The notes under the pieces were generated by a model. It did no database searches. It was given only the letters and a program-made list of their open reading frames with translations, and was not told the origin of the DNA. From NCBI GenBank assembly GCA_036336595.1, contig JAYZFV010000056.1:907-64906 (forward strand): DNA of 64,000 nt, in the 5' to 3' direction. Positions 1 to 64,000 of the stretch are shown here, piece after piece. This DNA comes from Thermoplasmatota archaeon (lineage in GTDB: Archaea > Thermoplasmatota > Poseidoniia > Poseidoniales > Thalassarchaeaceae). Each line of letters begins with the position of its first letter. Positions within the stretch are counted from its first letter, which is position 1. Both the position numbers and the translations under genes were made by a program.

Positions 1-1181
1 CCATCGAACTGGCTTGTGGTGCCCCCCTCACTAGGGGCACCGAGAGGGTGAGTCTGGCCGATGCCGCTGACAGGGTCTTGGCCACGGACCTGGCCTCCAA
101 GGTCGACGATCCTCGCTTTGACAACTCCGCCATGGACGGCTGGGCGGTCAGGGCGGGCGATTGCGCGAGCCCCGGAGCATCTCTGCGCATCGTCGGAACC
201 AGCCAAGCAGGAACCGACCAATCCCTCAGAGTCGGTGAGGGGGAGGCGTGCCGGATAATGACGGGCGCGCCGGTTCCGGAGGGAGCAGACGCGATCGTGA
301 TGATTGAGGACTCGTCCTCAGATGATGTAAACGCCATCGTCAACGGCCCGGCTAGGCCAGGCTACATCCGAAGGAGGGGTGAGAACCTACGAGAGGGGGA
401 CACCGCACTCCTGTCGGGAACGCAGCTCACCCCCGCAGCGCTTTCCCTCGCCGCCACCATGGGATACGGCGAGATCGAAGTCGTTTCCAAGCCGAACGTC
501 GCGGTCATCAGCGTCGGCGACGAGCTAGTCCCTCCAGGCGAGCCCTTGGGGGAGGGGGCGATATACGAGTCCAACACCTTCGGCGTCGCCTCCTTGGTCG
601 AGCGCATGGGTGGCCGGGCACACCGATTCGAAGCCATCCAGGACAGCATGGACGACCTGCGCGCGGCCTTGGACGAGGCAGCGGCAAACTGCGATGCCAT
701 CCTCACCAGCGGGGGGGTCAGCATGGGGCAGTGGGACTTCGTTCGCCGAATCATGGAGGAGGAGGGGGAAGTCCTCTTCTGGAGAGTCAGGATGAGACCG
801 GGCGGCCCTCCACTTTTCGGGCTGTGGAAGGGGACGCCTCTGTTCGGCCTCCCTGGGAATCCGGTGAGCAGCCACGTGGTGTTCACCGTCCTCGTCGCCC
901 CTTGGATGTCAATCTGCATGGGTGCTCACGAGGAGCTGGGCCCAAGGCTCGCCTCCCGTGTGCGGGTGGTCTTGGAGAGCTCGCTCAAGGGAGCACCCGG
1001 CAAACTCTGCCTCCGCCGGATATCGATCCGAACCGAAGGGGATGCCCTCCTCGCCTCCACTCACACCCACCAGGGCAGCGGCAACATCCACAGCATGGTC
1101 GCGCACAACGGGCTGTCCCTGCTCGCCCCCGACACCGATGCCGACGAGGGCGAGGCGATCGACGCGCTGTGGCTCAGATGA
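1..1181 (+). CDS. moeA: Molybdopterin molybdotransferase MoeA (5' partial; frame open to window edge)
   Basis: ORF 48-1181 with no upstream stop in frame. N-terminal FDNSAMDGWAV and GGVSMG motifs of the MoeA/gephyrin E-domain. Alignment to MoeA suggests ~20 aa are missing upstream of the window. Confidence 0.75.
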   Translation, partial: IELACGAPLTRGTERVSLADAADRVLATDLASKVDDPRFDNSAMDGWAVRAGDCASPGASLRIVGTSQAGTDQSLRVGEGEACRIMTGAPVPEGADAIVMIEDSSSDDVNAIVNGPARPGYIRRRGENLREGDTALLSGTQLTPAALSLAATMGYGEIEVVSKPNVAVISVGDELVPPGEPLGEGAIYESNTFGVASLVERMGGRAHRFEAIQDSMDDLRAALDEAAANCDAILTSGGVSMGQWDFVRRIMEEEGEVLFWRVRMRPGGPPLFGLWKGTPLFGLPGNPVSSHVVFTVLVAPWMSICMGAHEELGPRLASRVRVVLESSLKGAPGKLCLRRISIRTEGDALLASTHTHQGSGNIHSMVAHNGLSLLAPDTDADEGEAIDALWLR

Positions 1182-1221
1182 GGGAGTATCGCTAAGAGCG
1201 TCCGATTCCGATTCAACGTCG

Positions 1222-2448
1222 ATGTTTCCCGAATGCATCGAGTGCAGGGGGACCAAGGGGATGTGCGGGATCGACCCATGCCCCCTGCTGGCGGAGGTTA
1301 GGGGCAGGCTCCCCCAACTGGAGCCCACCTCGGTGGGGGAGCTGTCCGGTCCGAGCCCCCCCGCCCTCTTCGTAGGCCGATACGGCTACCCGGATGTAAG
1401 GGCCGGACCTAGCGCCTCTTGGGTACCCGAGGCCTCCCAGAGCGACGACGCAACGGCAAGCGGCGACCCCGCTGAGCTCTTCGGAAGGCCACTGGAGGAG
1501 GTCGCAGCCCGGCACGCCAACCTCATCACCGGAGGCCGGAGGATGACGGTGAGCAGCACAGCCTCGCCAGACGACGTCCTCGAAGCCACCCAGGTCATTG
1601 CGATGTCCTCCGGGAGCGTGGACGTTGAGATGGACTTCGAGCGCCCCATACCGATAGGGGGGAGCCCGACTTTCGACAGCATGAGCACGCCGCTGGGCCC
1701 GTCGGGAGACGTTCTGAGGGCCGAGGTAGTCGGACATGCCAGCATTCCCCGCAAGGTGGATTCCGTGGCCGGGGAGACCGACTTGCCAGCGACCGAGGCC
1801 GCAGGCGAGCTGACCAGCTCAGGCATAGGCGAGGCGCAGATCTCACGACTGCTCTCCTCGGGGATGCTAGGGAGGGAGGGGATGAGGAAGCTCGTTCCCA
1901 CCAGATGGGGAATCACCGCCACCGACGACATGCTCTCGAAGCGGCTCTGGAGCGCTGTCAGGGACCACCCGCCGCTCGACAAGGTCCTGGTGTTCGAGGC
2001 GACCTACCTCGACAACAGGTTCCACGTCATCCTAACCCCCGGCCTCTGGGCATTCCACATGCTCGAGGCTTGGACGCGCGGCTCTGTGTGGACCGAATCC
2101 GGCAAGGTGCTGGGTGACTGGGAGGACCTCGAGCCCCGTTCGGAGTACGCTCACAGGATCACCGGGGCGTACTACTCGGCTCGACTGGCCGTGCTGGAGC
2201 ACATGGACTCCATCCGTCGTTCGGGAGCGTGCCTAGTGTGGAGGGACATCGGGCCCGGATACTGGGCCCCGGTCGGCGTCTGGCTGATCCGAGAGACCAT
2301 GAGGCAGGCGATGAGGTCCACACCGAGGTCGTTCGACTCCCTGGAGCAGGCCATAGGCCACGTCGCTCCCAGGGTCTCTGCCCCCAACGACCTGCGCGAC
2401 TCGTGGTTCGCCAGGAGGGGCAAGCAGACCAGGCTGGACGCGTTCTGA
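1222..2448 (+). CDS. nreA: Archaeal Nre-family protein (DNA repair-associated, COG1602-like)
   Basis: Internal ATG at 1222 of ORF 922-2448. N-terminal zinc-finger-like CIECRGTKGMCGIDPCPLL typical of archaeal Nre. The 100-codon extension upstream is low-complexity and overlaps moeA. Confidence 0.55.
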   Translation: MFPECIECRGTKGMCGIDPCPLLAEVRGRLPQLEPTSVGELSGPSPPALFVGRYGYPDVRAGPSASWVPEASQSDDATASGDPAELFGRPLEEVAARHANLITGGRRMTVSSTASPDDVLEATQVIAMSSGSVDVEMDFERPIPIGGSPTFDSMSTPLGPSGDVLRAEVVGHASIPRKVDSVAGETDLPATEAAGELTSSGIGEAQISRLLSSGMLGREGMRKLVPTRWGITATDDMLSKRLWSAVRDHPPLDKVLVFEATYLDNRFHVILTPGLWAFHMLEAWTRGSVWTESGKVLGDWEDLEPRSEYAHRITGAYYSARLAVLEHMDSIRRSGACLVWRDIGPGYWAPVGVWLIRETMRQAMRSTPRSFDSLEQAIGHVAPRVSAPNDLRDSWFARRGKQTRLDAF

Positions 2449-2524
2449 CGCACTCGCCCCTTTGTGGAGTGAATGAATTCAAGGACGCCCACACCCACGA
2501 TAGGCCGCAGCACGGGGTGATGCC

Positions 2525-5503
2525 TTGCCAGATTGGAAGAAGAACGGCTTCGCAAGAGACGGGTGGATCGAGATCAGGGGAGCCCGGACCCACAACCTCC
2601 AGGGCATCGACGTCAGCATTCCCAGAGGCAAGTTCGTCGTCATCTCCGGGGTGTCCGGCTCAGGCAAGTCGAGCCTCGCTTTCGATACCCTGTACGCCGA
2701 GGGGCAGCGCCGTTACGTGGAGAGCCTCAGCTCCTACGCGAGGCAGTTCCTCGGCCAGATGAAGAAGCCTGACTGCGACTCTATCGAGGGCCTCTCCCCA
2801 GCCATCAGCATCGACCAGAAGCAGGGCAGCCACAACCCGCGCTCCACGGTGGCCACGGTCACCGAGATGATGGACTACCTCAGGCTTCTCTGGGCCCGCA
2901 TCGGGCTGCCGCACTGCCCGGTGTGCGAACGCGAGGTAACCAGGAGGACCGTCCAGGAGATCGTCGATGACGTCCTCTGGCGCTTCGAGGGCCACGGCAT
3001 CGCGATCTGGAGCCCCGCGGTCAGGAACCGCAAAGGTACTCACGCCGACCTGTTCGCCGCCCTCGTGGAGCAGGGGTTCCTCCATGGCAAGGTCAACGGG
3101 AGGGAGGCCGGCTTCGAGGAGCCCCCCGACCTCGAGAAGAACCTGCGTCACGACATCGATGTGCGGGTAGACCGGATGCTGCTCCACGTCTCCAACCGCC
3201 AGCGCCTGACAGAGGCGGCCGAGTCCGGCCTGAGGCTCGGTGCCGGCTCAGTGGCAGTCGAGAGCCTGAGCGCCCCCCATCCCGGCGACGACAACTCGGA
3301 CGAGCAGCGGTTCAGGACCCAGCAGGGTGAGGTGATAGCCTACTCGGAGGAGTTCGCCTGCCCCGAGCACGGCGCCTTCATGCCGGAGATGAGCCCACGG
3401 GTCTTCTCGTTCAACAACCCGCTGGGCGCCTGCCCCTCGTGCCAGGGACTGGGGGTCCAGCGCACCTTCTCCCCCGACCTCGTGATCGACAGGACCGCGA
3501 CCGTTGGGGAGGGCTGCATCAAGCCGTTCCGACGCTCGATGATGTCCAGCTGGTACCGCAGGCAGATGACCCAGACCTGCGACCACTACGGCATCCCCAC
3601 CGACGTACCGTTCGGCGAGATGGACGAGGACGACAGCGACATCCTCCTGCACGGCACGGGCAGCACGGTCATCAACTTCGAGTTCAACTCCGAGAAGGGG
3701 TCATCGTACCGGATGGCCAGGCCGTGGGAGGGCGTGTTCGCTCGCCTGCGCCGCTCCTACACCGACTCCAGCTCCGATCGGACACGCTCCAGGCTGTCCT
3801 CTTACATGACCGACGAGCCGTCCACCCAGTGCGACGGCGACAAGCTCAACGAAGCGGTCAGCCAGGTCACGGTCGGAGGCATATCCCTTCCCGACATCTC
3901 CCGCTGCAGCGTGCTCGAGGCGCTCGCCGCGGTCCAGCACTGGCGCTTGGGGGGGTTGGACGACACCTGGGACAAGCTGGACAGGGACGTCCCGGACAGC
4001 GGGTCCGTGCGCGCCACCGCGCAGCTCGACGAGCGCTCGCTGTACATAGCAAAGGAGATCATCAAGGAGATCGAGTCCAGGCTCCGCTTCCTCGCCCTCG
4101 TCGGGCTGGACTACCTCACGCTCGACCGCCGGGCCAACACGCTATCCGGGGGAGAGTCCCAGAGGATCCGCCTGGCCACCCAGATCGGGTCGAGGCTGAC
4201 TGGGGTCATGTACGTCCTCGACGAGCCCAGCATCGGGCTCCACCCGAGGGACAACGGACGCCTGCTCGAGACGCTCCGCGAGCTCACCGAGCTCGGCAAC
4301 ACCCTCCTCGTCGTCGAGCACGACGAGGCCACTCTCAGGCAGGCCGACTGGCTGGTCGACCTTGGCCCTGGCGCGGGCAAGGAGGGCGGGCACATCGTCG
4401 TCAACGGAACCTTCGAGGAAATGATGGCCAGCGAGGCCAGCGTCACCGCCGCGTACCTCACCGGCAGGGAGCGGATCCCGATCCCCGAGGACCGCGAGAC
4501 GCCCGAGGAGGAGCGTTGGATCACCATCAGGGGGGCGCGCCAGAACAACCTGCAGGACATCGAGGTCCGAATCCCCCTCGGATGCATGATCGCGGTGACC
4601 GGCGTGTCCGGCTCGGGCAAGTCCTCGCTGGTGACCGAGACCCTGGCCCCCTCGCTGCTCCGGGGGCTGCACGGCTCCGATGCGACCCCCGGCAGGATGG
4701 ACTCGATCTCGGGCGTCGATATGGTCGACAAGGCCATCGTCATCGACCAGTCCCCGATCGGCCGGACCCCGCGCTCGAACCCAGCCACCTACACCGGAGC
4801 CTTCACCCCGATCCGCGAGCTGTTCGCCCAGACCAAGCTGGCCAAGGAGCGCGGGTACCCCCCCGGGCAGTTCTCCTTCAACGTCAGAGGGGGGCGCTGC
4901 GAGGCCTGCAGCGGCGCCGGCTCGAAGAAGCTCGAGATGAACTTCCTGCCAGACGTCTGGGTGACCTGTGAGGTCTGCAAGGGCAAGAGGTACACGAGGG
5001 AGACGCTGGAGGTCAAGTGGCGCGGCAAGACCATCCACGACGTGCTGGAGATGAGCGTCGAGGAGGCATGCGGCTTCTTCGCCAACCAGCGGACGACCCA
5101 CAGGATCCTATCCACCGTGAAGGACGTCGGCCTGGGCTACATCCGCCTGGGCCAGCCGGCCACGACGCTGTCCGGCGGCGAGGCGCAACGGGTCAAGCTG
5201 GCCACCGAGCTGCACCGACCGCCCCGCAACCACACGGTCTACATCCTCGACGAGCCGACCACCGGCCTCGCCCTCTCCGACGTCCACCAGCTGATCGACG
5301 TGCTGCTGCGCCTGCGCCGCAACGGCCACACCGTCATCGTGATCGAGCACCACATGGACGTCATCAAGTGCGCCGACTGGATCATCGACCTGGGCCCGGA
5401 GGGGGGCGAGCGCGGCGGGCTGGTGGTCGCCGAGGGGCCGCCCGACCTCGTCGCCAAGGCCCCGGGGAGCTACACCGGCCAGCACCTGGCGGGCTTCGTG
5501 TGA
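2525..5503 (+). CDS. uvrA: Excinuclease ABC subunit A
   Basis: 992 aa. [11 protein letters not shown], two ABC ATPase P-loops ([23 protein letters not shown]; [13 protein letters not shown]), LSGGE signatures and Zn-finger cysteines. Confidence 0.9.
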
Positions 5504-5552
5504 GCGGGTGCCGGGCCAAGCCTTGAGAAGGCGCACCGCATGAGGGTGCCCG

Positions 5553-6308
5553 ATGTACCGCTCCGGCAACCCGGCGCTCAACGACTCGACGTTCGAGAAG
5601 GGCTCCTACCAGGGCGTCAACTGGTGGGACGACTACGAATCCAACCTGATGACCATCGAGGGCACCGCGGAGAAGACCGGGATCCTGCTCCTGATCACCG
5701 CGACGACCGCGCTCGCAACCGCATTCTCGATGCCGGACTCTCTTCCCCTGATCCTGGTCGGGGCCCTTGGCGGCTTCATCGTCGCGATGATGGTGATCTT
5801 CTCCGGCTCGATGAACCCGATGCTCATCTGCTCCTACGCCGCCTTGGAGGGCCTCGCCCTCGGGGGCATCACGTGGATCTTCGAAGTGGGCCTCGGGCTC
5901 CCGGGGATCGGCATCCTCGCTGCCCTCCTGACATTCCTCATCCTGGGGGTGATGATCGCGATATACAGGGCCGGGCTGATTCAGTGGGACAGGAACATGG
6001 CCATCGCGGTCTACTCCGCCCTGGGGGCGATCGTGCTGGTCTACCTCATCTCCATCATCGGGCTGTTCGTCGGCTTCGAGGTCCCGCACATCCACGGCTC
6101 GGGGCCGATCGGCATCGCGTTCTCCCTGTTCGTCGTCGGGATCGGAGCGCTGTGCCTCGTCGCGGACTTCGACTTCATCGAGAAGGGGGTGGAGAGGGGC
6201 GCGCCCAAGCAGCTCGAGTGGCGGGCCGCCTTCGGGCTCATGGTCACGCTGGTATGGCTCTACCTCGAGATCCTCAAGCTCCTAGCGAAGCTGGCCGCGA
6301 GGCGTTAG
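5553..6308 (+). CDS. Multi-pass membrane protein, Bax inhibitor-1/YccA-like family (tentative)
   Basis: 251 aa with ~7 predicted TM helices. N-terminal SGNPALNDSTF is reminiscent of actinobacterial BI-1/YccA-family proteins. Family assignment is from memory only. Confidence 0.4.
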   Translation: MYRSGNPALNDSTFEKGSYQGVNWWDDYESNLMTIEGTAEKTGILLLITATTALATAFSMPDSLPLILVGALGGFIVAMMVIFSGSMNPMLICSYAALEGLALGGITWIFEVGLGLPGIGILAALLTFLILGVMIAIYRAGLIQWDRNMAIAVYSALGAIVLVYLISIIGLFVGFEVPHIHGSGPIGIAFSLFVVGIGALCLVADFDFIEKGVERGAPKQLEWRAAFGLMVTLVWLYLEILKLLAKLAARR

Positions 6309-6311
6309 GCG

Positions 6312-7553
6312 ATGAGCGAGTCCCGGGCCCTGGAGATGGACCGCCAGGACCCACTGGCCGCATACCGGGAGCGCTTCCACATCCCCCGGGCCGAATCGGG
6401 CGAGGAGGAGATCTACCTCAGCGGCAACTCTCTGGGCCTCCAGCCCCGCAGCATCCGGGAGGCACTGGACCAGGAGATGGGGGACTGGGCCCGGCTGGGC
6501 GTGGGGGGCCACTTCGGGGCCAAGCACCCCTGGTACAGCTACCACGAGGACCTCTGCGGTCCCCTGGGGCGGCTCGTCGGCTCCCAGGCCCACGAGGTGG
6601 TGCCCATGGGAGCGCTCACCAGCAACCTGCACCTGGCCATGGTGTCCTTCTACCGCCCGACCCGGGAGCGCCCCCGGATCCTCATCGAGGCCGGCGCGTT
6701 CCCCTCGGACCGCTACGCCGTCGAGAGCCAGGCCCGCTTCCACGGACTCGACCCCTCCGAGGCCGTGGTCTCACTCGGTGAGGAGGGGGTCCTGCTCGAC
6801 GAGGCCGAGATCGAGGCCTACCTGGAGGCGGAGGGCCCGAGCATCGCCCTGGTTATGGTCGGCGGCGTCCACTACTACACCGGGCAGCTGTTCGACATGG
6901 AGCGCATCGCCAGGGCCGCGCACCGGGCGGGCGCGACCGTGGGCTTCGACCTGGCCCACGCCATCGGCAACGTTCCCCTGCGGCTCCACGACTGGGGCGC
7001 CGACTTCGCCGCCTGGTGCTCCTACAAGTACCTCAACTCGGGGCCCGGGGGCGTCGCCGGCCTATTCGTCCACGACCGGCATTCCGGCAGCGACCTGCCC
7101 CGCTTCAACGGCTGGTGGGGCACGGACCCCGAGACCCGCTTCCAGATGGGGGAGTTCGAGGCACAGAGGGGCGCCGCCGCCTGGCAGGTCTCCAACGCCC
7201 CGGTGATGTCCATGGCCTGCCACCGGGCGGCCCTGGCCATCCACGACGAGGCGGGCATGCCCGCGCTGCGGGAGAAGAGCCTGGCCATGACCGACTTCCT
7301 TCTGGCCCAGCTGGACGAGCTCCCGGAGGGCCTCATCACCGTCATCAGCCCCCGGCAGGCCGATCGCCGGGGCTCCCAGGTCAGCCTGAGGATTCACGGC
7401 GACGCCCCCGGCCTCCATCGGGCCCTGGTGGCGGCCGGCGTGGCCTGCGACCTCCGCAACCCGGACGTGATCCGATTGGCGCCAGCCCCCCTCTACAACC
7501 GCTTCCACGAGCTCTGGCGCGTCGCCGAGATCCTCAGGGAGCATCTTTCGTGA
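6312..7553 (+). CDS. kynU: Kynureninase
   Basis: 413 aa. LSGNSLGLQP and HPWYSYHED motifs of the PLP-dependent kynureninase family. Confidence 0.8.
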   Translation: MSESRALEMDRQDPLAAYRERFHIPRAESGEEEIYLSGNSLGLQPRSIREALDQEMGDWARLGVGGHFGAKHPWYSYHEDLCGPLGRLVGSQAHEVVPMGALTSNLHLAMVSFYRPTRERPRILIEAGAFPSDRYAVESQARFHGLDPSEAVVSLGEEGVLLDEAEIEAYLEAEGPSIALVMVGGVHYYTGQLFDMERIARAAHRAGATVGFDLAHAIGNVPLRLHDWGADFAAWCSYKYLNSGPGGVAGLFVHDRHSGSDLPRFNGWWGTDPETRFQMGEFEAQRGAAAWQVSNAPVMSMACHRAALAIHDEAGMPALREKSLAMTDFLLAQLDELPEGLITVISPRQADRRGSQVSLRIHGDAPGLHRALVAAGVACDLRNPDVIRLAPAPLYNRFHELWRVAEILREHLS

Positions 7554-7589
7554 GTTCAGACTCACGAGAGTCTAGGCCCACTAGGTGGG
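7554..7589. terminator. Two tandem perfect hairpins between convergent genes (AGACTC-ACGA-GAGTCT; CCCAC-TAG-GTGGG)
   Basis: Read directly at 7558-7573 and 7577-7589, in the 46-nt gap after the kynU stop and before the stop of the minus-strand BNR gene. Function as terminators is inferred. Confidence 0.3.
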
Positions 7590-7598
7590 TCTGCTACG

Positions 7599-9059
7599 CT
7601 ACAGAGTGCTGGGCCCGCCCATTGGCAGCGGGGCCAGCGGCAGGTCTCGCAGCGTCGGCCCGATGGCCAGGGTGCCGAAGATGCCTATCTCGCCGCCGAC
7701 GTTGTGCGCGAGGCCGAACCAGGCCCTGCCGTGCTGGTCGATGATGACGTCGTTGAAGTCGCCGAAGCCCCCGCACCTGTTGAACCCGCAGTCGGCGGTG
7801 GTGTCGAGGGGGTCGCCCCACGCGTTCACCTGCACCGTGGTCATCAGCGGCATCGGGCCGAAGGCGTCGGTGATGACGGTCAGGTACCCGTTCCAGGTGT
7901 CCCCGCCCGAGTCCCCGAGGTAACCGAGGGCCACCTTGCCTGCCCCGCCGGCGGTCAGCACCGGGAAGCCGGTGCCATTCAGGCCGATTGGCGGGGCGAC
8001 CATCAGCGGGTCGCTCCAGGTGTCGCCCTCGTCCCTCGAGTACGCGTAGTAGGGCATGTTGTCGAAGCCGATCCACATCGCGTGGACGTTGTCCTCGGAG
8101 TCCGGGTAGACCTGCGCCTCCTCGAAGTTCCAGGTCTCCGCGGTTCCCGTGGTCTCGGTTGGAAGCGGGTGCTCGGTCCAGGTTATCCCGCCGTTCGTGC
8201 TGCGGTAGATCGAGTAGCCCTCGCCCCCGTCGCAGCCCCTGTTGCCGCGGTAGAAGTTGCCGTTCTCGCTGCCCATGATGTGCCCGGTCAGCCCCCCGCT
8301 GTTGCAATCCGTGGGCGCCCCGGGGAGCTCGGGGCCCCAGGTCAGCCCGCCGTCCTGGCTGGCAGCGCAGACCGGGTAGGGGTAGTTGCCGTTGACGCAG
8401 AACACCCACGTGGTCTGGTGGAATGCGGCGGGGTAGGGGGCGGAGGCGATGGTCTGGTGGTCCTGCACCGACCAGCCGGTGGCCACCGAGGGGCCGGTCC
8501 AGCTCTGCCCTTCGTTGTCCGACCACTCGACGGTCATCCCCAGCAGGGCGTGCATGTCGAACTTCATGACGCGGTCCGTCCACGGGTCGACGTACACGTA
8601 CGGGTCGTTGGAGTTCGCCACCGGCAGGAACGCGCTGTAGACGTCCTCGCACGCGTACTCGCTCAGGTTGGTCATCCCGACCATGCCCGAGCACCGCACG
8701 ATCGCCGTGGAGCCCGCCGCCCCGTTGCCCCAGCTGGTCATGTAGAGGTTGTCGGAGGAGGTGACGCCGATGGTCGGCTCGAACGTGGTCATTCCGATCC
8801 CGTAGTATGTGCCGACGGCGCAGACGGGCGCGTTGTTACCCACCAGCACCGAGCTCCCGTTGAGCACGTTGGAGGCCTTCGTGGCGTCGGTCGCGTTGGA
8901 GTAGTGGTACCAGGTCGTGTTGCTGATGAGGCCCCCCGACGCCTCGCACAGGGTGTCGAAGACGTTGACCTCCTCGACGACCTCCTCGTCCTCCCCGAAG
9001 CAGCCCGAGAGGGAGGCCAGTATGAACAGGGAGACCATGCCGCAGGCTGCGACGCGCAT
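7599..9059 (-). CDS. Secreted BNR/Asp-box repeat lipoprotein (sialidase/Ycf48-like beta-propeller), paralog 1
   Basis: 486 aa. Signal peptide MRVAACGMVSLFILASLSGC with lipobox-like Cys. Four S-x-D-x-G-x-T-W Asp-box repeats (SDNEGQSWT, SQDGGLTWG, STNGGITWT, SRDEGDTWS). Confidence 0.6.
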   Translation of the reverse strand: MRVAACGMVSLFILASLSGCFGEDEEVVEEVNVFDTLCEASGGLISNTTWYHYSNATDATKASNVLNGSSVLVGNNAPVCAVGTYYGIGMTTFEPTIGVTSSDNLYMTSWGNGAAGSTAIVRCSGMVGMTNLSEYACEDVYSAFLPVANSNDPYVYVDPWTDRVMKFDMHALLGMTVEWSDNEGQSWTGPSVATGWSVQDHQTIASAPYPAAFHQTTWVFCVNGNYPYPVCAASQDGGLTWGPELPGAPTDCNSGGLTGHIMGSENGNFYRGNRGCDGGEGYSIYRSTNGGITWTEHPLPTETTGTAETWNFEEAQVYPDSEDNVHAMWIGFDNMPYYAYSRDEGDTWSDPLMVAPPIGLNGTGFPVLTAGGAGKVALGYLGDSGGDTWNGYLTVITDAFGPMPLMTTVQVNAWGDPLDTTADCGFNRCGGFGDFNDVIIDQHGRAWFGLAHNVGGEIGIFGTLAIGPTLRDLPLAPLPMGGPSTL

Positions 9060-9104
9060 GTAATCCCGGCTGAGCCCTGCCTACATCAGTCCAACGGAGC
9101 CGCG

Positions 9105-10622
9105 TCAACTCAGGAGCAGCGTCGAGTTCCCCCCGGGTGGGAGGGGCTCCAGGTAGCCCAAGTCCCCGTACAGCGCCGGCCCCTCCGTCAGGGTCCCTAT
9201 CACCGCCTCCTCGAAGCCAGCGGCGTTGTGCGCGAGCGCGATCCAGGGCCTGCCCCCGTCATCGAGCTCGACGTCGATGAAGTCCCCGAAGCCGCCGCAC
9301 CGTATGTTGCCGCAGTCCGGGCCGGTGTCCAGGGGGTCGTCGGGGTGGTTGACCGCCACGCTCGTGATCAGCGGGCGCTCGGCGAAGGCGTCGGTCATGA
9401 TCGCCATGTAGCCGGACCAGCCGCCCGTGCTGGTGTTCTCGTCGTAGTTGCTCGACTCGCCTATGTAGCCCAGGACGACCCTGCCCTCGGCCCCGGCGAA
9501 GACCGTCGGAAAACCCGTCTCGTTGACCCCTGGGGCTGCCACCATCATCGGCGGGCTCCAGGTCTCGCCCTGGTCACGGGAGTTGGCGTACCACGGCATC
9601 AGGTCGTCCCCGATCCAGGTCGCGTGGACGTTGCCCCCGTCGTCCACCGCCGTCGCGACCTCGTGCGAGTGCCACCCGTCCTGCATGCCGACCTCGGTGG
9701 TGATCGTGTGCTCGCTCCAGGAGTACCCGCCGTCCAGAGAGCGGTAGACCGCCGGGCCCTCGCACGACGGGTTGCCCCGGTAGACTGCCCCGTCTATCCC
9801 CCCTGCCACGTGGCCGTGCAGGCCCGAGCACTGCGGGAAGCTGCTGCTCGGGTAGCCCAGCCTCTGGACGTCCCACGACAGCCCGCCGTTGAGAGAGCGC
9901 GAGCACTGGGCGCCGAGGGCTGGGGACCCGGTGTTGATGCAGTACACGTAGATGACGTCGTGGAACGCCGTGACCCCCGGAGGCGGGGGCATCGAGGCTA
10001 TGCTCTGGTGGTCCTGCGTGACGTAGTAGCCCTCGACGGGGTAGGGGATGCTCCAGCTGTCGCCGTCGTTGTCGGAGTACTCGACGAACATGGCGGCCAG
10101 CGCGTGCATGTCGAACTTGACCAGCCTGTCCGTGAACTTGTCGACGTAGATGTACGGGTCGTTCGAGTTGGGCGTCTGCCCCGAGTCCTCGTCGATCTGT
10201 CCGAAGGGGCCTACGTCCTCCCAGGTCTGGCCATTGTCCCTCGAGCGGATTATGTGCGTGCCGTCCCCGAGGCCGTTCCACTGGGTGAAGAATATGGCAC
10301 CAGAAGAGGTGACGCCGATGGTCGGCTCGAAAGTGTCGTACCCTGTCCCGTAGTAAGTGGCGTTGGCGAAGTACGGCGTGCTGTTGCCAGTCAGGTCGGC
10401 AGTGATGTTGGCCGCAGAGACCGCCCCTGCGCTGGTGGCGTCCACCGGCCAGGGCTCGGCGACCGTCCCAGGATAGTGGTACCACGTGGTGATTGGGACC
10501 TGCTGGTCGAATTCGAAGGCCCCCCTTTCCTCCTCGGTGACCTCCTCGTCCTCCCACCACATGCACCCCGTCGCCATCGAGCTCAGCATCAGCAGGGAGA
10601 GCAGTTGAGCGGTCTTGGCCAC
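9105..10622 (-). CDS. Secreted BNR/Asp-box repeat lipoprotein, paralog 2
   Basis: GTG start at 10622 (VAKTAQLLSLLMLSSMATGC signal with lipobox-like Cys), just after the stop of the upstream epimerase; an alternative ATG lies at 10589. Asp-boxes SDNDGDSWS, SLNGGLSWD, SLDGGYSWS, SRDQGETWS. Clearly paralogous to 7599-9059. Confidence 0.55.
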   Translation of the reverse strand: MAKTAQLLSLLMLSSMATGCMWWEDEEVTEEERGAFEFDQQVPITTWYHYPGTVAEPWPVDATSAGAVSAANITADLTGNSTPYFANATYYGTGYDTFEPTIGVTSSGAIFFTQWNGLGDGTHIIRSRDNGQTWEDVGPFGQIDEDSGQTPNSNDPYIYVDKFTDRLVKFDMHALAAMFVEYSDNDGDSWSIPYPVEGYYVTQDHQSIASMPPPPGVTAFHDVIYVYCINTGSPALGAQCSRSLNGGLSWDVQRLGYPSSSFPQCSGLHGHVAGGIDGAVYRGNPSCEGPAVYRSLDGGYSWSEHTITTEVGMQDGWHSHEVATAVDDGGNVHATWIGDDLMPWYANSRDQGETWSPPMMVAAPGVNETGFPTVFAGAEGRVVLGYIGESSNYDENTSTGGWSGYMAIMTDAFAERPLITSVAVNHPDDPLDTGPDCGNIRCGGFGDFIDVELDDGGRPWIALAHNAAGFEEAVIGTLTEGPALYGDLGYLEPLPPGGNSTLLLS

Positions 10623-10645
10623 GGGTTCCCGTAACCGCCTTCGTT

Positions 10646-11677
10646 CTAAATCCAACCGTTCTCGATGACTGGGGGCACGCTCCCCAGGACCGCCTCCTCC
10701 GGCGTCCTCCACCTCATGCCCAGGTCCCTCTCTGCGGGAGAAGCGTCCCAGAACAGCCGCTTGTTCAGATGCGCTCTGGCCCACGAGAGGGTGATCCTCG
10801 GATGGAACAGCGAGACCACTAGGGACAGCGAGTAGGGGATTTGGAGGGTGGGGATCCTGAGGTCCGGGTGCGAGGACTTCAGCGCCCTTGCGATCTCCTT
10901 GAACCACATCTGCCCCGAGACCGTCAGGTAGCGACCGGCGTCCTCGCCCATGGTCAGCGCCCTAACGTGCGCCTCTGCCACGTCTCGCACGTCCACGATG
11001 CTGACGTGCATCGGGATGACGAACGGAATCTCCCTCCTCAGCAGGGTCATGATGAACGACACGCTGCCCCTCAGATGCCTCTTGCTCAGTGGTGGCCCGA
11101 ACACAATGCAGGGATTGATTGTGACCATGCGTGGTCTGGATGCCGGGTCCTTAGCAGAGTGCCAGTCTCTTACCAGCCGCTCTGCGGAGAACTTGGCGAG
11201 CCCGTACGGATTGCCTTCTAGGGTAGCATCGTCTGCCCACGTCTCGGTGGTCAGGGTCTGACCGTCCTGCCAATGCATCGGCCTAATCGCGGCCGTTGAG
11301 GAGGTATGGATGAGGCTCTCGACGCTCCCCGACCCATCGATCGAATCTAGCACGTTCTGCGTGCCGATCACGCTAGGGTCGACGATTTGGCTCTGCGGCT
11401 TCTTCGCAGAGATTCTGACGGCCGCCGCCGTGTGTATCACCTCGGAGCATCCCTCTACGGCCTTGCTCACGGAGTCGGCGTCCAGCAGGTCCATCTCGAC
11501 TATCTCGAGGCTGCCTCCATCGGTCACCTCCATGGCTCCTAGGTGCTCTATCTGGCTCGGGTCGGAGGCATCCCTCACGGTGGCCCTCACGTTCCTGCCT
11601 CTGGTCAGAAGGTTAGCCACAACGTGGCTGCCGATGTAGCCGCTGGCCCCGGTAACCACAACGGCCCTTGAGGTCAC
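10646..11677 (-). CDS. NAD(P)-dependent epimerase/dehydratase (cinnamoyl-CoA/dihydroflavonol reductase-like SDR)
   Basis: 343 aa. N-terminal Rossmann motif VVVTGASGYIGSHVV, extended SDR family. Confidence 0.7.
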   Translation of the reverse strand: MTSRAVVVTGASGYIGSHVVANLLTRGRNVRATVRDASDPSQIEHLGAMEVTDGGSLEIVEMDLLDADSVSKAVEGCSEVIHTAAAVRISAKKPQSQIVDPSVIGTQNVLDSIDGSGSVESLIHTSSTAAIRPMHWQDGQTLTTETWADDATLEGNPYGLAKFSAERLVRDWHSAKDPASRPRMVTINPCIVFGPPLSKRHLRGSVSFIMTLLRREIPFVIPMHVSIVDVRDVAEAHVRALTMGEDAGRYLTVSGQMWFKEIARALKSSHPDLRIPTLQIPYSLSLVVSLFHPRITLSWARAHLNKRLFWDASPAERDLGMRWRTPEEAVLGSVPPVIENGWI

Positions 11678-11696
11678 GCTCTAACCCCATTCATGC

Positions 11697-13964
11697 CTAC
11701 CGGGCTGTCTCCGCGCCCCCTTTGTCTTTACCGGTGAAAGGAAGGCTTGGTGACCACCAGTTCGCCTCGCCCATCAGCCTCATCGCCGATGGGACCACTA
11801 TCGCTCTGACTATGGTAGCGTCGATCAGCACGGCTACCGCTAGGGCGAACCCGAGAGACTTGATGATCATGACATCGGCTAGGATGAAGCCGGAGAACAC
11901 AGCTACCATGATTGCCGCAGCGCCGGTGATCAGCCCCCCGCTAGCCTGCAGACCCTCAGAGACTGCCCTTGTGTTGTCCCCCGTCTCGATCCAAGCCTCG
12001 TGTATCCTCGAAAGCATCAGAACCTCGTAGTCCATCGACAGGCCGAAGGCGATCCCGAACAACAGGGGTGGCACCATGTAGTCTATCGGCTGCGCTGTGA
12101 AGTTCATGACCTCATCTAGGCCCATGAATCCCTCCTGGAAGACTAGGACGACTAGCCCGTAGGAGGCCGCTATTGAGAAGATGTTCATCACGACGGCCTT
12201 GATTGGGACCAGTACCGAGCGGACCTGGAACCAGATAAGCAGCATTGTCAGCGTGAGGACCAGTGCCACCACGGTCGGGACTCTCTCCACGAGGTGGTCC
12301 CGCATATCGACCTCGTATCCGGACCAGCCACCGACGAGAATCTCCTGATTGCTGTCGCTGGCGACGCTCCTTATTGACCGGACAAGCCTTTCCGAGCCGT
12401 CCGAGCTGGAATTGTACTGAGTAGCCACGGAGATCATGACCAGAGTGTCCGATCTGGTGCTCGCCCATGCCTCCTGCGCCTCTGCCGGCCAGTCGCTGAG
12501 TGGTGCTACGAACAGCTCTGGCGTGCAGTAGGGGGAGTTGGCTGAGATGACCCCATCTAGAAACTCGACCTCGACGCAGAACTCCGATATGCTAGACACG
12601 AGTCCGGCATCAAACGGGTCCTGCCCATCCCCAAGGACCACCACGACCGGCATGCTGCTTGCCTGAAAGGCCGGGAACTCCCGCTCCAGCTCCTCATAGG
12701 CCATCCTCGACTCCAGATCAGGAGGGAGGGTCCCGATGCCGCCCGCGTTGAACTCCGCGCTGAGGCTCGGCGCGCCCAGGAGGAGGAGGAGCAAGACGGA
12801 GGGAGCGAGCCAGCTCCACGGCCTGTCCATGACCTTTGTCGCGAAGTCTCTCCAGAAGCCCTCCCTACTCCATGTTTCGGGCACCGGTACCCTCAGGTCG
12901 TTTACACGATCTCCGAGCATGCAGAGTATAGCAGGTAGCACCGTGAGCGAGTAAATTAGGGCGAACGCGACGGCTACGGCCCCACCGAAGCCCATCGAGG
13001 GCATGTGAGTGGCGTTGAAGTAGAACAGGCTGCACAGCCCGACGGCGACTGTGGCGCCCGAGTAGAGCACCGCCCTCCCTGCGGTATCCATCATCTTCGC
13101 AACGGCATCTCGTTCGCTCGAGCCATTGGACAGCTCCTCCTTGAAGCGACTTACAATGAACAGGCTGTAGTCGATAGTCACGGCGATGCCAATAAGCGAG
13201 ACCATGCTAACCGTCCACTGGGTGAGGTCCAAGACCCCCTTGTCCGAGAACCAGTAGGTGAAACCTAGAGAGGACACGAACATCAGACCAGCAGTCAGCA
13301 TCGGTAGCGAGGCTGCCACTAGGGTGGCGAACACGAAGACGAGGATGACTAGTGAAAGGGGAATTCCGAAGATCTCAGCCCTCACAGTGTCATCCTTGAG
13401 CAACTTGTCGAAGTCGTCGTTGATGATCAGACTCCCAGTGACCCAAATTTCGAGGTCGCCACTGTCAACTATTACTCTCAGCTGGTCGACGTGACCCCTC
13501 ACCTCGTCTTCAGACCCGTCGATGGTGACGAACACTGCGGTGGAGAGCCCGTCATTGGAGACGTGCTGCGCTATGGCGTGGGGATCCTGTGGATTCTGGT
13601 AGACAGAGCTGACGCCCATTATACCGATCGAGCTGTCTAGTAGGGGTTGCAGTGCTGCTTCAACCGCCCGCTCGTACTCTGGAGCACTCCAAGCCATGGT
13701 CTCGTGCGAGAACAGGTAGGTGACGACGTTGGAGTCAACCACAGGAAGCTCCTCAGACACCAGTTCCAGAGCCCGTCCGGACTCAGATTTTGGTGGTGGG
13801 TTGTTACCGTCGATGAATGAGCTGCCGCCTGATATTAGGATGCCAGACAGCAGCACTGACAGGATTCCCAGGGAGAGCACCGCTCGCTGGTGGTCATACA
13901 GAGCCTCACCGAAGCGGTGTAGTGCGGAATCATCACCCATGGGCGCCCGGCCGACTAACCCCAT
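11697..13964 (-). CDS. MMPL/RND-superfamily exporter (COG1033/COG2409-like, 12 TM with two periplasmic loops)
   Basis: 755 aa. Two blocks of ~6 TM helices with large hydrophilic loops, the typical MMPL/SSD architecture. Confidence 0.65.
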   Translation of the reverse strand: MGLVGRAPMGDDSALHRFGEALYDHQRAVLSLGILSVLLSGILISGGSSFIDGNNPPPKSESGRALELVSEELPVVDSNVVTYLFSHETMAWSAPEYERAVEAALQPLLDSSIGIMGVSSVYQNPQDPHAIAQHVSNDGLSTAVFVTIDGSEDEVRGHVDQLRVIVDSGDLEIWVTGSLIINDDFDKLLKDDTVRAEIFGIPLSLVILVFVFATLVAASLPMLTAGLMFVSSLGFTYWFSDKGVLDLTQWTVSMVSLIGIAVTIDYSLFIVSRFKEELSNGSSERDAVAKMMDTAGRAVLYSGATVAVGLCSLFYFNATHMPSMGFGGAVAVAFALIYSLTVLPAILCMLGDRVNDLRVPVPETWSREGFWRDFATKVMDRPWSWLAPSVLLLLLLGAPSLSAEFNAGGIGTLPPDLESRMAYEELEREFPAFQASSMPVVVVLGDGQDPFDAGLVSSISEFCVEVEFLDGVISANSPYCTPELFVAPLSDWPAEAQEAWASTRSDTLVMISVATQYNSSSDGSERLVRSIRSVASDSNQEILVGGWSGYEVDMRDHLVERVPTVVALVLTLTMLLIWFQVRSVLVPIKAVVMNIFSIAASYGLVVLVFQEGFMGLDEVMNFTAQPIDYMVPPLLFGIAFGLSMDYEVLMLSRIHEAWIETGDNTRAVSEGLQASGGLITGAAAIMVAVFSGFILADVMIIKSLGFALAVAVLIDATIVRAIVVPSAMRLMGEANWWSPSLPFTGKDKGGAETAR

Positions 13965-13975
13965 TTAATTCGATT

Positions 13976-14770
13976 TCAGTCGCCTCTACAAAGCTCAGCC
14001 ACCGAGCTCACTGTTAGTGACGGCCTCTGGTTGGCCGAAGCGGCGTCCTGCGCAGTCGCTTCGCCACTCAGTACCAGTATACCGTGGACCCCCGACCTCT
14101 CTGCCATCTCCATGTCTGTGTACAACCGATCACCGACCATCGCGCACTGATTGGCAGCGAGCCCGAGCTCCTCTATCTTGTGCAGTATCATTCCCGCGTT
14201 CGGCTTGCCGCAGACATGAGTTGGGCTGACACCCGTTGTAGCCTCGAACAGAGCCATGTATGCCCCCGAGTCGGGGAGTCCGCCATCGGGGGAGGGGCAC
14301 ACCAGATCAGGGTGGCTGGCCACTAGGGGCACTCCGTTGTGCAGGTGTACCGAAGCGGTCGCTATCTTCTCGTAGGTGATCTCGGTATCATACCCTAGAA
14401 TGACGTACTGAGGGGTTTCAGAACGTGTCCCGATGCCAGCTTCCTCAAGCATCTCTCGCATCCCCTCCGTTCCTACGAGATAGCCTTCTGTGATGCCCTC
14501 GGAGGATAGCCAGGACAGTAGGTCGTGAGTCGAGAGGAGCACCTCGTCCTCGGAGGCCGTGATGCCGAGCCCATGCAGCTTCTCGAGGTACTGGGAGACC
14601 GATCTGCTGGAGTTGTTGGAGAGGAAGTACCTGCGGATGCCCCGCGCCTCCAATCTGGATAGGAACTCCAGCGCCCCATCGACGAGGCTCCCACCTAGGT
14701 AGAGGGTCCCATCGAGGTCGAGGAAGGCGGCTTCAATCCCATCGAGAGATTCGTCGAGCGCCTCGGTCAT
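13976..14770 (-). CDS. HAD-IIA family sugar phosphatase (NagD-like)
   Basis: 264 aa. Motif I FLDLDGTLY, motif II LSNNSS, C-terminal GDRLYTDM of the HAD-IIA subfamily. Confidence 0.65.
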   Translation of the reverse strand: MTEALDESLDGIEAAFLDLDGTLYLGGSLVDGALEFLSRLEARGIRRYFLSNNSSRSVSQYLEKLHGLGITASEDEVLLSTHDLLSWLSSEGITEGYLVGTEGMREMLEEAGIGTRSETPQYVILGYDTEITYEKIATASVHLHNGVPLVASHPDLVCPSPDGGLPDSGAYMALFEATTGVSPTHVCGKPNAGMILHKIEELGLAANQCAMVGDRLYTDMEMAERSGVHGILVLSGEATAQDAASANQRPSLTVSSVAELCRGD

Positions 14771-14779
14771 CAGTTCACC

Positions 14780-16138
14780 TCATGGAAGGAGCAGCGTCTT
14801 GGCGAGGAACCACGGGCTCCATAGCACCTTGGACGCCTCCTTGTCGGCGATCATGCCCGTTAACATGTCTGCCAGCTCCTCCTTGCGCGAGGCCTTTCCG
14901 AAGAACCAGTTCATCAGCCACTTCCGCTTGGCAAGGCGCTGTAGCCTGTAGGAGTTGCTCAACTCCTTGCCCAGGGTGCCCCACAGCTCCTCCATGTAGG
15001 CGACGGCAACCTCTTCGGGGAAGCCCCCGGCGTGAGCGTCCTTGTCGAAGTGCTTGGAGGCCAGCTTCGCGGAAACGAGGCCATTGCCTATCCCCTCCCC
15101 GGTGAAGGGGTCGACGAGGCTGGCAGCGTCCCCGACGCACATCGCCCCCGCAGTCGCCGCGCGTCTGGGTTGGTAGGACGGCGACTCCTTCCTCGGTGAG
15201 CCGAATGGCAGTTGCCAGCCCTTTTGGGAACCGGGGACGAGGCTCGAGTTGGCGAAGCGCTCCTTGAACCGAGGATGCTCTTCAATGACCCACTTCTGCA
15301 TCTTCTTGAGCGATTTCTTCATGCCCGTCTGCTTGCGCTGTTCGGAGATGACCATGCCAATGCCTACGTTGACCACTCCCTCCTTCACCGGGAAGAGCCA
15401 GAAGTATCCGGGATTCACCGCGTCCACGAAGTGGATCTCGATCGGACCCTCGCTGCCCTCGAAGCCCTCGACGTTCTCCCAGTACTCTCGATAGGCGCCG
15501 CAGTAGTGCTCGTCATCGCGCATGGTCTCGCCGTGAATGACCTCGGTGACAGTCTTCGCCACCGGGCAGTTGTAGCCGCCAGCGCCCACGGTCAGAGGCG
15601 CCTTGAACGAGAGCGACGGATTGGTGGAGTGCCTACCCCCCAATCGTCCGGCGATGCCTGTGACGCGCATGTACTCAGTCGACACGTCCATCACGCTGAA
15701 ACCTTGGATTACCGCGCCACCTGCCTCAAGGACCAATTCGGTGGCGCGCTTGAACATCATGTAGTCGAACTGCACTCTCGGTAGCGAGTATCCTGCCATC
15801 TTCTTCTCAAACTCCTCCTTGGGCAGCATCACCCTGACCGCGCTGCCGTTGGCGCTGCCGAAGATGATCGAGTCCACTCGGAAGTGAGGCGTGCCCTCGA
15901 TCATCGCCTTCACTCCGAGCTCCTCGACGTGTGATAGCGACTTTCCTCCCACTGCATCCCCGCATGGCTTGTCTCTGGGCCAGGTTTCCTTCTCTATGAG
16001 CAGGACCTTGCAACCGTTCATGGCGTTGTACGCCGCTGCGGCGGAGCCGCACGGCCCACCACCGACCACGATCACATCGAAGCTCGCCCCGTCAGGCGGC
16101 ACCTCGCCGGTGTCGATGGGCCCTTCCCATGATTCCAT
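14780..16138 (-). CDS. Geranylgeranyl reductase family flavoprotein (digeranylgeranylglycerophospholipid reductase-like)
   Basis: 452 aa. FAD-binding DVIVVGGGPCGSAAA and the PCGDAV motif of GGR family enzymes. Confidence 0.75.
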   Translation of the reverse strand: MESWEGPIDTGEVPPDGASFDVIVVGGGPCGSAAAAYNAMNGCKVLLIEKETWPRDKPCGDAVGGKSLSHVEELGVKAMIEGTPHFRVDSIIFGSANGSAVRVMLPKEEFEKKMAGYSLPRVQFDYMMFKRATELVLEAGGAVIQGFSVMDVSTEYMRVTGIAGRLGGRHSTNPSLSFKAPLTVGAGGYNCPVAKTVTEVIHGETMRDDEHYCGAYREYWENVEGFEGSEGPIEIHFVDAVNPGYFWLFPVKEGVVNVGIGMVISEQRKQTGMKKSLKKMQKWVIEEHPRFKERFANSSLVPGSQKGWQLPFGSPRKESPSYQPRRAATAGAMCVGDAASLVDPFTGEGIGNGLVSAKLASKHFDKDAHAGGFPEEVAVAYMEELWGTLGKELSNSYRLQRLAKRKWLMNWFFGKASRKEELADMLTGMIADKEASKVLWSPWFLAKTLLLP

Positions 16139-16218
16139 GTTGTAACCAAGTGGGCCGTAGCAGCCTCCGCATTCAAATTATGCATCTAGTTGATTCGTGA
16201 CGTGCTCCTCGATGCCAC

Positions 16219-16533
16219 ATGGTCGGGGGCATATGGATCGTCCAGACAACGCTTCCCGGCGATTGGCTCGAGCCTCACGTCGGAGAGTGGTCTTCCTCCC
16301 TGGTCCAAGCGGGGCTGGCTGCTTGTGTGCAGAGGAATCGTGTGACCTCAGTCTTCCTTTGGGATGGCGCTATGGAGAGCTCCGAGGAGTGGCGCGTCCA
16401 GATTAAGACCTCAGGGACGAAGAAGGACGCACTTGTCGAGGCCATTCTCAACGGCCATCCCTACGAGACGCCACAGATTGCTTCATGGGAAGCCGAAACG
16501 ACCACCGATTACGCCGGTTGGGTTGAAGGCTGA
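16219..16533 (+). CDS. cutA: Divalent-cation tolerance protein CutA
   Basis: 104 aa. GHPYETPQIASW and DYAGWV motifs of the CutA1 family. Confidence 0.7.
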   Translation: MVGGIWIVQTTLPGDWLEPHVGEWSSSLVQAGLAACVQRNRVTSVFLWDGAMESSEEWRVQIKTSGTKKDALVEAILNGHPYETPQIASWEAETTTDYAGWVEG

Positions 16534-16620
16534 GTGCCCCAGCGTCGCCCGATGGGCGCACTGTCGTTCCTGCGCCTCGCGAAGAAGGTCCCCACCACGC
16601 GGTGGAGCGCTGAGGACCCC

Positions 16621-17244
16621 ATGAGCATCAAGCCGCGGATGTCAACGCTCACCATTCTGATTCTGGGGGAATTCATCTTCGGCTTGGGAGACGCCATCCT
16701 GATTAAGGCGGGAATTGGCAACACTCCGTGGACGGTTCTGGCGGAGGGTATTGCAGAAGTGATCAATTGGACCATCGGAGAGGCCACCTTCCTGGTCAGC
16801 GTCGCAGTGCTCTTTCTATGGATCCCAATCAAGGAGATACCCGGAATCGGCACCATCCTGAATGCCATCATAATTGCAGGGACTATCCACATCATGGTTC
16901 CGTTGATTCCCCCGCCTGATAGCGTGGCAGTGGCATACCTTCAGGTATCCTTGGGTATCATCTTCATTGGCATTGGGAGTGCCATGTACCTCACTGCGAA
17001 TCTGGGACCCGGACCAAGGGACGGCTGGATGACTGGCATTCAGAGGGTGACGGGCATCCCCATTGGCAGGGTCCGAATCACGATTGAGATTTCCGTACTA
17101 GTGATCGGAGTCATACTCGGCGGTACCTTCGGTCCTGGCACGATACTCTTCGCGATTACTATCGGTCCTGTGGTCGCTATCTGCTTGTCAATCGCAGGCA
17201 GTTTGGGCTCACAGGATGGGTCCGACCTCAATGCCGATCAGTAG
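16621..17244 (+). CDS. YczE-family membrane protein (COG2364-like)
   Basis: Internal ATG at 16621 of ORF 16534-17244. GIGNTPWTVL, GPGPRDG and GPGTILFAITIGP motifs resemble the Bacillus YczE/YitT-like family. Confidence 0.5.
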   Translation: MSIKPRMSTLTILILGEFIFGLGDAILIKAGIGNTPWTVLAEGIAEVINWTIGEATFLVSVAVLFLWIPIKEIPGIGTILNAIIIAGTIHIMVPLIPPPDSVAVAYLQVSLGIIFIGIGSAMYLTANLGPGPRDGWMTGIQRVTGIPIGRVRITIEISVLVIGVILGGTFGPGTILFAITIGPVVAICLSIAGSLGSQDGSDLNADQ

Positions 17245-17922
17245 TACGATCGTGGCGAACACCGTGATGAGTATGTTGTCATCAATCGCCCCGAACTCAT
17301 AACGCTCGACGAATGTGGCCACAACGGCTGCTATCAGGCCCCAGACCGGAATCGCTGGGTCGCCCATCTGGGCGACGAACCACCCCATCGGAGCGCTGAC
17401 TATGAGCATGAACACGTTGCCAATCGGGCTCTTCGAGCGCTCGCGAATCACCAAGTTCCGCACTATTCCGGTGACACCGTCGCCGAAGGCCATGAACAGG
17501 GATGGGATGATAGCGAGCCAGGGGTCGCCAACCAGCACCCAGATCAGGGTAATCGAAGCCCACCACATGAAGGTGAACTTGACGTCGTTCTGGTTCTGGT
17601 CGGTCTGGAACCAGAACATCCTCCTACCGCTATGGTGGGCAGCGAACGTGAAAATGGTCAGCAGTATCCCGCACACGAGGGGGTACCAGTAGTCCGTGAA
17701 CAGGATCGGCACGCAGAATGAGCCGACCCCACCGCCAAGCATGTGAACCACCTTCCTGTTGTAGTAGACTGCGCGAATGTTCTCCATACCGCTAGCGACC
17801 ATCCTGTCATAGGGAATCTTGGTCACGAAGAGTATGACCATGACGTAGGCTCCCATGCCTGCGGCGTAGTACAACTGAGGATCCACAACGGCCTTCGGGC
17901 CAGCGTCCGGCCTTAACTGCAC
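17209..17922 (-). CDS. Integral membrane protein, possibly a CTP-dependent polyprenol/phytol kinase-like enzyme (dolichol kinase superfamily)
   Basis: 237 aa, multi-TM. AFGDGVTGIVRN resembles the GDG(L)AEIVGRRFG motif of CTP-dependent prenol kinases. The assignment is weak. Confidence 0.3.
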   Translation of the reverse strand: MQLRPDAGPKAVVDPQLYYAAGMGAYVMVILFVTKIPYDRMVASGMENIRAVYYNRKVVHMLGGGVGSFCVPILFTDYWYPLVCGILLTIFTFAAHHSGRRMFWFQTDQNQNDVKFTFMWWASITLIWVLVGDPWLAIIPSLFMAFGDGVTGIVRNLVIRERSKSPIGNVFMLIVSAPMGWFVAQMGDPAIPVWGLIAAVVATFVERYEFGAIDDNILITVFATIVLLIGIEVGPIL

Positions 17923-17950
17923 ACATTAAATCGGGCAGGTTCTTGGCGGG

Positions 17951-19030
17951 ATGCGGTCAGGGCATGCCATGGAAGGTAGTGGCGTAATTCGACGCTACCG
18001 AGACTTCCTCCCCATCACGGATACGATGCCCATCATCTCGTTGAACGAAGGCAGTACCCCGCTAATCGAGGCCCAAAACATCGTCCAAGTCTTAGGCGGG
18101 GGCTTTCGCCTGTTCGTGAAGTACGAGGGCCTGAATCCCACTGGGTCGTTCAAGGATAGGGGCATGACTCTGGCGGTCTCCAAGGCCGCCGAAAGAGGCG
18201 TCCGCGCAATCGTCTGCGCCAGCACCGGGAACACCAGCGCATCGGCCGCGGCTTACGCAGCTAGGGCGGGGATGACTTGCGTGGTGCTCATTCCAGAGGG
18301 GAAGATCGCCTACGGAAAAATGGCCCAGGCACTGATTCACGGTGCAAGGACTATCGAGGTAAGGGGCAACTTCGATGACGCTCTGGAAATTGTAAGGGAA
18401 TTGGGCAAGCGAGAAGGCATTGAGGTGGTCAACAGCATCAACCCGTTCAGGATCCAAGGCCAGAAGACGGCCGCTTTCGAGGTCTGCGACTCACTCGGGA
18501 ACGCGCCGGACATGCACTTCCTACCCGTCGGCAACGCCGGCAACATCGCCTCGTACTGGATGGGTTACAAAGAGTACCATGAGGCGGGAGAGTCTTCCAA
18601 TCTACCACGTATGATGGGTTGGCAGGCAGAGGGAGCCGCCCCCATAGTGAGGGGCGAGGTGGTACAAGTGCCAGAGACCGTCGCCACGGCCATTCGAATC
18701 GGCAATCCAGCTAGCTGGAAGCAGGCTGTCGGGGCTGCCGAGGAATCCTCCGGTGCAATTGACACTGTGAGCGACGACGAGATCCTCGATGCGCACCGGA
18801 TGCTCGCTCGCTCGGAGGGCATCTTCGTAGAACCGGCATCTGCTGCGGGTATTGCCGGGATCGTCAAGAGCCACGCCGGAGGCGACATCGTCGAGGGATC
18901 GACCGTGGTAGCCACCGTAACCGGTCACGGCCTGAAGGATCCGGAGATTGCCATTGACAACGCGAAGGCCCAATCCCTGGTGGTCGACGCCAATATGGAG
19001 TCAGTATTGGCTGCAATCGAGCTGCAATGA
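17951..19030 (+). CDS. thrC: Threonine synthase
   Basis: 359 aa. PLP-lysine region [11 protein letters not shown] and the fold-type II PLP enzyme pattern typical of ThrC. Confidence 0.8.
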
Positions 19031-19063
19031 GCATGGTTATGGCCAACCCATCAATCCGAGCCC

Positions 19064-20269
19064 ATGGATGACAAATACGGCGATAGGCGCTTCGACACGA
19101 GGGCAGTCTGGTCCGGCACACAGAATATCGAGGGCTCGGTCAACACGCCGGCTTTCCTCGCGTCCACCTACAGGCTCACTGATGACAGATACAGGGAGTG
19201 GGCGGCCCGGGGCGGCCATCACACCCTCCTTTACAGCCGCTACTCGAGCGTGAACTCCGAGGCCGTTTCGGCCAAGGTGGCCTCCCTCGAGGGAGCGGAG
19301 GACGGCGAGACCTTTGCCAGCGGGATGGCCGCGATCTCCTCCACCCTGTTCTCCATCCTGTCCCAAGGCGACCACGTGGTCAGCTCCGCTGACGTATATG
19401 GCGGAACTTACGGCTTGATGACCTCCGAGCTACCGCGCTACGGGATCGAGGTGACGATGGCTGACATTCGGGACCCCTCTTCCTACGAGGCCGCGATCAA
19501 GGAGAGCACCAAGGCCCTCTACGTCGAGACGATAACCAACCCGGTTCTGAAGGTGTGCGACTTGGAGGCTATTGCGGCGCTGGCGAAGAAGCACGACCTG
19601 ATTTCCATTGTGGACAACACCTTCGCCACCCCATGGGCATGCAAGCCGATATCCATGGGCTTCGACCTGGTCATCAACTCAGGGACCAAGTTCCTGAACG
19701 GCCATTCGGACCTGATAGCTGGATTCGTGGTGGGAAGGGCGGATCTGGTCAAGCAGGCCTTCCACTTCAAGACCCGCTTCGGAGGGGCGGCCGATCCACA
19801 CATGTGCTACCTCCTCGAGCGCGGCATGCGTACCCTCCACGCCAGGATGCCAATTCACGTCGCCAACGCCGCGGAACTGGCGAGGAGGCTCGAGGACCAC
19901 CCGATGATTGAGAGCGTTAACCACCCCTCGCTGCCCGGCTTCGCCGACTACGAGGTTGCCCAGAGGATCGTTCCAAGGGGAACTGGAATGCTATCCTATG
20001 TGGTCAAGGGGGGCGACGATGCCGCAATGGCATACGTCAGAGCCTTGGAAGTGGTGTTCGAAGCCACAAGCCTGGGCGGGGTGGAGAGCCTTGTCGAGTG
20101 CCCGTTCAACACTAGCCACATGTTCGTGCCAGAGGACGTGCGCATGGAGGCTGGTGTAGTGCCCGGATTCGTCAGGATGAGCGTTGGGATAGAGGATGTT
20201 GAGGACCTGTGGGCCGACATGGATCAGGCCCTCTCCGCTGCTAACTCCTCTTTGGGTAACGGACCTTGA
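19064..20269 (+). CDS. Cys/Met-metabolism PLP enzyme (cystathionine gamma-synthase / O-acetylhomoserine sulfhydrylase family)
   Basis: 401 aa. N-terminal RFDTRAVWSG and the overall MetB/MetC/MetY family pattern. Confidence 0.75.
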   Translation: MDDKYGDRRFDTRAVWSGTQNIEGSVNTPAFLASTYRLTDDRYREWAARGGHHTLLYSRYSSVNSEAVSAKVASLEGAEDGETFASGMAAISSTLFSILSQGDHVVSSADVYGGTYGLMTSELPRYGIEVTMADIRDPSSYEAAIKESTKALYVETITNPVLKVCDLEAIAALAKKHDLISIVDNTFATPWACKPISMGFDLVINSGTKFLNGHSDLIAGFVVGRADLVKQAFHFKTRFGGAADPHMCYLLERGMRTLHARMPIHVANAAELARRLEDHPMIESVNHPSLPGFADYEVAQRIVPRGTGMLSYVVKGGDDAAMAYVRALEVVFEATSLGGVESLVECPFNTSHMFVPEDVRMEAGVVPGFVRMSVGIEDVEDLWADMDQALSAANSSLGNGP

Positions 20270-20278
20270 GGATTAGGC

Positions 20279-20878
20279 ATGGACACGGGCCTCCTCATCG
20301 CGACTCTAGCCTTCATCATCCCGATGTGTTTCACTCCGGGACCCAACAACGTCCTGTGCGCCGCACATGGATCGCAGCACGGTCTGCGAGGGACCCTGCC
20401 ATTGATTGCTGGAATGGCGATAGGCTGGTCTACTCTGGGCCTCTTCGTCGGAGGAGCGACCGTCTTCATTGAGGAGAACGAGTCGTTCTTCGAATTACTG
20501 ACCTACATCGGAGCTGCATACAACGCCTATTTGTCATACAAGGTGGCGACCGCGATCCCGCTGGCCGACGATAATCAGGACGACGAACGACTTGGCACCA
20601 TGACGGGACTTGCCCTTCAGGTTGTCAACGGCAAAGCCTGGATTCACTTCCTAGTTCTGATGACTACCTTCGGGAGCCTATTCGGGCCCGGGTTTGCCGC
20701 CAAGGCGATGCTAGTACTGCTAAATCTGGTCTTCGGGCTTCCCGCAGTAATCACCTGGGCCTCATTCGGGACCTTGCTGAGGAGGGCCTTCAGCTCCCCG
20801 CAGTCAGCCACCAAGCTCAACCGCGCGATGGGGCTGTCCCTGTTCGCGGTCGCAGTGTGGCTTGTCCTCCCTCACTAG
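20279..20878 (+). CDS. LysE/RhtB-family amino-acid exporter
   Basis: 199 aa, 6 TM. N-terminal FTPGPNN motif. Confidence 0.65.
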   Translation: MDTGLLIATLAFIIPMCFTPGPNNVLCAAHGSQHGLRGTLPLIAGMAIGWSTLGLFVGGATVFIEENESFFELLTYIGAAYNAYLSYKVATAIPLADDNQDDERLGTMTGLALQVVNGKAWIHFLVLMTTFGSLFGPGFAAKAMLVLLNLVFGLPAVITWASFGTLLRRAFSSPQSATKLNRAMGLSLFAVAVWLVLPH

Positions 20879-20935
20879 CCCGATCAGCATTGATGAGGTG
20901 TTGGCATTCATAGCCAAGTCGGGATATCACGCATC

Positions 20936-21586
20936 GTGAGGCTACTTATCAGGGCGGTCTTGGTCGCGATGACCCTGCTATGCATGTCAGGCTCGGCCAT
21001 CGCTGAACCATACACCATCTCCGGCTCTGTGGCATACCAAAACGACACTCCCGTGCAGTACGAGGAGGTCGAGGTCGACTGCGCGACGTACGAGTACGAC
21101 TGCCACGCCTTCGAGGGTCAATCGGCGCCGACCGATCTCAGTGGGGCGTACGACCTCACCATCGAGGTGGACGAGAGCTACGACGGCGCCGAGTTGCTGC
21201 TTACCATCCGCGGCGAATCGTTCGGCCACGTAATCAACCTCTCAGCAGCTGACCAAACCTCCGAAGGCTATGTGATAGAGCAGGATATCATCCTAGTCCA
21301 AAACTCCCCAGCAGGGCCGATTTTCACTGGCCTTGGTTGCTCGACGCTCGTCTTTTCAGTCGCTTTCATTCTGATTCTCATTCGTACGGTTCGCAGGTAT
21401 TCAGTGGGGGATCAGGGGGAAAGATTCGTTGGACATAAGACCAACCCGATCACCGATTGCCCGGTGTGCGAGGGCAGGCTCCCCCGCCATCTGCTTACTC
21501 GCCACTTGATAGTCGAGCACGAGATTGACGCGCACGAGGCGGCAGAGATGGCAGGGGGTTTGATGCATGAGCCGAGTCGCGATTGA
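20936..21586 (+). CDS. Signal-peptide protein with one TM helix and a C-terminal cytoplasmic C2H2-like zinc finger
   Basis: 216 aa. Signal peptide MRLLIRAVLVAMTLLCMSGSA, ~125 aa acidic ectodomain, TM IFTGLGCSTLVFSVAFILILI, then CPVCEGRLPRHLLTRHLIVEH (C-x2-C-x11-H-x4-H). The stop abuts the tRNA-Leu 3' end. Confidence 0.4.
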   Translation: MRLLIRAVLVAMTLLCMSGSAIAEPYTISGSVAYQNDTPVQYEEVEVDCATYEYDCHAFEGQSAPTDLSGAYDLTIEVDESYDGAELLLTIRGESFGHVINLSAADQTSEGYVIEQDIILVQNSPAGPIFTGLGCSTLVFSVAFILILIRTVRRYSVGDQGERFVGHKTNPITDCPVCEGRLPRHLLTRHLIVEHEIDAHEAAEMAGGLMHEPSRD

Positions 21587-21671
21587 TGGTGCAGAGGACA
21601 GGATTCGAACCTGCGAAGCACTACGCACTGGGACCTCATCCCAGCCCCTTTGACCGCTCGGGTACCTCTGC
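21587..21671 (-). tRNA. tRNA-Leu (anticodon GAG), type II with long variable arm, CCA encoded
   Basis: Reverse complement reads GCAGAGGTACCCGAGCGGTCAAAGGGGCTGGGATGAGGTCCCAGTGCGTAGTGCTTCGCAGGTTCGAATCCTGTCCTCTGCACCA. It has a 7-bp acceptor stem, the GAGCGGTCAAAGG D-arm typical of tRNA-Leu, anticodon loop AT-GAG-GT, a long variable arm and a GGTTCGAATCC T-arm. Confidence 0.85.
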
Positions 21672-21721
21672 TCGGGTCCGGACTGGAACGCCGGTCGTAT
21701 TTCACGGTGGCGAACTTTGGG

Positions 21722-22624
21722 CTAGAAGTGGATTCCGTGCTTCGCTGCCATCGGAGGGGCCCGGCCCGTCTTGGCGTAGTAGAAGAGCGAGGCCCTGTTC
21801 ACCGCTTCGACGGTGGAGAAGAACAGTACGGCAAGGAGGAGCGCGACGACCATTATCACACCACCCAGAACGGCCCCCGCGTCATTGATCATCATGAACG
21901 GGAAGCAAATAGCGAAGATCAGGAGTATCACGATAGTCATCAGCAGGCCAGTCCCGACGTGCGAGGAGACGTCCTCCCCCCAGGTCTTCTTGAACATCTT
22001 AGGACTCCGACTCATCCCTTCAAACACCCCTGCCCTCTCCAGCACAATTACTGGAATCACGAAGAAGGTCACTATCCACCAGGCAATTCCGAAGATGAAC
22101 GACGCCAAACCGGCCACAATCCTCACGGGAGGAGCAGCGTCCTCGCTCTTTGAGATCCCCTCGAGAATCTGCAGGAACAACCCGACCGTTCCTGCTATGA
22201 CCCCCCAAACCAGGATCTGTGGAAGGCACTTCATAGCCTGGCCTATGCCGTAGGAGAAGCTAGGGTTCGTCCCAGCGGTGAGGCGCTCGTAAGCGCTAGC
22301 GATGATGGCTGCGTTCCAGAAGACTGTGATCACCGAGACGGTCAGATAGAAAACGAACCAAATAACCAAGTGGCCCGCCACGAACTCCCCCCCACCTTCA
22401 CATCCTTCTCCAACGCAGTCGGAGTTAGGGTCAATCGCATCCAGTCCGATCGACCCGGCAAGAGCAGCACCGATGGCCACTAGCGAGAATACGGCCGACA
22501 GGAAGGTGTAGACCATCAGCTCCGGATCAGCCCTCACCACAGCCATGCCAAGCCTGGTCATCTTCCATCCTCTCGAGATTCTCTCAGCGAAGCCGATCCT
22601 GTTCCTAGACGTACTCATCATCAT
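21722..22624 (-). CDS. Multi-pass membrane protein of unknown function
   Basis: 300 aa, ~6 TM helices. No motif I can place. Confidence 0.4.
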   Translation of the reverse strand: MMMSTSRNRIGFAERISRGWKMTRLGMAVVRADPELMVYTFLSAVFSLVAIGAALAGSIGLDAIDPNSDCVGEGCEGGGEFVAGHLVIWFVFYLTVSVITVFWNAAIIASAYERLTAGTNPSFSYGIGQAMKCLPQILVWGVIAGTVGLFLQILEGISKSEDAAPPVRIVAGLASFIFGIAWWIVTFFVIPVIVLERAGVFEGMSRSPKMFKKTWGEDVSSHVGTGLLMTIVILLIFAICFPFMMINDAGAVLGGVIMVVALLLAVLFFSTVEAVNRASLFYYAKTGRAPPMAAKHGIHF

Positions 22625-22650
22625 GATTCAATCCCACGCTCCACCAGTCT

Positions 22651-23112
22651 TCAAGATTGACCCGACGCACCGGTCTTCACAGCATCCCCTGGCCTAACTA
22701 CGCCCTCCTCGAGCACTGCTGCGCACCATCTGGACCAGCCGGGGAAGCGCCCTTCCTCGATCCTCCCAGAGTCTCCATCGGAGAACTGGTCCTCGATCAC
22801 GTGACACGGCGCGGTGGGCCCCGTCAGCTCAAGCAGGGTCTCGCCGACTTGCAGCCTGTCGCCCACTGCGAGTGAGCCCCAGTCGAGCCCCTCGATGGTT
22901 ATGTTCTCGCCTAGGCTGCCGGGTGCGGCGACGGGGTGCCCCTCCTCGCGCAGACCCTCTATCCTCTCGAGCGAGTAGATGATGACGGCCCTGCGCGTGC
23001 TCCTCCGCTTGTCGCCCTCTATGCCCTCTGTGCCCAGCCTCGCCGCACTGAGAGGCAGCTTGGGGACTCCCCCTCCCTCGCGAACGCAGACTGAGTGCAC
23101 GCAACCGGTCAT
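22651..23112 (-). CDS. MOSC-domain protein (YiiM-like)
   Basis: 153 aa. GDKRRSTRRAV, GENITIEGLD and the conserved Cys (TAPCHV) of MOSC beta-barrel proteins. Confidence 0.65.
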   Translation of the reverse strand: MTGCVHSVCVREGGGVPKLPLSAARLGTEGIEGDKRRSTRRAVIIYSLERIEGLREEGHPVAAPGSLGENITIEGLDWGSLAVGDRLQVGETLLELTGPTAPCHVIEDQFSDGDSGRIEEGRFPGWSRWCAAVLEEGVVRPGDAVKTGASGQS

Positions 23113-24038
23113 GAGCGTCCCTCCAAGAATGGGAGCGGCACATCAAGCCTCTCGACCATCTCCCTGTAGCGGCCTCCCAAGCCCGGGTCTGGGGACTCCA
23201 GATTATGCTTCCAGTAGCGCCAGCCCGCGATTGCCAGAGTTGCATACCTATGCATGTCCGGCAGCGCGGCCAGTTCGGCGGCATTCAACTCGCGCACTGA
23301 TTCGTAGCCTTCGACCAGAGCCCCCCAACGCTCCCCGATAGGAGCATTGTCATGCCATCCGAAGCCTACGAACGACATCGCCAGATCGAACACGAGCGGT
23401 CCAATCCACGCCTCTTCAAGGTCTAGGATTGCAACGACGTCCCCCCCACTACCGATGACATTGTCCGGAAAGAGGTCGCCGTGGAGGATTCCACTAGGCA
23501 GGTCTTTGGGAATTCGTTGCCGCAGGCCCGCAGACTCCTTGCGCAGAACATCCAAGAAAGGCGACCATGAATTCCGCTCCTCAGCTAGAGCAAACACCTC
23601 CTCGAAGAACTCGAACCCCATCGTATAGACTTCGGGAAAGCAATCTCCGATTGGCACGAGATGCATTCTAGCCTGTACCTCGCCGAGGCTTCTGAGGGAA
23701 TCAGCATCCGAGCCGAGCAGCCCACCCTCATAATGAGGCAGGAGGGTCCAAGCTACCCCATCCCGCTCGACGAGCCTCTCACCGCCTTCCAGCCTGAGGG
23801 GTACCGGTGTCGGTATCCCGTGGTCGTCTAGGTGTGAGTGCCGCAGGATTACCCGGGCCACCTCATCCACAGTGTTCGCATCCCAAGCCTTCAGTACGAC
23901 ACTAGTCCCGTCGGTGAGTGAAAGAAGGAAGTTGGTATTGTCCCAACCCCCCTGCATTGGCGTCATTGACGAAACTTCTGGCATGCCCGACAGAGAGAGC
24001 AGCCACGCTGCATCCCCTTCGTCAACCTCAATGGCCAC
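23109..24038 (-). CDS. Aminoglycoside/choline-kinase-like phosphotransferase (APH family, homoserine kinase type II-like)
   Basis: 309 aa. Catalytic HGDLFPDNV and downstream ILDLEEAW of the APH/ChoK kinase fold. Confidence 0.6.
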   Translation of the reverse strand: MAIEVDEGDAAWLLSLSGMPEVSSMTPMQGGWDNTNFLLSLTDGTSVVLKAWDANTVDEVARVILRHSHLDDHGIPTPVPLRLEGGERLVERDGVAWTLLPHYEGGLLGSDADSLRSLGEVQARMHLVPIGDCFPEVYTMGFEFFEEVFALAEERNSWSPFLDVLRKESAGLRQRIPKDLPSGILHGDLFPDNVIGSGGDVVAILDLEEAWIGPLVFDLAMSFVGFGWHDNAPIGERWGALVEGYESVRELNAAELAALPDMHRYATLAIAGWRYWKHNLESPDPGLGGRYREMVERLDVPLPFLEGRS

Positions 24039-24115
24039 GGCATAACGCTAACACTGCCTCATATTGCTTCTTCTCTCCAGTTAGGACTTAACATATCCAC
24101 AGCCACGCAACCCGC

Positions 24116-25057
24116 ATGCGAGCCATCCTGCCGCAGCCAAACCTGCTCATGGTCGGGGCCCCGAAGTCCGGAACGACGTCACTTTTGATGTGGCTCAGAA
24201 GCCACCCAGAGGTCTACCACCCGTGGCTCGGAGCCGGGTCGGAGGCAGTCGAGAGCGGATTCCTAATAGCAGGACCTACCGAAATCCCCATTTCACCATC
24301 TAGACCAAGGGGAACGCTCCTGTTACCACACGATACCGATGTAGATCGCTACAAAGGGGAGCCTTGGATAATTGACAAGTCCCCGCAGCACCTATACTCA
24401 AGCCGGGCGTTGGAGACAGTACGCGATTTGATGCCCGACGCAAAGGTCATCATAACCCTCAGGGATCCCTACGATCTTCTAATCAGCCAATATATGCAAA
24501 TGTGGAAGGGCATGAATTTCGACATCCCATTCGAGGAGCTATACGATATGATGCAGACCCAAGGATGGGAGGCCGATACCGAGATTGCAGAGACCTGGGC
24601 CTTTCTCACATATCCCCGGTATTCCGAATTTGTTCGTGCCTGGGTATCCGAACTTGGCTCCGAAAGGGTGAGGGTGGTGACGCTGGCCTCAATCGCAGGT
24701 AATGCAACGGGTGTGCTGCGGGAAATTTCTGAGTGGCTAGAAATTAGCCCTAGCAAGATGCCCACCAATCCCCCGGTGAGGAACACTAGGGGCAAACTAT
24801 CCAACACCCCGATCAGGAAGTTCCTGAGGGAACCTCCCAAATGGGTGTTTTCCTCTGCCAGGCTGTTGTTACCTAGCAGATCTGCTAGGAAGGCGCTTCT
24901 AGATCCCATAAGGAGGAGGGGATGGAAGCACGTTCCAGCGGACAAACCCGTGGTCCCACCAGAAATGGAGAGGGAAATCAGAGCGAGGCTGAAGGAGGAT
25001 ACCGAGTTCTTCGAGGCCCTCGATTCGCTTTTACCCAGCGGCACGACGATCGGCTAG
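24116..25057 (+). CDS. PAPS-dependent sulfotransferase (Sulfotransfer_1/3-like)
   Basis: 313 aa. 5'-PSB motif GAPKSGTTSL and 3'-PB motif RDPYDLLISQY. Confidence 0.7.
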   Translation: MRAILPQPNLLMVGAPKSGTTSLLMWLRSHPEVYHPWLGAGSEAVESGFLIAGPTEIPISPSRPRGTLLLPHDTDVDRYKGEPWIIDKSPQHLYSSRALETVRDLMPDAKVIITLRDPYDLLISQYMQMWKGMNFDIPFEELYDMMQTQGWEADTEIAETWAFLTYPRYSEFVRAWVSELGSERVRVVTLASIAGNATGVLREISEWLEISPSKMPTNPPVRNTRGKLSNTPIRKFLREPPKWVFSSARLLLPSRSARKALLDPIRRRGWKHVPADKPVVPPEMEREIRARLKEDTEFFEALDSLLPSGTTIG

Positions 25058-25971
25058 CGTTCGAACGCTTCTAACCAATGGCCGGTCTGGAATCCGGTTA
25101 GCTTCTCAAACCTCTCTAAGTCCGGCACAACCTCTCCTTCACAGGTTTGGTAGTGACCCTTAGTCAGCGATGAATCCTCGCCTTTCCTACTTATGAGGGG
25201 GAGGCCATAGATGTTCAGTGATCGTTTCTGCAGGGGCTTCGCAAGCACACCCCTTACCGAATTCGGAATAATGCGTACTGCGGCTTTGAAGGCCCTTCCC
25301 AGAGGAGTGACTCCCCTCCTACCTAGTGAGGCGTTCGCACTCTTCTCAGACAGGAAATCGTATTCGAATTCTCCTAAACCGAAATGAGCATTGATTTCCC
25401 CTAGAACAACATCGGGCGCAACCCTCATCCTCTTGCTATCGATAATCAGAAAACGCCCTCTTTCGAATATCTCTAACCAGCGTGCCATCGAAGCTGACCA
25501 TATTGAGTCGTCCTTCAGCCTCTGGTCTCCCCATGCGGTCTCGAAGTCGGACCAATCTGCTCCATGCCTACGGTCTGCCATGTTGTCCCTGACCATCTTC
25601 CAGTGACTGAAAGCCCTCTCAACCGGCTCCCTTAGGCAAACCACAAAGCGGGCTTCAGGATTGATTTGGAGCACCCTGTTTGGGGCCAGAGGGCAGGAGA
25701 ATGCATGTACCGAACCATCGACTCTGAAACCATTGCCTGAGAAAGCCCGCCGATATTCATCTAGATCCGGGTCGGATGCGTCCCTTCCAAATGTCCCACG
25801 ATGGCTGGCCAAGATATTCGGCTCCTTGGGTTCGGAGAAGTCAATGCCGGGGTTCTGCGTAAGGACCCCCGCCAGCCAAGTTGTCCCACACTTGGGCATC
25901 CCTAGCAGAAAACCATCCACCATGGGCCTTTCTTCCACGGTTGCAAACGTCCACAGGGCCTTATGACTCAA
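25054..25971 (-). CDS. PAPS-dependent sulfotransferase
   Basis: 305 aa. 5'-PSB GMPKCGTTWL and 3'-PB LREPVERAFSHW. Confidence 0.7.
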   Translation of the reverse strand: MSHKALWTFATVEERPMVDGFLLGMPKCGTTWLAGVLTQNPGIDFSEPKEPNILASHRGTFGRDASDPDLDEYRRAFSGNGFRVDGSVHAFSCPLAPNRVLQINPEARFVVCLREPVERAFSHWKMVRDNMADRRHGADWSDFETAWGDQRLKDDSIWSASMARWLEIFERGRFLIIDSKRMRVAPDVVLGEINAHFGLGEFEYDFLSEKSANASLGRRGVTPLGRAFKAAVRIIPNSVRGVLAKPLQKRSLNIYGLPLISRKGEDSSLTKGHYQTCEGEVVPDLERFEKLTGFQTGHWLEAFER

Positions 25972-26023
25972 TCGGACGCCCCTTTCATCAAGATAGTGAA
26001 ATACATTCGGCTTTGCACCCCCA

Positions 26024-26830
26024 TTGAGGCAGATGTATAGGCTGATTTGGTTTCAGCACGTTCACAAGGCTGCAGGCAGCGCGGTGATCAACCAAGCGAT
26101 AGCCAACGGTGAGACCCTCTACCCAGTCCACGAGAACGGAAATCCGTGCTCCTCAACCCGGGAATTGCTCCCAATCTGGGATTACGAAGATAACGAGTTA
26201 TTGGAATTCATCGATGACTGCCAGTCTAAGGGTGTTACTTTCGTTGCAACAGAGTGGGGCTCGCCAACATTCCGAATCCTGAATTCAGATTCCAGAGTAG
26301 TGCTGGTAACTTGTATCAGGGAACCATGGAGCAGACTGGTTTCCAACTACAACTATGACTACTACTTGGGATTCTCCAGCGCGCGCGCTCTTTCTGAATA
26401 CATGATCGGGGAACATAGGATTAAGTTGGACAATTACCTAGTGAGGGTCTTCTCCGGAGATTCCGACCACGAGGGAAAAACCCTCGGACTAGAATCGGTA
26501 AATTCATCGATAACAAACCTGCAATTATTCGATTTGGTTCTAATTACTGAAAGAGAGGGCGATCTGGGAAACCATCTCTTCGAGGCGCTGGGTTGGGAGG
26601 CTAAAATAGTGGATAGCCACTCCACTTTCGGCAACCTCTGGACGCTCTCAACGTTGATACGCCAACTCAGACTGCTATCGGCTGTGAGATACCTTTTGAG
26701 GGTGAAACGCCAAGTCACAGAAGGAGACAGGAGAGATTTCGAAGAGAAATCGAGCCTAGAGTTGGAACTGTACAGTAGGGTGAACGACCTGCAAATTCGT
26801 GGTCGCATTCACCCTCTCAATTCCCAATAA
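26024..26830 (+). CDS. Sulfotransferase family 2-like protein
   Basis: 268 aa. FQHVHKAAGSAV (cf. hiPKtgGT) and CIREPWSRLVSNYNY (cf. RdPveRlvSay) match the Sulfotransfer_2 PAPS-binding motifs. Confidence 0.55.
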   Translation: MRQMYRLIWFQHVHKAAGSAVINQAIANGETLYPVHENGNPCSSTRELLPIWDYEDNELLEFIDDCQSKGVTFVATEWGSPTFRILNSDSRVVLVTCIREPWSRLVSNYNYDYYLGFSSARALSEYMIGEHRIKLDNYLVRVFSGDSDHEGKTLGLESVNSSITNLQLFDLVLITEREGDLGNHLFEALGWEAKIVDSHSTFGNLWTLSTLIRQLRLLSAVRYLLRVKRQVTEGDRRDFEEKSSLELELYSRVNDLQIRGRIHPLNSQ

Positions 26831-27425
26831 ATTACAACAGCAATCAGGGGGCAATGGCATCTTTTCCTTCTTTTCCAGAGATCACCGCAAGAATCTCTTG
26901 AGGTTTATGCCAAAGAACTCAATATGCGCGGAGATAGGGGTTTGGAAAGGCGACTTCTCGCATAGGATACTGGATATCGCGAAACCAAGGAAACTCCATC
27001 TCATCGACCCCTGGGACTTCCAACCAGATTTCCCACACCGCTGGTATGGGGGCACCAGAGCGAGAAGCCAAGAGGAAATGGATGCGGTGTTCGAAGGCGT
27101 CCGAGAGAGATTCAGCAGCCGCATTGAGGTGAAGTTTCACAGGGACTACTCCGACAAGGCCGCGTCGGAATTCCCAGATGAGTACTTCGACTGGGTCTAT
27201 ATCGACGGCAATCACGACTACGAGTTCGTCAAGCAGGATCTAGAGGCATTCTTGCCCAAGGTGAAGGACGGCGGCTTCATTACAGGAGACGACTACTTGC
27301 AGCCATCTCCCGACAATTCGAAGTTCCTCCCCGTGAAAGAGGCCGTATCGGAATTCGTGCGAGAATATCCCGTGGAGTCACTCAAGTTGTTCGGCACTCA
27401 ATTCATCATTAGGAAGGCGGGCTGA
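26799..27425 (+). CDS. Class I SAM-dependent (sugar O-)methyltransferase, Methyltransf_24/TylF-like
   Basis: 208 aa (an alternative start lies at 26907). EIGVWKGDFS SAM-binding loop and WVYIDGNHDYEFVKQDL motif of TylF/CmcI-type O-methyltransferases. Confidence 0.55.
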   Translation: MVAFTLSIPNKLQQQSGGNGIFSFFSRDHRKNLLRFMPKNSICAEIGVWKGDFSHRILDIAKPRKLHLIDPWDFQPDFPHRWYGGTRARSQEEMDAVFEGVRERFSSRIEVKFHRDYSDKAASEFPDEYFDWVYIDGNHDYEFVKQDLEAFLPKVKDGGFITGDDYLQPSPDNSKFLPVKEAVSEFVREYPVESLKLFGTQFIIRKAG

Positions 27426-27458
27426 GAAAACCCTGCAATTTGACATGCATCGCTCGCT

Positions 27459-28295
27459 CTATTCGATTGGGCTGAGGATGAAATGGAAGGCCTTTTTCGG
27501 CTCTCCCAGAGTAGCCTTCCTCAACCTCCAGAACGCAGCTAGGGACCAGGCCCTGGCCCACAAGGAAAAGGACTGGATTCTCGTCAGCGCCTCAACATCG
27601 CCTGGTTCGTGCACCCTCCTCATCTCACGCCTCAGTTTTCGCAGATCTCCATTCATCACGCTCTTCCGAGAGATCATGCCTGCAGCACACTCCACGAATT
27701 TCTTCGGGTTGCAATGGTACAGCAACTGTTCGGATCGAGGGTAGGCACCATAGACCCCCCCGTGAATTCCAATGGGCTCTGGATGATGCACTTTGCAGTT
27801 TGGCGCCCATACCATTCTTTGCCCAGAATCGATTACCCTCCAAGCCAGATCCGTGTCCTCCCTGTGGAGGTAGTACCTCTCATCGAAGCCTCCAACCTGC
27901 TCGAGTATGTCCCTCCTCACAACCATGTTTGCCGTCTTGAACCGATCCCACTTGAACCGATTCGGGGGGTTGAAGTCCACCTTCTCTCCAGCCAGGTTAG
28001 TGGTTGTCATGCCGCCCTCTATTCCACCCACACTCTCGGTTTCCATGATTGACTGTATGACCTCAATCCAATTCTCTTGAGCGATGCAGTCGTCATCGAT
28101 GAAGGCGACAAACTTTCCCGAGCCACGCCTCCAACCTATGTTTCGGGTTTTTCCCGGACCTTGATCGGTTTCGGAATCGTCAACCACCTCTATCGAACGA
28201 GCGGGCAGGGTCTGCCGCCCCAGAGACTCCAAGCACGCAGCTAGGGCAACCGGCCTCCTGAAGGTGGGAATGACAACATCGACTTCAGAATCCAC
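27459..28295 (-). CDS. Family 2 glycosyltransferase
   Basis: 278 aa. VVIPTFRRP N-terminus and DxD motif FIDDDC. Confidence 0.75.
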   Translation of the reverse strand: MDSEVDVVIPTFRRPVALAACLESLGRQTLPARSIEVVDDSETDQGPGKTRNIGWRRGSGKFVAFIDDDCIAQENWIEVIQSIMETESVGGIEGGMTTTNLAGEKVDFNPPNRFKWDRFKTANMVVRRDILEQVGGFDERYYLHREDTDLAWRVIDSGQRMVWAPNCKVHHPEPIGIHGGVYGAYPRSEQLLYHCNPKKFVECAAGMISRKSVMNGDLRKLRREMRRVHEPGDVEALTRIQSFSLWARAWSLAAFWRLRKATLGEPKKAFHFILSPIE

Positions 28296-28366
28296 AGCGG
28301 CTCGAGGGCGAGCATCGTAATTAGTCTCGCGTACAGTTCAAGAATCGGCGATGACACCCACGCGTC

Positions 28367-28693
28367 GTGATAGACCTCGCGTCGATGGTTCTGATGGGTT
28401 TCCAAGACGACATAGTCTTGGTATTCGGTGACACCGTCGGTTGGCTGATTGGTCACCTAATCTTACTTGGTGCCCTCGCTATGGCAGTCGTGGCAATACG
28501 TGAGAGGGATCACATCCTCAATCAGTCCGGGTTCGACCGCAGCACCATTAGGGACGCCTCGTTGGTCGTCGGACTGACCTTGGTGCAGTACCAAGTATTC
28601 ACTTCGACGTTCGGATTCGACCCCTTGGCTTCGTTAGCACTGGCGGTACTATCGAGCTTCACTATTCGCTGGCTCGTTAACGTCTTGGGATAG
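28367..28693 (+). CDS. Small membrane protein (3 TM), unknown function
   Basis: 108 aa, hydrophobic. ORF only. Confidence 0.25.
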   Translation: MIDLASMVLMGFQDDIVLVFGDTVGWLIGHLILLGALAMAVVAIRERDHILNQSGFDRSTIRDASLVVGLTLVQYQVFTSTFGFDPLASLALAVLSSFTIRWLVNVLG

Positions 28694-28696
28694 GCA

Positions 28697-29656
28697 CTAA
28701 CGCCTCCTCAGAACGATTACCAAAGCCACGATCAGAATGACTAGGATTACGGATCCACCAATCACGTAAGGCTCCTCGTCCTCGGAGATGCCGAGGTCCT
28801 CGAGAAGGGTGCCATTCTGACCAAACCCGATGTCAGTCACGCCCGACTCCTTGGCATTCACCGTCAAAGTCAGTGAATCCTCCTGCTGGCACGATTGTGC
28901 AGTAACTGTCCTCTCATCGACGATTACGAGGCACCCATTCCACGGATCAGCTAGGTTCACAGGGGTCGTTACTAGGAACTGGCAATTGCTCATGCCGTTA
29001 CCGTTTGAGATTTGAACCTCGCAATCCTGCTCGCTCACGTCATTGAAGCCAGAGGGCCACATCTCCTCCTGGCTCGATCCATCGCTAACTATGTGCAACT
29101 CCACCTTGAGGCCCTGGTCTCTGTTGCTCTCACAGGAGTATGAGGCGCTGACTGAGACGTCCTCCCCGGCCTCAACCGTCAACGAGCTTTGGCCATAAGC
29201 AACTCCACAGTCGATGAACTCAGGTACGATGGCGTCTAGAGAGTAGGTTTCGTTCTCGGTGATGAATCCCACTGGTATTCCTCCCACAGCACTCGTGACC
29301 TGCGCAGAGACGGTCAACTCGTAAGTACCGACTTCGACGCTTTTGTCGACGAGCATGGTGACTTCGAAACTCACCGTGGCACCCGATTCCACAGTGATAG
29401 AATTCGGCCCGTCAGCATCTATAGAAGCAGTATCGTAGCCAATCGTGACGTCTTCGGAATACGCGGTCGGATTCTCCACCGTGCAGTGAACCTGAGCGCT
29501 ATCCGTAGTGGAAGAGAACTCGAACTCAATCTGCGACTCGACGCAATCGAGGTTGATGGAGGGGAAGACCTGATCCTGGGCCGAAGCGACCGGGGCAGCC
29601 AGACTCGCCGCAAGCAGAACTGCGACCCAGAGAGCTCTCGATAGCCACCCCTCCAT
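28697..29656 (-). CDS. Secreted acidic cell-surface protein with C-terminal TM anchor
   Basis: Start chosen at MEGWLSRALWVAVLLAASLAAPVASA signal peptide (29656), because the longer ORF would overlap the divergent chaperonin gene. C-terminal anchor VIGGSVILVILIVALVIVLRRR. Lower GC than the backbone. Confidence 0.45.
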   Translation of the reverse strand: MEGWLSRALWVAVLLAASLAAPVASAQDQVFPSINLDCVESQIEFEFSSTTDSAQVHCTVENPTAYSEDVTIGYDTASIDADGPNSITVESGATVSFEVTMLVDKSVEVGTYELTVSAQVTSAVGGIPVGFITENETYSLDAIVPEFIDCGVAYGQSSLTVEAGEDVSVSASYSCESNRDQGLKVELHIVSDGSSQEEMWPSGFNDVSEQDCEVQISNGNGMSNCQFLVTTPVNLADPWNGCLVIVDERTVTAQSCQQEDSLTLTVNAKESGVTDIGFGQNGTLLEDLGISEDEEPYVIGGSVILVILIVALVIVLRRR

Positions 29657-29764
29657 GTCTGATTCGCCACTCCGCTCTGCCATAGATATTCGCACCTCCG
29701 GCTCGGCAACCAAGCGAATTCGCTGCTCAAAGCATTCATGTCGCCCCCTCTCCGCGAATAGACC

Positions 29765-31333
29765 ATGAGCGAGGGTGCAGACCGGCCCAAGGTCGTCATC
29801 GTCCCTGAGCACACCAAAGTCACAAGCGGCACCGAGGTTCAGGAGAAGCTAATCATCGCCGCCCGTGTATTCTCCGACCTGCTCAAGCCGACATTCGGCC
29901 CAAGGGGACTCGACAAGATGCTCTACAAGACCGACGGCGCAACCGCGGTCACGAACGACGGCGCTAAGATCGTCGCCGAGCTCCTCGTCAGGCACCCAGC
30001 GGCGAAGATGATGGTCTCGATGGCCAACTCTCAGGAGGAGGATTGCGGCGATGGCGTTACCACCACGATGCTAATCTGCGGCTCACTGCTGATTGAGGCT
30101 AACACCCTGCTGCGCAAAGGGCTCCACCCGCTTACCCTCGTTGACGGCTACGCCCTCGCCCTCGAGGCGGCTCGTGAGCAGATGAGTGCCGATGAACGAG
30201 AGTCAGACAAGCCCGGTCTAGTGGCCGTGGCCGAGACAGCCCTTCGCGGCAAGGTCGCCGAGTCCGCTCTGGACCTCTTCGCCCCGATGATCGTCGAGGC
30301 GCTCTCCATTGTCTCAAAAAATCGCGAGGGCGCGGGCGCTGAGCACGTCACAATGCACAAGACAGGCACCGGTGGACTGAGAGACTCTCGCTTGGTCAGC
30401 GGTATCATCGTCAACAGGCGGGTGATAATGGATGGACTTCCCAACGACTTGAGTGACGCCAAAGTCGCCTGCCTAGACGGGGACCTCAAGATGAGGGAGC
30501 TGACTAGGGACATCGAGATCAAGATCACCAATGCAGGCGAACTGGACTCTTTCGTCGAAGCCGAGCACGAGCGCAGGGATGCGATTGCCGCGAGCGTCAT
30601 CGGCAGCGGAGCGAGCGCCGTGTTATGCTCCGGTGAGATCGACAGGGACATCCTACACCGTCTTGCAGATTCGGGCGTCCTCGCCGTCGGCGAGTTGGAC
30701 TCAAGTGAGATACGCAACGCATCCGAGGCTCTGGGTGCGAGGTTGGTCGACTCGCCCTTGGATCTTGAGGCCTCGGATTTGGGTCACTGCGGCCGACTCT
30801 CGTGGGAGAGGCGAGAGGAATCAGACAGCGTAGAGGACGTGATTCGTATCGAGAACTGCCCAAGCCCCGCCATCGTTACCATAGAAGTGGGAGGGGCCGG
30901 CGAGACTGGAACTGAGGAGGTCATTCGCGGGCTGCACGACTCCTTACGAGCAACCTCGCTGGCATTCGATGAGGAACTGCTGCCCGGAGCAGGTTCCATC
31001 CACGCTAGGATGGCCCACGCGGTTAGAAGGGCATTGGAGTCTCAGGGAGGCCGGGAGAGGCTCGCCATGGAGGCGTTTGCCAGAGCACTTGAGACGATAC
31101 CCGCAACCCTATCGGAAAACGGAGGCGACGATCCCCTAGACCGCGTGCTGGAGCTCCGAGCCGCTGCGAGGGAGGGAACCGCCCCGGTGGGAATTTCCCC
31201 AGAAGGCAAGACTTGGGAGGTCAATGGCGTCTTGCACCCTCGTTCGGTCATAGAGAACTCTCTCGTCTCCGCTACCGGGACCGCGATGAGCATGCTCCGA
31301 ATCGATCAGGTCATCTCGGCACGAGGCGACTAG
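29765..31333 (+). CDS. Group II chaperonin (thermosome/CCT family), divergent paralog
   Basis: 522 aa. GPRGLDKML, VTNDGAKIV and GDGVTTTMLICGSLL correspond to the GPKGMDKML, ITNDGATIL and GDGTTTAVVLAGELL motifs, with atypical substitutions. Confidence 0.7.
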   Translation: MSEGADRPKVVIVPEHTKVTSGTEVQEKLIIAARVFSDLLKPTFGPRGLDKMLYKTDGATAVTNDGAKIVAELLVRHPAAKMMVSMANSQEEDCGDGVTTTMLICGSLLIEANTLLRKGLHPLTLVDGYALALEAAREQMSADERESDKPGLVAVAETALRGKVAESALDLFAPMIVEALSIVSKNREGAGAEHVTMHKTGTGGLRDSRLVSGIIVNRRVIMDGLPNDLSDAKVACLDGDLKMRELTRDIEIKITNAGELDSFVEAEHERRDAIAASVIGSGASAVLCSGEIDRDILHRLADSGVLAVGELDSSEIRNASEALGARLVDSPLDLEASDLGHCGRLSWERREESDSVEDVIRIENCPSPAIVTIEVGGAGETGTEEVIRGLHDSLRATSLAFDEELLPGAGSIHARMAHAVRRALESQGGRERLAMEAFARALETIPATLSENGGDDPLDRVLELRAAAREGTAPVGISPEGKTWEVNGVLHPRSVIENSLVSATGTAMSMLRIDQVISARGD

Positions 31334-31379
31334 GGCTGTGGACGCGAACCATTCAAGACCGCCGCACTCACGCGAAATC

Positions 31380-32969
31380 ATGGTCTCGCCGCGCGCCCTG
31401 CTGAGCGTCTGGGATAAGTCAGGAATCGAGGACCTCGGAGTGGCTCTCGCAGGCATGGGCTGGGAGTTGCTGTCCACAGGTGGAACTGCACGCGCACTCA
31501 GTGAATCGGGACTGGAAGTCAAAGAAGTGAGCGAAGACACCGGCCACCCGGAGGCCTTCGATGGCCGCGTCAAGACGCTTCACCCCGCCGTCCACGGCGG
31601 AATCCTCGCACGTCGTGATCACAAGGAAGACATGGACACCCTCTCAGATCTAGGATACGGAACAATCGACCTTGTGTGCGTCAATCTGTATCCCTTTGAA
31701 GCGGTCGCCGCGCGCGATCCCCCCGCGCCCATTGACGAACTCATCGAGATGATCGATATCGGCGGGCCGACCATGATTCGTTCAGCCGCCAAGAACCACC
31801 GCGACGTGCTGGTGCTCACCCATCCCGACCAGTATCCCGGAGTGCTGGACGCTCTCGCCACCGCTGACGGCAGCCCATCGGGAGTCGACGACGAGGCCCG
31901 AGAGGAGTTGGCGCTCGCCGCCTACCAGAGGACTACGGCCTACGATGCGGCGGTCTCCAACGAACTTGAGGGCAGGTTCGCAGACTCGGACGTGCCCTCT
32001 CGCATCCTCCTCGCATCCGGTTTGGGAACCAGACTGCGCTACGGCGAGAACCCCCACCAGCCCGCCGCGTTCTACCCCGAATCCTCAGTATCCGGACCAT
32101 CGGGCCTCGCAGCAGCTGCCCAGCACTGCGGGAAGGAACTATCGTACAACAACTACCTCGACCTCGACGGTGCCCTGCGCCTCGGACGTTCCCTCTATGC
32201 CACCTACTCTGGCGAGTCCCATTGCTGCATCCTCGTCAAGCACACCAATCCCTGTGGCGCAGCTGTCGACGTCACTCAGATCGACGCGTGGCGAAACGCA
32301 CTGGCAAGTGATTCCGAGAGTGCGTTCGGCTGCGTCATCGCCTTCACTAAACCGGTAGAAAAGGGGACTGCTGAGGCGATAGGGGGCCATTTCTTCGAGT
32401 GCATGATCGCGCCGGGCTACGAACCGGGGGCACTGGACATCCTCTCCGCCAAGAAGAACCGCAGGATTCTCACTCTAGACCCGTTCAAGCCGAGGGTAGA
32501 TGAGGTCAGGCTGCGACAGATCGATGGAGGCTGGCTGTCCCAGATGCAGGGTCCACCAAAGATTGACTGGGACGAGGTGAGTTGTGTAACCGAGCGACAG
32601 GTCGGCACCCCTGAGGTCACTCTGGCCCGTTTTGGCTCAGCGGTTCTAGCAGAGGTCAAGTCTAACGCGATCATTCTGGTTGCGAGGACAGAGACAGGCT
32701 GCGCGACGGTAGGCGTTGGCCCGGGCCAGACCAGCAGGGTCGAGGCGGTGAGGATCGCTGCCCATAGGGCGAGCGGGCGAGCACAGGGATCCATGATGGT
32801 CTCGGATGCCTTCTTCCCGTTCAGGGATGGCATCGATGCGGCTCACGAGGCCGGTGTGGCCGTCGTGGTACAACCAGGCGGCTCGGTGCGTGACCAGGAA
32901 TCGATAGACGCAGCCAACGAGCACGGCATGGCCATGCTCCTCACTGGAACCAGACTGTTCCTCCACTGA
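31380..32969 (+). CDS. purH: Bifunctional AICAR transformylase / IMP cyclohydrolase
   Basis: Internal ATG at 31380. [17 protein letters not shown]-like N-terminus and an AICARFT C-terminal domain. Confidence 0.85.
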
Positions 32970-33042
32970 GTCAGCCCTGCCCCCATCTCGTCATTCACCA
33001 CGAGCGGCGGCACCATCATACCCCAGACTCATATGGCGATGC

Positions 33043-34080
33043 ATGACCCCTGACTCCCCGGGTCCGCCGAATGCTTACGACGATGTCGTCTCCGCTATCG
33101 GAAACACCCCACTAATCAGGCTCAACCGCCTCACTGAAGGGTTGCAGACCTCATCCGTCTGGGTCAAGTTGGAACGCTGCAATCCAGGCGGTTCCATCAA
33201 GGACAGGATTGGCTTGCAGATGGTCCTAGACGCCGAGTCCAAGGGGTTGCTGAAACCAGGGGGAGTGATCGTCGAAGCGACCTCTGGCAATACAGGAATG
33301 GGGTTGGCAATCGTGGCAGCACAGCGAGGGTACCGCTGCATCTTCACCATCCCCGACAAGATGAGCGACGAGAAGATCACATTGCTGCGGGCGATAGGCG
33401 CCGAGGTGCACGTTTGTCCCGCCGCGGTCGAGAAGGAGGACCCTCGCTCCTACTACGAGGTCGCGGCTCGCTTGGCCAGGGAGATTCCTGGTGCCTGGTA
33501 TCCTGACCAGTATTCGCATCAGGCCAACCCGCTGGCCCACCTGCTCTCCACCGGTCCTGAGATTTGGGAGCAGACTGGGGGCAGATTGACCCACTTCGTG
33601 GCGACGATGGGAACGGGTGGCACGATTACGGGAACCGCACGTGCACTGAGGGATCTGGCCGAATCCAACGGTCGAAATCCACCGATGATCGTAGGTGTCG
33701 ACGCAACCGGCTCCATTCTGAAACAATGGTTTGAGGAAGGCACCGTGGGTATGGCCCACGCCTACAAGGTAGAAGGCTTCGGGGAGGATTTTATCCCCGC
33801 GGCCACCGATTTCTCACTAATCGACGAGATACACCAGGTCGACGACGGCACGTGCTTCCGCTGGGCTAGAGCTTTGGCTAAGCGCGAGGGAATGTTCTGC
33901 GGGGGCTCGTGCGGCGGGGCGATCAAGGTGGCCCTCGATATCGCCGAGCGAGCCGATGCGGCCGGCGAGGCAGCGATGATTGTGGCCATCCTCCCGGATG
34001 CGGGCAATCCATACCTCTCCAAATTCTACGACGATGAGTGGCTGTTGGAGAACGGATGGGACCCGAAGGACTGGGAGTGA
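33043..34080 (+). CDS. Cysteine synthase / cystathionine beta-synthase family PLP enzyme
   Basis: 345 aa. IGNTPLIRL, PGGSIKDRIG, SGNTGMGLA motifs. Confidence 0.75.
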   Translation: MTPDSPGPPNAYDDVVSAIGNTPLIRLNRLTEGLQTSSVWVKLERCNPGGSIKDRIGLQMVLDAESKGLLKPGGVIVEATSGNTGMGLAIVAAQRGYRCIFTIPDKMSDEKITLLRAIGAEVHVCPAAVEKEDPRSYYEVAARLAREIPGAWYPDQYSHQANPLAHLLSTGPEIWEQTGGRLTHFVATMGTGGTITGTARALRDLAESNGRNPPMIVGVDATGSILKQWFEEGTVGMAHAYKVEGFGEDFIPAATDFSLIDEIHQVDDGTCFRWARALAKREGMFCGGSCGGAIKVALDIAERADAAGEAAMIVAILPDAGNPYLSKFYDDEWLLENGWDPKDWE

Positions 34081-34086
34081 ATCGCT

Positions 34087-35265
34087 TCAGGCACTCTTGA
34101 AGGCCTGTTCCAAATCGGCGATTATGTCATCCGGGTCCTCGACTCCGACAGACAGGCGCACCAGTCCGTCGGAGAAACCGCGAGCCAGCCTCTCTTCCTG
34201 AGGAACCTCTGCATGGGTCATGGTGGCCGGGTGGGTGATCATCGTCTCCACCGAACCCAGACTCTCAGCCAGCAGACACAACTCCACGGAATTCATCAAC
34301 GCCTTTCCTGATTCCAAACCACCCTCCAGCTCGAAGGAAATCATTCCGCTGTACCCGCTCATCTGCTCGACTGCAATCTGATGGCCTGGATGGGAGACCA
34401 GGCCGGGATACGTCACCTTCGCCACCTTGGAGTGCCCCTCTAGATAAGCAGCCACCTTCTCAGCATTCTCCCAGTGACGCTGCATTCTCAGATGCAGCGT
34501 CTTGAGACCGAGAATTGTGAGCCAGCAGTCGAACGGGCCAGGAACGGCCCCCACGGTCTTCTGGATGAACTTCAGCCTCTCGTAGAGGTCATCGCGGTTG
34601 GTAATGACCGCGCCGCCGATTAGTTGGTTGTGCCCACTGAGATACTTCGTGGTGCTGTGCAGGACTATGTCAACGCCATACTCGAGGGGTTTGATGAATA
34701 CCGGGGTGGCGAAGGTCGAATCAACCACATACAGTAGATCGTGCTCCTTGGCGATTTTGCCCACTGCATCCAGATCGGTGATTCTGAGCAACGGGTTGGT
34801 GGGCGTCTCTATCCAGATCATCTTCGTCTCGGGCCTGATGGCCGCTTCCACGTTCGTCGCGTCTTGGGAGTCCACATACGAGAAATGCATGTCATAATTC
34901 ACCAACAGTCGATTGAAATGGCGCGAAGTGCCGCCATAGACATCATCCGAGCAAATGACGTGGTCGCCGGATCCGAGCAGTTTCAGACAACTGTCCACAC
35001 TTGCCATCCCACTGGAGAAGGCCACTCCGTATCTACCCCCTTCAATGGCGGCAAGATGCTCCTCCAACACCTGGCGGGTCGGGTTGGATGATCTGGTGTA
35101 ATCGAAGCCCTTGTCCCGACCCACTTCTTCCAAAACATAGGTTGCAGTCTGATATAGAGGGGGAATAATCGCCCCCGTGGTAGGGTCGGGCTCACTGCGT
35201 CCTCTCACTATTGTCGTGTCGAATTCCATGCCATCCCTCATCCAATGCGTCAAGCAATCTAGCAA
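34087..35265 (-). CDS. Cystathionine gamma-lyase/gamma-synthase family PLP enzyme
   Basis: 392 aa. YTRSSNPTRQVLE and FSSGMAS motifs of the Cys/Met PLP family. Second paralog in the window. Confidence 0.75.
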   Translation of the reverse strand: MLDCLTHWMRDGMEFDTTIVRGRSEPDPTTGAIIPPLYQTATYVLEEVGRDKGFDYTRSSNPTRQVLEEHLAAIEGGRYGVAFSSGMASVDSCLKLLGSGDHVICSDDVYGGTSRHFNRLLVNYDMHFSYVDSQDATNVEAAIRPETKMIWIETPTNPLLRITDLDAVGKIAKEHDLLYVVDSTFATPVFIKPLEYGVDIVLHSTTKYLSGHNQLIGGAVITNRDDLYERLKFIQKTVGAVPGPFDCWLTILGLKTLHLRMQRHWENAEKVAAYLEGHSKVAKVTYPGLVSHPGHQIAVEQMSGYSGMISFELEGGLESGKALMNSVELCLLAESLGSVETMITHPATMTHAEVPQEERLARGFSDGLVRLSVGVEDPDDIIADLEQAFKSA

Positions 35266-35304
35266 AAGTGTTTCAGTGCAACGACCCCATCCAGTAGAGT
35301 TGGA

Positions 35305-35820
35305 TCACTTGCGAGTCGGGACCTTGAAGCCGACGTACCACACTCCAATAATCCCGACTAGGATGATCGTTCCAGCGCCGAAACCAGGATCTGCCCCATT
35401 CCACGTCGTAGGATTGGTCAGCACCCCCTCCCCTCGCGTTGATACGTGCCAAACGAAGTAAGCCGAGAGGGACGTCATCAAGGCGATGAATCCGACGGTG
35501 ACGTACTTGGCGTGCTGGGGAATGGTTTTGCCAGAGGCGTAGTACTCGAACATCGCGGCCCCGAAGTAGGGATTGGTCAGTGTCTTGCGAAACATCCTCT
35601 CGCTGGAGAGTGAGAACAGAAAGGCAGCCGGGACCGCCCAGGAGACGGTAGGCCACCCGGGAATCCAGATGCCGATAACCGCGAACGCGAGGAAGAGCGT
35701 TCCGATGCCGACGTACAGCCTGCCCTTGCCAGGAGTACTCGCCACGCAGTAGCGCTCGACAATCTCATCGACGGTCTGCAGCCTATCCACAGCGGACCCT
35801 CCAGTGGGTTGCCGACGCAT
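35305..35820 (-). CDS. DUF454/YbaN-family membrane protein
   Basis: Start at internal ATG 35820 (MRRQPTGG). GIGTLFLAFAVIGIWIPGWPT matches the YbaN lGiiGifLPlLPTTPF pattern. Confidence 0.5.
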   Translation of the reverse strand: MRRQPTGGSAVDRLQTVDEIVERYCVASTPGKGRLYVGIGTLFLAFAVIGIWIPGWPTVSWAVPAAFLFSLSSERMFRKTLTNPYFGAAMFEYYASGKTIPQHAKYVTVGFIALMTSLSAYFVWHVSTRGEGVLTNPTTWNGADPGFGAGTIILVGIIGVWYVGFKVPTRK

Positions 35821-35912
35821 CACGTGTATAAGGCCAGATGTACCACCTCGCGACCCTCTCTGCGAACATGTTCGTGCCGAACCCTCAAGCGCGCCCTGCC
35901 CCTCAACGTGCC

Positions 35913-36548
35913 ATGCGCTTGGGTTACGTACTGCCACGAGCAGCCATTCCCGAGGACCCGATTCGCATCGCGGTCTTGATTTCTGGAGGTGGTTCTGGCC
36001 TTGAGGCCCTGCTGAACTACCAGCATGACCAGCCGCGCTGCCACCGAACCATCCTCGTGCTCGCTGACAGCCCGCACGCGGGCGGTTTGGAGCACGGTAG
36101 CAGACACGGCGTAAAATCCGTCAGCGTCCCATTGCCCATGGAGATCAACAAACCCGAACGACGTGTCGCACACGAGCATTTGGTACACGGCGAACTGGTC
36201 GCTTCGGATGTCGAACTCGTAGTGCTGAGTGGCTACATGCGCATCCTCACCCCCTGGTTCGTGTCACGCTGGAAGGGGCGTCTGGTCAACATCCACCCCT
36301 CTTTGTTGCCGGACTTCCCAGGTGCACATGCGCACAGGGATGCCCTAGCAGCTGGGGCCAGCGTCACTGGGTGCACGGTGCACCTAGTCGACGAGCGCGT
36401 CGATTCGGGACCGATTCTCGCGCAGAGTCAGGTGGAGGTGCTACCCGGTGACGACGAGGAGGCCCTGCAGGAGCGCGTCAAGAGGGCCGAGCACGTCCTC
36501 TACCCGAAGACTCTCGACCGGCTATGCTCAGGACAGGTCTTGCTCTAG
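35913..36548 (+). CDS. purN: Phosphoribosylglycinamide formyltransferase
   Basis: Internal ATG at 35913. IAVLISGGGSGLEAL and NIHPSLLPDFPG motifs. Confidence 0.8.
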   Translation: MRLGYVLPRAAIPEDPIRIAVLISGGGSGLEALLNYQHDQPRCHRTILVLADSPHAGGLEHGSRHGVKSVSVPLPMEINKPERRVAHEHLVHGELVASDVELVVLSGYMRILTPWFVSRWKGRLVNIHPSLLPDFPGAHAHRDALAAGASVTGCTVHLVDERVDSGPILAQSQVEVLPGDDEEALQERVKRAEHVLYPKTLDRLCSGQVLL

Positions 36549-37106
36549 GTCCTCTGGACGGTTGACGTTCCGTAGCACTTGCGGATCCTCCACAAGCACG
36601 GAGTGCTGTGTCTCTGAGAACTGGACGTGAAGCGGTCTCCGGTCACCACCACCAATCATTTTGAGGATTCGCTGCGGACGAATCAGTGCCAACAGGGGGT
36701 GCGGCCTCTCTCCGTCATGAGGCATGATTAATGCGTCCCGTTCACCGAGCCCTTCCTCCAGCGACCAGAACAGCTCGGCGGAGATCCAAGGCACGTCTAC
36801 GGGAGCTAGTTGCATGGTTTCTAGATCCTCGCATTGCGGGTCCTCCAGAGCTTCGACCAAAGCGTCGATTGGACCCGCGTGGATACTTCCGTCCAAGACC
36901 CACTCGACTTGTAGCTCCTCATTGATCACAGTTCCGTACCTATCAACATCTTCGGGCCTTGCAACAGCGATTCTGATGGGCTCCCTGCCAGCCTCCGCTA
37001 GAACCCTCGCCACTCTCGCAATCATGGCTTCACCATCGACTTTGACGAGTGCTTTGTCTTCACCCATCCTTGAGGATCGCCCTCCGGCGAGTAACAGGGA
37101 ACGCAC
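36528..37106 (-). CDS. mobA: Molybdenum cofactor guanylyltransferase
   Basis: 192 aa. N-terminal LLAGGRSSRMGEDKAL motif. Confidence 0.7.
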   Translation of the reverse strand: MRSLLLAGGRSSRMGEDKALVKVDGEAMIARVARVLAEAGREPIRIAVARPEDVDRYGTVINEELQVEWVLDGSIHAGPIDALVEALEDPQCEDLETMQLAPVDVPWISAELFWSLEEGLGERDALIMPHDGERPHPLLALIRPQRILKMIGGGDRRPLHVQFSETQHSVLVEDPQVLRNVNRPEDLEQDLS

Positions 37107-37110
37107 CTTG

Positions 37111-37320
37111 TCACCTCAGGTCGTCCAATCGCCTAAGCGCGTACTGAATCTCCTCCATGAGATCGAGTGCCCTATGAATCAGAATTTGCCGGTCCTTGCG
37201 AGCCGAAGTCTCCGCGAGCCATCCCATCAGCTGTGAGATGTCCTGCGCATCTCGCTTGACCGTCCACTCGAGAACCTCCTCGGAAACCGGGTCATCGGAT
37301 GGAAGCAGGCGTTCGGCCAT
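37111..37320 (-). CDS. Small hypothetical protein
   Basis: 69 aa ORF immediately upstream of mobA. No motif. Confidence 0.2.
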   Translation of the reverse strand: MAERLLPSDDPVSEEVLEWTVKRDAQDISQLMGWLAETSARKDRQILIHRALDLMEEIQYALRRLDDLR

Positions 37321-37345
37321 GATTGCGAGAGTGGTCGGTGACGCA

Positions 37346-38005
37346 TCAGTCCTGCGGCTCCCTAGTCACAACTTTGTCCTTTATCCTGCCTAGGAGCGAG
37401 TCGCCGTCGGGAACTCGGACCCCTGACAACAACATAATCACATCATCGCTAGCAGTTGTCCCTTTGATGGTCCCGGCGTAAACCGTGATGAGCGCCAAGT
37501 GGGCTTCGACGAGTCTACCCCCACACCAAGATGCAAGCACTCCTTCACTAGGCATCGGTTTTCCCGCTCTGAGGAGCTCCTCGATGCTGAGCAGCAGCGC
37601 CTCTGCTGGCTCTCTCGAGCCCACCGATGTGGCGAGGGTGCTCCAGGGATCGATTCCTAGAAGGGCGTGATCGATGTTTGCTAGTAGCAGCGCTGCCAGC
37701 GCCACGTCTTCTCTCCCATGCCTCCTCCAGAGCCCGCCAATCAACTTGAGCAGGACCTCCTGCTGCTCGCCAGCCTCGGTTATGAGCCACGAGGCAATGC
37801 GCCTCAGCAGTTCGTCCGGAGTTCCTAGGTGGAATGCGTACCCGGCCGAGGCCCCCAGTCTGTCAGTGCTGGACTTCATGATCATCGCGGGCACGCCGAT
37901 GGGATATGCCTCGCGAACCACATTCGCCAGCCTCCTGTGGGAGCGATGCACACCGCCAGCCTGCCGTTCGAGGAATTCATCAAGAGGTCCTGTGCGACTC
38001 ATCAT
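37346..38005 (-). CDS. Hypothetical alpha-helical (HEAT-like) protein, possibly a DNA alkylation repair (AlkD-like) fold
   Basis: 219 aa. Helical repeat character only; weak. Confidence 0.3.
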   Translation of the reverse strand: MMSRTGPLDEFLERQAGGVHRSHRRLANVVREAYPIGVPAMIMKSSTDRLGASAGYAFHLGTPDELLRRIASWLITEAGEQQEVLLKLIGGLWRRHGREDVALAALLLANIDHALLGIDPWSTLATSVGSREPAEALLLSIEELLRAGKPMPSEGVLASWCGGRLVEAHLALITVYAGTIKGTTASDDVIMLLSGVRVPDGDSLLGRIKDKVVTREPQD

Positions 38006-38505
38006 CCCTGTTCTTTCCTAGAGAGGATATTGATGTTGTCGAATATATCCCCCATCCTGTCAACGGAGTCCTTCAGCCTCATACGAAACTCCTCGATGAA
38101 CGTACGATGAACAATGTCCTCCAGTTGACGGTCTAGGCTCCGTGCTATCGCCCTGTGTTCGGACTCGTCAATGCCGAACATGCTCCTGAGGAACGCAATC
38201 TGGGCTAGAACGTCGTCAGACCTGTCTGTGTGAATCAACATTGCCTCGAGCACCTGCCCGTACACTAGCCTCATCTCCATATTGTCCAGAGCCTCGCCGC
38301 CCCGGGGTTCCTTGCCCTTCATTACGGCCTCGTAGATTGTCCCCGGCTCGTCGTCCTCTAGTTTCATGGCGTGAGCGAGCTTGACCAGCACCCTCTTCTC
38401 ACCATTGGACAACTGACCGTCCCGGAGTGCAAGCTTTGTGGCGTTCCAGAAGACCTTCCTTCGATTGGACTCGACCCCGCCCACACCGTCCGATGAAAGC
38501 CGCAT
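38002..38505 (-). CDS. Hypothetical protein, TerB-like domain (tentative)
   Basis: 167 aa. Two helical half-repeats (SNGEKRVLVKLAHAM; ESEHRAIARSL) resembling TerB/DjlA-N. Weak. Confidence 0.3.
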   Translation of the reverse strand: MRLSSDGVGGVESNRRKVFWNATKLALRDGQLSNGEKRVLVKLAHAMKLEDDEPGTIYEAVMKGKEPRGGEALDNMEMRLVYGQVLEAMLIHTDRSDDVLAQIAFLRSMFGIDESEHRAIARSLDRQLEDIVHRTFIEEFRMRLKDSVDRMGDIFDNINILSRKEQG

Positions 38506-38540
38506 GACTTAACGACTGGGTCGACGGGGACCGTGCAAAT

Positions 38541-38708
38541 CCAGTTATAATTGCTACAGGAGGCTTCATGAAGCCCCCTTGTCTCCGCCGGACTGCTTCT
38601 CAGCTCTACTCGGGGGCGCCCGGCGCCCATCCGAACCCCCCCGCCAGACTGGCGAAAACCGGGGGCAAGGCCCCGGTTTGGGGCCGAGCGGCAAGGAGAA
38701 AAGAAAAC
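38541..38708 (+). promoter_or_regulatory. dnaG promoter and structured 5' leader
   Basis: TATA-like TTTATAAT at 38545-38552. Perfect 14-nt palindrome GGCTTCATGAAGCC at 38562-38575. Perfect palindrome GGGCGCC-C-GGCGCCC at 38614-38628. Hairpin AAACCGGGG-GCAAGG-CCCCGGTTT at 38656-38679. SD-like AAGGAG at 38693-38698. Confidence 0.35.
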
Positions 38709-39875
38709 ATGAATGAAGGAAAATACATCATACACGCAACTATTCGAGCAGAAGGCACCGTAGCCAGGAAAGACGTCGTCGGAGCCATCTTCGGCCAGAC
38801 CGAGGGACTCCTTGGAGAGGGCCTACAACTCAGGGACCTGCAACGAAAGGCGCGCATCGGACACGTCGATGTCAGCCTGAATAACAACAAAGGAAGGTCG
38901 CAGGGCCGAATCGCCCTCCCCTCGTCTTTGGACCAGGTGAGCACCGCCGTCATCGGCGCCGCTTTGGAGACAATAGACAGGGTCGGCAACAGCAAGGCCA
39001 CGATGCGGGTCACGCAGATCGAGAATATTCAATCGGCCAAGAGGGACCACATTATCGATCGCGCCAAGGAACTGCTCCTCGCTATCGTAAACTCGGGTAC
39101 TGACGAGTCGAGGAACATCCTCGACGAGGTCAAGGCTGTGCTCACTCTGGACACCGAGGTCGAATTCGCTGAGATGACAGCGGGTCCCAACGTCCAAGAG
39201 TCCGACTCGGTAATCATTGTCGAGGGGCGCAACGACGTCAGGAACCTGCTGAAGTACGGATTCAAGACCGCAATTGCGACCATGGGCTCAGGAATCAAGC
39301 CCGAACTGGTCGAGCTAGCCGCTAGCAAGAAGGTGGTAACCGCGTTCATGGACGGTGACAGGGGCGGCAGGCTCCTCCTCTTGGAGATCGAGGGCAAGCT
39401 CGGTAAGTCTCTGACCCACGTCGCGCTTGCACCACGGAGCCGCGAGGTCGAGCACCTCGAAGGCAAGGTGATCACGAAGTGCCTGAGCCAGAAAGAGACC
39501 GCCTCCAGGGCTGTCGCTAGAATCAAAACCGAGGAAGCAAAGTCCGACGATGCCTCGGTAGGCAAGGGCAAGGCCTCCTTGGAAGCGCCAGACGAGGTGA
39601 AGAAATGGTCCCCGTTCCTCGATGGACTCAAGCGAAACCAAGCCGTCATCGTCCTCGATGATGGCTCGGGCTCGGATCCTATTAGCCCAAAGAACCTCGA
39701 AGCAGCACTCAACAGTTCCGATGGCGCCCAAGGCATCGTGTTCTCAGGCAAGGTCACGAATAGGATTTTCGAGTTGGCTGCTGGCGCTGGCATCGCGAAT
39801 GTAGTCGGCAAAACCGTCGGACCAGAGTCTCTGAAACTTGGAGTTCAGGCATACTCCGCAAGCGACCTCAATTGA
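38709..39875 (+). CDS. dnaG: Archaeal DnaG-like primase (TOPRIM; exosome-associated)
   Basis: Internal ATG at 38709 (MNEGKYIIHATIRAEGTVARKDVVGAIFGQTEGLLGE matches the archaeal DnaG N-terminus). TOPRIM VIIVEGRNDVRNL. Confidence 0.75.
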   Translation: MNEGKYIIHATIRAEGTVARKDVVGAIFGQTEGLLGEGLQLRDLQRKARIGHVDVSLNNNKGRSQGRIALPSSLDQVSTAVIGAALETIDRVGNSKATMRVTQIENIQSAKRDHIIDRAKELLLAIVNSGTDESRNILDEVKAVLTLDTEVEFAEMTAGPNVQESDSVIIVEGRNDVRNLLKYGFKTAIATMGSGIKPELVELAASKKVVTAFMDGDRGGRLLLLEIEGKLGKSLTHVALAPRSREVEHLEGKVITKCLSQKETASRAVARIKTEEAKSDDASVGKGKASLEAPDEVKKWSPFLDGLKRNQAVIVLDDGSGSDPISPKNLEAALNSSDGAQGIVFSGKVTNRIFELAAGAGIANVVGKTVGPESLKLGVQAYSASDLN

Positions 39876-39998
39876 GTGACGTAGCCCCTTGTTTGCTGGC
39901 AGGGCATAGCCCTGCCAATAATCGACCCCTCCCGATGGGTGTTAGCAGAAGCCATCAAAAGTCCTTCATGCCCGCTGGGGCCGATGCAAGGCACAACG

Positions 39999-42281
39999 AT
40001 GGCCATTCTCACAATGTACGGGGTCTTGGGCGTGGCCTTGTTCGCCCTCTGGCTAAAGCACAAGTCAGTACTGAGGCAGAGGGAGAGGATGAGAGACAAG
40101 CTGGGATCAGTGGAAGGAAACTTGAACGAGACCTCGCAGAGGTTGGACCTCCTCTCCAGAGGGGTTGATACGATTCTCTCCGGCACTCCCCAAGTCCATG
40201 GATTGCTTGGAGTCCACCGTTCTCTGGAATCTGCTGAGGGCCTCCTCTTCAATCAAGGCATCCCAATCAGCAACAGCGAGTCTTGCGCAATCGCCAGCCA
40301 TGCTGCCAAGGCCGTGCTCAAACACCACCCAGGGAGGGGCCCCGATGACGATGCGCCCCCTATTCCCGGCCTCCACCCTCTCTCGGAAAGGCTAGCCGCC
40401 ATGCTAAGCGAGGCCGAAATGAAGGCTGAGGACATCGAACTCACCGCTGGTGAGCACAGGAGGCTAGGCGAGTTGTTTCACGCAGTTGACAGGACCGATT
40501 GGGCCGCAGACTGTTTTCACAGAGCCAACGAACTCGATCCCGAGGACGAGTCTACCCTGCGGTCCCTCTCGGAAATCCTACGTCAGAAGGGAGATCTGGA
40601 AGCACTCGACAGGAGTCTCGAGAGGCTCCTTTCGATCACTCCTGATGATGTGGGGATTCTCAAGGAGCAGGCGCTCCTGCTGGAAGGCTCGGATCCATCG
40701 AGGGTGATTAGGAACCGCAAACGACTCGAGGCATTGGGAAACGATTCCCCATTTTCCGAAGAGGCATTGGAGCTCACCGACATCGCAAAGCGCGCCCGAG
40801 GCGCCCACCAAGGCGTCCAACCTGGACTTTTGCAATCAGAGAACGCCGCCGACCTCGTGGAACGCGCAGCCAAACAGCTTCTCCTGGGCGAAGTCAGCGT
40901 CGCCCTCGAATCCATCGAGTTAGCCTTGGAAATCGATGCTAAGAAAGGCCCAGCATGGCTCCTGAAGGCACGCCTCCTAGCAGCGGGTGAGGGCAATACC
41001 AAAGCCGCTCTGAGGAGCATACGCCGGGCAAGTGCGCTCGGCGAGTATACGGTGATGCTAGAGTCGGAGATTCTAGAGAACGACGGTAGAACCGACGCCG
41101 CTATCCAAGTCCTGGAGGAATACTTAGAGAAAACGCCATCTGACCCTGAGGTTCGAGGCAAGCTCAGTCTACTGTGGTTGAGGAACGGCTCTCAGGACTC
41201 CTCTCGCAGAGTCCTCGACGAGGCTCCCGAGGAGGCTTGGGACAGCGCACCTCTCCACATCATGAGGGGTAGACTGCATCTAGTCGATGCCGACGAACAC
41301 AGGGACAACTCTGGAAAGCACGAGCAGATGCTCCTAGTTGACGCTCTTGTCGCCTTTGACAAAGCCATAGAGCACGATCGCGAATCGGGGCTCGCCTGGC
41401 TCGGCCGTGCTCGCGCCCTCAGATACCAAGGTACCTACAATGAGGCGGAGGTCGCGCTTGTGCGCGCACGCAGGCTTATCCCAGAACATCCTTCGATTCC
41501 TCTCGAAGAGGCTCAGCTCTCTCTCGATACCAATAATCTGGAACAGGCCAACGCCCTTGCTATCGAAGCTACAACGCATCTCAAGAGCAACCCTACTGTG
41601 CCTTTCATCCGCGGTATCATCGCTGCCCGACTAGGTCGCCTCGAAGAGGCAAGGAATTTCTTCTCGAGCACCTTGGAAATCGACCCAGACCACGTTCGCG
41701 CTAGGCTGAACCGCTGTTCGGCCGCACTACTCTGCGAGGATCTCTCTCAGGCACTCGATGACGCGGACCACTTGGTGAACGCCCGTCCTGAACACGAGCT
41801 GGCACGATTGAGACGTTCCGAGATTCTGATGAACCACGGTGACTGGTCCGAGGCGGAAACCGAACTCAGAAATCTCCTCAAGCGAAACTCGGAGCACAGC
41901 ATGGCCCTTGTGCATCTAGGGACGTGCATGATTGCCACAGGCAAGTCCGAGCAGGCAGAACGCCCGCTGAACAAAGCGATTGGTATCGACCCTAACCTCT
42001 CAGAAGCTTGGTACCAGCGCGGCCTCCTGTACCTTGACTTCGGACGCGTCGATGAGGCAATGTCAGATTTCGAGGGGGCGGCGAGAACCGATCCCCACCA
42101 TATCGATGCCAGACTGAGGATTGCTGCGATACTTCACGAGGGCGAGGATTTTGACAAGGCGGTCGCTGCGTGGAGGCAGGTCCTAGACATCGAGCCCCAG
42201 CACAGATTAGCTCGGCGACGGCTGGCAGAGTGCCGTGACCTCATGGCAGCAAGGCGCGCATCCCTCCCTCCAAAGGATTGA
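39999..42281 (+). CDS. Membrane-anchored TPR-repeat protein
   Basis: Internal ATG at 39999 followed by TM ILTMYGVLGVALFALWL. More than 10 TPR-like repeats across ~700 aa. Confidence 0.6.
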   Translation: MAILTMYGVLGVALFALWLKHKSVLRQRERMRDKLGSVEGNLNETSQRLDLLSRGVDTILSGTPQVHGLLGVHRSLESAEGLLFNQGIPISNSESCAIASHAAKAVLKHHPGRGPDDDAPPIPGLHPLSERLAAMLSEAEMKAEDIELTAGEHRRLGELFHAVDRTDWAADCFHRANELDPEDESTLRSLSEILRQKGDLEALDRSLERLLSITPDDVGILKEQALLLEGSDPSRVIRNRKRLEALGNDSPFSEEALELTDIAKRARGAHQGVQPGLLQSENAADLVERAAKQLLLGEVSVALESIELALEIDAKKGPAWLLKARLLAAGEGNTKAALRSIRRASALGEYTVMLESEILENDGRTDAAIQVLEEYLEKTPSDPEVRGKLSLLWLRNGSQDSSRRVLDEAPEEAWDSAPLHIMRGRLHLVDADEHRDNSGKHEQMLLVDALVAFDKAIEHDRESGLAWLGRARALRYQGTYNEAEVALVRARRLIPEHPSIPLEEAQLSLDTNNLEQANALAIEATTHLKSNPTVPFIRGIIAARLGRLEEARNFFSSTLEIDPDHVRARLNRCSAALLCEDLSQALDDADHLVNARPEHELARLRRSEILMNHGDWSEAETELRNLLKRNSEHSMALVHLGTCMIATGKSEQAERPLNKAIGIDPNLSEAWYQRGLLYLDFGRVDEAMSDFEGAARTDPHHIDARLRIAAILHEGEDFDKAVAAWRQVLDIEPQHRLARRRLAECRDLMAARRASLPPKD

Positions 42282-42306
42282 ACAGCACTCACACCGCCCC
42301 AACTGC

Positions 42307-42861
42307 ATGGCTATGCGACCAGACGTTGAACCAGGTGATTACGCACCAGACTTCGAGCTCCCGAACGCCAATTCCAAGGTCGGCGCCGGGAGCATGGCTC
42401 TATCGGATGTGATGGGCGAGAACGGTGCCGTCGTCGTCTTCACCTGCAACCACTGTCCCTATGTCGTCGGCTCCGAACCACGAATCGAGGCCATTGCAGA
42501 GCGGGCGCGACAGGGTGGGCTGGGGTTCGCCGGAATCAATGCTAACGATCCAGTGAATTACGAATCTGATTCTTGGGAACACATGACCAAGCGCGCTGGT
42601 AGGGGGATGACATATCCCTACCTACATGACGCCTCTCAAGACATAGCGGCCGCGTACGGTGCCGAAAGGACCCCCGAGTTCTACCTCATGGACTCGACCG
42701 GCCTTGTATCATATCGCGGTAGGATGGATGATTCTCCGAGAGACCCCTCCCATGCAACGACTTCGGAGCTCGCTGATGCAATTGACGAGATGCTGTCCGG
42801 AGTAGGGGTTACAGTCCCCAGGACAGATAGCATCGGATGCTCGGTCAAGTGGAAGATTTAG
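42307..42861 (+). CDS. Thioredoxin-fold protein (redoxin/TlpA-like, CxxC)
   Basis: Internal ATG at 42307. VVFTCNHCPYV CxxC active site in a thioredoxin-like context. Confidence 0.45.
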   Translation: MAMRPDVEPGDYAPDFELPNANSKVGAGSMALSDVMGENGAVVVFTCNHCPYVVGSEPRIEAIAERARQGGLGFAGINANDPVNYESDSWEHMTKRAGRGMTYPYLHDASQDIAAAYGAERTPEFYLMDSTGLVSYRGRMDDSPRDPSHATTSELADAIDEMLSGVGVTVPRTDSIGCSVKWKI

Positions 42862-42866
42862 GTGCT

Positions 42867-42880
42867 CCCGCGGGCGCGGG
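42867..42880 (+). terminator. Perfect hairpin CCCGCG-GG-CGCGGG after the redoxin stop
   Basis: Read directly, 6 nt after the TAG at 42859-42861. The terminator role is inferred. Confidence 0.3.
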
Positions 42881-42969
42881 AATGCCCGCCCTATCAAAGG
42901 CACAGGATTCCAATGCTGCTAACAGCGAGACAAGATTATACAGGGGTGACGCTGGTTTAACGTACGTCA

Positions 42970-43677
42970 ATGATTGTTTCACATAAGAACCGGTTCATCT
43001 TCATCAAAACGAGGAAGACTGCTGGAACAAGCATCGAGATAGCCCTTGCTAAATTCTGCGGTCCCGACGACATCATCACCAGACTATCTGCCTCGGAAGA
43101 GCAGAATAAATTTGACCTTGGATACAGAGGTTCGCAAAACACGCGTATTCCATTGAATCAGTATAGGAAGTGGGACCTATGGTTCTGGTTGCGCGGTGGC
43201 GGCCCTGCGCACCATTTCAACCATACGTCCGCCTCTCTGATCAAAAGGAGAATGGACTCAGAGTCCTTCAGAGAGTACTGCAAATTCTGTGTGGTTCGTA
43301 ACCCATGGGATAGGGCAGTGTCCATTTACTATTGGAGGAAATACAGGGCCAAGGAAGCACTACCTGAGAACGTCAATTTTACCGAGTTTCTTTCTAGTTC
43401 ACCAACCGAGGTCCTCACTAATAGCGGACTCTATCTAGTTGATGGTGAACCGGCAATAGATCGGTTCATCAAGTTCGAGAATCTTGAGATGGAACTTGCT
43501 GAGATCCTCGAGGAAATGGGTTTGGAAATGGTGGAACTTCCGCATGCCAAAGGGAACACTCGTAAGACCAAAGAACATTACTCAATCATGTTCGACAACG
43601 ACTCGATTGACCTCATTGCTCGTATTTGCAATTGGGAGATCGAGTATTTCGGGTATGAGTTTGAGGATTTGAGGTGA
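42970..43677 (+). CDS. Sulfotransferase family 2-like protein (fourth in the window)
   Basis: 235 aa. FIFIKTRKTAGTSIE and VVRNPWDRAVSIYYW match the PAPS 5'-PSB and 3'-PB motifs. Local GC ~47-50%. Confidence 0.6.
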   Translation: MIVSHKNRFIFIKTRKTAGTSIEIALAKFCGPDDIITRLSASEEQNKFDLGYRGSQNTRIPLNQYRKWDLWFWLRGGGPAHHFNHTSASLIKRRMDSESFREYCKFCVVRNPWDRAVSIYYWRKYRAKEALPENVNFTEFLSSSPTEVLTNSGLYLVDGEPAIDRFIKFENLEMELAEILEEMGLEMVELPHAKGNTRKTKEHYSIMFDNDSIDLIARICNWEIEYFGYEFEDLR

Positions 43678-43691
43678 CATCACACCGCAGA

Positions 43692-44114
43692 TTAGTACTG
43701 CTCAAGGACTAGTTCGGTCTGCGTCGAACTGATGTCGCCTGGAGCCGCCAACCACATCTTGTCAAGCATGTCCCGAAGTGCCACTGTGTCATCAACATGT
43801 ACGACAGCCACTAGGTCCGCATCACCACTGATCTCGAAAACGCATTCGACGCCAGACCAGCCGGCGAACTCCCCAGCGAGAGTTCCAATCTCAGTGCCCG
43901 GCCCCACCTTCAAGCGAATGAGCGCAGTAAGCCCGATCCCAGCTTCTCGCACAGTGTAGCCGCGGATGACGCCCTCCTCCTCCATACGGCGCATTCGAGT
44001 TCTGACGGTCCTTTCAGTGACACCGACCTTCTTGGCGATATCAACATAGGCCGCCCTCGCAGAGTCCCTCAGCACCGAAAGAATCGCCCTATCTAACGTG
44101 TCTACGCTCATCAT
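43692..44114 (-). CDS. Lrp/AsnC-family transcriptional regulator
   Basis: 140 aa. HTH ILSVLRDSARAAYVDIAKKVGVTERTVRTRMRRMEEEGVI and a C-terminal RAM domain. Confidence 0.8.
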   Translation of the reverse strand: MMSVDTLDRAILSVLRDSARAAYVDIAKKVGVTERTVRTRMRRMEEEGVIRGYTVREAGIGLTALIRLKVGPGTEIGTLAGEFAGWSGVECVFEISGDADLVAVVHVDDTVALRDMLDKMWLAAPGDISSTQTELVLEQY

Positions 44115-44171
44115 GATTTCCGCCGAAAAACGGATAATTTATCTATGTTTCCTGCAATATTAAAGAATTAC

Positions 44172-44203
44172 CTTGGCTGAACCTTTCCACTTTTCAACCA
44201 AGC
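44172..44203. promoter_or_regulatory. Inverted repeat CTTGGCTGAA-N12-TTCAACCAAG in the AT-rich region upstream of the Lrp gene
   Basis: Read directly: 10-bp perfect arms. The position is consistent with an Lrp autoregulatory operator (inference). Confidence 0.3.
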
Positions 44204-44258
44204 CCTTTCTCCGCTTTCGCTGGTTGTATTCAAATGGGACGGCCTTAATTGACCGGGC

Positions 44259-44693
44259 ATGAGTCAGGAGGAGGCGATGTCCCACCTCAGGATTCAAGAG
44301 TACTTGGATGACGTTTCCGGACTCGACATCCCCCACTCGTACTCGCAGTGGTACAACGTCGATGTCGCCTCCCTGCTGAACGGATCTAGAATCATGGGCC
44401 ATGAGTTGGATCCAGACTCCGGATCCTCCCTAATTTTCCTCCAGCGAAGCGCGATGCTCTGCTGCCCAGAATCGGGCAGGATCCACCACTACCCCAAACA
44501 CCTTCTCCATTGTTTCGTCGATGACAACCGTGCGAAGTGTCAGGAAGCGGATGGGGTTCTCCTGCGCGCAGAACTGTTCTCCATCTCACCCACCGGGGAG
44601 CAACTATGCTGGGAGTGCTGCTGCAGATCCGAGCTAGAGGTACCCGAAGCCCAGAGCAGGGTAGCTCGCTGGCTGAGTTGGCTGAACACATAG
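44259..44693 (+). CDS. Hypothetical protein
   Basis: 144 aa ORF between Lrp and enolase. No motif; could be spurious. Confidence 0.2.
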   Translation: MSQEEAMSHLRIQEYLDDVSGLDIPHSYSQWYNVDVASLLNGSRIMGHELDPDSGSSLIFLQRSAMLCCPESGRIHHYPKHLLHCFVDDNRAKCQEADGVLLRAELFSISPTGEQLCWECCCRSELEVPEAQSRVARWLSWLNT

Positions 44694-44740
44694 TGCCGCA
44701 TTGCGCTACCTTGAGAAGCCTCGGACCGGTCGCTGCACCA

Positions 44741-45982
44741 ATGAGCGGCGCTGTCAGCGACCTCTCCGCACGGATGATTCTGGACTCGCGTGGCAACCCG
44801 ACCATCGAGGTCGATTGCTGTGTGGGTGGGTTACTGCGTGGTCGCGCAGTGGTTCCTTCCGGTGCCAGCGTTGGCACCCACGAGGCTTTGGAATTGAGAG
44901 ATGGTGGCACTGTTTGGGCCGGCAAGGGAGTCGATGGCGCCGTATCCCACGTCAACGGTGAAATCCGCGACGCCCTAGTTGGCATGGACGTGGCCGATCA
45001 GAGAGCAATAGACACCGTACTGATTGAACTGGATGGCACTGCCAACAAAGCGCGCCTCGGCGCTAACGCGATTCTAGGGGCTTCTATGGCATGCATGAGG
45101 GCAGCAGCTGAAGGCTCCTTGTGGCATCACATCGCGGGTAGCGGCCCCAGCAGCATGCCGGTACCTCAAATGAATATCCTCAACGGAGGCGCCCATGCGA
45201 CTTCGAACGTCGATGTCCAGGAGTTCATGGTCGTGCCTCACGGCTTCGACAACTTCCCAGAGGCTCTGCGCTCCGGCGTGGAGACCTACCACGCGCTGAA
45301 ATCGGTTCTCAAGGAGGAGGGTCTGCTCGGTGGTGTTGGCGACGAGGGAGGCTTCGCACCCAATCTCTCGCGTAACGAGGATGGCCTTAGATACGTACTC
45401 GACGCCATAGAACGCGCTGGCTATGCCCCAGGGAATCAGATTTCCATAGCTCTAGACGTAGCGGCCCAAGAGTTCTGCCAAGGAGACGGATACCACATGG
45501 ACGGGCAAGTCCTCTCCGGAACAGAGTTAGGGGATTTATACTCAGAGTGGCTTGACTCGTACCCCATAGTCTCGATCGAGGATCCATTCGGGGAGGACGA
45601 CTGGGAGTCTTGGACAGAGTTCACTGTGCGTGAGGGCCGACGTGTGCAGATTGTGGGGGATGACCTGTATGCCACCAACCCCGGCCGCCTACTGAGGGGA
45701 ATCGACTTGTGTGCGACCAATGCAATCCTCGTCAAACTCAACCAGATAGGCACTGTGACCGAGACAATCGAGGTCATCCGCATGGCGAGAGACGCAGGCT
45801 TTGGGACCGTCATCAGTCACCGCTCAGGCGAGACCTCTGACGATGTAATAGCGGATCTAGCAGTGGGAACCGATGCAGGCCAAATCAAGACAGGGGCACC
45901 GGCTAGGAGCGATAGGACAGCCAAGTACAACCAGCTGCTTCGCATTGCCGAGCAGATTGACGTCTACACCGACCTATTCTAG
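44741..45982 (+). CDS. eno: Enolase
   Basis: Internal ATG at 44741. ARMILDSRGNPTIEVD N-terminus and SHRSGETSD motif. Confidence 0.9.
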   Translation: MSGAVSDLSARMILDSRGNPTIEVDCCVGGLLRGRAVVPSGASVGTHEALELRDGGTVWAGKGVDGAVSHVNGEIRDALVGMDVADQRAIDTVLIELDGTANKARLGANAILGASMACMRAAAEGSLWHHIAGSGPSSMPVPQMNILNGGAHATSNVDVQEFMVVPHGFDNFPEALRSGVETYHALKSVLKEEGLLGGVGDEGGFAPNLSRNEDGLRYVLDAIERAGYAPGNQISIALDVAAQEFCQGDGYHMDGQVLSGTELGDLYSEWLDSYPIVSIEDPFGEDDWESWTEFTVREGRRVQIVGDDLYATNPGRLLRGIDLCATNAILVKLNQIGTVTETIEVIRMARDAGFGTVISHRSGETSDDVIADLAVGTDAGQIKTGAPARSDRTAKYNQLLRIAEQIDVYTDLF

Positions 45983-46948
45983 TGTGGAGAGCAGTAGCGG
46001 AAGCACGATAGTGGCATCCGACTCGATTACGAAGCGCGGTGTGTCGACATCTATCTTGCCCCAACTAATCTTCTCGTTCGGGGGCGCGCCAGAGTAGCCC
46101 CCGTAGGAAGGACGTGACTCGCTGATTTGAGCAAACCACGACCACAACGACACGTCTACTTTAGCGTCATTCCTAAGCATCGGAACAACTGAGATGGCAA
46201 AGTCACCGGCGATCCCCCCACCAACCTGGAGAATGCCCGTCGGAGAGTCATCCTCACGGTACCAGTCGGCCAGTGCTTGCATCGCTTGCAGCCCGCTTTT
46301 GACAATGTCAGGGCCTTTGAGCGAGCAGTCTAGAACACGGGCAGCCAGTAGGCTACCCAAGGTGGAGTCCTCCCAACCTGGAGTAAAGATGGGAAGGTTG
46401 GCGTCTGCGGCCGCCATCAGCCAAGAGAAATCGTGATTTGAGCCAAACTCCAGGTCACCGTGCAGCAACAAATCGTAGAGGTACTCATGGGGGAATCGCC
46501 TGTCCCCAACCGCTTCAGCCTCTTCCCAGAGTTCCATCAAAGGCTTCTCGATAGAACTGATTACCGCTTCTGGAATAGCCACATCGGTTACCCTGTTCAT
46601 GCCTTTATCCCTAAGTGCGGCATCGTCATCAGCGCTCATTTCCCTCCACTCAGGCAAGGCTTCGTATGTAGAGCGAGCAACCAGGCTGAACAGGTCCTCC
46701 TCTAGATTGGCTCCCGTGCAGCAGATAGCGTGGACCCTGTGTTCCCGGATGGCCGGACCTAAGCTGCGTCCGATTTCGGCGGTCGACATGGCGCCGCCCA
46801 GAGCGATCATCAGGCGACCACCTTGATCGAGGAACCCATGCAATGACTCCGCGCAACGAGCGAGCTCCCCGGCGTTGAAGTGTTTGTAGTGCTCCTCGAC
46901 GAATTCCCTTACACCCAATCTTTCACCCCTCCAAGAATCGCTCGACAC
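45974..46948 (-). CDS. dys: Deoxyhypusine synthase
   Basis: 324 aa. Typical DHS NAD-binding region ALGGAMSTAEIG, CCTGANLEED. Confidence 0.8.
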   Translation of the reverse strand: MSSDSWRGERLGVREFVEEHYKHFNAGELARCAESLHGFLDQGGRLMIALGGAMSTAEIGRSLGPAIREHRVHAICCTGANLEEDLFSLVARSTYEALPEWREMSADDDAALRDKGMNRVTDVAIPEAVISSIEKPLMELWEEAEAVGDRRFPHEYLYDLLLHGDLEFGSNHDFSWLMAAADANLPIFTPGWEDSTLGSLLAARVLDCSLKGPDIVKSGLQAMQALADWYREDDSPTGILQVGGGIAGDFAISVVPMLRNDAKVDVSLWSWFAQISESRPSYGGYSGAPPNEKISWGKIDVDTPRFVIESDATIVLPLLLSTLE

Positions 46949-47342
46949 GCTTACGATTTATCAGCCTGAGTCCCGGTATTCCAGTGCCCAAAGATGTGTG
47001 GATAGAATCAGCGATGGGTTCCGGGTTGTCCCCACCGCAGGTGAAAACGTCAATTGCAAGCAGTCCCCGTTCGGAGTAGCAGTGCGCGCTGACATGACTC
47101 TCGTCAATCAGTACGATTGCGGCGAAGCCGGGTGGGCTGATTCCTCCATCGAAAGACTCGACGTGAGAGTGAACCTCTCTAACCCCAGCTTCATGCACGC
47201 TCTTTCTCAAGACTTGAAGCACCCAAGCATCGTCATCTTCGACAGGAGGCGAGTAGCCGACGTAGTCCATGAGGACGTGTGCGCCCAGTGATTCGGTCCC
47301 ACCCATACAGGGACTGTCCCATTGCACTGATTTCAAAGTCAC
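46923..47342 (-). CDS. speH: Pyruvoyl-dependent S-adenosylmethionine decarboxylase proenzyme (SpeH class 1)
   Basis: 139 aa. HVLMDYVG, cleavage-site-like IDESHVSAH and FTCGG motifs. Adjacent to DHS. Confidence 0.6.
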   Translation of the reverse strand: MTLKSVQWDSPCMGGTESLGAHVLMDYVGYSPPVEDDDAWVLQVLRKSVHEAGVREVHSHVESFDGGISPPGFAAIVLIDESHVSAHCYSERGLLAIDVFTCGGDNPEPIADSIHTSLGTGIPGLRLINRKRVERFLEG

Positions 47343-48475
47343 TCTTTGATTAACCAGGCTCTAAGGCGCCGCAATCCCTCGTGTATCGACTCTTCGTCGG
47401 TAGCGTAAGAGATTCGGACGAAACCCTCTCCCCCTGTGATTAGTGATGCTGGAATCAACTGAACTCCGGCCTCGAGGGCTCCATCAGCGAACTCGACGGC
47501 ACTCATCCCCGTTTCAGTGACATCGGCGAAGACGTAGAATGCGCCCTCAGGCTCGGGGACCCTCAACCCCGGGAGTGAAGAAAGCCCTTCACGCATTATC
47601 TCGCGACGCTTCAGGTAATCTCGATTGAATGCCTCCACAGCGTCCTCACACTCTAGTGCCACCCTAGCAGCCCCCATCATGAAGGTCGGGACATGTGAGG
47701 CAGAGTTCGCTTGGCTCTTGATAGCAGCCTTGACAACCTCGGGCGGACCAGTGAGGAAGCCAAGCCTCATTCCAGTCATTGCCCATGACTTGGACCAGCC
47801 ATTGATGACGATGGTGCGTTCCTTGCCCCCGGGAAGGGTTGCCGGAGAGACATGAGGCCAGTCTACCCATATCATACGAGCATAAATTTCGTCCGAGACA
47901 ATCCACAAGTCGTGTTCGATGGCTATGTCGAGAATCGATTGGATTTCATTTGGGGTGAACACCGCTCCGGTAGGGTTGCAGGGAGAGTTAATCAGAATCA
48001 TCCTAGTCCTGTCTGTAACAGCGGCACGAATGGCATCGATGTCTGGATGGAAGTCATCGTTGTTTACGGGTACATGAACAGGAATAGCACCAATGAATTC
48101 GAGCATGGGTTCGTAAGACGCCCATGATGGGGCAAGGAGGATGGCCTCGTCACCCGGAATGGTTGTAATCAGGAAGGAGTAGAGGAGTGCCTGCTTCGCA
48201 CCGGGTGTCACGACGATATCCTCGGCAGACGCCTCGATGTCGTGGTGCCTTCGGAGGTAATCTGCCACCGATTGGCAGAGTTCCATCGTTCCCGGCCCGC
48301 GCGTGTACTTCGTGCGACCCTCCTGCAGTCCCCTGACCGCGGCTTCGATAATCTCGGGCGGCGTGTTGAAGCCCGGCTCGCCGACAGTCCATCTCACAAC
48401 ATCAGAACCAGGAGGTTGGAGATATGGCGCAAACCCGACTCCCAGACCATCGTAGCGAGAGGATACGCGGGGCAT
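47339..48475 (-). CDS. Class I/II aminotransferase (aspartate aminotransferase family)
   Basis: Start moved to ATG 48475 (MPRVSS), because the longer ORF runs toward the putative tRNA-Cys. PLP-lysine motif NGWSKSWAMTGMRLGF. Confidence 0.75.
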   Translation of the reverse strand: MPRVSSRYDGLGVGFAPYLQPPGSDVVRWTVGEPGFNTPPEIIEAAVRGLQEGRTKYTRGPGTMELCQSVADYLRRHHDIEASAEDIVVTPGAKQALLYSFLITTIPGDEAILLAPSWASYEPMLEFIGAIPVHVPVNNDDFHPDIDAIRAAVTDRTRMILINSPCNPTGAVFTPNEIQSILDIAIEHDLWIVSDEIYARMIWVDWPHVSPATLPGGKERTIVINGWSKSWAMTGMRLGFLTGPPEVVKAAIKSQANSASHVPTFMMGAARVALECEDAVEAFNRDYLKRREIMREGLSSLPGLRVPEPEGAFYVFADVTETGMSAVEFADGALEAGVQLIPASLITGGEGFVRISYATDEESIHEGLRRLRAWLIKE

Positions 48476-48561
48476 GCTGCACACAGACCACAGATCCCCA
48501 ATGAAGGTATGCAGGGGGGGTCGGAGAGTCTTCAAGAGAGTGTGGCGGGTCGGTTGGATGC

Positions 48562-48635
48562 CGCACGGGTGGCAGAGCAGCTATGCAATGGACTGCAGAT
48601 CCATGGACCCGGGTGCAAATCCCGGCCCGTGCTCC
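48562..48635 (+). tRNA. tRNA-Cys (anticodon GCA), 71 nt + encoded CCA, with atypical G55
   Basis: GCACGGG/CCCGTGC 7-bp acceptor stem, discriminator U73, anticodon stem ATGGA/TCCAT with loop CTGCAGA, 4-nt variable loop, T-stem CCGGG/CCCGG with T-loop TGCAAAT. The D-arm is short (3 bp + G.A). Confidence 0.5.
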
Positions 48636-48658
48636 AACCGACTCCTCCTGCGGGAACG

Positions 48659-49609
48659 CTAGAAGGGTAGCCCCCCCGGGTCAACGTTTCCTCCGGATAG
48701 TATGATTCCGATTTTGTCGATACCTTCGCGCTCCTTGAACTCTGCCTTTAGCACGGCAGCGAGACACGTAGCACCGCTGGGCTCTACCACCATCCCCAAG
48801 TGACCGTACAGTAGCTTCATGGCTTGGAGAACCTCGTCGTCGCTTACGGTAATGATTCCCTCGAGATGATCTCTCAGGATTGGCCAAGTCAACTCGCCCA
48901 AGCTAGTCAGAAGACCGTCGCAAATGGTGTCAGGGTTCGTCTGTGGAATGAGCTCGCCTGCAGCTAGCGAGCGCGCTGCATCATCGGCACCAGAAGGTTC
49001 AGCACCGAATATCATCGCATTGGGAGCAAGCTTCCTAGTGGCAATGGAAGTGCCAGAGAGCAGACCACCACCACCTATCGGTGCCATAACGGCATCCAGC
49101 CCCCCAACCTCTTGGAGCAACTCGAAAGCTGCAGTTCCCTGCCCAGCAATTACGTGTGGATTGTCGAACGGATGAATAAACGCCGCCCCGGTCCGTTCCA
49201 ACACGGCTTCGGTCGTGGTGATTCTAGCTTCAAGAGTAGGTTCGCAGAAGGTGATTTCCGCATCGTGGCCGACCACTCCCTGCACCTTGATTTTTGGTGC
49301 GGTGTTAGGCATCACGATGTATGCCGGCACGCCTATTCGCTTTGCTGCTAAGGCGACGGCTTGTGCGTGGTTGCCACTGCTATGGGTGCAGATGCCCCTT
49401 TCAGCCTCCTTTCCTAGGAGCTCTACGGCATTGCTTGCTCCTCGGAACTTGAACGCACCCACATGCTGCTGGTTCTCGCATTTCATGAGCACCTCGCGAC
49501 CTGCGAGCCCATCGATTTCGGATGAACTAGCAACTGGGGTCCTAATGACGACTTCCTCCAGCCTCAGTGCTGCACTCTCAATATCCACGAACCCCACAGC
49601 GTGACTCAT
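48659..49609 (-). CDS. Threonine dehydratase / serine racemase family PLP enzyme
   Basis: 316 aa. PLP-lysine motif HVGAFKFRGASNAV and the fold-type II pattern. Confidence 0.7.
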   Translation of the reverse strand: MSHAVGFVDIESAALRLEEVVIRTPVASSSEIDGLAGREVLMKCENQQHVGAFKFRGASNAVELLGKEAERGICTHSSGNHAQAVALAAKRIGVPAYIVMPNTAPKIKVQGVVGHDAEITFCEPTLEARITTTEAVLERTGAAFIHPFDNPHVIAGQGTAAFELLQEVGGLDAVMAPIGGGGLLSGTSIATRKLAPNAMIFGAEPSGADDAARSLAAGELIPQTNPDTICDGLLTSLGELTWPILRDHLEGIITVSDDEVLQAMKLLYGHLGMVVEPSGATCLAAVLKAEFKEREGIDKIGIILSGGNVDPGGLPF

Positions 49610-49691
49610 AGCGCCCCTCCGGACCTCTCGGGAGGGTTGGAAGCCATCATGCCTGCGGCGTGTTGAAGCACCATCCCCCCTCCGTCAATTC

Positions 49692-50105
49692 GTGGGAGGG
49701 GAGAGCGAGCCCGAGTGGAGATATCATGCAGCGATTGCCGCGATACTGATTCTCGATGCCCTAGTCCTTGGCCTCTCGCCTAAGGGGCCATGGGACGACA
49801 CCGGTTTCTCTAGGGGGGCCATCGGACTGCTGGGAATGTCGCTTGCATACGTCGCATGGTATCGGGCGACCTTCAAGCGCAAGGGATTGATTCCTTGGCT
49901 AGACCTGTGGGAGGACCCTGCAAGGTCAGCAAAAATTGAGATGATCGTTGCTGCCCTTGTGCTTGCTCTTGCATGGGCCGCCGGCAGTCCGTTACAGCCC
50001 CACCTCCCCGACCCAACCGGCCTACTACTGACTCTGGCCGGGCTGCTAATTGCTCTCCAGTCGGCATACGTCATGCTCAGCATAGGTCCTCTCAAGGAGG
50101 ATTGA
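49692..50105 (+). CDS. Hypothetical membrane protein
   Basis: 137 aa, 4 predicted TM. Confidence 0.3.
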   Translation: MGGESEPEWRYHAAIAAILILDALVLGLSPKGPWDDTGFSRGAIGLLGMSLAYVAWYRATFKRKGLIPWLDLWEDPARSAKIEMIVAALVLALAWAAGSPLQPHLPDPTGLLLTLAGLLIALQSAYVMLSIGPLKED

Positions 50106-50107
50106 CC

Positions 50108-50653
50108 CTACCTCAAACCTGGCTTCCAGAACTGGAGTGGCAAAGGACTCTCCCTCTGCATCGCACGGAAGGCCAGGTGATCTGCTCTCTCGTTCCAGCG
50201 ATGACCCCTGTGCGCGGCAACGTGCTCCCCACGCAACTCCAGGTGCCGCGCCGTCTCATGCCATAGACTCTGAACCCTCTTGGCGAGTTCACGGTTCACC
50301 TTCGCCTTCCAGACCCCAGACGAGATATTGAGCGCGTAATTCGAATCACCGCGTATTGTTGCAGCGACCACTCCTTCCTGAGTAAGCAACCACCTTAATG
50401 CATGAGCAATGGCAGAGAGCTCGGCAGTGTTGTTCGATCCGACCTCAGCGCCGAGGTGACCCTCCGCTTCAGAATCGGTGACAACCTCCCCATGCATCTC
50501 GGCGAGCAGATCGCCCTTCCCATTGCCGGTGCCACTGTCTCCTTCTATGACGCAGAAGCCCCAACCCGCCTTTGTTGTCGCGGTGACGTTGCGATTCTCC
50601 GAACAGGATCCATCCACGTAGATGTGAAGCTTGTGAGACTCTTTCATGGTCAC
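50108..50653 (-). CDS. rnhA: Ribonuclease HI (type 1 RNase H)
   Basis: 181 aa. YVDGSC, NNTAELSAI, RGDSNY, HRGHRWNERAD catalytic DEDD/H motifs. Confidence 0.75.
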   Translation of the reverse strand: MTMKESHKLHIYVDGSCSENRNVTATTKAGWGFCVIEGDSGTGNGKGDLLAEMHGEVVTDSEAEGHLGAEVGSNNTAELSAIAHALRWLLTQEGVVAATIRGDSNYALNISSGVWKAKVNRELAKRVQSLWHETARHLELRGEHVAAHRGHRWNERADHLAFRAMQRESPLPLQFWKPGLR

Positions 50654-51033
50654 TCTCCGATCAATGCAGCGTATCCTGCTGCATCCAGGAGATTATCGAA
50701 TTCAGAGGCAAGGGACACAGCCATCCTGCAAATCCAGCCCTCTCCATATGGGTCTTCGTTAATCCTCTCGGGAGCGTCCTCTAGGCTATCGTTCACAGCA
50801 ACTACCTTCCCAGACACCGGAGCGTAGATTTCGCTAACTGACTTAACCGACTCCACGCTTGCGAACGGCTCCATTGCCGAGGCCTCGGCCCCAACTTCTG
50901 GGAGCTCTACCCACACCACTGCGGTTAGACCATCTTGAGCAAAGTCGGTGATTCCGATTACCACGTCACCTCCGTCCCTCCTGATCCACTCATGCTCCTT
51001 GGTGTATCTGAGATCCGTTGGTATCTCGCTCAT
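50650..51033 (-). CDS. gcvH: Glycine cleavage system H protein
   Basis: Start at ATG 51033 (MSEIPTDLRYTKEHEW). Lipoyl-lysine region ESVKSVSEIYAPVSG. Confidence 0.8.
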   Translation of the reverse strand: MSEIPTDLRYTKEHEWIRRDGGDVVIGITDFAQDGLTAVVWVELPEVGAEASAMEPFASVESVKSVSEIYAPVSGKVVAVNDSLEDAPERINEDPYGEGWICRMAVSLASEFDNLLDAAGYAALIGE

Positions 51034-51085
51034 GCATCCACTCCGCCTTGTGGCGAGAGCTGAACGTGGGTCAAGGTTTCGCTCC

Positions 51086-51466
51086 CTACTCTTCTTCACT
51101 GTGCTTCGACTCGAGGTGCTTCATCTCCATCTTAGCCCAACTCGAACCTAAGTTCGCGACACTCGCATCCTCCATCTCCTCTTCGAGGCGCAGGCGCATG
51201 GCCCCCTCTTTTTCTCTGCTGAACCACTTGTCAGTCGGCAGTGAGTCATGTGGCCAATCCTTCGCGACATTCAGCAGCAGCGCAAATGCAGCAGTGACAA
51301 TAGCGAGTGCGGCCACGATTACTGCCAATGGACCCTCTGTAATCGATTCACCTTCGATTCCAGAGGGAAATAGCCGACTGTCTAGCATCGCCAGTGCGGT
51401 AATCAGGAATAGAGAGAGGGAGATGCCAATCAACAATCTCCTGAGCCGTTCGCCTGGGGATTCCAC
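51086..51466 (-). CDS. Hypothetical membrane protein
   Basis: 126 aa, 2-3 TM, acidic C-terminus. Confidence 0.3.
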   Translation of the reverse strand: MESPGERLRRLLIGISLSLFLITALAMLDSRLFPSGIEGESITEGPLAVIVAALAIVTAAFALLLNVAKDWPHDSLPTDKWFSREKEGAMRLRLEEEMEDASVANLGSSWAKMEMKHLESKHSEEE

Positions 51467-51512
51467 GGTCCCCTGCAGGGTATCTCTCGCATCAAGTTGA
51501 CCGAGCAGGGCG

Positions 51513-52094
51513 TCATCCCAACTCTTGAATCAGTTTGTAGATTTTGTACGGAAGTAGGGATCTGTTCACGGGGGTAACTTCGAGAATTCGCGCATCGTCT
51601 CTCCTTCTGATGTCCTGCAGTAAGGGGTGACGACTCTTCTTGTGCAGCGTCAGCAAGGTCGGAAGGTCGTTGTTCAGTGCTACCCTAACAGCGTTCACGA
51701 AGCCCTCGCTCTCCACAGTGAACTTACCCACCTCGTCAATTACCATGATTTCGCAATTACCGATGCTGTCGAGAATAGCCGGAACGCCGACCCTGTCGAT
51801 TTCACTAGGGTCGATTCCGAAGCCGAGAACCCTGTTTCTGGAGTCGATCCCTCGGTGGGCCATCACGCCTTTCTCACCTGTTAGGATGTTGACGCAAGCG
51901 TACCCGACTCTCTCTCCGTTCTCTATGACGGCCTCGCACCTCATTCCTCCGATGATGTGCTCAGGGGGCACCGGACCACGCGATCGACGTACTCCGCCTC
52001 CTTCTTCGGATATCATATCGATGACTTTCTGCAGAACCGCCGACTTACCAGATCTAGGCAGACCTGTGATACCAATTTTCGGATTGATACCCAT
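51513..52094 (-). CDS. Nucleoside-triphosphatase, THEP1 family (COG1618)
   Basis: 193 aa. Walker A GLPRSGKS, Walker B MVIDEVG, archaeal NTPase pattern. Confidence 0.7.
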   Translation of the reverse strand: MGINPKIGITGLPRSGKSAVLQKVIDMISEEGGGVRRSRGPVPPEHIIGGMRCEAVIENGERVGYACVNILTGEKGVMAHRGIDSRNRVLGFGIDPSEIDRVGVPAILDSIGNCEIMVIDEVGKFTVESEGFVNAVRVALNNDLPTLLTLHKKSRHPLLQDIRRRDDARILEVTPVNRSLLPYKIYKLIQELG

Positions 52095-52224
52095 TATGCT
52101 CTCCTCTGAATCCTCGCTCCCGCAACAGGAACGTCTAGCGTATGTGAAGCACCGATATTAATTCATTTGGATTAGAAGGGCGTACATTTCCGGAAGGAGG
52201 AAAAGGAAATCCGAAGTGAGTAAA

Positions 52225-54246
52225 TCAGATTTCATCATTATTCCCTAATAGAGAAATTGGCGCAGCGCTCTCAAGCGGCGGGAAGGGCAGCGTCTCAATT
52301 TCGTAGTTGTTGACGTTGTTGTTAGCCGCCCATGCCTTGGACCAGAGATCCAACTCCTCAGAGTTGAGATGCGATGCGAGCACGGCCAAACCTTCCTCAA
52401 GGTTCCCAAACTCAGCAACCAGCCTTTCGACGACTTGGCTTGGCAGGTCAAGGAAACTCACAGAGTTCCCGAGTACGCATCCGGATGGTATGACTGCCCA
52501 TAGAAGCCGTCTTTTCAATTGGGGGTTGATTATCGCCTGGCAGGCGATTCTCGGAGGCCCTCGCATGTTGGTGGGCCCATTCCACATCGCCTCCTTCCAC
52601 TGGACACCCTCTGGAACACTCGGGTCGAAAGCGGGATGCCGAAGCCTCACCAAGTCACCATCCAGTTCAATGTGCGTACCGCGGATGAAAGGAGACCCGC
52701 CTGAATCGACGTCCCAGTAAGATATGCAGTCTGACCAATTTCCACGATCAACCTCCCCCACCCTCACACGTATGGCCTTACCACTGGGGTTTAGCCAAGT
52801 ACCCTCTTCGACAAGGCGGGGTTTGTCTGCTAAGGTACCGATAGCTTTCAGCGTCTCGCTCCGTTCGTGTTCGGACCTGGGCATTTTTGGCACCGCCCAC
52901 GAGGTATCGGTCCAGATTGACCACGGACCACGCTCCAGCTCGAGGAAGGGGGACTTTTTATCGAGACCCTTGCGAGCGGAGATGTCTCTTGATCGAAGCG
53001 GACCAAAACTCGTGAGGACCTCCGTAGTGCCAGCGACGGTGATACCAAGCACGGAAACGCCTTGGGCCCCACCAAATGGGAGTTGACGGTCTTCGGGGAA
53101 TGACCAAACGCTATCCCACTCGTTCTGCGAGACTATCAGCTTCCTAAGTGGAGCGCTACTCTTCTCACGAAGGACAGACTCAGGGACGACCATCCTGACC
53201 CGGCCGCCCTCTTGGCTAAGTTGAAGGGAGCGCTCAATGTATAGTCTGTACAGGTTGACATTACCCTTGATTGCCGAGAACCGAGCGCTTCCGTCAGGAC
53301 CCTTGATTTGGCGTAGTTCTTTGGATAGTTGTTTGCGCAACTGACTACCTTCGGGGTGACCTCGAAACCTGTCTTTGATTCTAAGCCAGGGAGGTCTTGA
53401 AACTAACAGTCTGGGTTTTTCGTTCCACGGCCACTCTCCTCGCAGGGGGTCACAACATCGAACATTGCTCTCGATAATGAGATTAGCCTCTGACCTACCT
53501 ATGAGTGACTCGTCCCCCTCTCCTTCGAGATCCACAAGTCTCAGGCGTGCTAGAACAATCAGGAGCCTCTTCCGAGCGCTCTCCACTGCGATATCTGAAG
53601 TATCCACCAGTTGGAATCCTTCCAGGAGCCTGAGCGTGTCTTCTTTTCGCTGCTGGACATCCATGCCACCGCATCTGTCCGCATGCATCCTGAGGATACG
53701 ATCAGCGAATAGACCCGCCCCTACAGAGGGGTCAGCAAAGGGAAGGGGGATTCCGGATAGGGTGCGCGACTCATCCGATTCGTGACTGTCGTCACCTTCA
53801 GATGATTGCCCTCTGATGTTCTCATTGAACTGTTCAGCGAAGACTCTGAAACTCGGCGGCAGTGCAGTGAGTGAGAGTATAGCTGGCGGCTCCTTCTTTC
53901 GGTTTCTGCCATGGTGCAACTCGTCGCATAGTATGGCATCTACGAACTTCGCTGGTGTGGCATAGACACCACGAGGCGAACGCCCATCGCTCTCCGCCTC
54001 GTGCCTTGCCAGGAGATGGTCAAGGACGGAACCAGGATCGCTCAGCAACCCCGCTGGTAACGTGGGCCAACCCCTAGGAAGCGTTGCGGCAATTGGTTGG
54101 CCCTGCTTAGTGGCCAGTAGCCACGAATCTAGCCATATCTCGATTTGTTGAATCCTGCCAGAGCACTCGTGATCGAGCCTTGCATACCATCCGGAAGTCT
54201 CACTCGTCATGATACGCATACCGCCCAAAGCCGCATCTTCTTTCAA
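52225..54246 (-). CDS. Eco57I/TaqI-family gamma-class N6-adenine DNA methyltransferase-like protein with C-terminal TRD
   Basis: 673 aa. Motif X GVYATPAKFVDAIL and motif I ADPSVGAGLF. Motif IV position reads VSRPPW instead of canonical (G)NPP(Y/F/W). C-terminal LAVLASHLNSEELDLW resembles the TaqI_C/Eco57I TRD tail. Confidence 0.55.
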   Translation of the reverse strand: MKEDAALGGMRIMTSETSGWYARLDHECSGRIQQIEIWLDSWLLATKQGQPIAATLPRGWPTLPAGLLSDPGSVLDHLLARHEAESDGRSPRGVYATPAKFVDAILCDELHHGRNRKKEPPAILSLTALPPSFRVFAEQFNENIRGQSSEGDDSHESDESRTLSGIPLPFADPSVGAGLFADRILRMHADRCGGMDVQQRKEDTLRLLEGFQLVDTSDIAVESARKRLLIVLARLRLVDLEGEGDESLIGRSEANLIIESNVRCCDPLRGEWPWNEKPRLLVSRPPWLRIKDRFRGHPEGSQLRKQLSKELRQIKGPDGSARFSAIKGNVNLYRLYIERSLQLSQEGGRVRMVVPESVLREKSSAPLRKLIVSQNEWDSVWSFPEDRQLPFGGAQGVSVLGITVAGTTEVLTSFGPLRSRDISARKGLDKKSPFLELERGPWSIWTDTSWAVPKMPRSEHERSETLKAIGTLADKPRLVEEGTWLNPSGKAIRVRVGEVDRGNWSDCISYWDVDSGGSPFIRGTHIELDGDLVRLRHPAFDPSVPEGVQWKEAMWNGPTNMRGPPRIACQAIINPQLKRRLLWAVIPSGCVLGNSVSFLDLPSQVVERLVAEFGNLEEGLAVLASHLNSEELDLWSKAWAANNNVNNYEIETLPFPPLESAAPISLLGNNDEI

Positions 54247-54273
54247 GGGTTGTATGGGAGTAGTGGCTGCGGG

Positions 54274-54882
54274 TCAGCCCCCAATCCCGAAGATATCTTG
54301 GCCCAACTCGATGACCATTCTCCGCTGCAGCAGCCAGGCCAAAGCCTCATCGATCTCGTCCACCCTGATACCCAACGGTTCCAGAGCATCACTGATCTCA
54401 TCAAAATGAATTTCGGCATCGGCCGCACCGGCTTCTTCAATTATACTCATGATGTGCTCTGAGACGATAGTGAGTAGCGGGTCATCTTCGGTCCCTAGTG
54501 CACCCAAATCAACGAGGGGGACGACCTCTTCAGGCTGCTGGCTCTCCCCACTCTTGACTTGAGTTGCCGGCTCGTAGACATCGAACAGGTTCCTTTGATG
54601 GGGGTCTGTCCATGAAGTCCCCTGCGCAATCTCTCGCTTCCTCTTCAGCTTCCTCACTAACGCCTCTATTCTGTGAAGTCGTTGTTCAAGTCTGAGACGC
54701 TCCCTACCGAGGTGGACCTCGACCAATTCAAGCTCTTCCGTCGCCCTCTCGTCCAGCCACTTGGACAGATCCCATTGAGGTTCGAGTCGCAGCATCGTCT
54801 CCCACAGTCGTGCAATGGAATCTGGAAGAGTCCTGACGTCAATTCTTGGCCCCTTCTTTCCGTCCTCAGGAACACGGTCCAT
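54274..54882 (-). CDS. Hypothetical acidic coiled-coil protein, co-oriented 27 nt upstream of the MTase-like gene
   Basis: 202 aa. Predicted coiled-coil LVEVHLGRERLRLEQRLHRIEALVRKLKRKRE and an acidic C-terminus. No recognisable domain. Confidence 0.35.
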   Translation of the reverse strand: MDRVPEDGKKGPRIDVRTLPDSIARLWETMLRLEPQWDLSKWLDERATEELELVEVHLGRERLRLEQRLHRIEALVRKLKRKREIAQGTSWTDPHQRNLFDVYEPATQVKSGESQQPEEVVPLVDLGALGTEDDPLLTIVSEHIMSIIEEAGAADAEIHFDEISDALEPLGIRVDEIDEALAWLLQRRMVIELGQDIFGIGG

Positions 54883-54982
54883 GTGCTGGGCCGTGCCACT
54901 TGACCGTCTATGAATTATCCCACGGCCAATGCCTGATGATTCGTGGGTTGAATTGATGAATGAAAAGCAGGTGCCCCTACTG

Positions 54983-56170
54983 ATGACGTCCTACCGCTTG
55001 ACCATCCTGCCCGGTGACGGTACGGGCCGAGAGGTAATTTCCGAGGCCAAACGCGTCATAGACACATTCGAGCAGTTCGGCCCACTCTCGTTCGACATAA
55101 CCGAGATACCCTGCGGCGGCCAACACTATCTGGATACAGGGGAGGAGTGGCCCGACGGCTCGTTCGAGCACTGTCGAGACAATTCTGACGCCATTATAGT
55201 CGGTGCCGTGGGCTGGCCAGGCGCCAAACTGCCCAATGGCGATATAGCGGGGGGACAAGTCCTCCTCGGCTTGAGATCCGCCCTCGACCTATACGCCAAC
55301 GTGAGACCAGTCAAGTTGTTCCGCGGGGTCCATCACAAGGTGCACGGAATGCACAAAGACGTTTGGGACCCCGATCTGGTTGACATGGTTCTAGTCAGGG
55401 AGAACACCGAAGGACTCTATCACGCCCTGCTCCGCCGATCCGCCCGAGCCGCTCAGGGTGGCGAGAAGGACGACCCTATCGTCATCGATCATTTCCCCGG
55501 GCTGAATGGGCACGTCGCATGGGACGCTAGGCCTATTTCTCGTAAGGGCAGCGAGCGAGTCATCAGGTTCGCCTTCAATCTCGCAAATCGCCGCGAATCC
55601 CGCATGGGGATTCCCCAGAAGGTGACGTGCGTTGACAAGAGCAACGTCACACGGGGATGTCGCCTTTTCAGGGAAGTCTTCAGGGAGGTCGCGGGAGAGC
55701 ACGGAGGTATCGAATCCAACGAGGCCTACATCGACGCGTTCACGATGTGGCTGGTCCGAAATCCGGAGGAATTGGACGTCGTCGTGCTCCCTAACATGTT
55801 CGGTGACATCGCCACTGATCTTGCTTCAGTCTTGCAAGGTGGTATGGGTATGGCAGCCAGTGCCAATATCGGTGATCAACACATGCTGTTCGAGCCGGTA
55901 CACGGTTCTTCACCAAAGTATGCCGGCCAGAACAAGGTCAACCCCATTGCTGCAATCTCCTCCGTTCAGTTGATGTTCGACACCCTCGGAACGCGTCACG
56001 ATGATTCTGACGCGACAATTTGTTCTGACGTGTTAGAACGAGCAATCTCAGAACACCTCGCATCAGGTGGTCCCGTGACGTATGACCTCGGGGGAATAGC
56101 ATCGACTTCTGAAGTCGGTGAGGCCATAGCCTTACGTTGTGCAGAATTGCTCAAGAAAAAGAATGCCTAG
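54983..56170 (+). CDS. Isocitrate/isopropylmalate dehydrogenase family enzyme (tartrate/3-IPM dehydrogenase-like)
   Basis: Internal ATG at 54983. ILPGDGTGREV N-terminus and NMFGDIATDLAS motif. Confidence 0.75.
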   Translation: MTSYRLTILPGDGTGREVISEAKRVIDTFEQFGPLSFDITEIPCGGQHYLDTGEEWPDGSFEHCRDNSDAIIVGAVGWPGAKLPNGDIAGGQVLLGLRSALDLYANVRPVKLFRGVHHKVHGMHKDVWDPDLVDMVLVRENTEGLYHALLRRSARAAQGGEKDDPIVIDHFPGLNGHVAWDARPISRKGSERVIRFAFNLANRRESRMGIPQKVTCVDKSNVTRGCRLFREVFREVAGEHGGIESNEAYIDAFTMWLVRNPEELDVVVLPNMFGDIATDLASVLQGGMGMAASANIGDQHMLFEPVHGSSPKYAGQNKVNPIAAISSVQLMFDTLGTRHDDSDATICSDVLERAISEHLASGGPVTYDLGGIASTSEVGEAIALRCAELLKKKNA

Positions 56171-56952
56171 ATGCGCTCAAGAGCTCCTGCCATGGTATCT
56201 AGAGCGTCACGAAGCACTCGTTGGTTGTCCCACTGCGAAGGCCCTCTCTGGCAAGCGATGACCTCTCCCACCAGAGCCTCAGACGCCCTAGCTACCTCAT
56301 CTACAACCGTCACAGATGCCATCATTGAGGTCCTAGAGAGTGGGTTCAGGTCGATTACCAGGACCTCTTTGCCAAGGGCGATCAGGGCCTCGCAACGATC
56401 ACCGTCCTCAAGCGGAACGAGAACAGTGTCCGCGCTCTCAAGGCCCTCTGCGCTGCAAATTGAGCGGGGCCCCTCCAATCCTTCTATCCGACCATCCGCT
56501 TCAGCGCCCATCAGCCGCACTGAACCAACCGCGTTTAACCAGTTTCCCGAGAACCCTTTGGGAGCCCCTTGGCCCTTTAGGGCCTCTTGCTGCTCTGAGA
56601 GGAGTGATAGCAGCCCCGCGATTCTCCCCGGGCTACGATAGTACAGATTTACTTCAATGGGACACCCGATAGCGGCGGCCACGCGGATCAGACTCTCACC
56701 TGCGAGCACCACAGTGTTACCATTGACTGAGATTACGGGACGCGCGGCCGCACGAAGCCGAGCCGCCACCTCGCGTATGGCGAGGAGAGCGGACTCAGAC
56801 GTTTGCTCACCTAGCAGGTAGTCGTAGGCCTCACCACGGCCTTGGGCTATCATTGCAGACTCGGCTAGCAGACCTTTTGCTGCGGCATCAACGAGCTTCT
56901 GCCTAGCCAATAGAGAATCCCTCCGAGGGTGGCTCTCTGGTATTTCTGCCAT
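56167..56952 (-). CDS. Archaeal 4-phosphopantoate--beta-alanine ligase-like (COG1701) protein
   Basis: 261 aa. AQGRGEAYDYLLGE resembles the archaeal phosphopantothenate synthetase family. Assignment is from memory. Confidence 0.4.
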   Translation of the reverse strand: MAEIPESHPRRDSLLARQKLVDAAAKGLLAESAMIAQGRGEAYDYLLGEQTSESALLAIREVAARLRAAARPVISVNGNTVVLAGESLIRVAAAIGCPIEVNLYYRSPGRIAGLLSLLSEQQEALKGQGAPKGFSGNWLNAVGSVRLMGAEADGRIEGLEGPRSICSAEGLESADTVLVPLEDGDRCEALIALGKEVLVIDLNPLSRTSMMASVTVVDEVARASEALVGEVIACQRGPSQWDNQRVLRDALDTMAGALERI

Positions 56953-56958
56953 TCAAGA

Positions 56959-57942
56959 TCACCCCTCAAAGAGCATTGAGAGATCGAGGGGGGAGACTCC
57001 CCTATTGAGGGCGCTCGAAGAGACGACGTCGACGCCGCTTTCCTTCCATTCCGACAACGAGTCCAAATCCACTCCACCAGAGCCCTCAAGCACACACCAA
57101 TGCCGTAGACTGCTTTCGGAAAGCGCCTCGTTAACCTGACGAGCCTCAACGGGTCCCATGTTGTCTAGCAGTATGACGACCCTGGCAGCTCCGCCCCTCC
57201 TTTCCTGTACATGGTCCCAAGCCGAGGCTACCACCAACGCTTGATCGACTTCTCGGACTTCGAACACGGTAAAATCTGAGTGCTCGTCCATGTCCATTGA
57301 CATCACGACCCTCCTCAACGCTTCTGAATCGCCTTCCCCATCCAATCTCATTGCAGCGATGTCGTTCTCCTTGATCATTAGCGCATCGCCTCTGCTCAAT
57401 CTGTGTGTGAGGCCACCTCCGACGTGGACGGCCCATTTGTGAAGAAGCCCCAAATCAGCCTTTCTGGTGGCTGCAACGTCGATTTCTCCTGCGGCCTCCG
57501 ACCAAAGAGCCACATTTGTGGCTATTCCTGAAAGACCGCCTAGAATGTTCAGCAGAATTCGCTCGGCTTGGAGGGCTTGGACATAGCTTCCCCTAAGTTC
57601 GAGGATTAAGTCGCCTTCGGATATTTTGCCCCCCTCGCTGACATTCCACTCGATCTCGCATCCGTGGAAGTGACGTTCCATTAGACGTTCGACAACTGGC
57701 TTGCCGCAGATTCTACCGGTCTGTCGAGATACAACCCTCGCCCCGACCTTTCCCTCTGGACCGTCCCCACCCCCATGCTCATCTGCGACCATCGCATCCA
57801 CCCAGCCGTCGATGGAATTGAGGAAGAGGTCAGTGGGCCCCCCTGTCTCCAAGTCACCCGACCAGAGCAGGGAGGATCGGTCATGTGGGATGGTTTTCAC
57901 GTGATTACGTGACGACGCCATGTATTGAATGGTGCGAAGCAC
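56959..57942 (-). CDS. nadC: Nicotinate-nucleotide pyrophosphorylase (quinolinate phosphoribosyltransferase)
   Basis: 327 aa (N-terminus may be shorter). ERILLNILGGLSGIAT and LLDNMGP motifs of NadC/ModD. Confidence 0.65.
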   Translation of the reverse strand: MLRTIQYMASSRNHVKTIPHDRSSLLWSGDLETGGPTDLFLNSIDGWVDAMVADEHGGGDGPEGKVGARVVSRQTGRICGKPVVERLMERHFHGCEIEWNVSEGGKISEGDLILELRGSYVQALQAERILLNILGGLSGIATNVALWSEAAGEIDVAATRKADLGLLHKWAVHVGGGLTHRLSRGDALMIKENDIAAMRLDGEGDSEALRRVVMSMDMDEHSDFTVFEVREVDQALVVASAWDHVQERRGGAARVVILLDNMGPVEARQVNEALSESSLRHWCVLEGSGGVDLDSLSEWKESGVDVVSSSALNRGVSPLDLSMLFEG

Positions 57943-57961
57943 CGTTAGGCAATCGGCACCG

Positions 57962-58201
57962 TCACTCGACTGCGTCTAGACCCGACTCCGCCGCGGCAAG
58001 GCAGGCGAGGATGTCATCCACAGTCGCCCGCGTCCTTCTCAAGTTCCCAGACGGCACGGTGATTCGTAGTTCGAAACCCTCTTCGCCTTTTGACAACGAT
58101 GCCTCGAAATCGTCCGGGTCGTCGGGGGTGACGGCTGCCAACAGAGCCTCGGCCCGCTCTCTCGAACCCGTCCAGACGATTTCAGCTTCGGCGTTTCCCA
58201 T
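57962..58201 (-). CDS. Pcc1-like KEOPS subunit (tentative)
   Basis: 79 aa. Size and alternating beta/alpha pattern (AEIVWTGSRERAEALLAAV...LRITVPSGNLRRTRATVDDILACLAAAE) resemble Pcc1. Confidence 0.35.
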   Translation of the reverse strand: MGNAEAEIVWTGSRERAEALLAAVTPDDPDDFEASLSKGEEGFELRITVPSGNLRRTRATVDDILACLAAAESGLDAVE

Positions 58202-58270
58202 GCTGCGACAACCTAATGACTACCGAGAAATTTCATCATTCCCAACGCTCAACCAGAATAGTCGGGCATC

Positions 58271-59389
58271 TCAAACTCCCCAGAACCTGTTTCCAGAACC
58301 CAGGTCATCGTCTTCGGAGAATGATTGAACGACGGTCCTAAGAAAATAGTAGAGCACGACGGAGAATATTGGGAGCCCCCAATCATCCGAGACCTGCGAG
58401 ACCACGAGGACGTAGTCACCTTGAGTGATGACTTGGAGAGCAACCTTGAGTATCGCGTCCGCGAAGGTGTAGACCACGCCGCTCAGACCGACGAGCAGCA
58501 CGCTCCGACCAGTGAAGGTGCCCTCCTTCCAGCGTAAGACACCTAGGGAGAGTGCGAACGAGAACAGCGAGATCAGAATCCATGGGAGAACATCATCGAG
58601 AGTTTTGGTGATCAGCCATAGGAGTCCCTCATTGGGGACGGGACCAGTCATTTTCTGGTATGAAAGGAGCACCGCGAGGAGTAGTGAAACAATCGAGAGC
58701 CCCCAGAGCAAAGAAGAGAAGAGTCCCCCCGTCGCGCTCTCCCTCATGTCCATCATCAGGCGTTCCATCTGCTGCTCCCACCCAAGCCCCTTTCCGAGGA
58801 GCCAGATTCCAATAATGAGTGGTAGCGCCCCGATGAGCATGATGCCATTTGGCAAGATAAGCCCAAGGCCTAGAATCATCAGGAACACGGCCAACGGAAC
58901 CAGTAGTCGAGCCCGGAACCTAGGGTCCTCCACGGCCTTGATGATGTAGTAGTAGGTCCCTTCTATGCCCTTGGACTGCCTGACGATTATCTTCTCTACA
59001 GTATCGACCCTTATCCTCGAAGTAATGATTGGCAGAGACGCCTCGTCGTCTGCCCCATCCGTAACCAGAAGTGCACTGTCGGGCTGGAAATCTTGAATGA
59101 CCTCGTCCAGCTGGCTGGCGATTGCCCGGTCGCTCCTCGGTCCGACCCTCACGTCGCCGGTGAGGATTGCGATCTCGACCTCGTCATTGGCCTCTGCGCC
59201 TTCCGCTAGGCGGTCGTGGTGGTGCAGCGCGCCCAGTATTGCGTTGGTGTCGGATTCCTCGGGATCAGCAATGCCCAGCCTCAAGGCGGCAGTCAGCGTG
59301 GATTTGCGTCCTACCACTGGCCCCCTGATTCCAGACTTGACACCGAGGTCGTTGTCCCTATCGACTGTCAGGACGAGCGTGCGAACCAT
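58271..59389 (-). CDS. DUF373-family archaeal membrane protein
   Basis: 372 aa. N-terminal LVLTVDRDNDLGVK...ADPEESDTN soluble domain followed by multiple TM helices. Confidence 0.5.
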   Translation of the reverse strand: MVRTLVLTVDRDNDLGVKSGIRGPVVGRKSTLTAALRLGIADPEESDTNAILGALHHHDRLAEGAEANDEVEIAILTGDVRVGPRSDRAIASQLDEVIQDFQPDSALLVTDGADDEASLPIITSRIRVDTVEKIIVRQSKGIEGTYYYIIKAVEDPRFRARLLVPLAVFLMILGLGLILPNGIMLIGALPLIIGIWLLGKGLGWEQQMERLMMDMRESATGGLFSSLLWGLSIVSLLLAVLLSYQKMTGPVPNEGLLWLITKTLDDVLPWILISLFSFALSLGVLRWKEGTFTGRSVLLVGLSGVVYTFADAILKVALQVITQGDYVLVVSQVSDDWGLPIFSVVLYYFLRTVVQSFSEDDDLGSGNRFWGV

Positions 59390-59425
59390 GGTCCCCTCCG
59401 TTTGCTATTACTAGGGTCCTTCCAC

Positions 59426-60595
59426 TTATGAGGAATTGGCCGAACTGCTCCCCTCCCCCTCGTCTACTGTAGCCTCGGGCGTGGTCGTGTCTTGATATCG
59501 CCGCCTCTGCTTGACCCTGATGTACTTCAGGGGATGCGTCATCCACTCTTGATCGCATAGTGGATCGTCCCCCACTTGAACGGGGCATCTGGCATTAGTC
59601 TTCAGCGCCGGGCATCCATGGGGGGTGTACTCGCGTTCGTAAATCTGGTTAACCTGGTAGGAAGTGGTATCGGCATCAAAGTCGGGTGCATTGGCAAAGA
59701 AGTTGCAAGCCTGTTCCCGCGGGAGTCCGAGGGCACGTGAGAATGCTGCTAGGAATACCCGGCCTACATGGTTGACATTGACCCCTTGGTTCAACTCGGA
59801 GACTGCCGATTCGAAGCATGGCGGCCAATCATCGCGAATTGCAGCGGTCATCGGCATCTCAGCCTCGACACGTTCTGATAGAAGTCCCGTGATGCGCTCA
59901 ACGGGTTCGGCGAACCTTGCCGCGGTCTCGTCATCCATCCTTTCCATTCTATCTAGGCAGCCCTGGTGAAGATGCTCTCGAATTCTTTCCTTGATCAGCC
60001 TTGCAGTTCTCTCTCTGCTCGACTCCCCAGCCCCTGCATTCAAGCATACCCACCCACCAATCACCGGCCTGTTTACCAGCCTCCAGTAGTTGCCCGAGAT
60101 GCGCGGGCACAATTCGACGAAATCAGCTAGTGGGACCCAGTACTCCACGTCCCTCGCCACATTTCCATCAGCTCTGATGCCGGAGAGGTACGAACCGGAG
60201 ATCAAGGGGAAACTACCACTATCGATTCCCAGAAGGCGATCGGCTCTGCCAGCCTCTCCCTCGATCCACCTTGCGAGCAGCCTTTCATCGAACGAGGCAC
60301 AAACAACTAGCATCGCGTGTAGAAATGAGAGAGCCTCCGTCATCCTCCCAATCTCGGTCGATAAATCGATGGTCGAGGACTCATCGACGCCGTCCTCTTG
60401 AAGCACCGAATCCACTAATCTGATTCGACCCCTAACCCTCACATCCTCGAGCCACGGGGCCTCTATTAGCTCCTCAATCGAAATTCCGTTTTCCTCCAGC
60501 ACCCTCTTGATGAACTCGCTGCCCTGAGGAAGAAACGGGTAACGGGCGAGCAGCCCGTCGTCGTCGATATGCGGAAGGACGAGAGGCATGGGCAT
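59426..60595 (-). CDS. priL: DNA primase large subunit PriL
   Basis: Start at ATG 60595. N-terminal YPFLPQG and C-terminal Fe-S domain pattern DDWPPCFESAV...HGCPALKTNARCP. Confidence 0.55.
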   Translation of the reverse strand: MPMPLVLPHIDDDGLLARYPFLPQGSEFIKRVLEENGISIEELIEAPWLEDVRVRGRIRLVDSVLQEDGVDESSTIDLSTEIGRMTEALSFLHAMLVVCASFDERLLARWIEGEAGRADRLLGIDSGSFPLISGSYLSGIRADGNVARDVEYWVPLADFVELCPRISGNYWRLVNRPVIGGWVCLNAGAGESSRERTARLIKERIREHLHQGCLDRMERMDDETAARFAEPVERITGLLSERVEAEMPMTAAIRDDWPPCFESAVSELNQGVNVNHVGRVFLAAFSRALGLPREQACNFFANAPDFDADTTSYQVNQIYEREYTPHGCPALKTNARCPVQVGDDPLCDQEWMTHPLKYIRVKQRRRYQDTTTPEATVDEGEGSSSANSS

Positions 60596-60651
60596 GGGTG
60601 ACAATAGTCCGCGAGGGTTCTTCAATACTCACCGAGCCCTTCCACTGGAGC

Positions 60652-61416
60652 ATGTCAAGCCGCAAAGGACCAACAGACCTATCGCCCATTGACCCAGTAT
60701 TGATTGAGTTGCAGGACGAAGTCCGAGAGTTCTTCGATTGGGACCTTGGGGGCGACGTGGATAGCGCCGAGCTCCTGCTCGCGAGAGTCGAGGAGTCGGA
60801 AATTGATATGTGGGCTAGGCACAACCGCCTTGTAGCCATAGCCCGACTCTTCCGAAGGCTGGTTATCAGAGATTCTGAGATAGCAGTTCTCGGATCCGCA
60901 ATAGAGCCCGATGAATTGATCCCGACTCTTGAACGCCCGACCCTATTCGTAGCCGCCGACGGCGCTTCCGGGGTATTCTCCGAGTTACCCGGTTCGCTGT
61001 CAGAGAAGGCGTGGTCACGCCTCGTCTGCGTCGTGAGTGATGCCGATGGGGGGGATGGGACAGAACAGGCGGTCAAGCGATCCGTCCCTTTCGTTCTCCA
61101 CGCCCATGGCGACAACAAGCAAGACTGGGGTGCATTGTTGGACATCGCCGAGACCATGGCTAACCCACCCAGCCTCGTGCTAACGCATCAGGCACCCAAG
61201 GCCATTGATGGGATGCACAATCCGGGAGGCTTCACCGATGGGGACAGAGCAGTCTGTTTCCTCAGGGCGCTCGGCGTCAGAACGGACCGAATCTCAGTGC
61301 TAGGGACGAGGACCGATCTTGTTGGTCGTTGGTCGGGAGCTACCCAAGAGCAAACAAAACTCCAGAAACTGAGCTGGATGGCTAGGTTCTTGGACATCCA
61401 AGGAGTAGAGTGGTGA
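60652..61416 (+). CDS. mptE: 6-hydroxymethyl-7,8-dihydropterin pyrophosphokinase, archaeal MptE-like (DUF115)
   Basis: Internal ATG at 60652. LFVAADGASG, VVSDADGGDG, LHAHGDN motifs. Confidence 0.5.
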   Translation: MSSRKGPTDLSPIDPVLIELQDEVREFFDWDLGGDVDSAELLLARVEESEIDMWARHNRLVAIARLFRRLVIRDSEIAVLGSAIEPDELIPTLERPTLFVAADGASGVFSELPGSLSEKAWSRLVCVVSDADGGDGTEQAVKRSVPFVLHAHGDNKQDWGALLDIAETMANPPSLVLTHQAPKAIDGMHNPGGFTDGDRAVCFLRALGVRTDRISVLGTRTDLVGRWSGATQEQTKLQKLSWMARFLDIQGVEW

Positions 61417-62598
61417 TCAACTCACTTCGAAGGTTCCAGCTTCAACCTGAGAACCATCGCTGCTAATGGTACCCGGAATCTCCTCCACGTCTCCACGGTT
61501 GTTGATCGAGACCGTGAACTCCGTATCCCCCTCCTCGCCCTCTGCTTCGAAGTGCTGGACCATGACCGAATAGATTCCTGCAGGGGGGCCCTCGGTCCAT
61601 GACACCACCTGATTGCCCTTGTTCGGATCGTAGCCGTCGATGTCGAAGGACCCTCCCGTCGGCCCATCTGGGCTGAAGAACGAGATGACATCTCCATCCG
61701 GAGAAACCACAGACAGCCCCAGATCACTGGATGAATCCCAGTTTAGGGTGACAGAAACCCCCTCTCTCACGGTACCGACCCTACGCCGCAGGGCATCGAC
61801 TTCCTTGGCCTCGGCAAACTCCTCGGTTTCCCCTACGGCAGCCTCCTGCGGAGCCCCCTCCTCGTCCCCTTCCCCAAGATCAGCGATGGCGAACTTTGCT
61901 ACGAACTGCAGGTCGTTGCTCTTCTCTATCGTTCCCTCGTAGAATCGCTTGCTTTCTCCGATCGAGACGCTTACGGTGTAGTCGGTTGCATTTTTCATAT
62001 GCAGCCTAGAGAGCAGTGGAGCCCATGCGAACAGGCCACGCTTGTGTATCTTGTAGTGGCGAATACCTATCCGGTAAACCCCCGCGGGCGGGGTCCGAGT
62101 CCAGACTATGTTCTCGATGGGCGTCTTGGAAGTCGGCTTGAAGTTCATGTCAATGTCCAATTCTCCCTCGCAAGTCGACTTCCTGTTGTCGTGGTAGATA
62201 TGCTCCCCAGAGGGGGTGATGAGGTGGAGGTCCAGGTCGTTCCAGTTGTTCCACATTAGGCTGATTTGCACCGCACCTCTCTTCGCCCCCTCCCTCTCGA
62301 GCCGCTTCTCGAGAACCGAAACATCTCGGCTACTGACTTCAGCCTCCTGCACCCCTTCACCTATGGACGACCCTTCGCCGAGGGCCTCCGTAGTGGTTGG
62401 AACCAGAGACCGGTCCCTCCTCGAGCCGCTCCTGCGTCGCCTGGCCCTAGCTCCTTCGGAGATGTGTTCCGGTAGATTGGTTCGGGTGGATGGCAGGATG
62501 GTTCGTCGCTTCCCGGAACGGGCAATCCTGTAGATGCCATGCAGGGTAGCAGCGAGGACGATGACGATGATGACGATGGACAAGAGGTCAATGGCCAC
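61417..62598 (-). CDS. Membrane-anchored protein with two DUF2135-like repeat domains
   Basis: 393 aa. N-terminal TM helix and basic stretch. Two repeats (ISLMWNNWNDLDLHLITPSGEHIY...PAGVYRIGIRHY; VTLNWDSSSDLGLSVVSPDGDVIS...PAGIYSVMVQHF). Confidence 0.45.
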   Translation of the reverse strand: MAIDLLSIVIIVIVLAATLHGIYRIARSGKRRTILPSTRTNLPEHISEGARARRRRSGSRRDRSLVPTTTEALGEGSSIGEGVQEAEVSSRDVSVLEKRLEREGAKRGAVQISLMWNNWNDLDLHLITPSGEHIYHDNRKSTCEGELDIDMNFKPTSKTPIENIVWTRTPPAGVYRIGIRHYKIHKRGLFAWAPLLSRLHMKNATDYTVSVSIGESKRFYEGTIEKSNDLQFVAKFAIADLGEGDEEGAPQEAAVGETEEFAEAKEVDALRRRVGTVREGVSVTLNWDSSSDLGLSVVSPDGDVISFFSPDGPTGGSFDIDGYDPNKGNQVVSWTEGPPAGIYSVMVQHFEAEGEEGDTEFTVSINNRGDVEEIPGTISSDGSQVEAGTFEVS

Positions 62599-62787
62599 GC
62601 GACCGAACGTGCGCGCTGTCTTTTGATAACATCGGTCGAACAGACCCGGCTCTCAGGCCAAAACGGATGCTACCGCCGGTTGTTTCATAATCATAGCAAG
62701 TCTCCTCTGCGAGGAGGGGAGCGGTAGCAATGGGAATATTCGGAATCTCAGTCAGCAGACAACCCCTATCATATCGGAGGTAGCAGG

Positions 62788-64000
62788 GTGAGGAGAGCAG
62801 CGGTCCTCGTCGTCATGCTGTTCGTTCTGCCGTTGCTCACACAGACTTCCAGCCACTCGGTGGACCCACGTGCTCAGTCGACATTGGGAAGGTCCACCGA
62901 TGCAGATGTCGCAGTGACCGACCTGAACGTCACGACACCGTCGGTCATGATTTCTGGGGTACCCACTCTCGCACCGCAGACCCACATCATACGGGTAAGC
63001 ATACTGAACCTTGGCGGCTCTTCCGCAGACGGAAACCTTACCCTCGAGGCCAATACTGGCTCGGGCTTTGCAGAGGTGGATGAAAGGGTAATCAGCATCA
63101 ACCCCGGACAGCAAGAGGTTCACCTGCTCTATTGGGACGCTACCGCAGGCTCCGGATACGGATTGAGGGCGGTTTGGGACGTTAACCTGTCGATCTCAAC
63201 CGATTCCGACGCGAGCAACGACGAGATTACAATGTCTGGTATCAACGTCATTTCTGTGGAGGACGCACTACCCATCGCAGACTCCCTACCAGATAATGGA
63301 GACACGATGGCTAGGGCGCAGTGGGTGGGTGGCATCACCGTGGTTAACGCGGGCAACCAGCCGGTCAACGTGACTGCACAACTGGCTCTTACCTCCACAT
63401 CATCAGGAGACCAGATGCAGATTCAATCGACCACGGCGGAGGTGCCAGCTGGGAGCCTCGCCAATCCCCCCGAGCCTCAGAACCTCTCCCTCAGCTTCGA
63501 CGGCACGAACCTGGAGGGAACCTACACCTTGTCGGGGAGCCTACTGGTTACAGGACCCTCTGGGACCCCGAGCACCGTCACCATCGATTCACGCACCGTC
63601 TCGTTCATCGCGCTGAGGGCCACGCTGATAGCCGCTAGCAACAGGAACATAGATCCCGGTGGCGAGACCATCCTCAATTTCATACTGCAGAACTCCGGTG
63701 ACGAGGGGGACAACTTCACCGTCACCCAGAGCAACACCTCCTCCCCCGGCGAGTATTGGGCAAACGTCTCGTCGACCATCCATTCCACAAGCGACCCGTT
63801 GTTCGTCGACTCCGGGGATACCGTGGCAATCCAGGTTCCCGTCGAGGTTCCATCAGACGCAGCCATCTCCGAGTCGGTGCGAATCACCGTCGCTGTTCAG
63901 AGCCACGCGGCTGGCTACGTGCTCGACGCGAGCTCCGTTGTCATGGCCGGCGGCTTGTACCAGTCCGAAATAACTCAGAATCACAGCCACCCCAGCGGCG
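62788..64000 (+). CDS. Large secreted cell-surface (S-layer-like) glycoprotein, 3' partial
   Basis: GTG start at 62788 preceded by GGAGGT, with an in-frame ATG at 62815. Signal peptide VRRAAVLVVMLFVLPLL. Open frame to the window end (>400 codons). At least 7 N-x-S/T sequons and repeated Ig-like/CARDB-like segments. Not in the ORF track because no stop lies within the window. Confidence 0.5.
   Translation, partial: MRRAAVLVVMLFVLPLLTQTSSHSVDPRAQSTLGRSTDADVAVTDLNVTTPSVMISGVPTLAPQTHIIRVSILNLGGSSADGNLTLEANTGSGFAEVDERVISINPGQQEVHLLYWDATAGSGYGLRAVWDVNLSISTDSDASNDEITMSGINVISVEDALPIADSLPDNGDTMARAQWVGGITVVNAGNQPVNVTAQLALTSTSSGDQMQIQSTTAEVPAGSLANPPEPQNLSLSFDGTNLEGTYTLSGSLLVTGPSGTPSTVTIDSRTVSFIALRATLIAASNRNIDPGGETILNFILQNSGDEGDNFTVTQSNTSSPGEYWANVSSTIHSTSDPLFVDSGDTVAIQVPVEVPSDAAISESVRITVAVQSHAAGYVLDASSVVMAGGLYQSEITQNHSHPSG

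Follow-up and report, generated by a model that had tools for sequence, protein, structure and literature searches.

In Halobacterium salinarum the glycan bound to dolichol phosphate (DolP) is the substrate of both sulfation and methylation, and no archaeal N-glycan sulfotransferases other than Agl30 and Agl31 have been identified by experiment (PMC11980604). Replacement flexible islands carry genes for outer glycans, have variable flanking genes and diversify via recombination (PMC8430335, PMC4535781). For PAPS synthesis, cysDN and cysC are encoded by Marine Group IIb (MGIIb) but not by MGIIa (PMC6864105).

Here we analyzed a 64,000-nt stretch of DNA (the window; contig JAYZFV010000056.1) from an MGIIb archaeon of the Thalassarchaeaceae, whose thermosome is 96% identical to that of a Thalassarchaeaceae MAG. 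The initial annotation had framed the locus by analogy with haloarchaea; that framing does not suit an MGIIb host, and the Hbt. salinarum proteins Agl30 and Agl31 are of the sulfatase fold rather than PAPS-type (PMC11980604). The region is best explained as a replacement-type flexible island of small size, a "glycotype" slot, extending from a tRNA-Leu gene to the 3' part of a surface-protein gene. No description of a sulfotransferase-rich glycotype island of this kind in MGII was found in the searchable literature. The gene coordinates given by the initial annotation were correct, as was the alternating divergent and convergent gene arrangement:

21587-21671, minus strand: tRNA-Leu (GAG) (ARAGORN), left boundary of the hypervariable block
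21722-22624, minus strand: DUF6159 multi-pass membrane protein, syntenic but hypervariable (Pfam DUF6159, 94.6 bits)
22651-23112, minus strand: MOSC-domain protein, a conserved islet in the variable block (Pfam MOSC, 71.9 bits)
23109-24038, minus strand: APH-fold kinase, homoserine-kinase-like, left anchor of the slot (Pfam APH, 100.8 bits)
24116-25057, plus strand: sulfotransferase ST1, Sulfotransfer_1/3 type (Pfam Sulfotransfer_3, 60.6 bits; Sulfotransfer_1, 34 bits)
25054-25971, minus strand: sulfotransferase ST2, Sulfotransfer_1/3 type (Sulfotransfer_3, 40 bits; Sulfotransfer_1, 33.5 bits)
26033-26830, plus strand: third sulfotransferase ST3q, a divergent Sulfotransfer_2 branch (fold, invariant residues, transitive homology)
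26799-27425, plus strand: SAM-dependent methyltransferase (Pfam Methyltransf_24, 71.6 bits)
27459-28295, minus strand: soluble GT2 glycosyltransferase (Pfam Glycos_transf_2, 49.7 bits)
28367-28693, plus strand: 108-aa membrane protein, right anchor of the slot (hydropathy segments at residues 15-46 and 89-108)
28697-29683, minus strand: secreted, C-terminally anchored acidic surface protein (signal peptide and C-terminal TM segment)

The enzyme families bear out the earlier proposal of a module for sulfation, methylation and glycosyl transfer: ST1, ST2, the methyltransferase and the GT2 pass their Pfam thresholds, while the third sulfotransferase stays below threshold in Pfam (Sulfotransfer_2, 14.9 bits against a cut-off of 22). 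ST1 carries the motifs GAPKSGTTSL and LRDPYDLLIS and matches 3rnl (6.5e-14) and heparan sulfate 3-OST in the PDB. ST2, which is convergent with ST1 and overlaps it by 4 bp, carries GMPKCGTTWL and LREPVERAFS and matches 3rnl, 3-OST and NDST; public gene calls use a later start codon for it (289 aa). ST3q can be assigned as a sulfotransferase because of its predicted fold, its invariant Lys, Arg and Ser and its transitive links to Sulfotransfer_2: i) the best Foldseek PDB matches of its AF2 model (pLDDT 90.8) are the heparan sulfate 2-O-sulfotransferases 4ndz and 3f5f (E 6.5e-6); ii) K12, R96 and S104 are invariant among 38 homologues, and homologues begin at the ATG of 26033; iii) two distant members of its family (P0206 and P0260) reach the Sulfotransfer_2 gathering score. 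The first 32 nt of the methyltransferase gene lie within the end of ST3q; the enzyme, initially described as TylF-like, scores 22.1 bits with TylF, slightly under the cut-off of 23. Weak NCBIfam matches of the GT2 include the Dol-P glucuronosyltransferase AglG (2.6e-13), far under curated cut-offs.

No TM or hydrophobic segment and no signal peptide was found in any of the five enzymes. Their solubility would also suit enzymes that modify a soluble small molecule (a metabolite, an osmolyte or a Nod-factor-like signalling oligosaccharide), as would weak matches to the Nod-factor sulfotransferase NoeE and the typical use of TylF-like methyltransferases in natural-product tailoring. Such a role is improbable, however: the NoeE matches reach 17-20 bits against a cut-off of 500, the block has no core biosynthetic gene, transporter or regulator, and strain-level replacement together with a hypervariable DUF6159 protein, small membrane protein and surface-protein stalk is the signature of a surface-structure island (PMC8430335).

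The genes around the cassette form a conserved frame, in the order DUF6159-MOSC-APH-[slot]-small TM protein-surface protein-thermosome-PurH; its part from the APH kinase to the thermosome is retained across 42 related species. The APH kinase, whose best NCBIfam match is homoserine kinase PRK05231 (112 bits, far below the cut-off of 271), adjoins the slot in 42 related loci; the initial annotation had left out this gene (23109-24038), the first of its own span. The 108-aa membrane protein has no Pfam or NCBIfam match, and its position is kept in most MGIIb loci at 39-87% amino acid identity. The surface protein, earlier regarded as the island's own, belongs with the APH kinase and the small membrane protein to this syntenic frame, which is present whichever enzymes occupy the slot.

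What occupies the slot was surveyed across 42 related MGIIb species, all comparison sequences being MAGs or metagenome contigs. Slot size ranges from 1.3 to 5.2 kb; a GT4 or GT2 is present in 38 of the 42 loci, a methyltransferase in nine, and one to three sulfotransferases in 23, so that the supposed sparseness of archaeal sulfotransferases does not extend to this locus. The sulfotransferases are drawn from Sulfotransfer_1/3, _2 and _4 and ST3q, comprising at least six sequence families, and the position of the methyltransferase is taken in relatives by an FkbM-type enzyme, a Methyltransf_12-type enzyme or nothing.

Comparison with close relatives revealed sharp breakpoints. Compared with the contig L087, judged "near-conspecific" from just ~13 kb of flank, identity stands at 93-99% as far as 21664, drops to 42-71% between there and 28264 (apart from MOSC) and is back at 94-97% by 28865. 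On the left, the bin that begins at 21665, at tRNA-Leu, is where identity falls from 0.93 to 0.65, and two public contigs (L001 and L102) also break here; on the right, the breakpoint lies near 28865 (28.86 kb), in the 3' part of the surface-protein gene. The variable block is therefore 21.67-28.86 kb rather than 23109-29656 as first delimited, and tRNA-Leu, whose presence at 21587-21671 was confirmed, is the start of the block and not a gene 1.4 kb upstream of it. Inside the block, the L087 DUF6159 protein is 62% identical (flanking genes, 94-99%), the MOSC segment (22565-23164) is 87-91% identical at the nucleotide level with 62-71% on both sides, and the methyltransferase region is unalignable (0.42-0.56 identity). 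The L087 cassette is ST-ST-ST3q-FkbM-GT2, at 55-70% amino acid identity. Relatives whose flanks are ~95% identical thus have another version of the block, which, as had been supposed, is not fixed core.

The identities to other relatives are mosaic. Identity to L001 is 91.8% in the right flank and 69.5% over 21657-26647; that to L002 is 81% from ST2 to the flank and 71% over 21587-24952. Moreover L036, a distant lineage, is 89.1% identical over 24057-25975 (ST1 and ST2) against a background of 66-71%; at the protein level ST1 is 91% identical between the two, versus 72% for the thermosome. The contiguity of the cassette is real, since an identical methyltransferase in the same gene order occurs in four independent assemblies and a further contig (L093) matches at 99.9% over 27969-29288.

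The low-GC island described initially does exist, at a smaller size. GC is 54.0% over 23109-29656 and 52.7% over the five-enzyme stretch (24116-28295), and only the 26-27 kb bin comes down to 48.3%; the flanks are at 59.4% (10.6-23.1 kb) and 61.2% (29.8-34.1 kb), and the remainder of the window (34-64 kb) at only 56.6%. With 57-61% nearby, the dip is ~5-8 points rather than 10-12. A sliding GC and tetranucleotide check identified the five-enzyme stretch as the most deviant within 10.6-64 kb: its GC is below that of every other 4.18-kb window past 10.6 kb (mean 57.5%, sd 1.7, lowest other value 54.1%), and its tetranucleotide correlation (0.68) is the lowest as well. Codon usage deviates only mildly, cassette GC3 (0.58-0.67) falling among the values of the housekeeping genes at 44-62 kb.

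This deviation, the start of the block at a tRNA gene and the occurrence of the ST3q family in a few bacteria (~40% identity) are what a recently acquired foreign pathway, inserted whole near tRNA-Leu from a distant donor, would predict. That reading, close to the "compositionally foreign" block of the initial annotation, is very improbable. Slot GC is below that of the thermosome and PurH flank at all 43 loci listed for this comparison, but it follows host GC across 0.40-0.63 (r=0.88), and the slot occupies the same position in 42 MGIIb species. Pfam-level gene annotation found no integrase or transposase in the block, as was first noted; att or flanking direct repeats were not found, nor was a second copy of the tRNA-Leu 3' end within the window. 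Furthermore, every ST1 homologue comes from a marine metagenome, the single named one being euryarchaeal; viral contigs yielded one match, at 22% identity, in a giant-virus MAG; and the APH kinase, small membrane protein and surface protein inside the claimed island are vertically conserved. Absent mobility genes and a slot common to 42 MGIIb species thus largely refute foreign acquisition. Because integrase and att repeat are lacking and slot GC tracks host GC, the region looks like a replacement-type island shuffled by recombination within MGIIb.

The surface protein, whose start at 29683 agrees with public gene calls (328 aa), has 49 D+E versus 9 K+R and ends in a TM segment followed by RRR. 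Its AF2 model (pLDDT 79.5) consists of two Ig-like beta-sandwich domains, a disordered stalk and a TM helix. The family, seen only in unnamed marine-metagenome proteins and MGIIb loci, shares eight invariant Cys, and its stalk contains a conserved N-G-T/S sequon; the NCBIfam "choice-of-anchor T" model scores 59.1 bits, under its cut-off of 70. Sequons number just two in this surface protein (0.63 per 100 aa), compared with nine in the 404-aa protein that starts at 62788 and likewise has a signal peptide. Judged from their sequences, both are candidate carriers.

Alternatively, the product of the same variable slot could be a sulfated, methylated glycolipid head group or an exopolysaccharide (EPS) or capsule unit. 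The sequon-poor surface protein, the lack of AglB or any other N-glycosylation gene nearby, the weak matches of the GT2 to EPS glycosyltransferase models and the fact that, structurally, the sulfotransferases are closest to enzymes whose substrates are polysaccharides such as heparan sulfate all lean this way. We regard it as rather unlikely: with a single glycosyltransferase in each slot, and neither polymerase nor exporter nor flippase, modification of a pre-existing glycan is a better fit than polymer synthesis, and a surface protein with a conserved sequon that is consistently paired with the slot points to a glycoprotein, though neither argument is decisive.

Our main reading, to which we give a probability of roughly 60%, is that the slot encodes five cytoplasmic enzymes that decorate a lipid-linked surface glycan with sulfate and methyl groups. 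The GT2 would add a sugar to a dolichol-phosphate-linked glycan at the cytoplasmic face of the membrane, the three sulfotransferases would O-sulfate it at different positions with PAPS supplied by CysDN/CysC as the donor, and the methyltransferase would O-methylate it; the completed glycan would then be flipped and attached to surface glycoproteins. The links to N-glycosylation and PAPS are drawn by analogy and from literature on other MGIIb genomes, because the window holds no AglB/STT3, flippase, dolichol-pathway or PAPS-synthesis genes. Alternative cassettes, with other sulfotransferase families, a GT4 for the GT2 or any of three unrelated methyltransferases, may be swapped between MGIIb lineages via homologous recombination in the conserved flanks. 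The cassette most likely coats the cell in sulfated, methylated sugars specific to the strain, a surface chemistry presumably under virus pressure.

Three known systems resemble parts of this locus. ST1, ST2 and ST3q share their fold and PAPS-binding motifs (5'-PSB lysine, 3'-PB Arg/Ser) with the heparan sulfate O-sulfotransferases (HS2ST, HS3ST, NDST domain) and the bacterial 3rnl, which are their top sequence and structure matches. ST3q, however, shows just 10-17% identity and is under the Pfam Sulfotransfer_2 threshold, and all three are soluble, without the Golgi type-II anchor of the animal enzymes.

Haloquadratum walsbyi GI1 and Prochlorococcus GI4 (PMC4535781, PMC8430335) likewise have a fixed position between conserved flanks, content that differs between close relatives, neighbour genes that are conserved yet highly divergent, GC below the surroundings, no mobility genes, diversification by homologous recombination and outer-glycan genes. 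The MGIIb slot is much smaller (4.3 kb within a 7.2-kb block, versus tens of kb), has a single glycosyltransferase and a modular methyltransferase position, and is dominated by sulfotransferases: a cassette can hold as many as three, and at least six families are represented.

The Agl30/Agl31 system differs in its host (Hbt. salinarum, as opposed to a non-halophilic planktonic archaeon), in its sulfatase/alkaline-phosphatase fold versus the P-loop PAPS-type ST1, ST2 and ST3q, and in a cluster anchored on aglB, which is not near the MGIIb slot. On the other hand, at least one haloarchaeal enzyme is cytosolic, as the cassette enzymes here would be, and both sets are clustered with glycosyltransferases. 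In Hbt. salinarum methylation takes place on the DolP-bound tetrasaccharide, and several position-specific sulfotransferases and a methyltransferase act on one glycan (PMC11980604, PMC13308652), as we propose for the MGIIb cassette.

The open reading frame (ORF) map of 21.5-31.5 kb gave the same gene coordinates as the initial annotation. Five enzyme genes (the cassette: three sulfotransferases ST1, ST2 and ST3q, a methyltransferase and a GT2 glycosyltransferase) occupied a slot between the gene of an APH-fold kinase and that of a 108-aa membrane protein:

21587-21671, minus strand, tRNA-Leu(GAG)
21722-22624, minus strand, DUF6159 membrane protein
22651-23112, minus strand, MOSC protein
23109-24038, minus strand, APH-fold kinase
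24116-25057, plus strand, ST1
25054-25971, minus strand, ST2
26033-26830, plus strand, ST3q
26799-27425, plus strand, methyltransferase (Methyltransf_24)
27459-28295, minus strand, GT2 (Glycos_transf_2)
28367-28693, plus strand, 108-aa membrane protein
28697-29683, minus strand, surface protein
29765-31333, plus strand, thermosome subunit
31338-32969, plus strand, PurH

HMM searches placed ST1, ST2, the Methyltransf_24 enzyme and GT2 above their Pfam gathering scores, bearing out the families first proposed for them. ST1 and ST2 scored 60.6 and 40 bits respectively against Sulfotransfer_3 (cut-off 27), and both also passed Sulfotransfer_1. Each carried a 5'-PSB motif with its Lys (GAPKSGTTSL in ST1, GMPKCGTTWL in ST2) and a 3'-PB motif with its Arg and Ser (LRDPYDLLIS and LREPVERAFS respectively). 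Their best alignments were with the bacterial sulfotransferase 3rnl and with heparan-sulfate 3-O-sulfotransferase (3-OST) and NDST domains, 5'-PSB and 3'-PB being conserved; both are predicted to be PAPS-dependent sulfotransferases of Pfam Sulfotransfer_1/3. The methyltransferase scored slightly under the Pfam threshold of the TylF model. GT2 matched the NCBIfam model of AglG (NF041394) well below its cut-off, with E 2.6e-13 and 50 bits (cut-off 440), EPS and MftF models scoring alike. None of the five enzymes contained a hydrophobic segment, suggesting that they act in the cytoplasm. Moreover the exact cassette, with its gene order kept, was found in four independent assemblies and is therefore no assembly chimera.

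The count of three sulfotransferases stood, but the third failed the Pfam threshold and was called from motifs, fold and relatives. For ST3q, no Pfam or NCBIfam model matched at threshold: Sulfotransfer_2 reached 14.9 bits (cut-off 22), in the 3'-PB region only. None of the 60 close homologue clusters had a Pfam domain, and functional names were nearly absent, the named homologues being "hypothetical protein" except for one UniRef entry (sulfotransferase family protein). On the other hand, ST3q carried the motifs HVHKAAGS (5'-PSB) and IREPWSRLVS (3'-PB), and K12 (in HxHKAAG), R96, P98, R101 and S104 were invariant in an alignment of 38 sequences. The AlphaFold2 model built from this alignment (pLDDT 90.8) had heparan sulfate 2-O-sulfotransferase as its top four Foldseek matches in the PDB (4ndz and 3f5f among them; E 6.5e-6 to 1.3e-5, probability 1.00, TM 0.53-0.57), followed by 3-OST and 6-O-sulfotransferase (6-OST). 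ST3q profiles matched PDB sequences below threshold and to heparan sulfate 3-OST alone (E 0.4-0.6), so that the fold search and transitive HMM matches were required. Profile-profile comparison of the ST3q family with true Sulfotransfer_2 slot proteins matched just the 24-residue 3'-PB region, at a probability of 2%. An HMM scan of 1.84 billion representatives recovered 1,667 relatives at E<=1e-3; among ten distant relatives tested, two (P0206 and P0260) were above the gathering score of Sulfotransfer_2 and a further two matched weakly; ST3q is therefore a divergent, unannotated branch of Sulfotransfer_2. The locus adds a sizeable Pfam-less set of Sulfotransfer_2-like enzymes, which at E<=1e-3 numbers ~1,670 cluster representatives.

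The window also encodes a fourth, solitary sulfotransferase (42970-43677, plus strand; Pfam Sulfotransfer_2, 40.3 bits). Of all window genes it has the lowest GC (46.3%), and its neighbours are a peroxiredoxin and an AsnC regulator/enolase. The public collection indexes the identical protein in 58 blocks, with an unchanged neighbourhood at all four places listed.

All 80 loci retrieved with the thermosome gene belonged to Poseidoniales (Marine Group II); a Thalassarchaeaceae (MGIIb) MAG was closest, at 96%. By this match the host is an MGIIb archaeon and no haloarchaeon, and the haloarchaeal context of the initial annotation was set aside. A conserved frame emerged from tblastn of the window proteins against these loci: DUF6159-MOSC-APH-slot-small membrane protein-surface protein-thermosome-PurH. 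The APH and small-membrane-protein anchors lay beside thermosome and PurH at 42 loci, and locus L084 shares the frame. Slot length, from the APH gene to the small membrane protein gene, was 1.3-5.2 kb. We clustered and Pfam-scanned the slot ORFs of the 42 loci: a glycosyltransferase (GT4 or GT2) was found in 38, and the remaining four held an unassignable protein of ~350 aa (cluster c11; no Pfam family even at E<=1). One to three sulfotransferases were present in 23 of the 42 slots, drawn from Sulfotransfer_1/3 (several clusters), Sulfotransfer_2 (two clusters), Sulfotransfer_4 and the ST3q family, and a methyltransferase in nine; the smallest content was a single GT4. We read the locus as a compact, sulfotransferase-rich MGIIb glycotype slot.

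In one MGIIb clade (L056 and L060-L063), the slot consisted of a class-III aminotransferase, a GT4 and a PLP-dependent (PALP) enzyme, with no sulfotransferases (for example, L062 2614-3876 and L056 6379-7743), which hints at amino-sugar or amino-acid decoration. In another MGII genome (L082, 7038-9766), a sulfotransferase-sulfotransferase-GT2 trio related to ST1 lay between the genes of TFIIB and ribonucleotide reductase, which shows that the module is not confined to the thermosome locus.

The architecture ST-ST-ST3q-methyltransferase-GT2 was common to the window and the related loci L087, L001 and L089, with enzymes only 55-70% identical, and in these three relatives Methyltransf_24 was replaced by an FkbM-type methyltransferase encoded on the other strand. 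Within this otherwise conserved architecture the methyltransferase position (window 26465-27664; L001 5218-6072; L087 4642-5493; L008 and L094 3835-4506; L088 3800-4188) held Methyltransf_24, FkbM/Methyltransf_21 or Methyltransf_12/25, which are mutually unrelated, or was empty: a Methyltransf_12-type enzyme was found in L008, L094 and L097, and none in L088, a third cassette version. Such swapping of three unrelated families at one cassette position is relevant to the enzymology of glycan tailoring.

Against the metagenome contig L087, near-conspecific as judged from its flanks, identity was 93-99% in the flanks and dropped to 0.65 in the bin starting at 21665, directly beside tRNA-Leu. As far as 28264 it stayed at 0.42-0.71, with higher values only in MOSC (0.87-0.91) and in a single APH bin (0.82). 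The small membrane protein gene and the surface-protein gene's 3' end gave 0.84 and 0.70, and identity was back at 0.94-0.97 from 28865 on. The breakpoints against L087 were thus at 21.67 kb (tRNA-Leu) and 28.86 kb, instead of the island boundaries of 23109-29656 proposed initially. Identities to other relatives were patchy: against L002, ST2 to the flank was at the genomic 81% and tRNA-Leu to ST1 at 71%; against L036, ST1 and ST2 (24057-25975) were 89.1% identical on a background of 66-71%; and the pattern against L001 was also discordant with its background. Therefore, the locus is probably a replacement flexible genomic island, with i) a fixed position; ii) divergent content; iii) sharp breakpoints; and iv) mosaic identities.

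As first noted from the sequence, mobility genes were absent: Pfam scans found no integrase or transposase among the ORFs at 20.9-29.8 kb. Att-like direct repeats flanking the block were not found above chance, and the 3' end of tRNA-Leu was single-copy in the window with up to three mismatches allowed. A tRNA-targeted integrative element was rejected, as both an integrase and a duplicated tRNA-end attachment repeat were lacking. A virus as the vector of ST3q was likewise discarded, a scan of viral contigs having returned one match, to a giant-virus MAG, at 22% identity.

The tRNA-Leu edge is also where two independently assembled public contigs stop (L001 starts at window 21657 and L102 at about window 21620), as would be expected if assemblers fail at polymorphic population sites; this is an indirect hint that metagenomic reads may under-recruit to the block. 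On the other side of this edge, the ~0.7 kb of 20871-21586 contain an ORF (20936-21586) adjoining the tRNA-Leu 3' end. Its product combines a single TM segment with an N-terminus resembling a signal peptide and a C-terminus rich in Cys and His. The 0.7-kb segment is kept in L087 (89% at the amino-acid level) and missing from L002, L003 and L089, where a LysE gene nearly abuts the tRNA.

Base composition bore on the origin of the block. A GC dip was present, at about half the depth estimated initially: the five enzyme genes averaged 52.7% GC, compared with 59.4% in the left flank, 61.2% in the right flank and a mean of 57.3% over 10.6-64 kb. Beyond 10.6 kb the cassette was the lowest 4.18-kb window (next minimum 54.1%) and had the lowest tetranucleotide correlation with the rest of 10.6-64 kb (0.68); GC3 and codon-usage distance deviated only mildly. 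Slot GC was below that of thermosome and PurH at all 43 listed loci (mean -4.4 points) and followed host GC over 0.40-0.63 (r=0.88). The proposal of a foreign, acquired island was not supported: relatives have the slot at the same position, its GC tracks the host, identities are mosaic and integration marks are lacking.

The window also shows an abrupt composition step near 10.6 kb. Positions 1-10600 are 67% GC and exceed the cassette in tetranucleotide deviation, and genes at 2.5-9.1 kb have a GC3 of 0.93-0.96 (0.57-0.82 elsewhere in the window). Within this high-GC3 stretch are:

2525-5503, UvrA
5553-6308, Bax-inhibitor-like protein
6312-7553, kynureninase-like protein
7599-9059, unknown protein

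In the second-lowest GC stretch of the window, 50600-54900 (54.1%), positions 52225-54246 encode a protein of 673 aa that contains an Eco57I-type restriction-modification methylase domain, and 51513-52094 an NTPase.

Among the frame genes, the APH kinase resembled type-II homoserine kinase, far under the equivalog cut-off, with Cys/Met/Thr-type PLP enzymes as neighbours. A role as the sugar kinase of the pathway was rejected, since homoserine kinase models fitted best, its surroundings are PLP enzymes and it is kept whatever the slot contains; we regard it as housekeeping. The surface protein (28697-29683) has a signal peptide and a C-terminal TM helix followed by RRR, is strongly acidic and matched NCBIfam "choice-of-anchor T" below threshold. 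Eight cysteines are invariant in its family and an N-G-T/S sequon is conserved; the structural model predicts two Ig-like beta-sandwich domains, a disordered sequon-bearing stalk and the TM helix. Its stalk and anchor end falls inside the variable block. The initial annotation had taken it as the island's own surface protein, yet its position is conserved even where the slot is a GT4 alone; kept whatever the slot content, it is therefore not the cassette's own gene.

The surface protein has two sequons only, NET and NGT. An ORF at 62788-64000 (plus strand), running past the window end, starts with a signal peptide; the acidic protein that follows is rich in Ser and Thr and has no Pfam match. 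Its 404 aa contain nine N-X-S/T sequons, a density of 2.2 per 100 aa (0.2-1.0 in other window proteins), which makes it a better N-glycoprotein candidate than the surface protein.

What the cassette may do follows from this census. The recurrent slot content of one glycosyltransferase, zero to three sulfotransferases and zero or one methyltransferase points to a module for the terminal tailoring of a glycan that already exists. Glycan sulfation has been dissected in one archaeon only, Halobacterium salinarum, where sulfation and methylation precede flipping and take place while the oligosaccharide is bound to dolichol phosphate (PMC11980604, PMC13308652). By analogy with this topology, the MGIIb enzymes would act on such a lipid-bound oligosaccharide at the same stage. 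The early proposal, that the module sulfates, methylates and glycosylates a surface glycan, is plausible and has become better founded. Genes for sat, cysC, cysDN, aglB and a flippase were not found in the 64-kb window, where Pfam scans covered 58 ORFs, including all of at least 600 aa. As for agl-type clustering with aglB (STT3), these long ORFs were UvrA, MMPL, TPR, Eco57I-like and BNR proteins, with no STT3.

MGIIb are among the most abundant planktonic archaea, and their cysDN and cysC have earlier been read as assimilatory sulfate reduction. To our knowledge, MGII archaea are uncultured and experimental knowledge of their envelope is nil; likewise we know of no demonstration of PAPS-type glycan sulfation in Archaea, whose characterised enzymes for this step have the sulfatase fold. 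Orellana et al. reported cysDN and cysC as prevalent in MGIIb, with none in MGIIa (PMC6864105). We tentatively propose, at a probability of roughly 30%, a joint reading in which i) the MGIIb coat would consist of strain-specific, heparan-sulfate-like sulfated and methylated glycans made via PAPS-type sulfotransferases; ii) cysDN and cysC would mainly feed this coat; and iii) lineages would shuffle it at one recombination hot spot, as an antiviral trait. The locus itself predicts, testably, sulfated and methylated glycans that differ among strains on MGIIb surfaces. It also suggests what function the PAPS-synthesis genes setting MGIIb apart from MGIIa may serve, a link to surface phenotype that can be tested. 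Sulfated archaeal surface glycans could also feed marine sulfated organic matter, and tRNA-Leu to thermosome provides a compact marker locus for MGIIb "glycotypes" and virus-host dynamics in metagenomes. In the searchable literature, sulfotransferases or glycosylation islands in MGII/Poseidoniales are touched on by a one-sentence remark in PMC6864105 alone, and we found no description of the MGIIb glycotype slot.

Compared with known systems, the enzymes differ and the locus is familiar. The haloarchaeal Agl30 and Agl31 have a sulfatase/alkaline-phosphatase-like fold (PMC11980604), whereas ST1, ST2 and ST3q are P-loop, PAPS-type: in Pfam, PDB and Foldseek searches none matched a sulfatase, and all matched P-loop sulfotransferase families or structures. 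On the other hand, published outer-glycan replacement flexible islands have flanking genes that are syntenic yet divergent, lower GC, diversification through recombination and no mobility genes (PMC8430335, PMC4535781). From this literature, virus-driven selection may by analogy act on the slot as well, and in its population genetics the window locus matches these islands.

What the first reader, a model, noticed from the sequence alone, without database searches (positions are those of the whole stretch)
52225..54882. Gamma-class N6-adenine MTase-like protein with non-canonical motif IV, paired with an acidic coiled-coil protein, and no nuclease partner in sight
The 673-aa protein has unmistakable Eco57I/TaqI-family motif X (GVYATPAKFVDAIL) and motif I (DPSVGAGLF), and a TaqI_C-like C-terminal TRD (LASHLNSEELDLW). 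At the position where motif IV (NPPY/F/W) is expected I can only find VSRPPW, that is Ser-Arg in place of Gly-Asn. The catalytic Asn is close to invariant, so this could be inactive or repurposed as a DNA-binding or sensor module. Alternatively it is a variant active site. It is co-transcribed (27-nt gap) with an upstream 202-aa acidic coiled-coil protein that has no recognisable domain, and no nuclease motifs are evident in the neighbours. The region's GC (~52-54%) is below backbone. This is a candidate orphan epigenetic or defence-related two-gene module; BREX PglX and type IIG/L enzymes are relatives of this MTase family.
Basis: partly seen in the sequence, partly recalled or inferred. Interest (0 to 1): 0.6.

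Follow-up and report, generated by a model that had tools for sequence, protein, structure and literature searches.

The report
Archaeal DNA methylase with altered active-site
A DNA-adenine methyltransferase gene that Marine Group II archaea inherit vertically has, here and in most close relatives, replaced its catalytic asparagine with a strictly conserved arginine, so it probably binds DNA with little or no methylation, and it is not a mobile defence module.

Summary
The gene at 52225-54210(-) most likely starts at the ATG at 54210, giving 661 aa rather than 673. It encodes a full-length gamma-class N6-adenine DNA methyltransferase fold (CamA/TaqI-like, Alw26I-related). Its only motif IV candidate is RPPW, and the Arg aligns with Asn in 67/67 outgroup enzymes.

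This is not an island or a defence module. It is a core gene of the Poseidoniales (Marine Group II archaea), found in 317 species genomes and flanked by the same housekeeping genes.

The ancestral state is NPPW (136 sequences, including MGIIa). One large MGIIb clade carries Arg (175), Lys (4) or His (1). Arg is kept through six synonymous codons, and dN/dS is 0.03-0.14. An NPPW clade is nested among the Arg lineages, so the site has switched more than once.

SAM-contact residues are intact in this genome's subclade but eroded in others. The 202-aa acidic gene is adjacent throughout MGIIb, yet its MGIIa orthologue lies 5.5 kb away. The downstream NTPase_1 gene is the more constant neighbour.

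Best reading: a repurposed DNA-binding, base-flipping protein that is catalytically weakened or dead. An active variant enzyme is not excluded.

The parts
52225..54210 (-). Methyltransferase-like gene, 661 aa counted from the ATG at 54210 (the mechanical ORF runs on to a TTG at 54246). It is the Poseidoniales-wide orphan gamma-class N6-adenine DNA methyltransferase family, here in the Arg (RPPW) state.
   Evidence: ORF. Start inferred from 14 homologues. AlphaFold2 model pLDDT 89.2, pTM 0.88. Foldseek best hits are CamA, M.BseCI, BrxX and M.TaqI. Profile against PDB: CamA E 1e-42. An identical protein is in NCBI as MEE2650644.1, 'hypothetical protein'.
53386..53397 (-). Arg272 (codon AGA) replaces the catalytic Asn.
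   Evidence: Translation. Alignment column is N in 67/67 outgroup enzymes. Across the family the column is R 175, N 136, K 4, H 1. Arg codons seen are AGA, AGG, CGC, CGT, CGA and CGG.
53953..53970 (-). Motif X, GVYATP (residues 81-86), matching CamA Gly28-Pro33. This is the lid of the cofactor pocket and one wall of the flipped-adenine cage.
   Evidence: Translation. Mapping through the profile alignment to CamA. Roles of the CamA residues from PMC8187626.
53707..53739 (-). Motif I, FADPSVGAGLF (residues 158-168). D160 corresponds to CamA Asp60, which holds the amino group of SAM/SAH.
   Evidence: Translation. Mapping. D160 is present in 175/175 Arg-type sequences.
52276..53013 (-). C-terminal target-recognition domain (about residues 400-645), with the family-wide blocks RIACQ, VLGNSVS, LNSEELDLW and NNNVNNYEIE.
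   Evidence: Foldseek aligns about 630 columns to CamA and M.BseCI, including their recognition domains. Consensus with the outgroup. Translation of the last block.
54274..54882 (-). Upstream 202-aa acidic protein (pI 4.67) of unknown function. It has a conserved N-terminal region, a variable acidic linker and a conserved C-terminal ~65-aa domain. It is a syntenic neighbour and is possibly co-transcribed with the methyltransferase-like gene.
   Evidence: ORF. 948 homologues, all unnamed. Alignment. Directly upstream in 80/81 loci. Its MGIIa orthologue (32% identity, E 5e-30) lies 5.5 kb from the methyltransferase. No significant Pfam or PDB match.
51513..52094 (-). Downstream NTPase_1 (THEP1-type P-loop NTPase) gene, the most constant neighbour of the methyltransferase across the order.
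   Evidence: Pfam PF03266, E 2e-35. Directly downstream in 81/85 loci; three loci are cut by a contig end and one has a ~900-nt gap.

Best explanation
This is the vertically inherited orphan gamma-class N6-adenine DNA methyltransferase of Marine Group II archaea, in a derived state where the motif IV Asn has become Arg. Shown: the fold, the motif order and the residue-by-residue correspondence to CamA; the order-wide synteny; the ancestral NPPW state; strict maintenance of Arg; strong purifying selection on the whole protein. Inferred: the protein still recognises a DNA sequence through its TaqI/CamA-like C-terminal domain. It still flips a base into the aromatic cage formed by Y83 and W275, because motifs IV-VIII stay almost invariant. 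Arg272 puts a cation where Asn normally sits. That position is next to D160, the acid that holds the SAM amino group, and next to where the SAM sulfonium would lie. The expected effects are weaker SAM binding and lower nucleophilicity of the adenine N6. Methyl transfer is therefore lost or strongly reduced, and the protein acts as a sequence-specific DNA-binding, base-flipping factor (a reader or regulator rather than a writer). The 202-aa acidic protein is a neighbour by synteny and may be co-transcribed, but it is not a defining partner.
For: Fold and homology: AF2 model pLDDT 89; Foldseek hits to CamA, M.BseCI, BrxX and M.TaqI over ~630 columns; profile match to CamA at E 1e-42 with G81/Y83/T85, D160, D203, D254, R272 and W275 mapping to CamA G28/Y30/T32, D60, D114, D149, N165 and Y168. 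Asn is universal at this column in 67/67 outgroup enzymes and 136 N-type orthologues. Motif IV is defined as (D/N/S)PP(F/W/Y), and a degenerate version marks the inactive METTL14 (PMC10915109). Arg is selected rather than drifting: R 175, K 4, H 1, no other residue, with six synonymous Arg codons. The gene is not decaying: dN/dS is 0.03-0.14. The target-side motifs stay conserved: motif IV flank entropy is 0.014 in the Arg type. The cofactor side is relaxed in several Arg/Lys lineages but not in Asn lineages. The Thr matching CamA Thr32 (a SAH contact) is Pro in 111/175 Arg-type sequences against T in 135/136 N-type. G164A occurs in 7/14 and F168V in 13/14 of one subclade. D203 is lost in 5/175. 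Motif X is dismantled in the Lys clade. The gene is core and not mobile: 317 species genomes carry it with the same flanking genes.
Against: No biochemical or methylome evidence was available. In the window's own subclade every SAM-contact residue except Asn is intact, and across all Arg-type sequences the SAM motifs are still more conserved than random columns (p about 0.01). An NPPW clade (MGIIb-O1) is nested inside the Arg lineages in both the gene tree and a flanking-gene tree (52/60 and 36/40 NJ bootstraps). If that is a reversal, the Arg-state scaffold must have stayed catalytically competent. In CamA the Asn165 side chain donates a hydrogen bond to adenine N1, while main-chain carbonyls hold N6 (PMC8187626). 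Arg, Lys and His are all donors, so they might substitute for Asn. No atomic coordinates were accessible, so the Arg272-D160 geometry is not measured.
Confidence: 0.45

Rival explanations
1. It is still an active N6-adenine DNA methyltransferase with a variant active site. Arg272 (or Lys/His) takes over the hydrogen-bond-donor role towards adenine N1 that Asn165 plays in CamA, and main-chain carbonyls activate N6. The N/R switch would tune rate or regulation rather than abolish methylation.
For: All SAM-contact and cage residues other than Asn are intact in the window's subclade, and are identical between the O1 NPPW clade and its Arg sister clade. PPW and motifs V-VIII are invariant. Only donor residues (N, R, K, H) occur; Asp never does, although it is one mutation from Asn. 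The nested NPPW clade suggests the scaffold remained competent. CamA geometry: PMC8187626.
Against: Every outgroup enzyme examined has Asn at this position (67/67), and published definitions of motif IV allow only D/N/S there (PMC10915109). A cation beside the SAM sulfonium and amino group and at adenine N1 should hinder both SAM binding and attack by N6 (inference). Cofactor-side residues are eroding in several Arg/Lys lineages. Published marine metagenome methylomes report no lineage-wide asymmetric m6A motif for MGII beyond GATC and CGCG (PMC8919816).
Confidence: 0.3
2. The pocket has been converted to another ligand or chemistry. The basic residue would bind an anionic group (a phosphate of a nucleotide-type ligand, or a carbonyl-bearing flipped base such as G or T), or the enzyme would act on a different atom or on RNA. 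The constant downstream P-loop NTPase might be a functional partner.
For: Only basic residues are tolerated at position 272. The adenine- and ribose-binding acids D254 and D203 are kept, whereas the methionine-side contacts (N272, T85) are the ones that change. NTPase_1 is directly downstream in 81/85 loci, even where the other neighbours differ.
Against: Purely inferential. The aromatic cage and the DNA-type recognition domain are unchanged relative to the NPPW orthologues; only five type-diagnostic columns exist in the whole protein. The NTPase adjacency is equally present in NPPW lineages, so it does not track the switch.
Confidence: 0.12
3. It is a defence or restriction-modification component: an orphaned RM methylase, a type IIG/L relative, or a BREX PglX-like enzyme acting with the acidic protein.
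For: Weak similarity to type II/IIG methyltransferase models in PADLOC (best E 3e-16) and to BrxX by fold. PGAP named one MGIIa orthologue 'BREX-1 PglX'.
Against: 13 bits against the PglX model (cut-off 500) and 64 bits against the Alw26I-family model (cut-off 353.5). There is no nuclease domain in the protein and no REase or BREX gene within 8 kb on either side in six contexts. Inheritance is strictly vertical with conserved synteny in 317 species genomes. The acidic partner has no PADLOC hit.
Confidence: 0.03
4. It is a decaying pseudogene or relic with no function.
For: Loss of the canonical catalytic residue.
Against: The reading frame is intact in all genomes examined. dN/dS is 0.03-0.14. 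Arg is maintained through synonymous codon turnover. Mean identity among 175 Arg-type sequences is 72%.
Confidence: 0.01

Closest known systems
CamA (Clostridioides difficile orphan N6-adenine DNA methyltransferase; PDB 7LNI/7LT5)
   Same: Best structural and profile match (Foldseek E 1e-17; profile E 1e-42). Same gamma-class motif order, the same N-terminal GxYxTP lid, a C-terminal recognition domain, and orphan, lineage-wide, vertical inheritance.
   Different: CamA has NPPY and is an active CAAAAA methylase. Here motif IV is RPPW. Sequence identity is about 13%. This protein has an extra conserved ~75-aa N-terminal helical region, and its host is archaeal.
Alw26I/Eco31I/Esp3I-type type II methyltransferases (NCBIfam TIGR02987) and related metagenomic enzymes
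   Same: Nearest sequence relatives outside the family (E 1e-17 to 1e-19). They share the blocks NLYRLFIER, IVPxSxLxDxSS, RIACQ, VLGNS, LNSxLL and NNHVNNYEI.
   Different: Those enzymes all carry NPP[YFW], are typically parts of RM systems, and are patchily distributed. This protein scores 64 bits against a cut-off of 353.5.
M.TaqI (gamma-class N6-adenine methyltransferase)
   Same: Same fold and the same two-domain architecture (Foldseek TM to target 0.65-0.68). Query residues 322-376 (673-aa numbering) align to TaqI 132-186.
   Different: TaqI has NPPY (Asn105) and belongs to an RM system.
METTL14 (EPPL) in the METTL3-METTL14 complex
   Same: A natural methyltransferase-fold protein with a degenerate motif IV, retained under selection for nucleic-acid binding rather than catalysis (PMC10915109). 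This is the closest functional analogy for the best explanation.
   Different: METTL14 is from an unrelated subfamily (MT-A70, RNA substrate, eukaryotic). It also lost the aromatic residue and needs an active paralogue. Here PPW is intact, and no paralogue was seen in the locus.
BREX PglX/BrxX
   Same: Shares the Eco57I-type gamma-class methyltransferase domain; distant fold match.
   Different: PglX is ~1200 aa and sits in a six-gene BREX operon. None of those genes is present here, and the PglX model score is 13 bits against a cut-off of 500.
Lineage-conserved orphan methyltransferases of archaea (e.g. Halobacteria; PMC6471742, abstract only)
   Same: Orphan methyltransferases conserved across an archaeal lineage, in contrast to patchy RM genes (abstract).
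   Different: The abstract seen does not mention any change of the catalytic motif.

Membership tests
Gamma-class N6-adenine DNA methyltransferases (Eco57I/TaqI/CamA type) | Linear motif order X-I-II-III-IV-V-VIII followed by a C-terminal target-recognition domain | tested here: met
   Profile alignment to CamA covers all motifs in order. Foldseek aligns ~630 columns to CamA and M.BseCI.
Gamma-class N6-adenine DNA methyltransferases (Eco57I/TaqI/CamA type) | SAM-binding acids of motifs I, II and III, and the glycine-rich motif I loop | tested here: met
   D160, D203, D254 and G164/G166 are present in the window protein and map to CamA D60, D114 and D149.
Gamma-class N6-adenine DNA methyltransferases (Eco57I/TaqI/CamA type) | Catalytic motif IV (D/N/S)PP(Y/F/W) | tested here: not met
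   RPPW. Arg sits in the column that is N in 67/67 outgroup enzymes, and there is no alternative motif elsewhere in the protein.
Gamma-class N6-adenine DNA methyltransferases (Eco57I/TaqI/CamA type) | SAM-dependent methyl transfer to adenine N6 in a specific DNA sequence | not testable with these tools
   Needs expression plus methylome sequencing, or in-vitro assays.
Pfam PF07669 Eco57I | Score at or above the gathering threshold (25.3 bits) | tested here: met
   31.1 bits, E 3e-7, but only profile positions 102-168 of 171 (residues 322-387) are matched.
NCBIfam TIGR02987 Alw26I/Eco31I/Esp3I methyltransferases | Score at or above the curated cut-off (353.5 bits) | tested here: not met
   64 bits, E 1e-17. 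A relative, not a member.
BREX-1 PglX | Model score at or above 500 bits, and a BREX operon context (BrxA/B/C, PglZ, BrxL) | tested here: not met
   13 bits. Neighbours are Iso_dh, NTPase_1, GCV_H, RNase H, PPS_PS and similar, in six contexts.
Type II restriction-modification system | A cognate restriction endonuclease encoded nearby | tested here: not met
   No nuclease domain or defence hit in the neighbours. The same housekeeping neighbours recur across 85 loci.
Pseudo-methyltransferase (METTL14-like inactive paralogue) | Degenerate catalytic motif, with the gene kept under purifying selection | tested here: met
   RPPW. dN/dS 0.03-0.14.
Pseudo-methyltransferase (METTL14-like inactive paralogue) | Loss of cofactor binding | tested here: inconclusive
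   SAM-contact residues are intact in the window's subclade but eroded in the R_B, R_F and Lys subclades.
Pseudo-methyltransferase (METTL14-like inactive paralogue) | Works with an active paralogous catalytic subunit | not tested
   Only the 64-kb window and ±6-10 kb loci were examined. No second copy was seen there, and whole genomes were not searched.

The most novel reading that the evidence does not exclude
Arg272 is a gain of function rather than a loss. In this reading, the writer's base-flipping pocket in most MGIIb archaea has been converted into a reader or sensor of a specific DNA site, or into an enzyme with altered chemistry. The site would then toggle between Asn and Arg during MGIIb evolution, by a reversal or by three or more convergent changes. 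That would be a natural on/off (or mode) switch of an order-wide epigenetic enzyme in some of the ocean's most abundant archaea.
Probability: 0.3. Interest if true: 0.75.

Novelty: new variant of a known kind. Interest (0 to 1): 0.55.

Why it matters
Marine Group II archaea are among the most abundant planktonic archaea and remain uncultured, so their core genes of unknown function are worth assigning.

This gene offers a natural experiment. NPPW and RPPW orthologues sit in the same genomic slot and differ at only five diagnostic positions. That makes the role of the motif IV Asn directly testable, along with the question of how a DNA methyltransferase becomes a non-catalytic DNA-binding protein.

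It also yields a concrete prediction for existing long-read marine metagenomes: a lineage-wide asymmetric m6A motif should be present in NPPW genomes and absent from RPPW genomes. Finally, it corrects database names such as 'BREX-1 PglX' and 'hypothetical protein'.

Tried and rejected
1. The first AlphaFold2 run used a shallow 15-sequence alignment and gave an unusable model (pLDDT 50). It was replaced by an 82-sequence alignment (pLDDT 89).

3. Partner protein: Pfam, NCBIfam, PADLOC and PDB profile searches gave only sub-threshold hits (DUF494, RPA_C, RhsFi).

4. A literature search for RPPW, KPPW, RPPY, KPPY, RPPF and HPPW returned nothing about methyltransferases. No listed paper from the Poseidoniales / DNA methyltransferase / orphan search mentioned Poseidoniales.

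5. The supplements of PMC8919816 are not held. Those of PMC9516812 list only CGCG, TCGCGA and an unassigned GGTAG motif for MGIIA MAGs.

6. My first NJ tree, with a single outgroup, suggested one N-to-R event with the NPPW O1 clade basal. Better outgroup sampling and an independent flanking-gene tree contradicted this, so I dropped the single-origin claim.

7. A first comparison suggested SAM-motif relaxation throughout the Arg clade. With a broader N-type sample the effect is modest and specific to subclades.

8. The horizontal-transfer or island reading was rejected on synteny and on the trivial GC difference.
Full report
**1. What is in the sequence**

The two ORFs exist on the minus strand: 52225-54246 (673 aa from a TTG) and 54274-54882 (202 aa). 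Fourteen homologues at 67-96% identity all begin at MTSETSGWYARLDH. The real start is therefore most likely the ATG at 54210, giving 661 aa and a 63-nt spacer to the upstream gene.

The local GC (0.53-0.55) is barely below the neighbouring kilobases (0.55-0.58) and does not mark an island.

**2. Family and fold**

- Pfam Eco57I passes its threshold but covers only the part downstream of motif IV.
- NCBIfam gives 64 bits to the Alw26I/Eco31I/Esp3I methyltransferase model (cut-off 353.5) and 13 bits to BREX PglX (cut-off 500).
- An exhaustive HMMER search of 1.8 billion representatives shows a tight family. There are only two other full-length representatives at the 50% clustering level. The next hits follow after a large gap (E about 1e-19) and are ordinary type II methyltransferases, all carrying NPP[YFW].
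- With an 82-sequence alignment, AlphaFold2 gave a confident model (pLDDT 89.2, pTM 0.88).
- The best Foldseek matches over about 630 columns are CamA, M.BseCI, BrxX/PglX and M.TaqI.
- A profile of the same alignment hits CamA at E 1e-42.

That profile alignment gives a residue-level map between this protein and CamA:

| This protein | CamA |
|---|---|
| G81 / Y83 / T85 | Gly28 / Tyr30 / Thr32 |
| D160 | Asp60 |
| D203 | Asp114 |
| D254 | Asp149 |
| R272 | Asn165 |
| W275 | Tyr168 |

The published CamA structures (PMC8187626) assign these roles:

- The three Asp residues hold the amino group, ribose and adenine of the cofactor.
- Thr32 hydrogen-bonds the aminocarboxypropyl part of the cofactor.
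- Tyr30 and Tyr168 sandwich the flipped adenine.
- The Asn165 side chain bonds adenine N1.
- The carbonyls of Pro166 and Gly28 hold N6.

**3. The motif IV substitution is real**

In the 82-sequence alignment, position 272 is Asn in 67/67 outgroup enzymes and the two prolines are invariant. The protein has no other [DNS]PP[YFW] and no other xPP[YFW].

**4. It is a core gene of an archaeal order, not a mobile module**

The organism is a Thalassarchaeaceae (MGIIb) member of the Poseidoniales. An identical protein is in NCBI as a hypothetical protein of a Thermoplasmatota MAG.

A scan of one genome per GTDB species found relatives in 317 genomes. The best 80 are all Poseidoniales.

A homologue at 67% identity, on a 734-kb contig, has the same gene order: PriL, DUF373, QRPTase, PPS_PS, Iso_dh, the 201-aa gene, the methyltransferase, NTPase_1, GCV_H, RNase H. 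The same holds across 85 loci.

No nuclease, BREX or other defence gene lies within 8 kb on either side in six contexts examined gene by gene. The second refutation criterion (a constant REase neighbour) is also not met.

**5. Evolution of the site**

A search seeded with the most divergent orthologue returned 119 relatives. They include Ca. Poseidonia and Poseidoniaceae (MGIIa), and all carry NPPW.

In a 316-sequence family alignment the column reads N 136, R 175, K 4, H 1. Asn is therefore ancestral, and the basic residues are confined to the core of MGIIb.

Arg is encoded by AGA, AGG, CGC, CGT, CGA and CGG in different lineages. This means Arg itself has been maintained through synonymous turnover. 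No non-basic replacement occurs.

Only five columns in the whole protein distinguish N-type from R-type sequences: 14, 212, 218, 272 and 313.

Pairwise dN/dS is 0.03-0.14 for R-type, 0.02-0.07 for N-type and 0.07 for K-type pairs.

My first tree suggested a single N-to-R change. With proper outgroup sampling, the MGIIb-O1 NPPW clade falls inside the Arg/Lys lineages, as sister to a 'VCRPPW' subclade (52/60 NJ bootstraps). An independent tree of five flanking genes rooted on MGIIa agrees (36/40).

So one of two things happened. Either Arg arose once and reverted to Asn in O1, which needs two nucleotide changes, or Asn changed to Arg at least three times. These are NJ trees, and the rooting rests on long branches, so this point needs maximum-likelihood confirmation.

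**6. Which parts of the active site are still constrained**

The target-side motifs (IV flank, V, VI, VIII) are nearly invariant in all types. Motif IV flank entropy is 0.006 in N-type and 0.014 in R-type sequences.

The cofactor side differs by lineage:

| Subclade | State of the SAM/pocket residues |
|---|---|
| O1 NPPW clade and its Arg sister clade | Identical at every SAM/pocket residue except 272 |
| The window's subclade (R_D) | All contacts intact |
| R_B | G164A in 7/14, F168V in 13/14 |
| R_F | The Thr32-equivalent is Pro in 14/14 |
| Lys clade | Motif X replaced (YATP changed to GSIQ or similar) |

Over all sequences, T85 is Thr in 135/136 N-type sequences, but Pro in 111 and Thr in 62 of the 175 R-type sequences. 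D203 is lost in 5/175 R-type sequences.

Relative to background, SAM-motif entropy is 0.40 in N-type and 0.53 in R-type sequences. It remains below random column sets in both. The relaxation is real but modest and patchy.

**7. The neighbours**

The 202-aa acidic protein (pI 4.67) has 948 unnamed homologues. It is directly upstream in 80/81 loci whatever the N/R/K state. No AT-rich box is apparent by eye in the 63-nt spacer (not scanned), so co-transcription in MGIIb is plausible but untested.

In MGIIa, however, its orthologue (215 aa, 32% identity, E 5e-30) stays next to Iso_dh, 5.5 kb and 11 genes from the methyltransferase. There, and in three other NPPW lineages, TerB-like genes lie directly upstream instead. 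The pairing is therefore a feature of MGIIb genome layout and is not order-wide.

I could not identify the partner's fold.

The NTPase_1 gene is directly downstream in 81/85 loci, including the lineages where everything else has changed.

**8. Mechanism**

Shown: the fold, the residue mapping, the conservation pattern, purifying selection and the vertical inheritance.

Inferred: the recognition domain and the aromatic cage are still used, because they remain invariant. Arg is not a neutral placeholder, because only basic residues are tolerated.

A guanidinium at the Asn position lies next to D160 and to the place of the SAM amino and sulfonium groups, and at adenine N1. This should disfavour SAM binding and lower N6 reactivity.

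I therefore favour a catalytically dead or strongly attenuated, sequence-specific DNA-binding and base-flipping protein, at probability 0.45. METTL14 (EPPL) is the nearest functional analogy (PMC10915109).

The main rival, at 0.30, is an active variant enzyme. Three points support it:

- In CamA the Asn side chain acts as a hydrogen-bond donor to N1, a role that Arg, Lys or His could fill.
- All other catalytic residues are intact in this genome's subclade.
- The nested NPPW clade is easiest to explain if the scaffold stayed competent.

A change of ligand or substrate gets 0.12. Defence and pseudogene readings are effectively excluded.

**9. Link to published methylomes (a lead only)**

Marine metagenome methylomes report GATC in nearly all archaeal MAGs, plus sporadic CGCG, GTAC and GAAAC in Euryarchaeota (PMC8919816).

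In an MGIIA MAG they report an asymmetric GGTAG motif for which no methyltransferase could be assigned (PMC9516812). An asymmetric 5-bp m6A motif is what a CamA/Alw26I-like enzyme would be expected to make. The NPPW orthologue of MGIIa is thus a candidate for it, but I could not test this.

**10. Verdict**

This is a new variant of a known kind: an order-wide orphan gamma-class adenine methyltransferase whose catalytic Asn has been replaced by a selected Arg in most MGIIb archaea, with evidence that the site has switched more than once. Interest is 0.55.

Noticed in passing
window 51513-52094 (-), and L001-L085: The NTPase_1 (PF03266, THEP1-type) gene is directly downstream of the methyltransferase in 81/85 loci. 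This includes MGIIa and the high-GC lineages where the upstream genes and the more distal downstream genes differ. It is a more constant neighbour than the 202-aa gene. A functional link is possible but untested.
   Followed up: partly
L082 3019-3971; L083 7070-7926; L084 6481-7842; L085 4130-5017: In NPPW lineages outside core MGIIb, one or two TerB-like (PF05099/DUF533) genes sit directly upstream of the methyltransferase, in the slot that the 202-aa gene occupies in MGIIb.
   Followed up: partly
L083 1809-2456: The MGIIa orthologue of the 202-aa acidic protein (215 aa, 32% identity) stays divergently next to Iso_dh, as in the window, but lies 5.5 kb from the methyltransferase. The acidic gene's stable linkage is to Iso_dh.
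   Followed up: yes
window 1-10500: GC is 0.64-0.70 here against 0.53-0.61 in the rest of the window. The region encodes Nre (PF04894/PF04895), UvrA, a kynureninase-like aminotransferase and BNR-repeat proteins. The cause of the compositional step was not examined.
   Followed up: partly
P0481 (Ca. Poseidonia sp., L083 8001-9995): NCBI names this MGIIa orthologue 'BREX-1 system adenine-specific DNA-methyltransferase PglX'. The locus has no BREX genes and the protein is 664 aa, so the name looks like an over-annotation.
   Followed up: yes
P0069 (cluster of 6 sequences): One lineage inside the Arg clade has HPPW (VSHPPWLRIKDRFRGHP), a third basic residue at the catalytic position.
   Followed up: no
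L036 and L042 (both from MAG CAXEUQ01, ERR599032_concoct_73): One MAG carries two different Arg-type copies (67% and 59% identity to the query) on separate contigs. This is more likely a mixed bin than a true paralogue pair.
   Followed up: no
L082 and L084: The most divergent NPPW orthologues come from contigs with ~70% GC (measured for L082 only). They have two Ser/Thr protein kinase genes inserted between NTPase_1 and GCV_H. One contig is 3.0 Mb, which is large for this group.
   Followed up: no
window 52095-52224: The spacer after the methyltransferase stop holds T-rich runs with a TTCCGGAA palindrome. Further on there is an AT-rich AATTAATAT box about 75 nt upstream of the NTPase_1 start and a GAGGAG about 12 nt upstream. 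By eye this looks like a terminator followed by a separate promoter. It was not tested.
   Followed up: no
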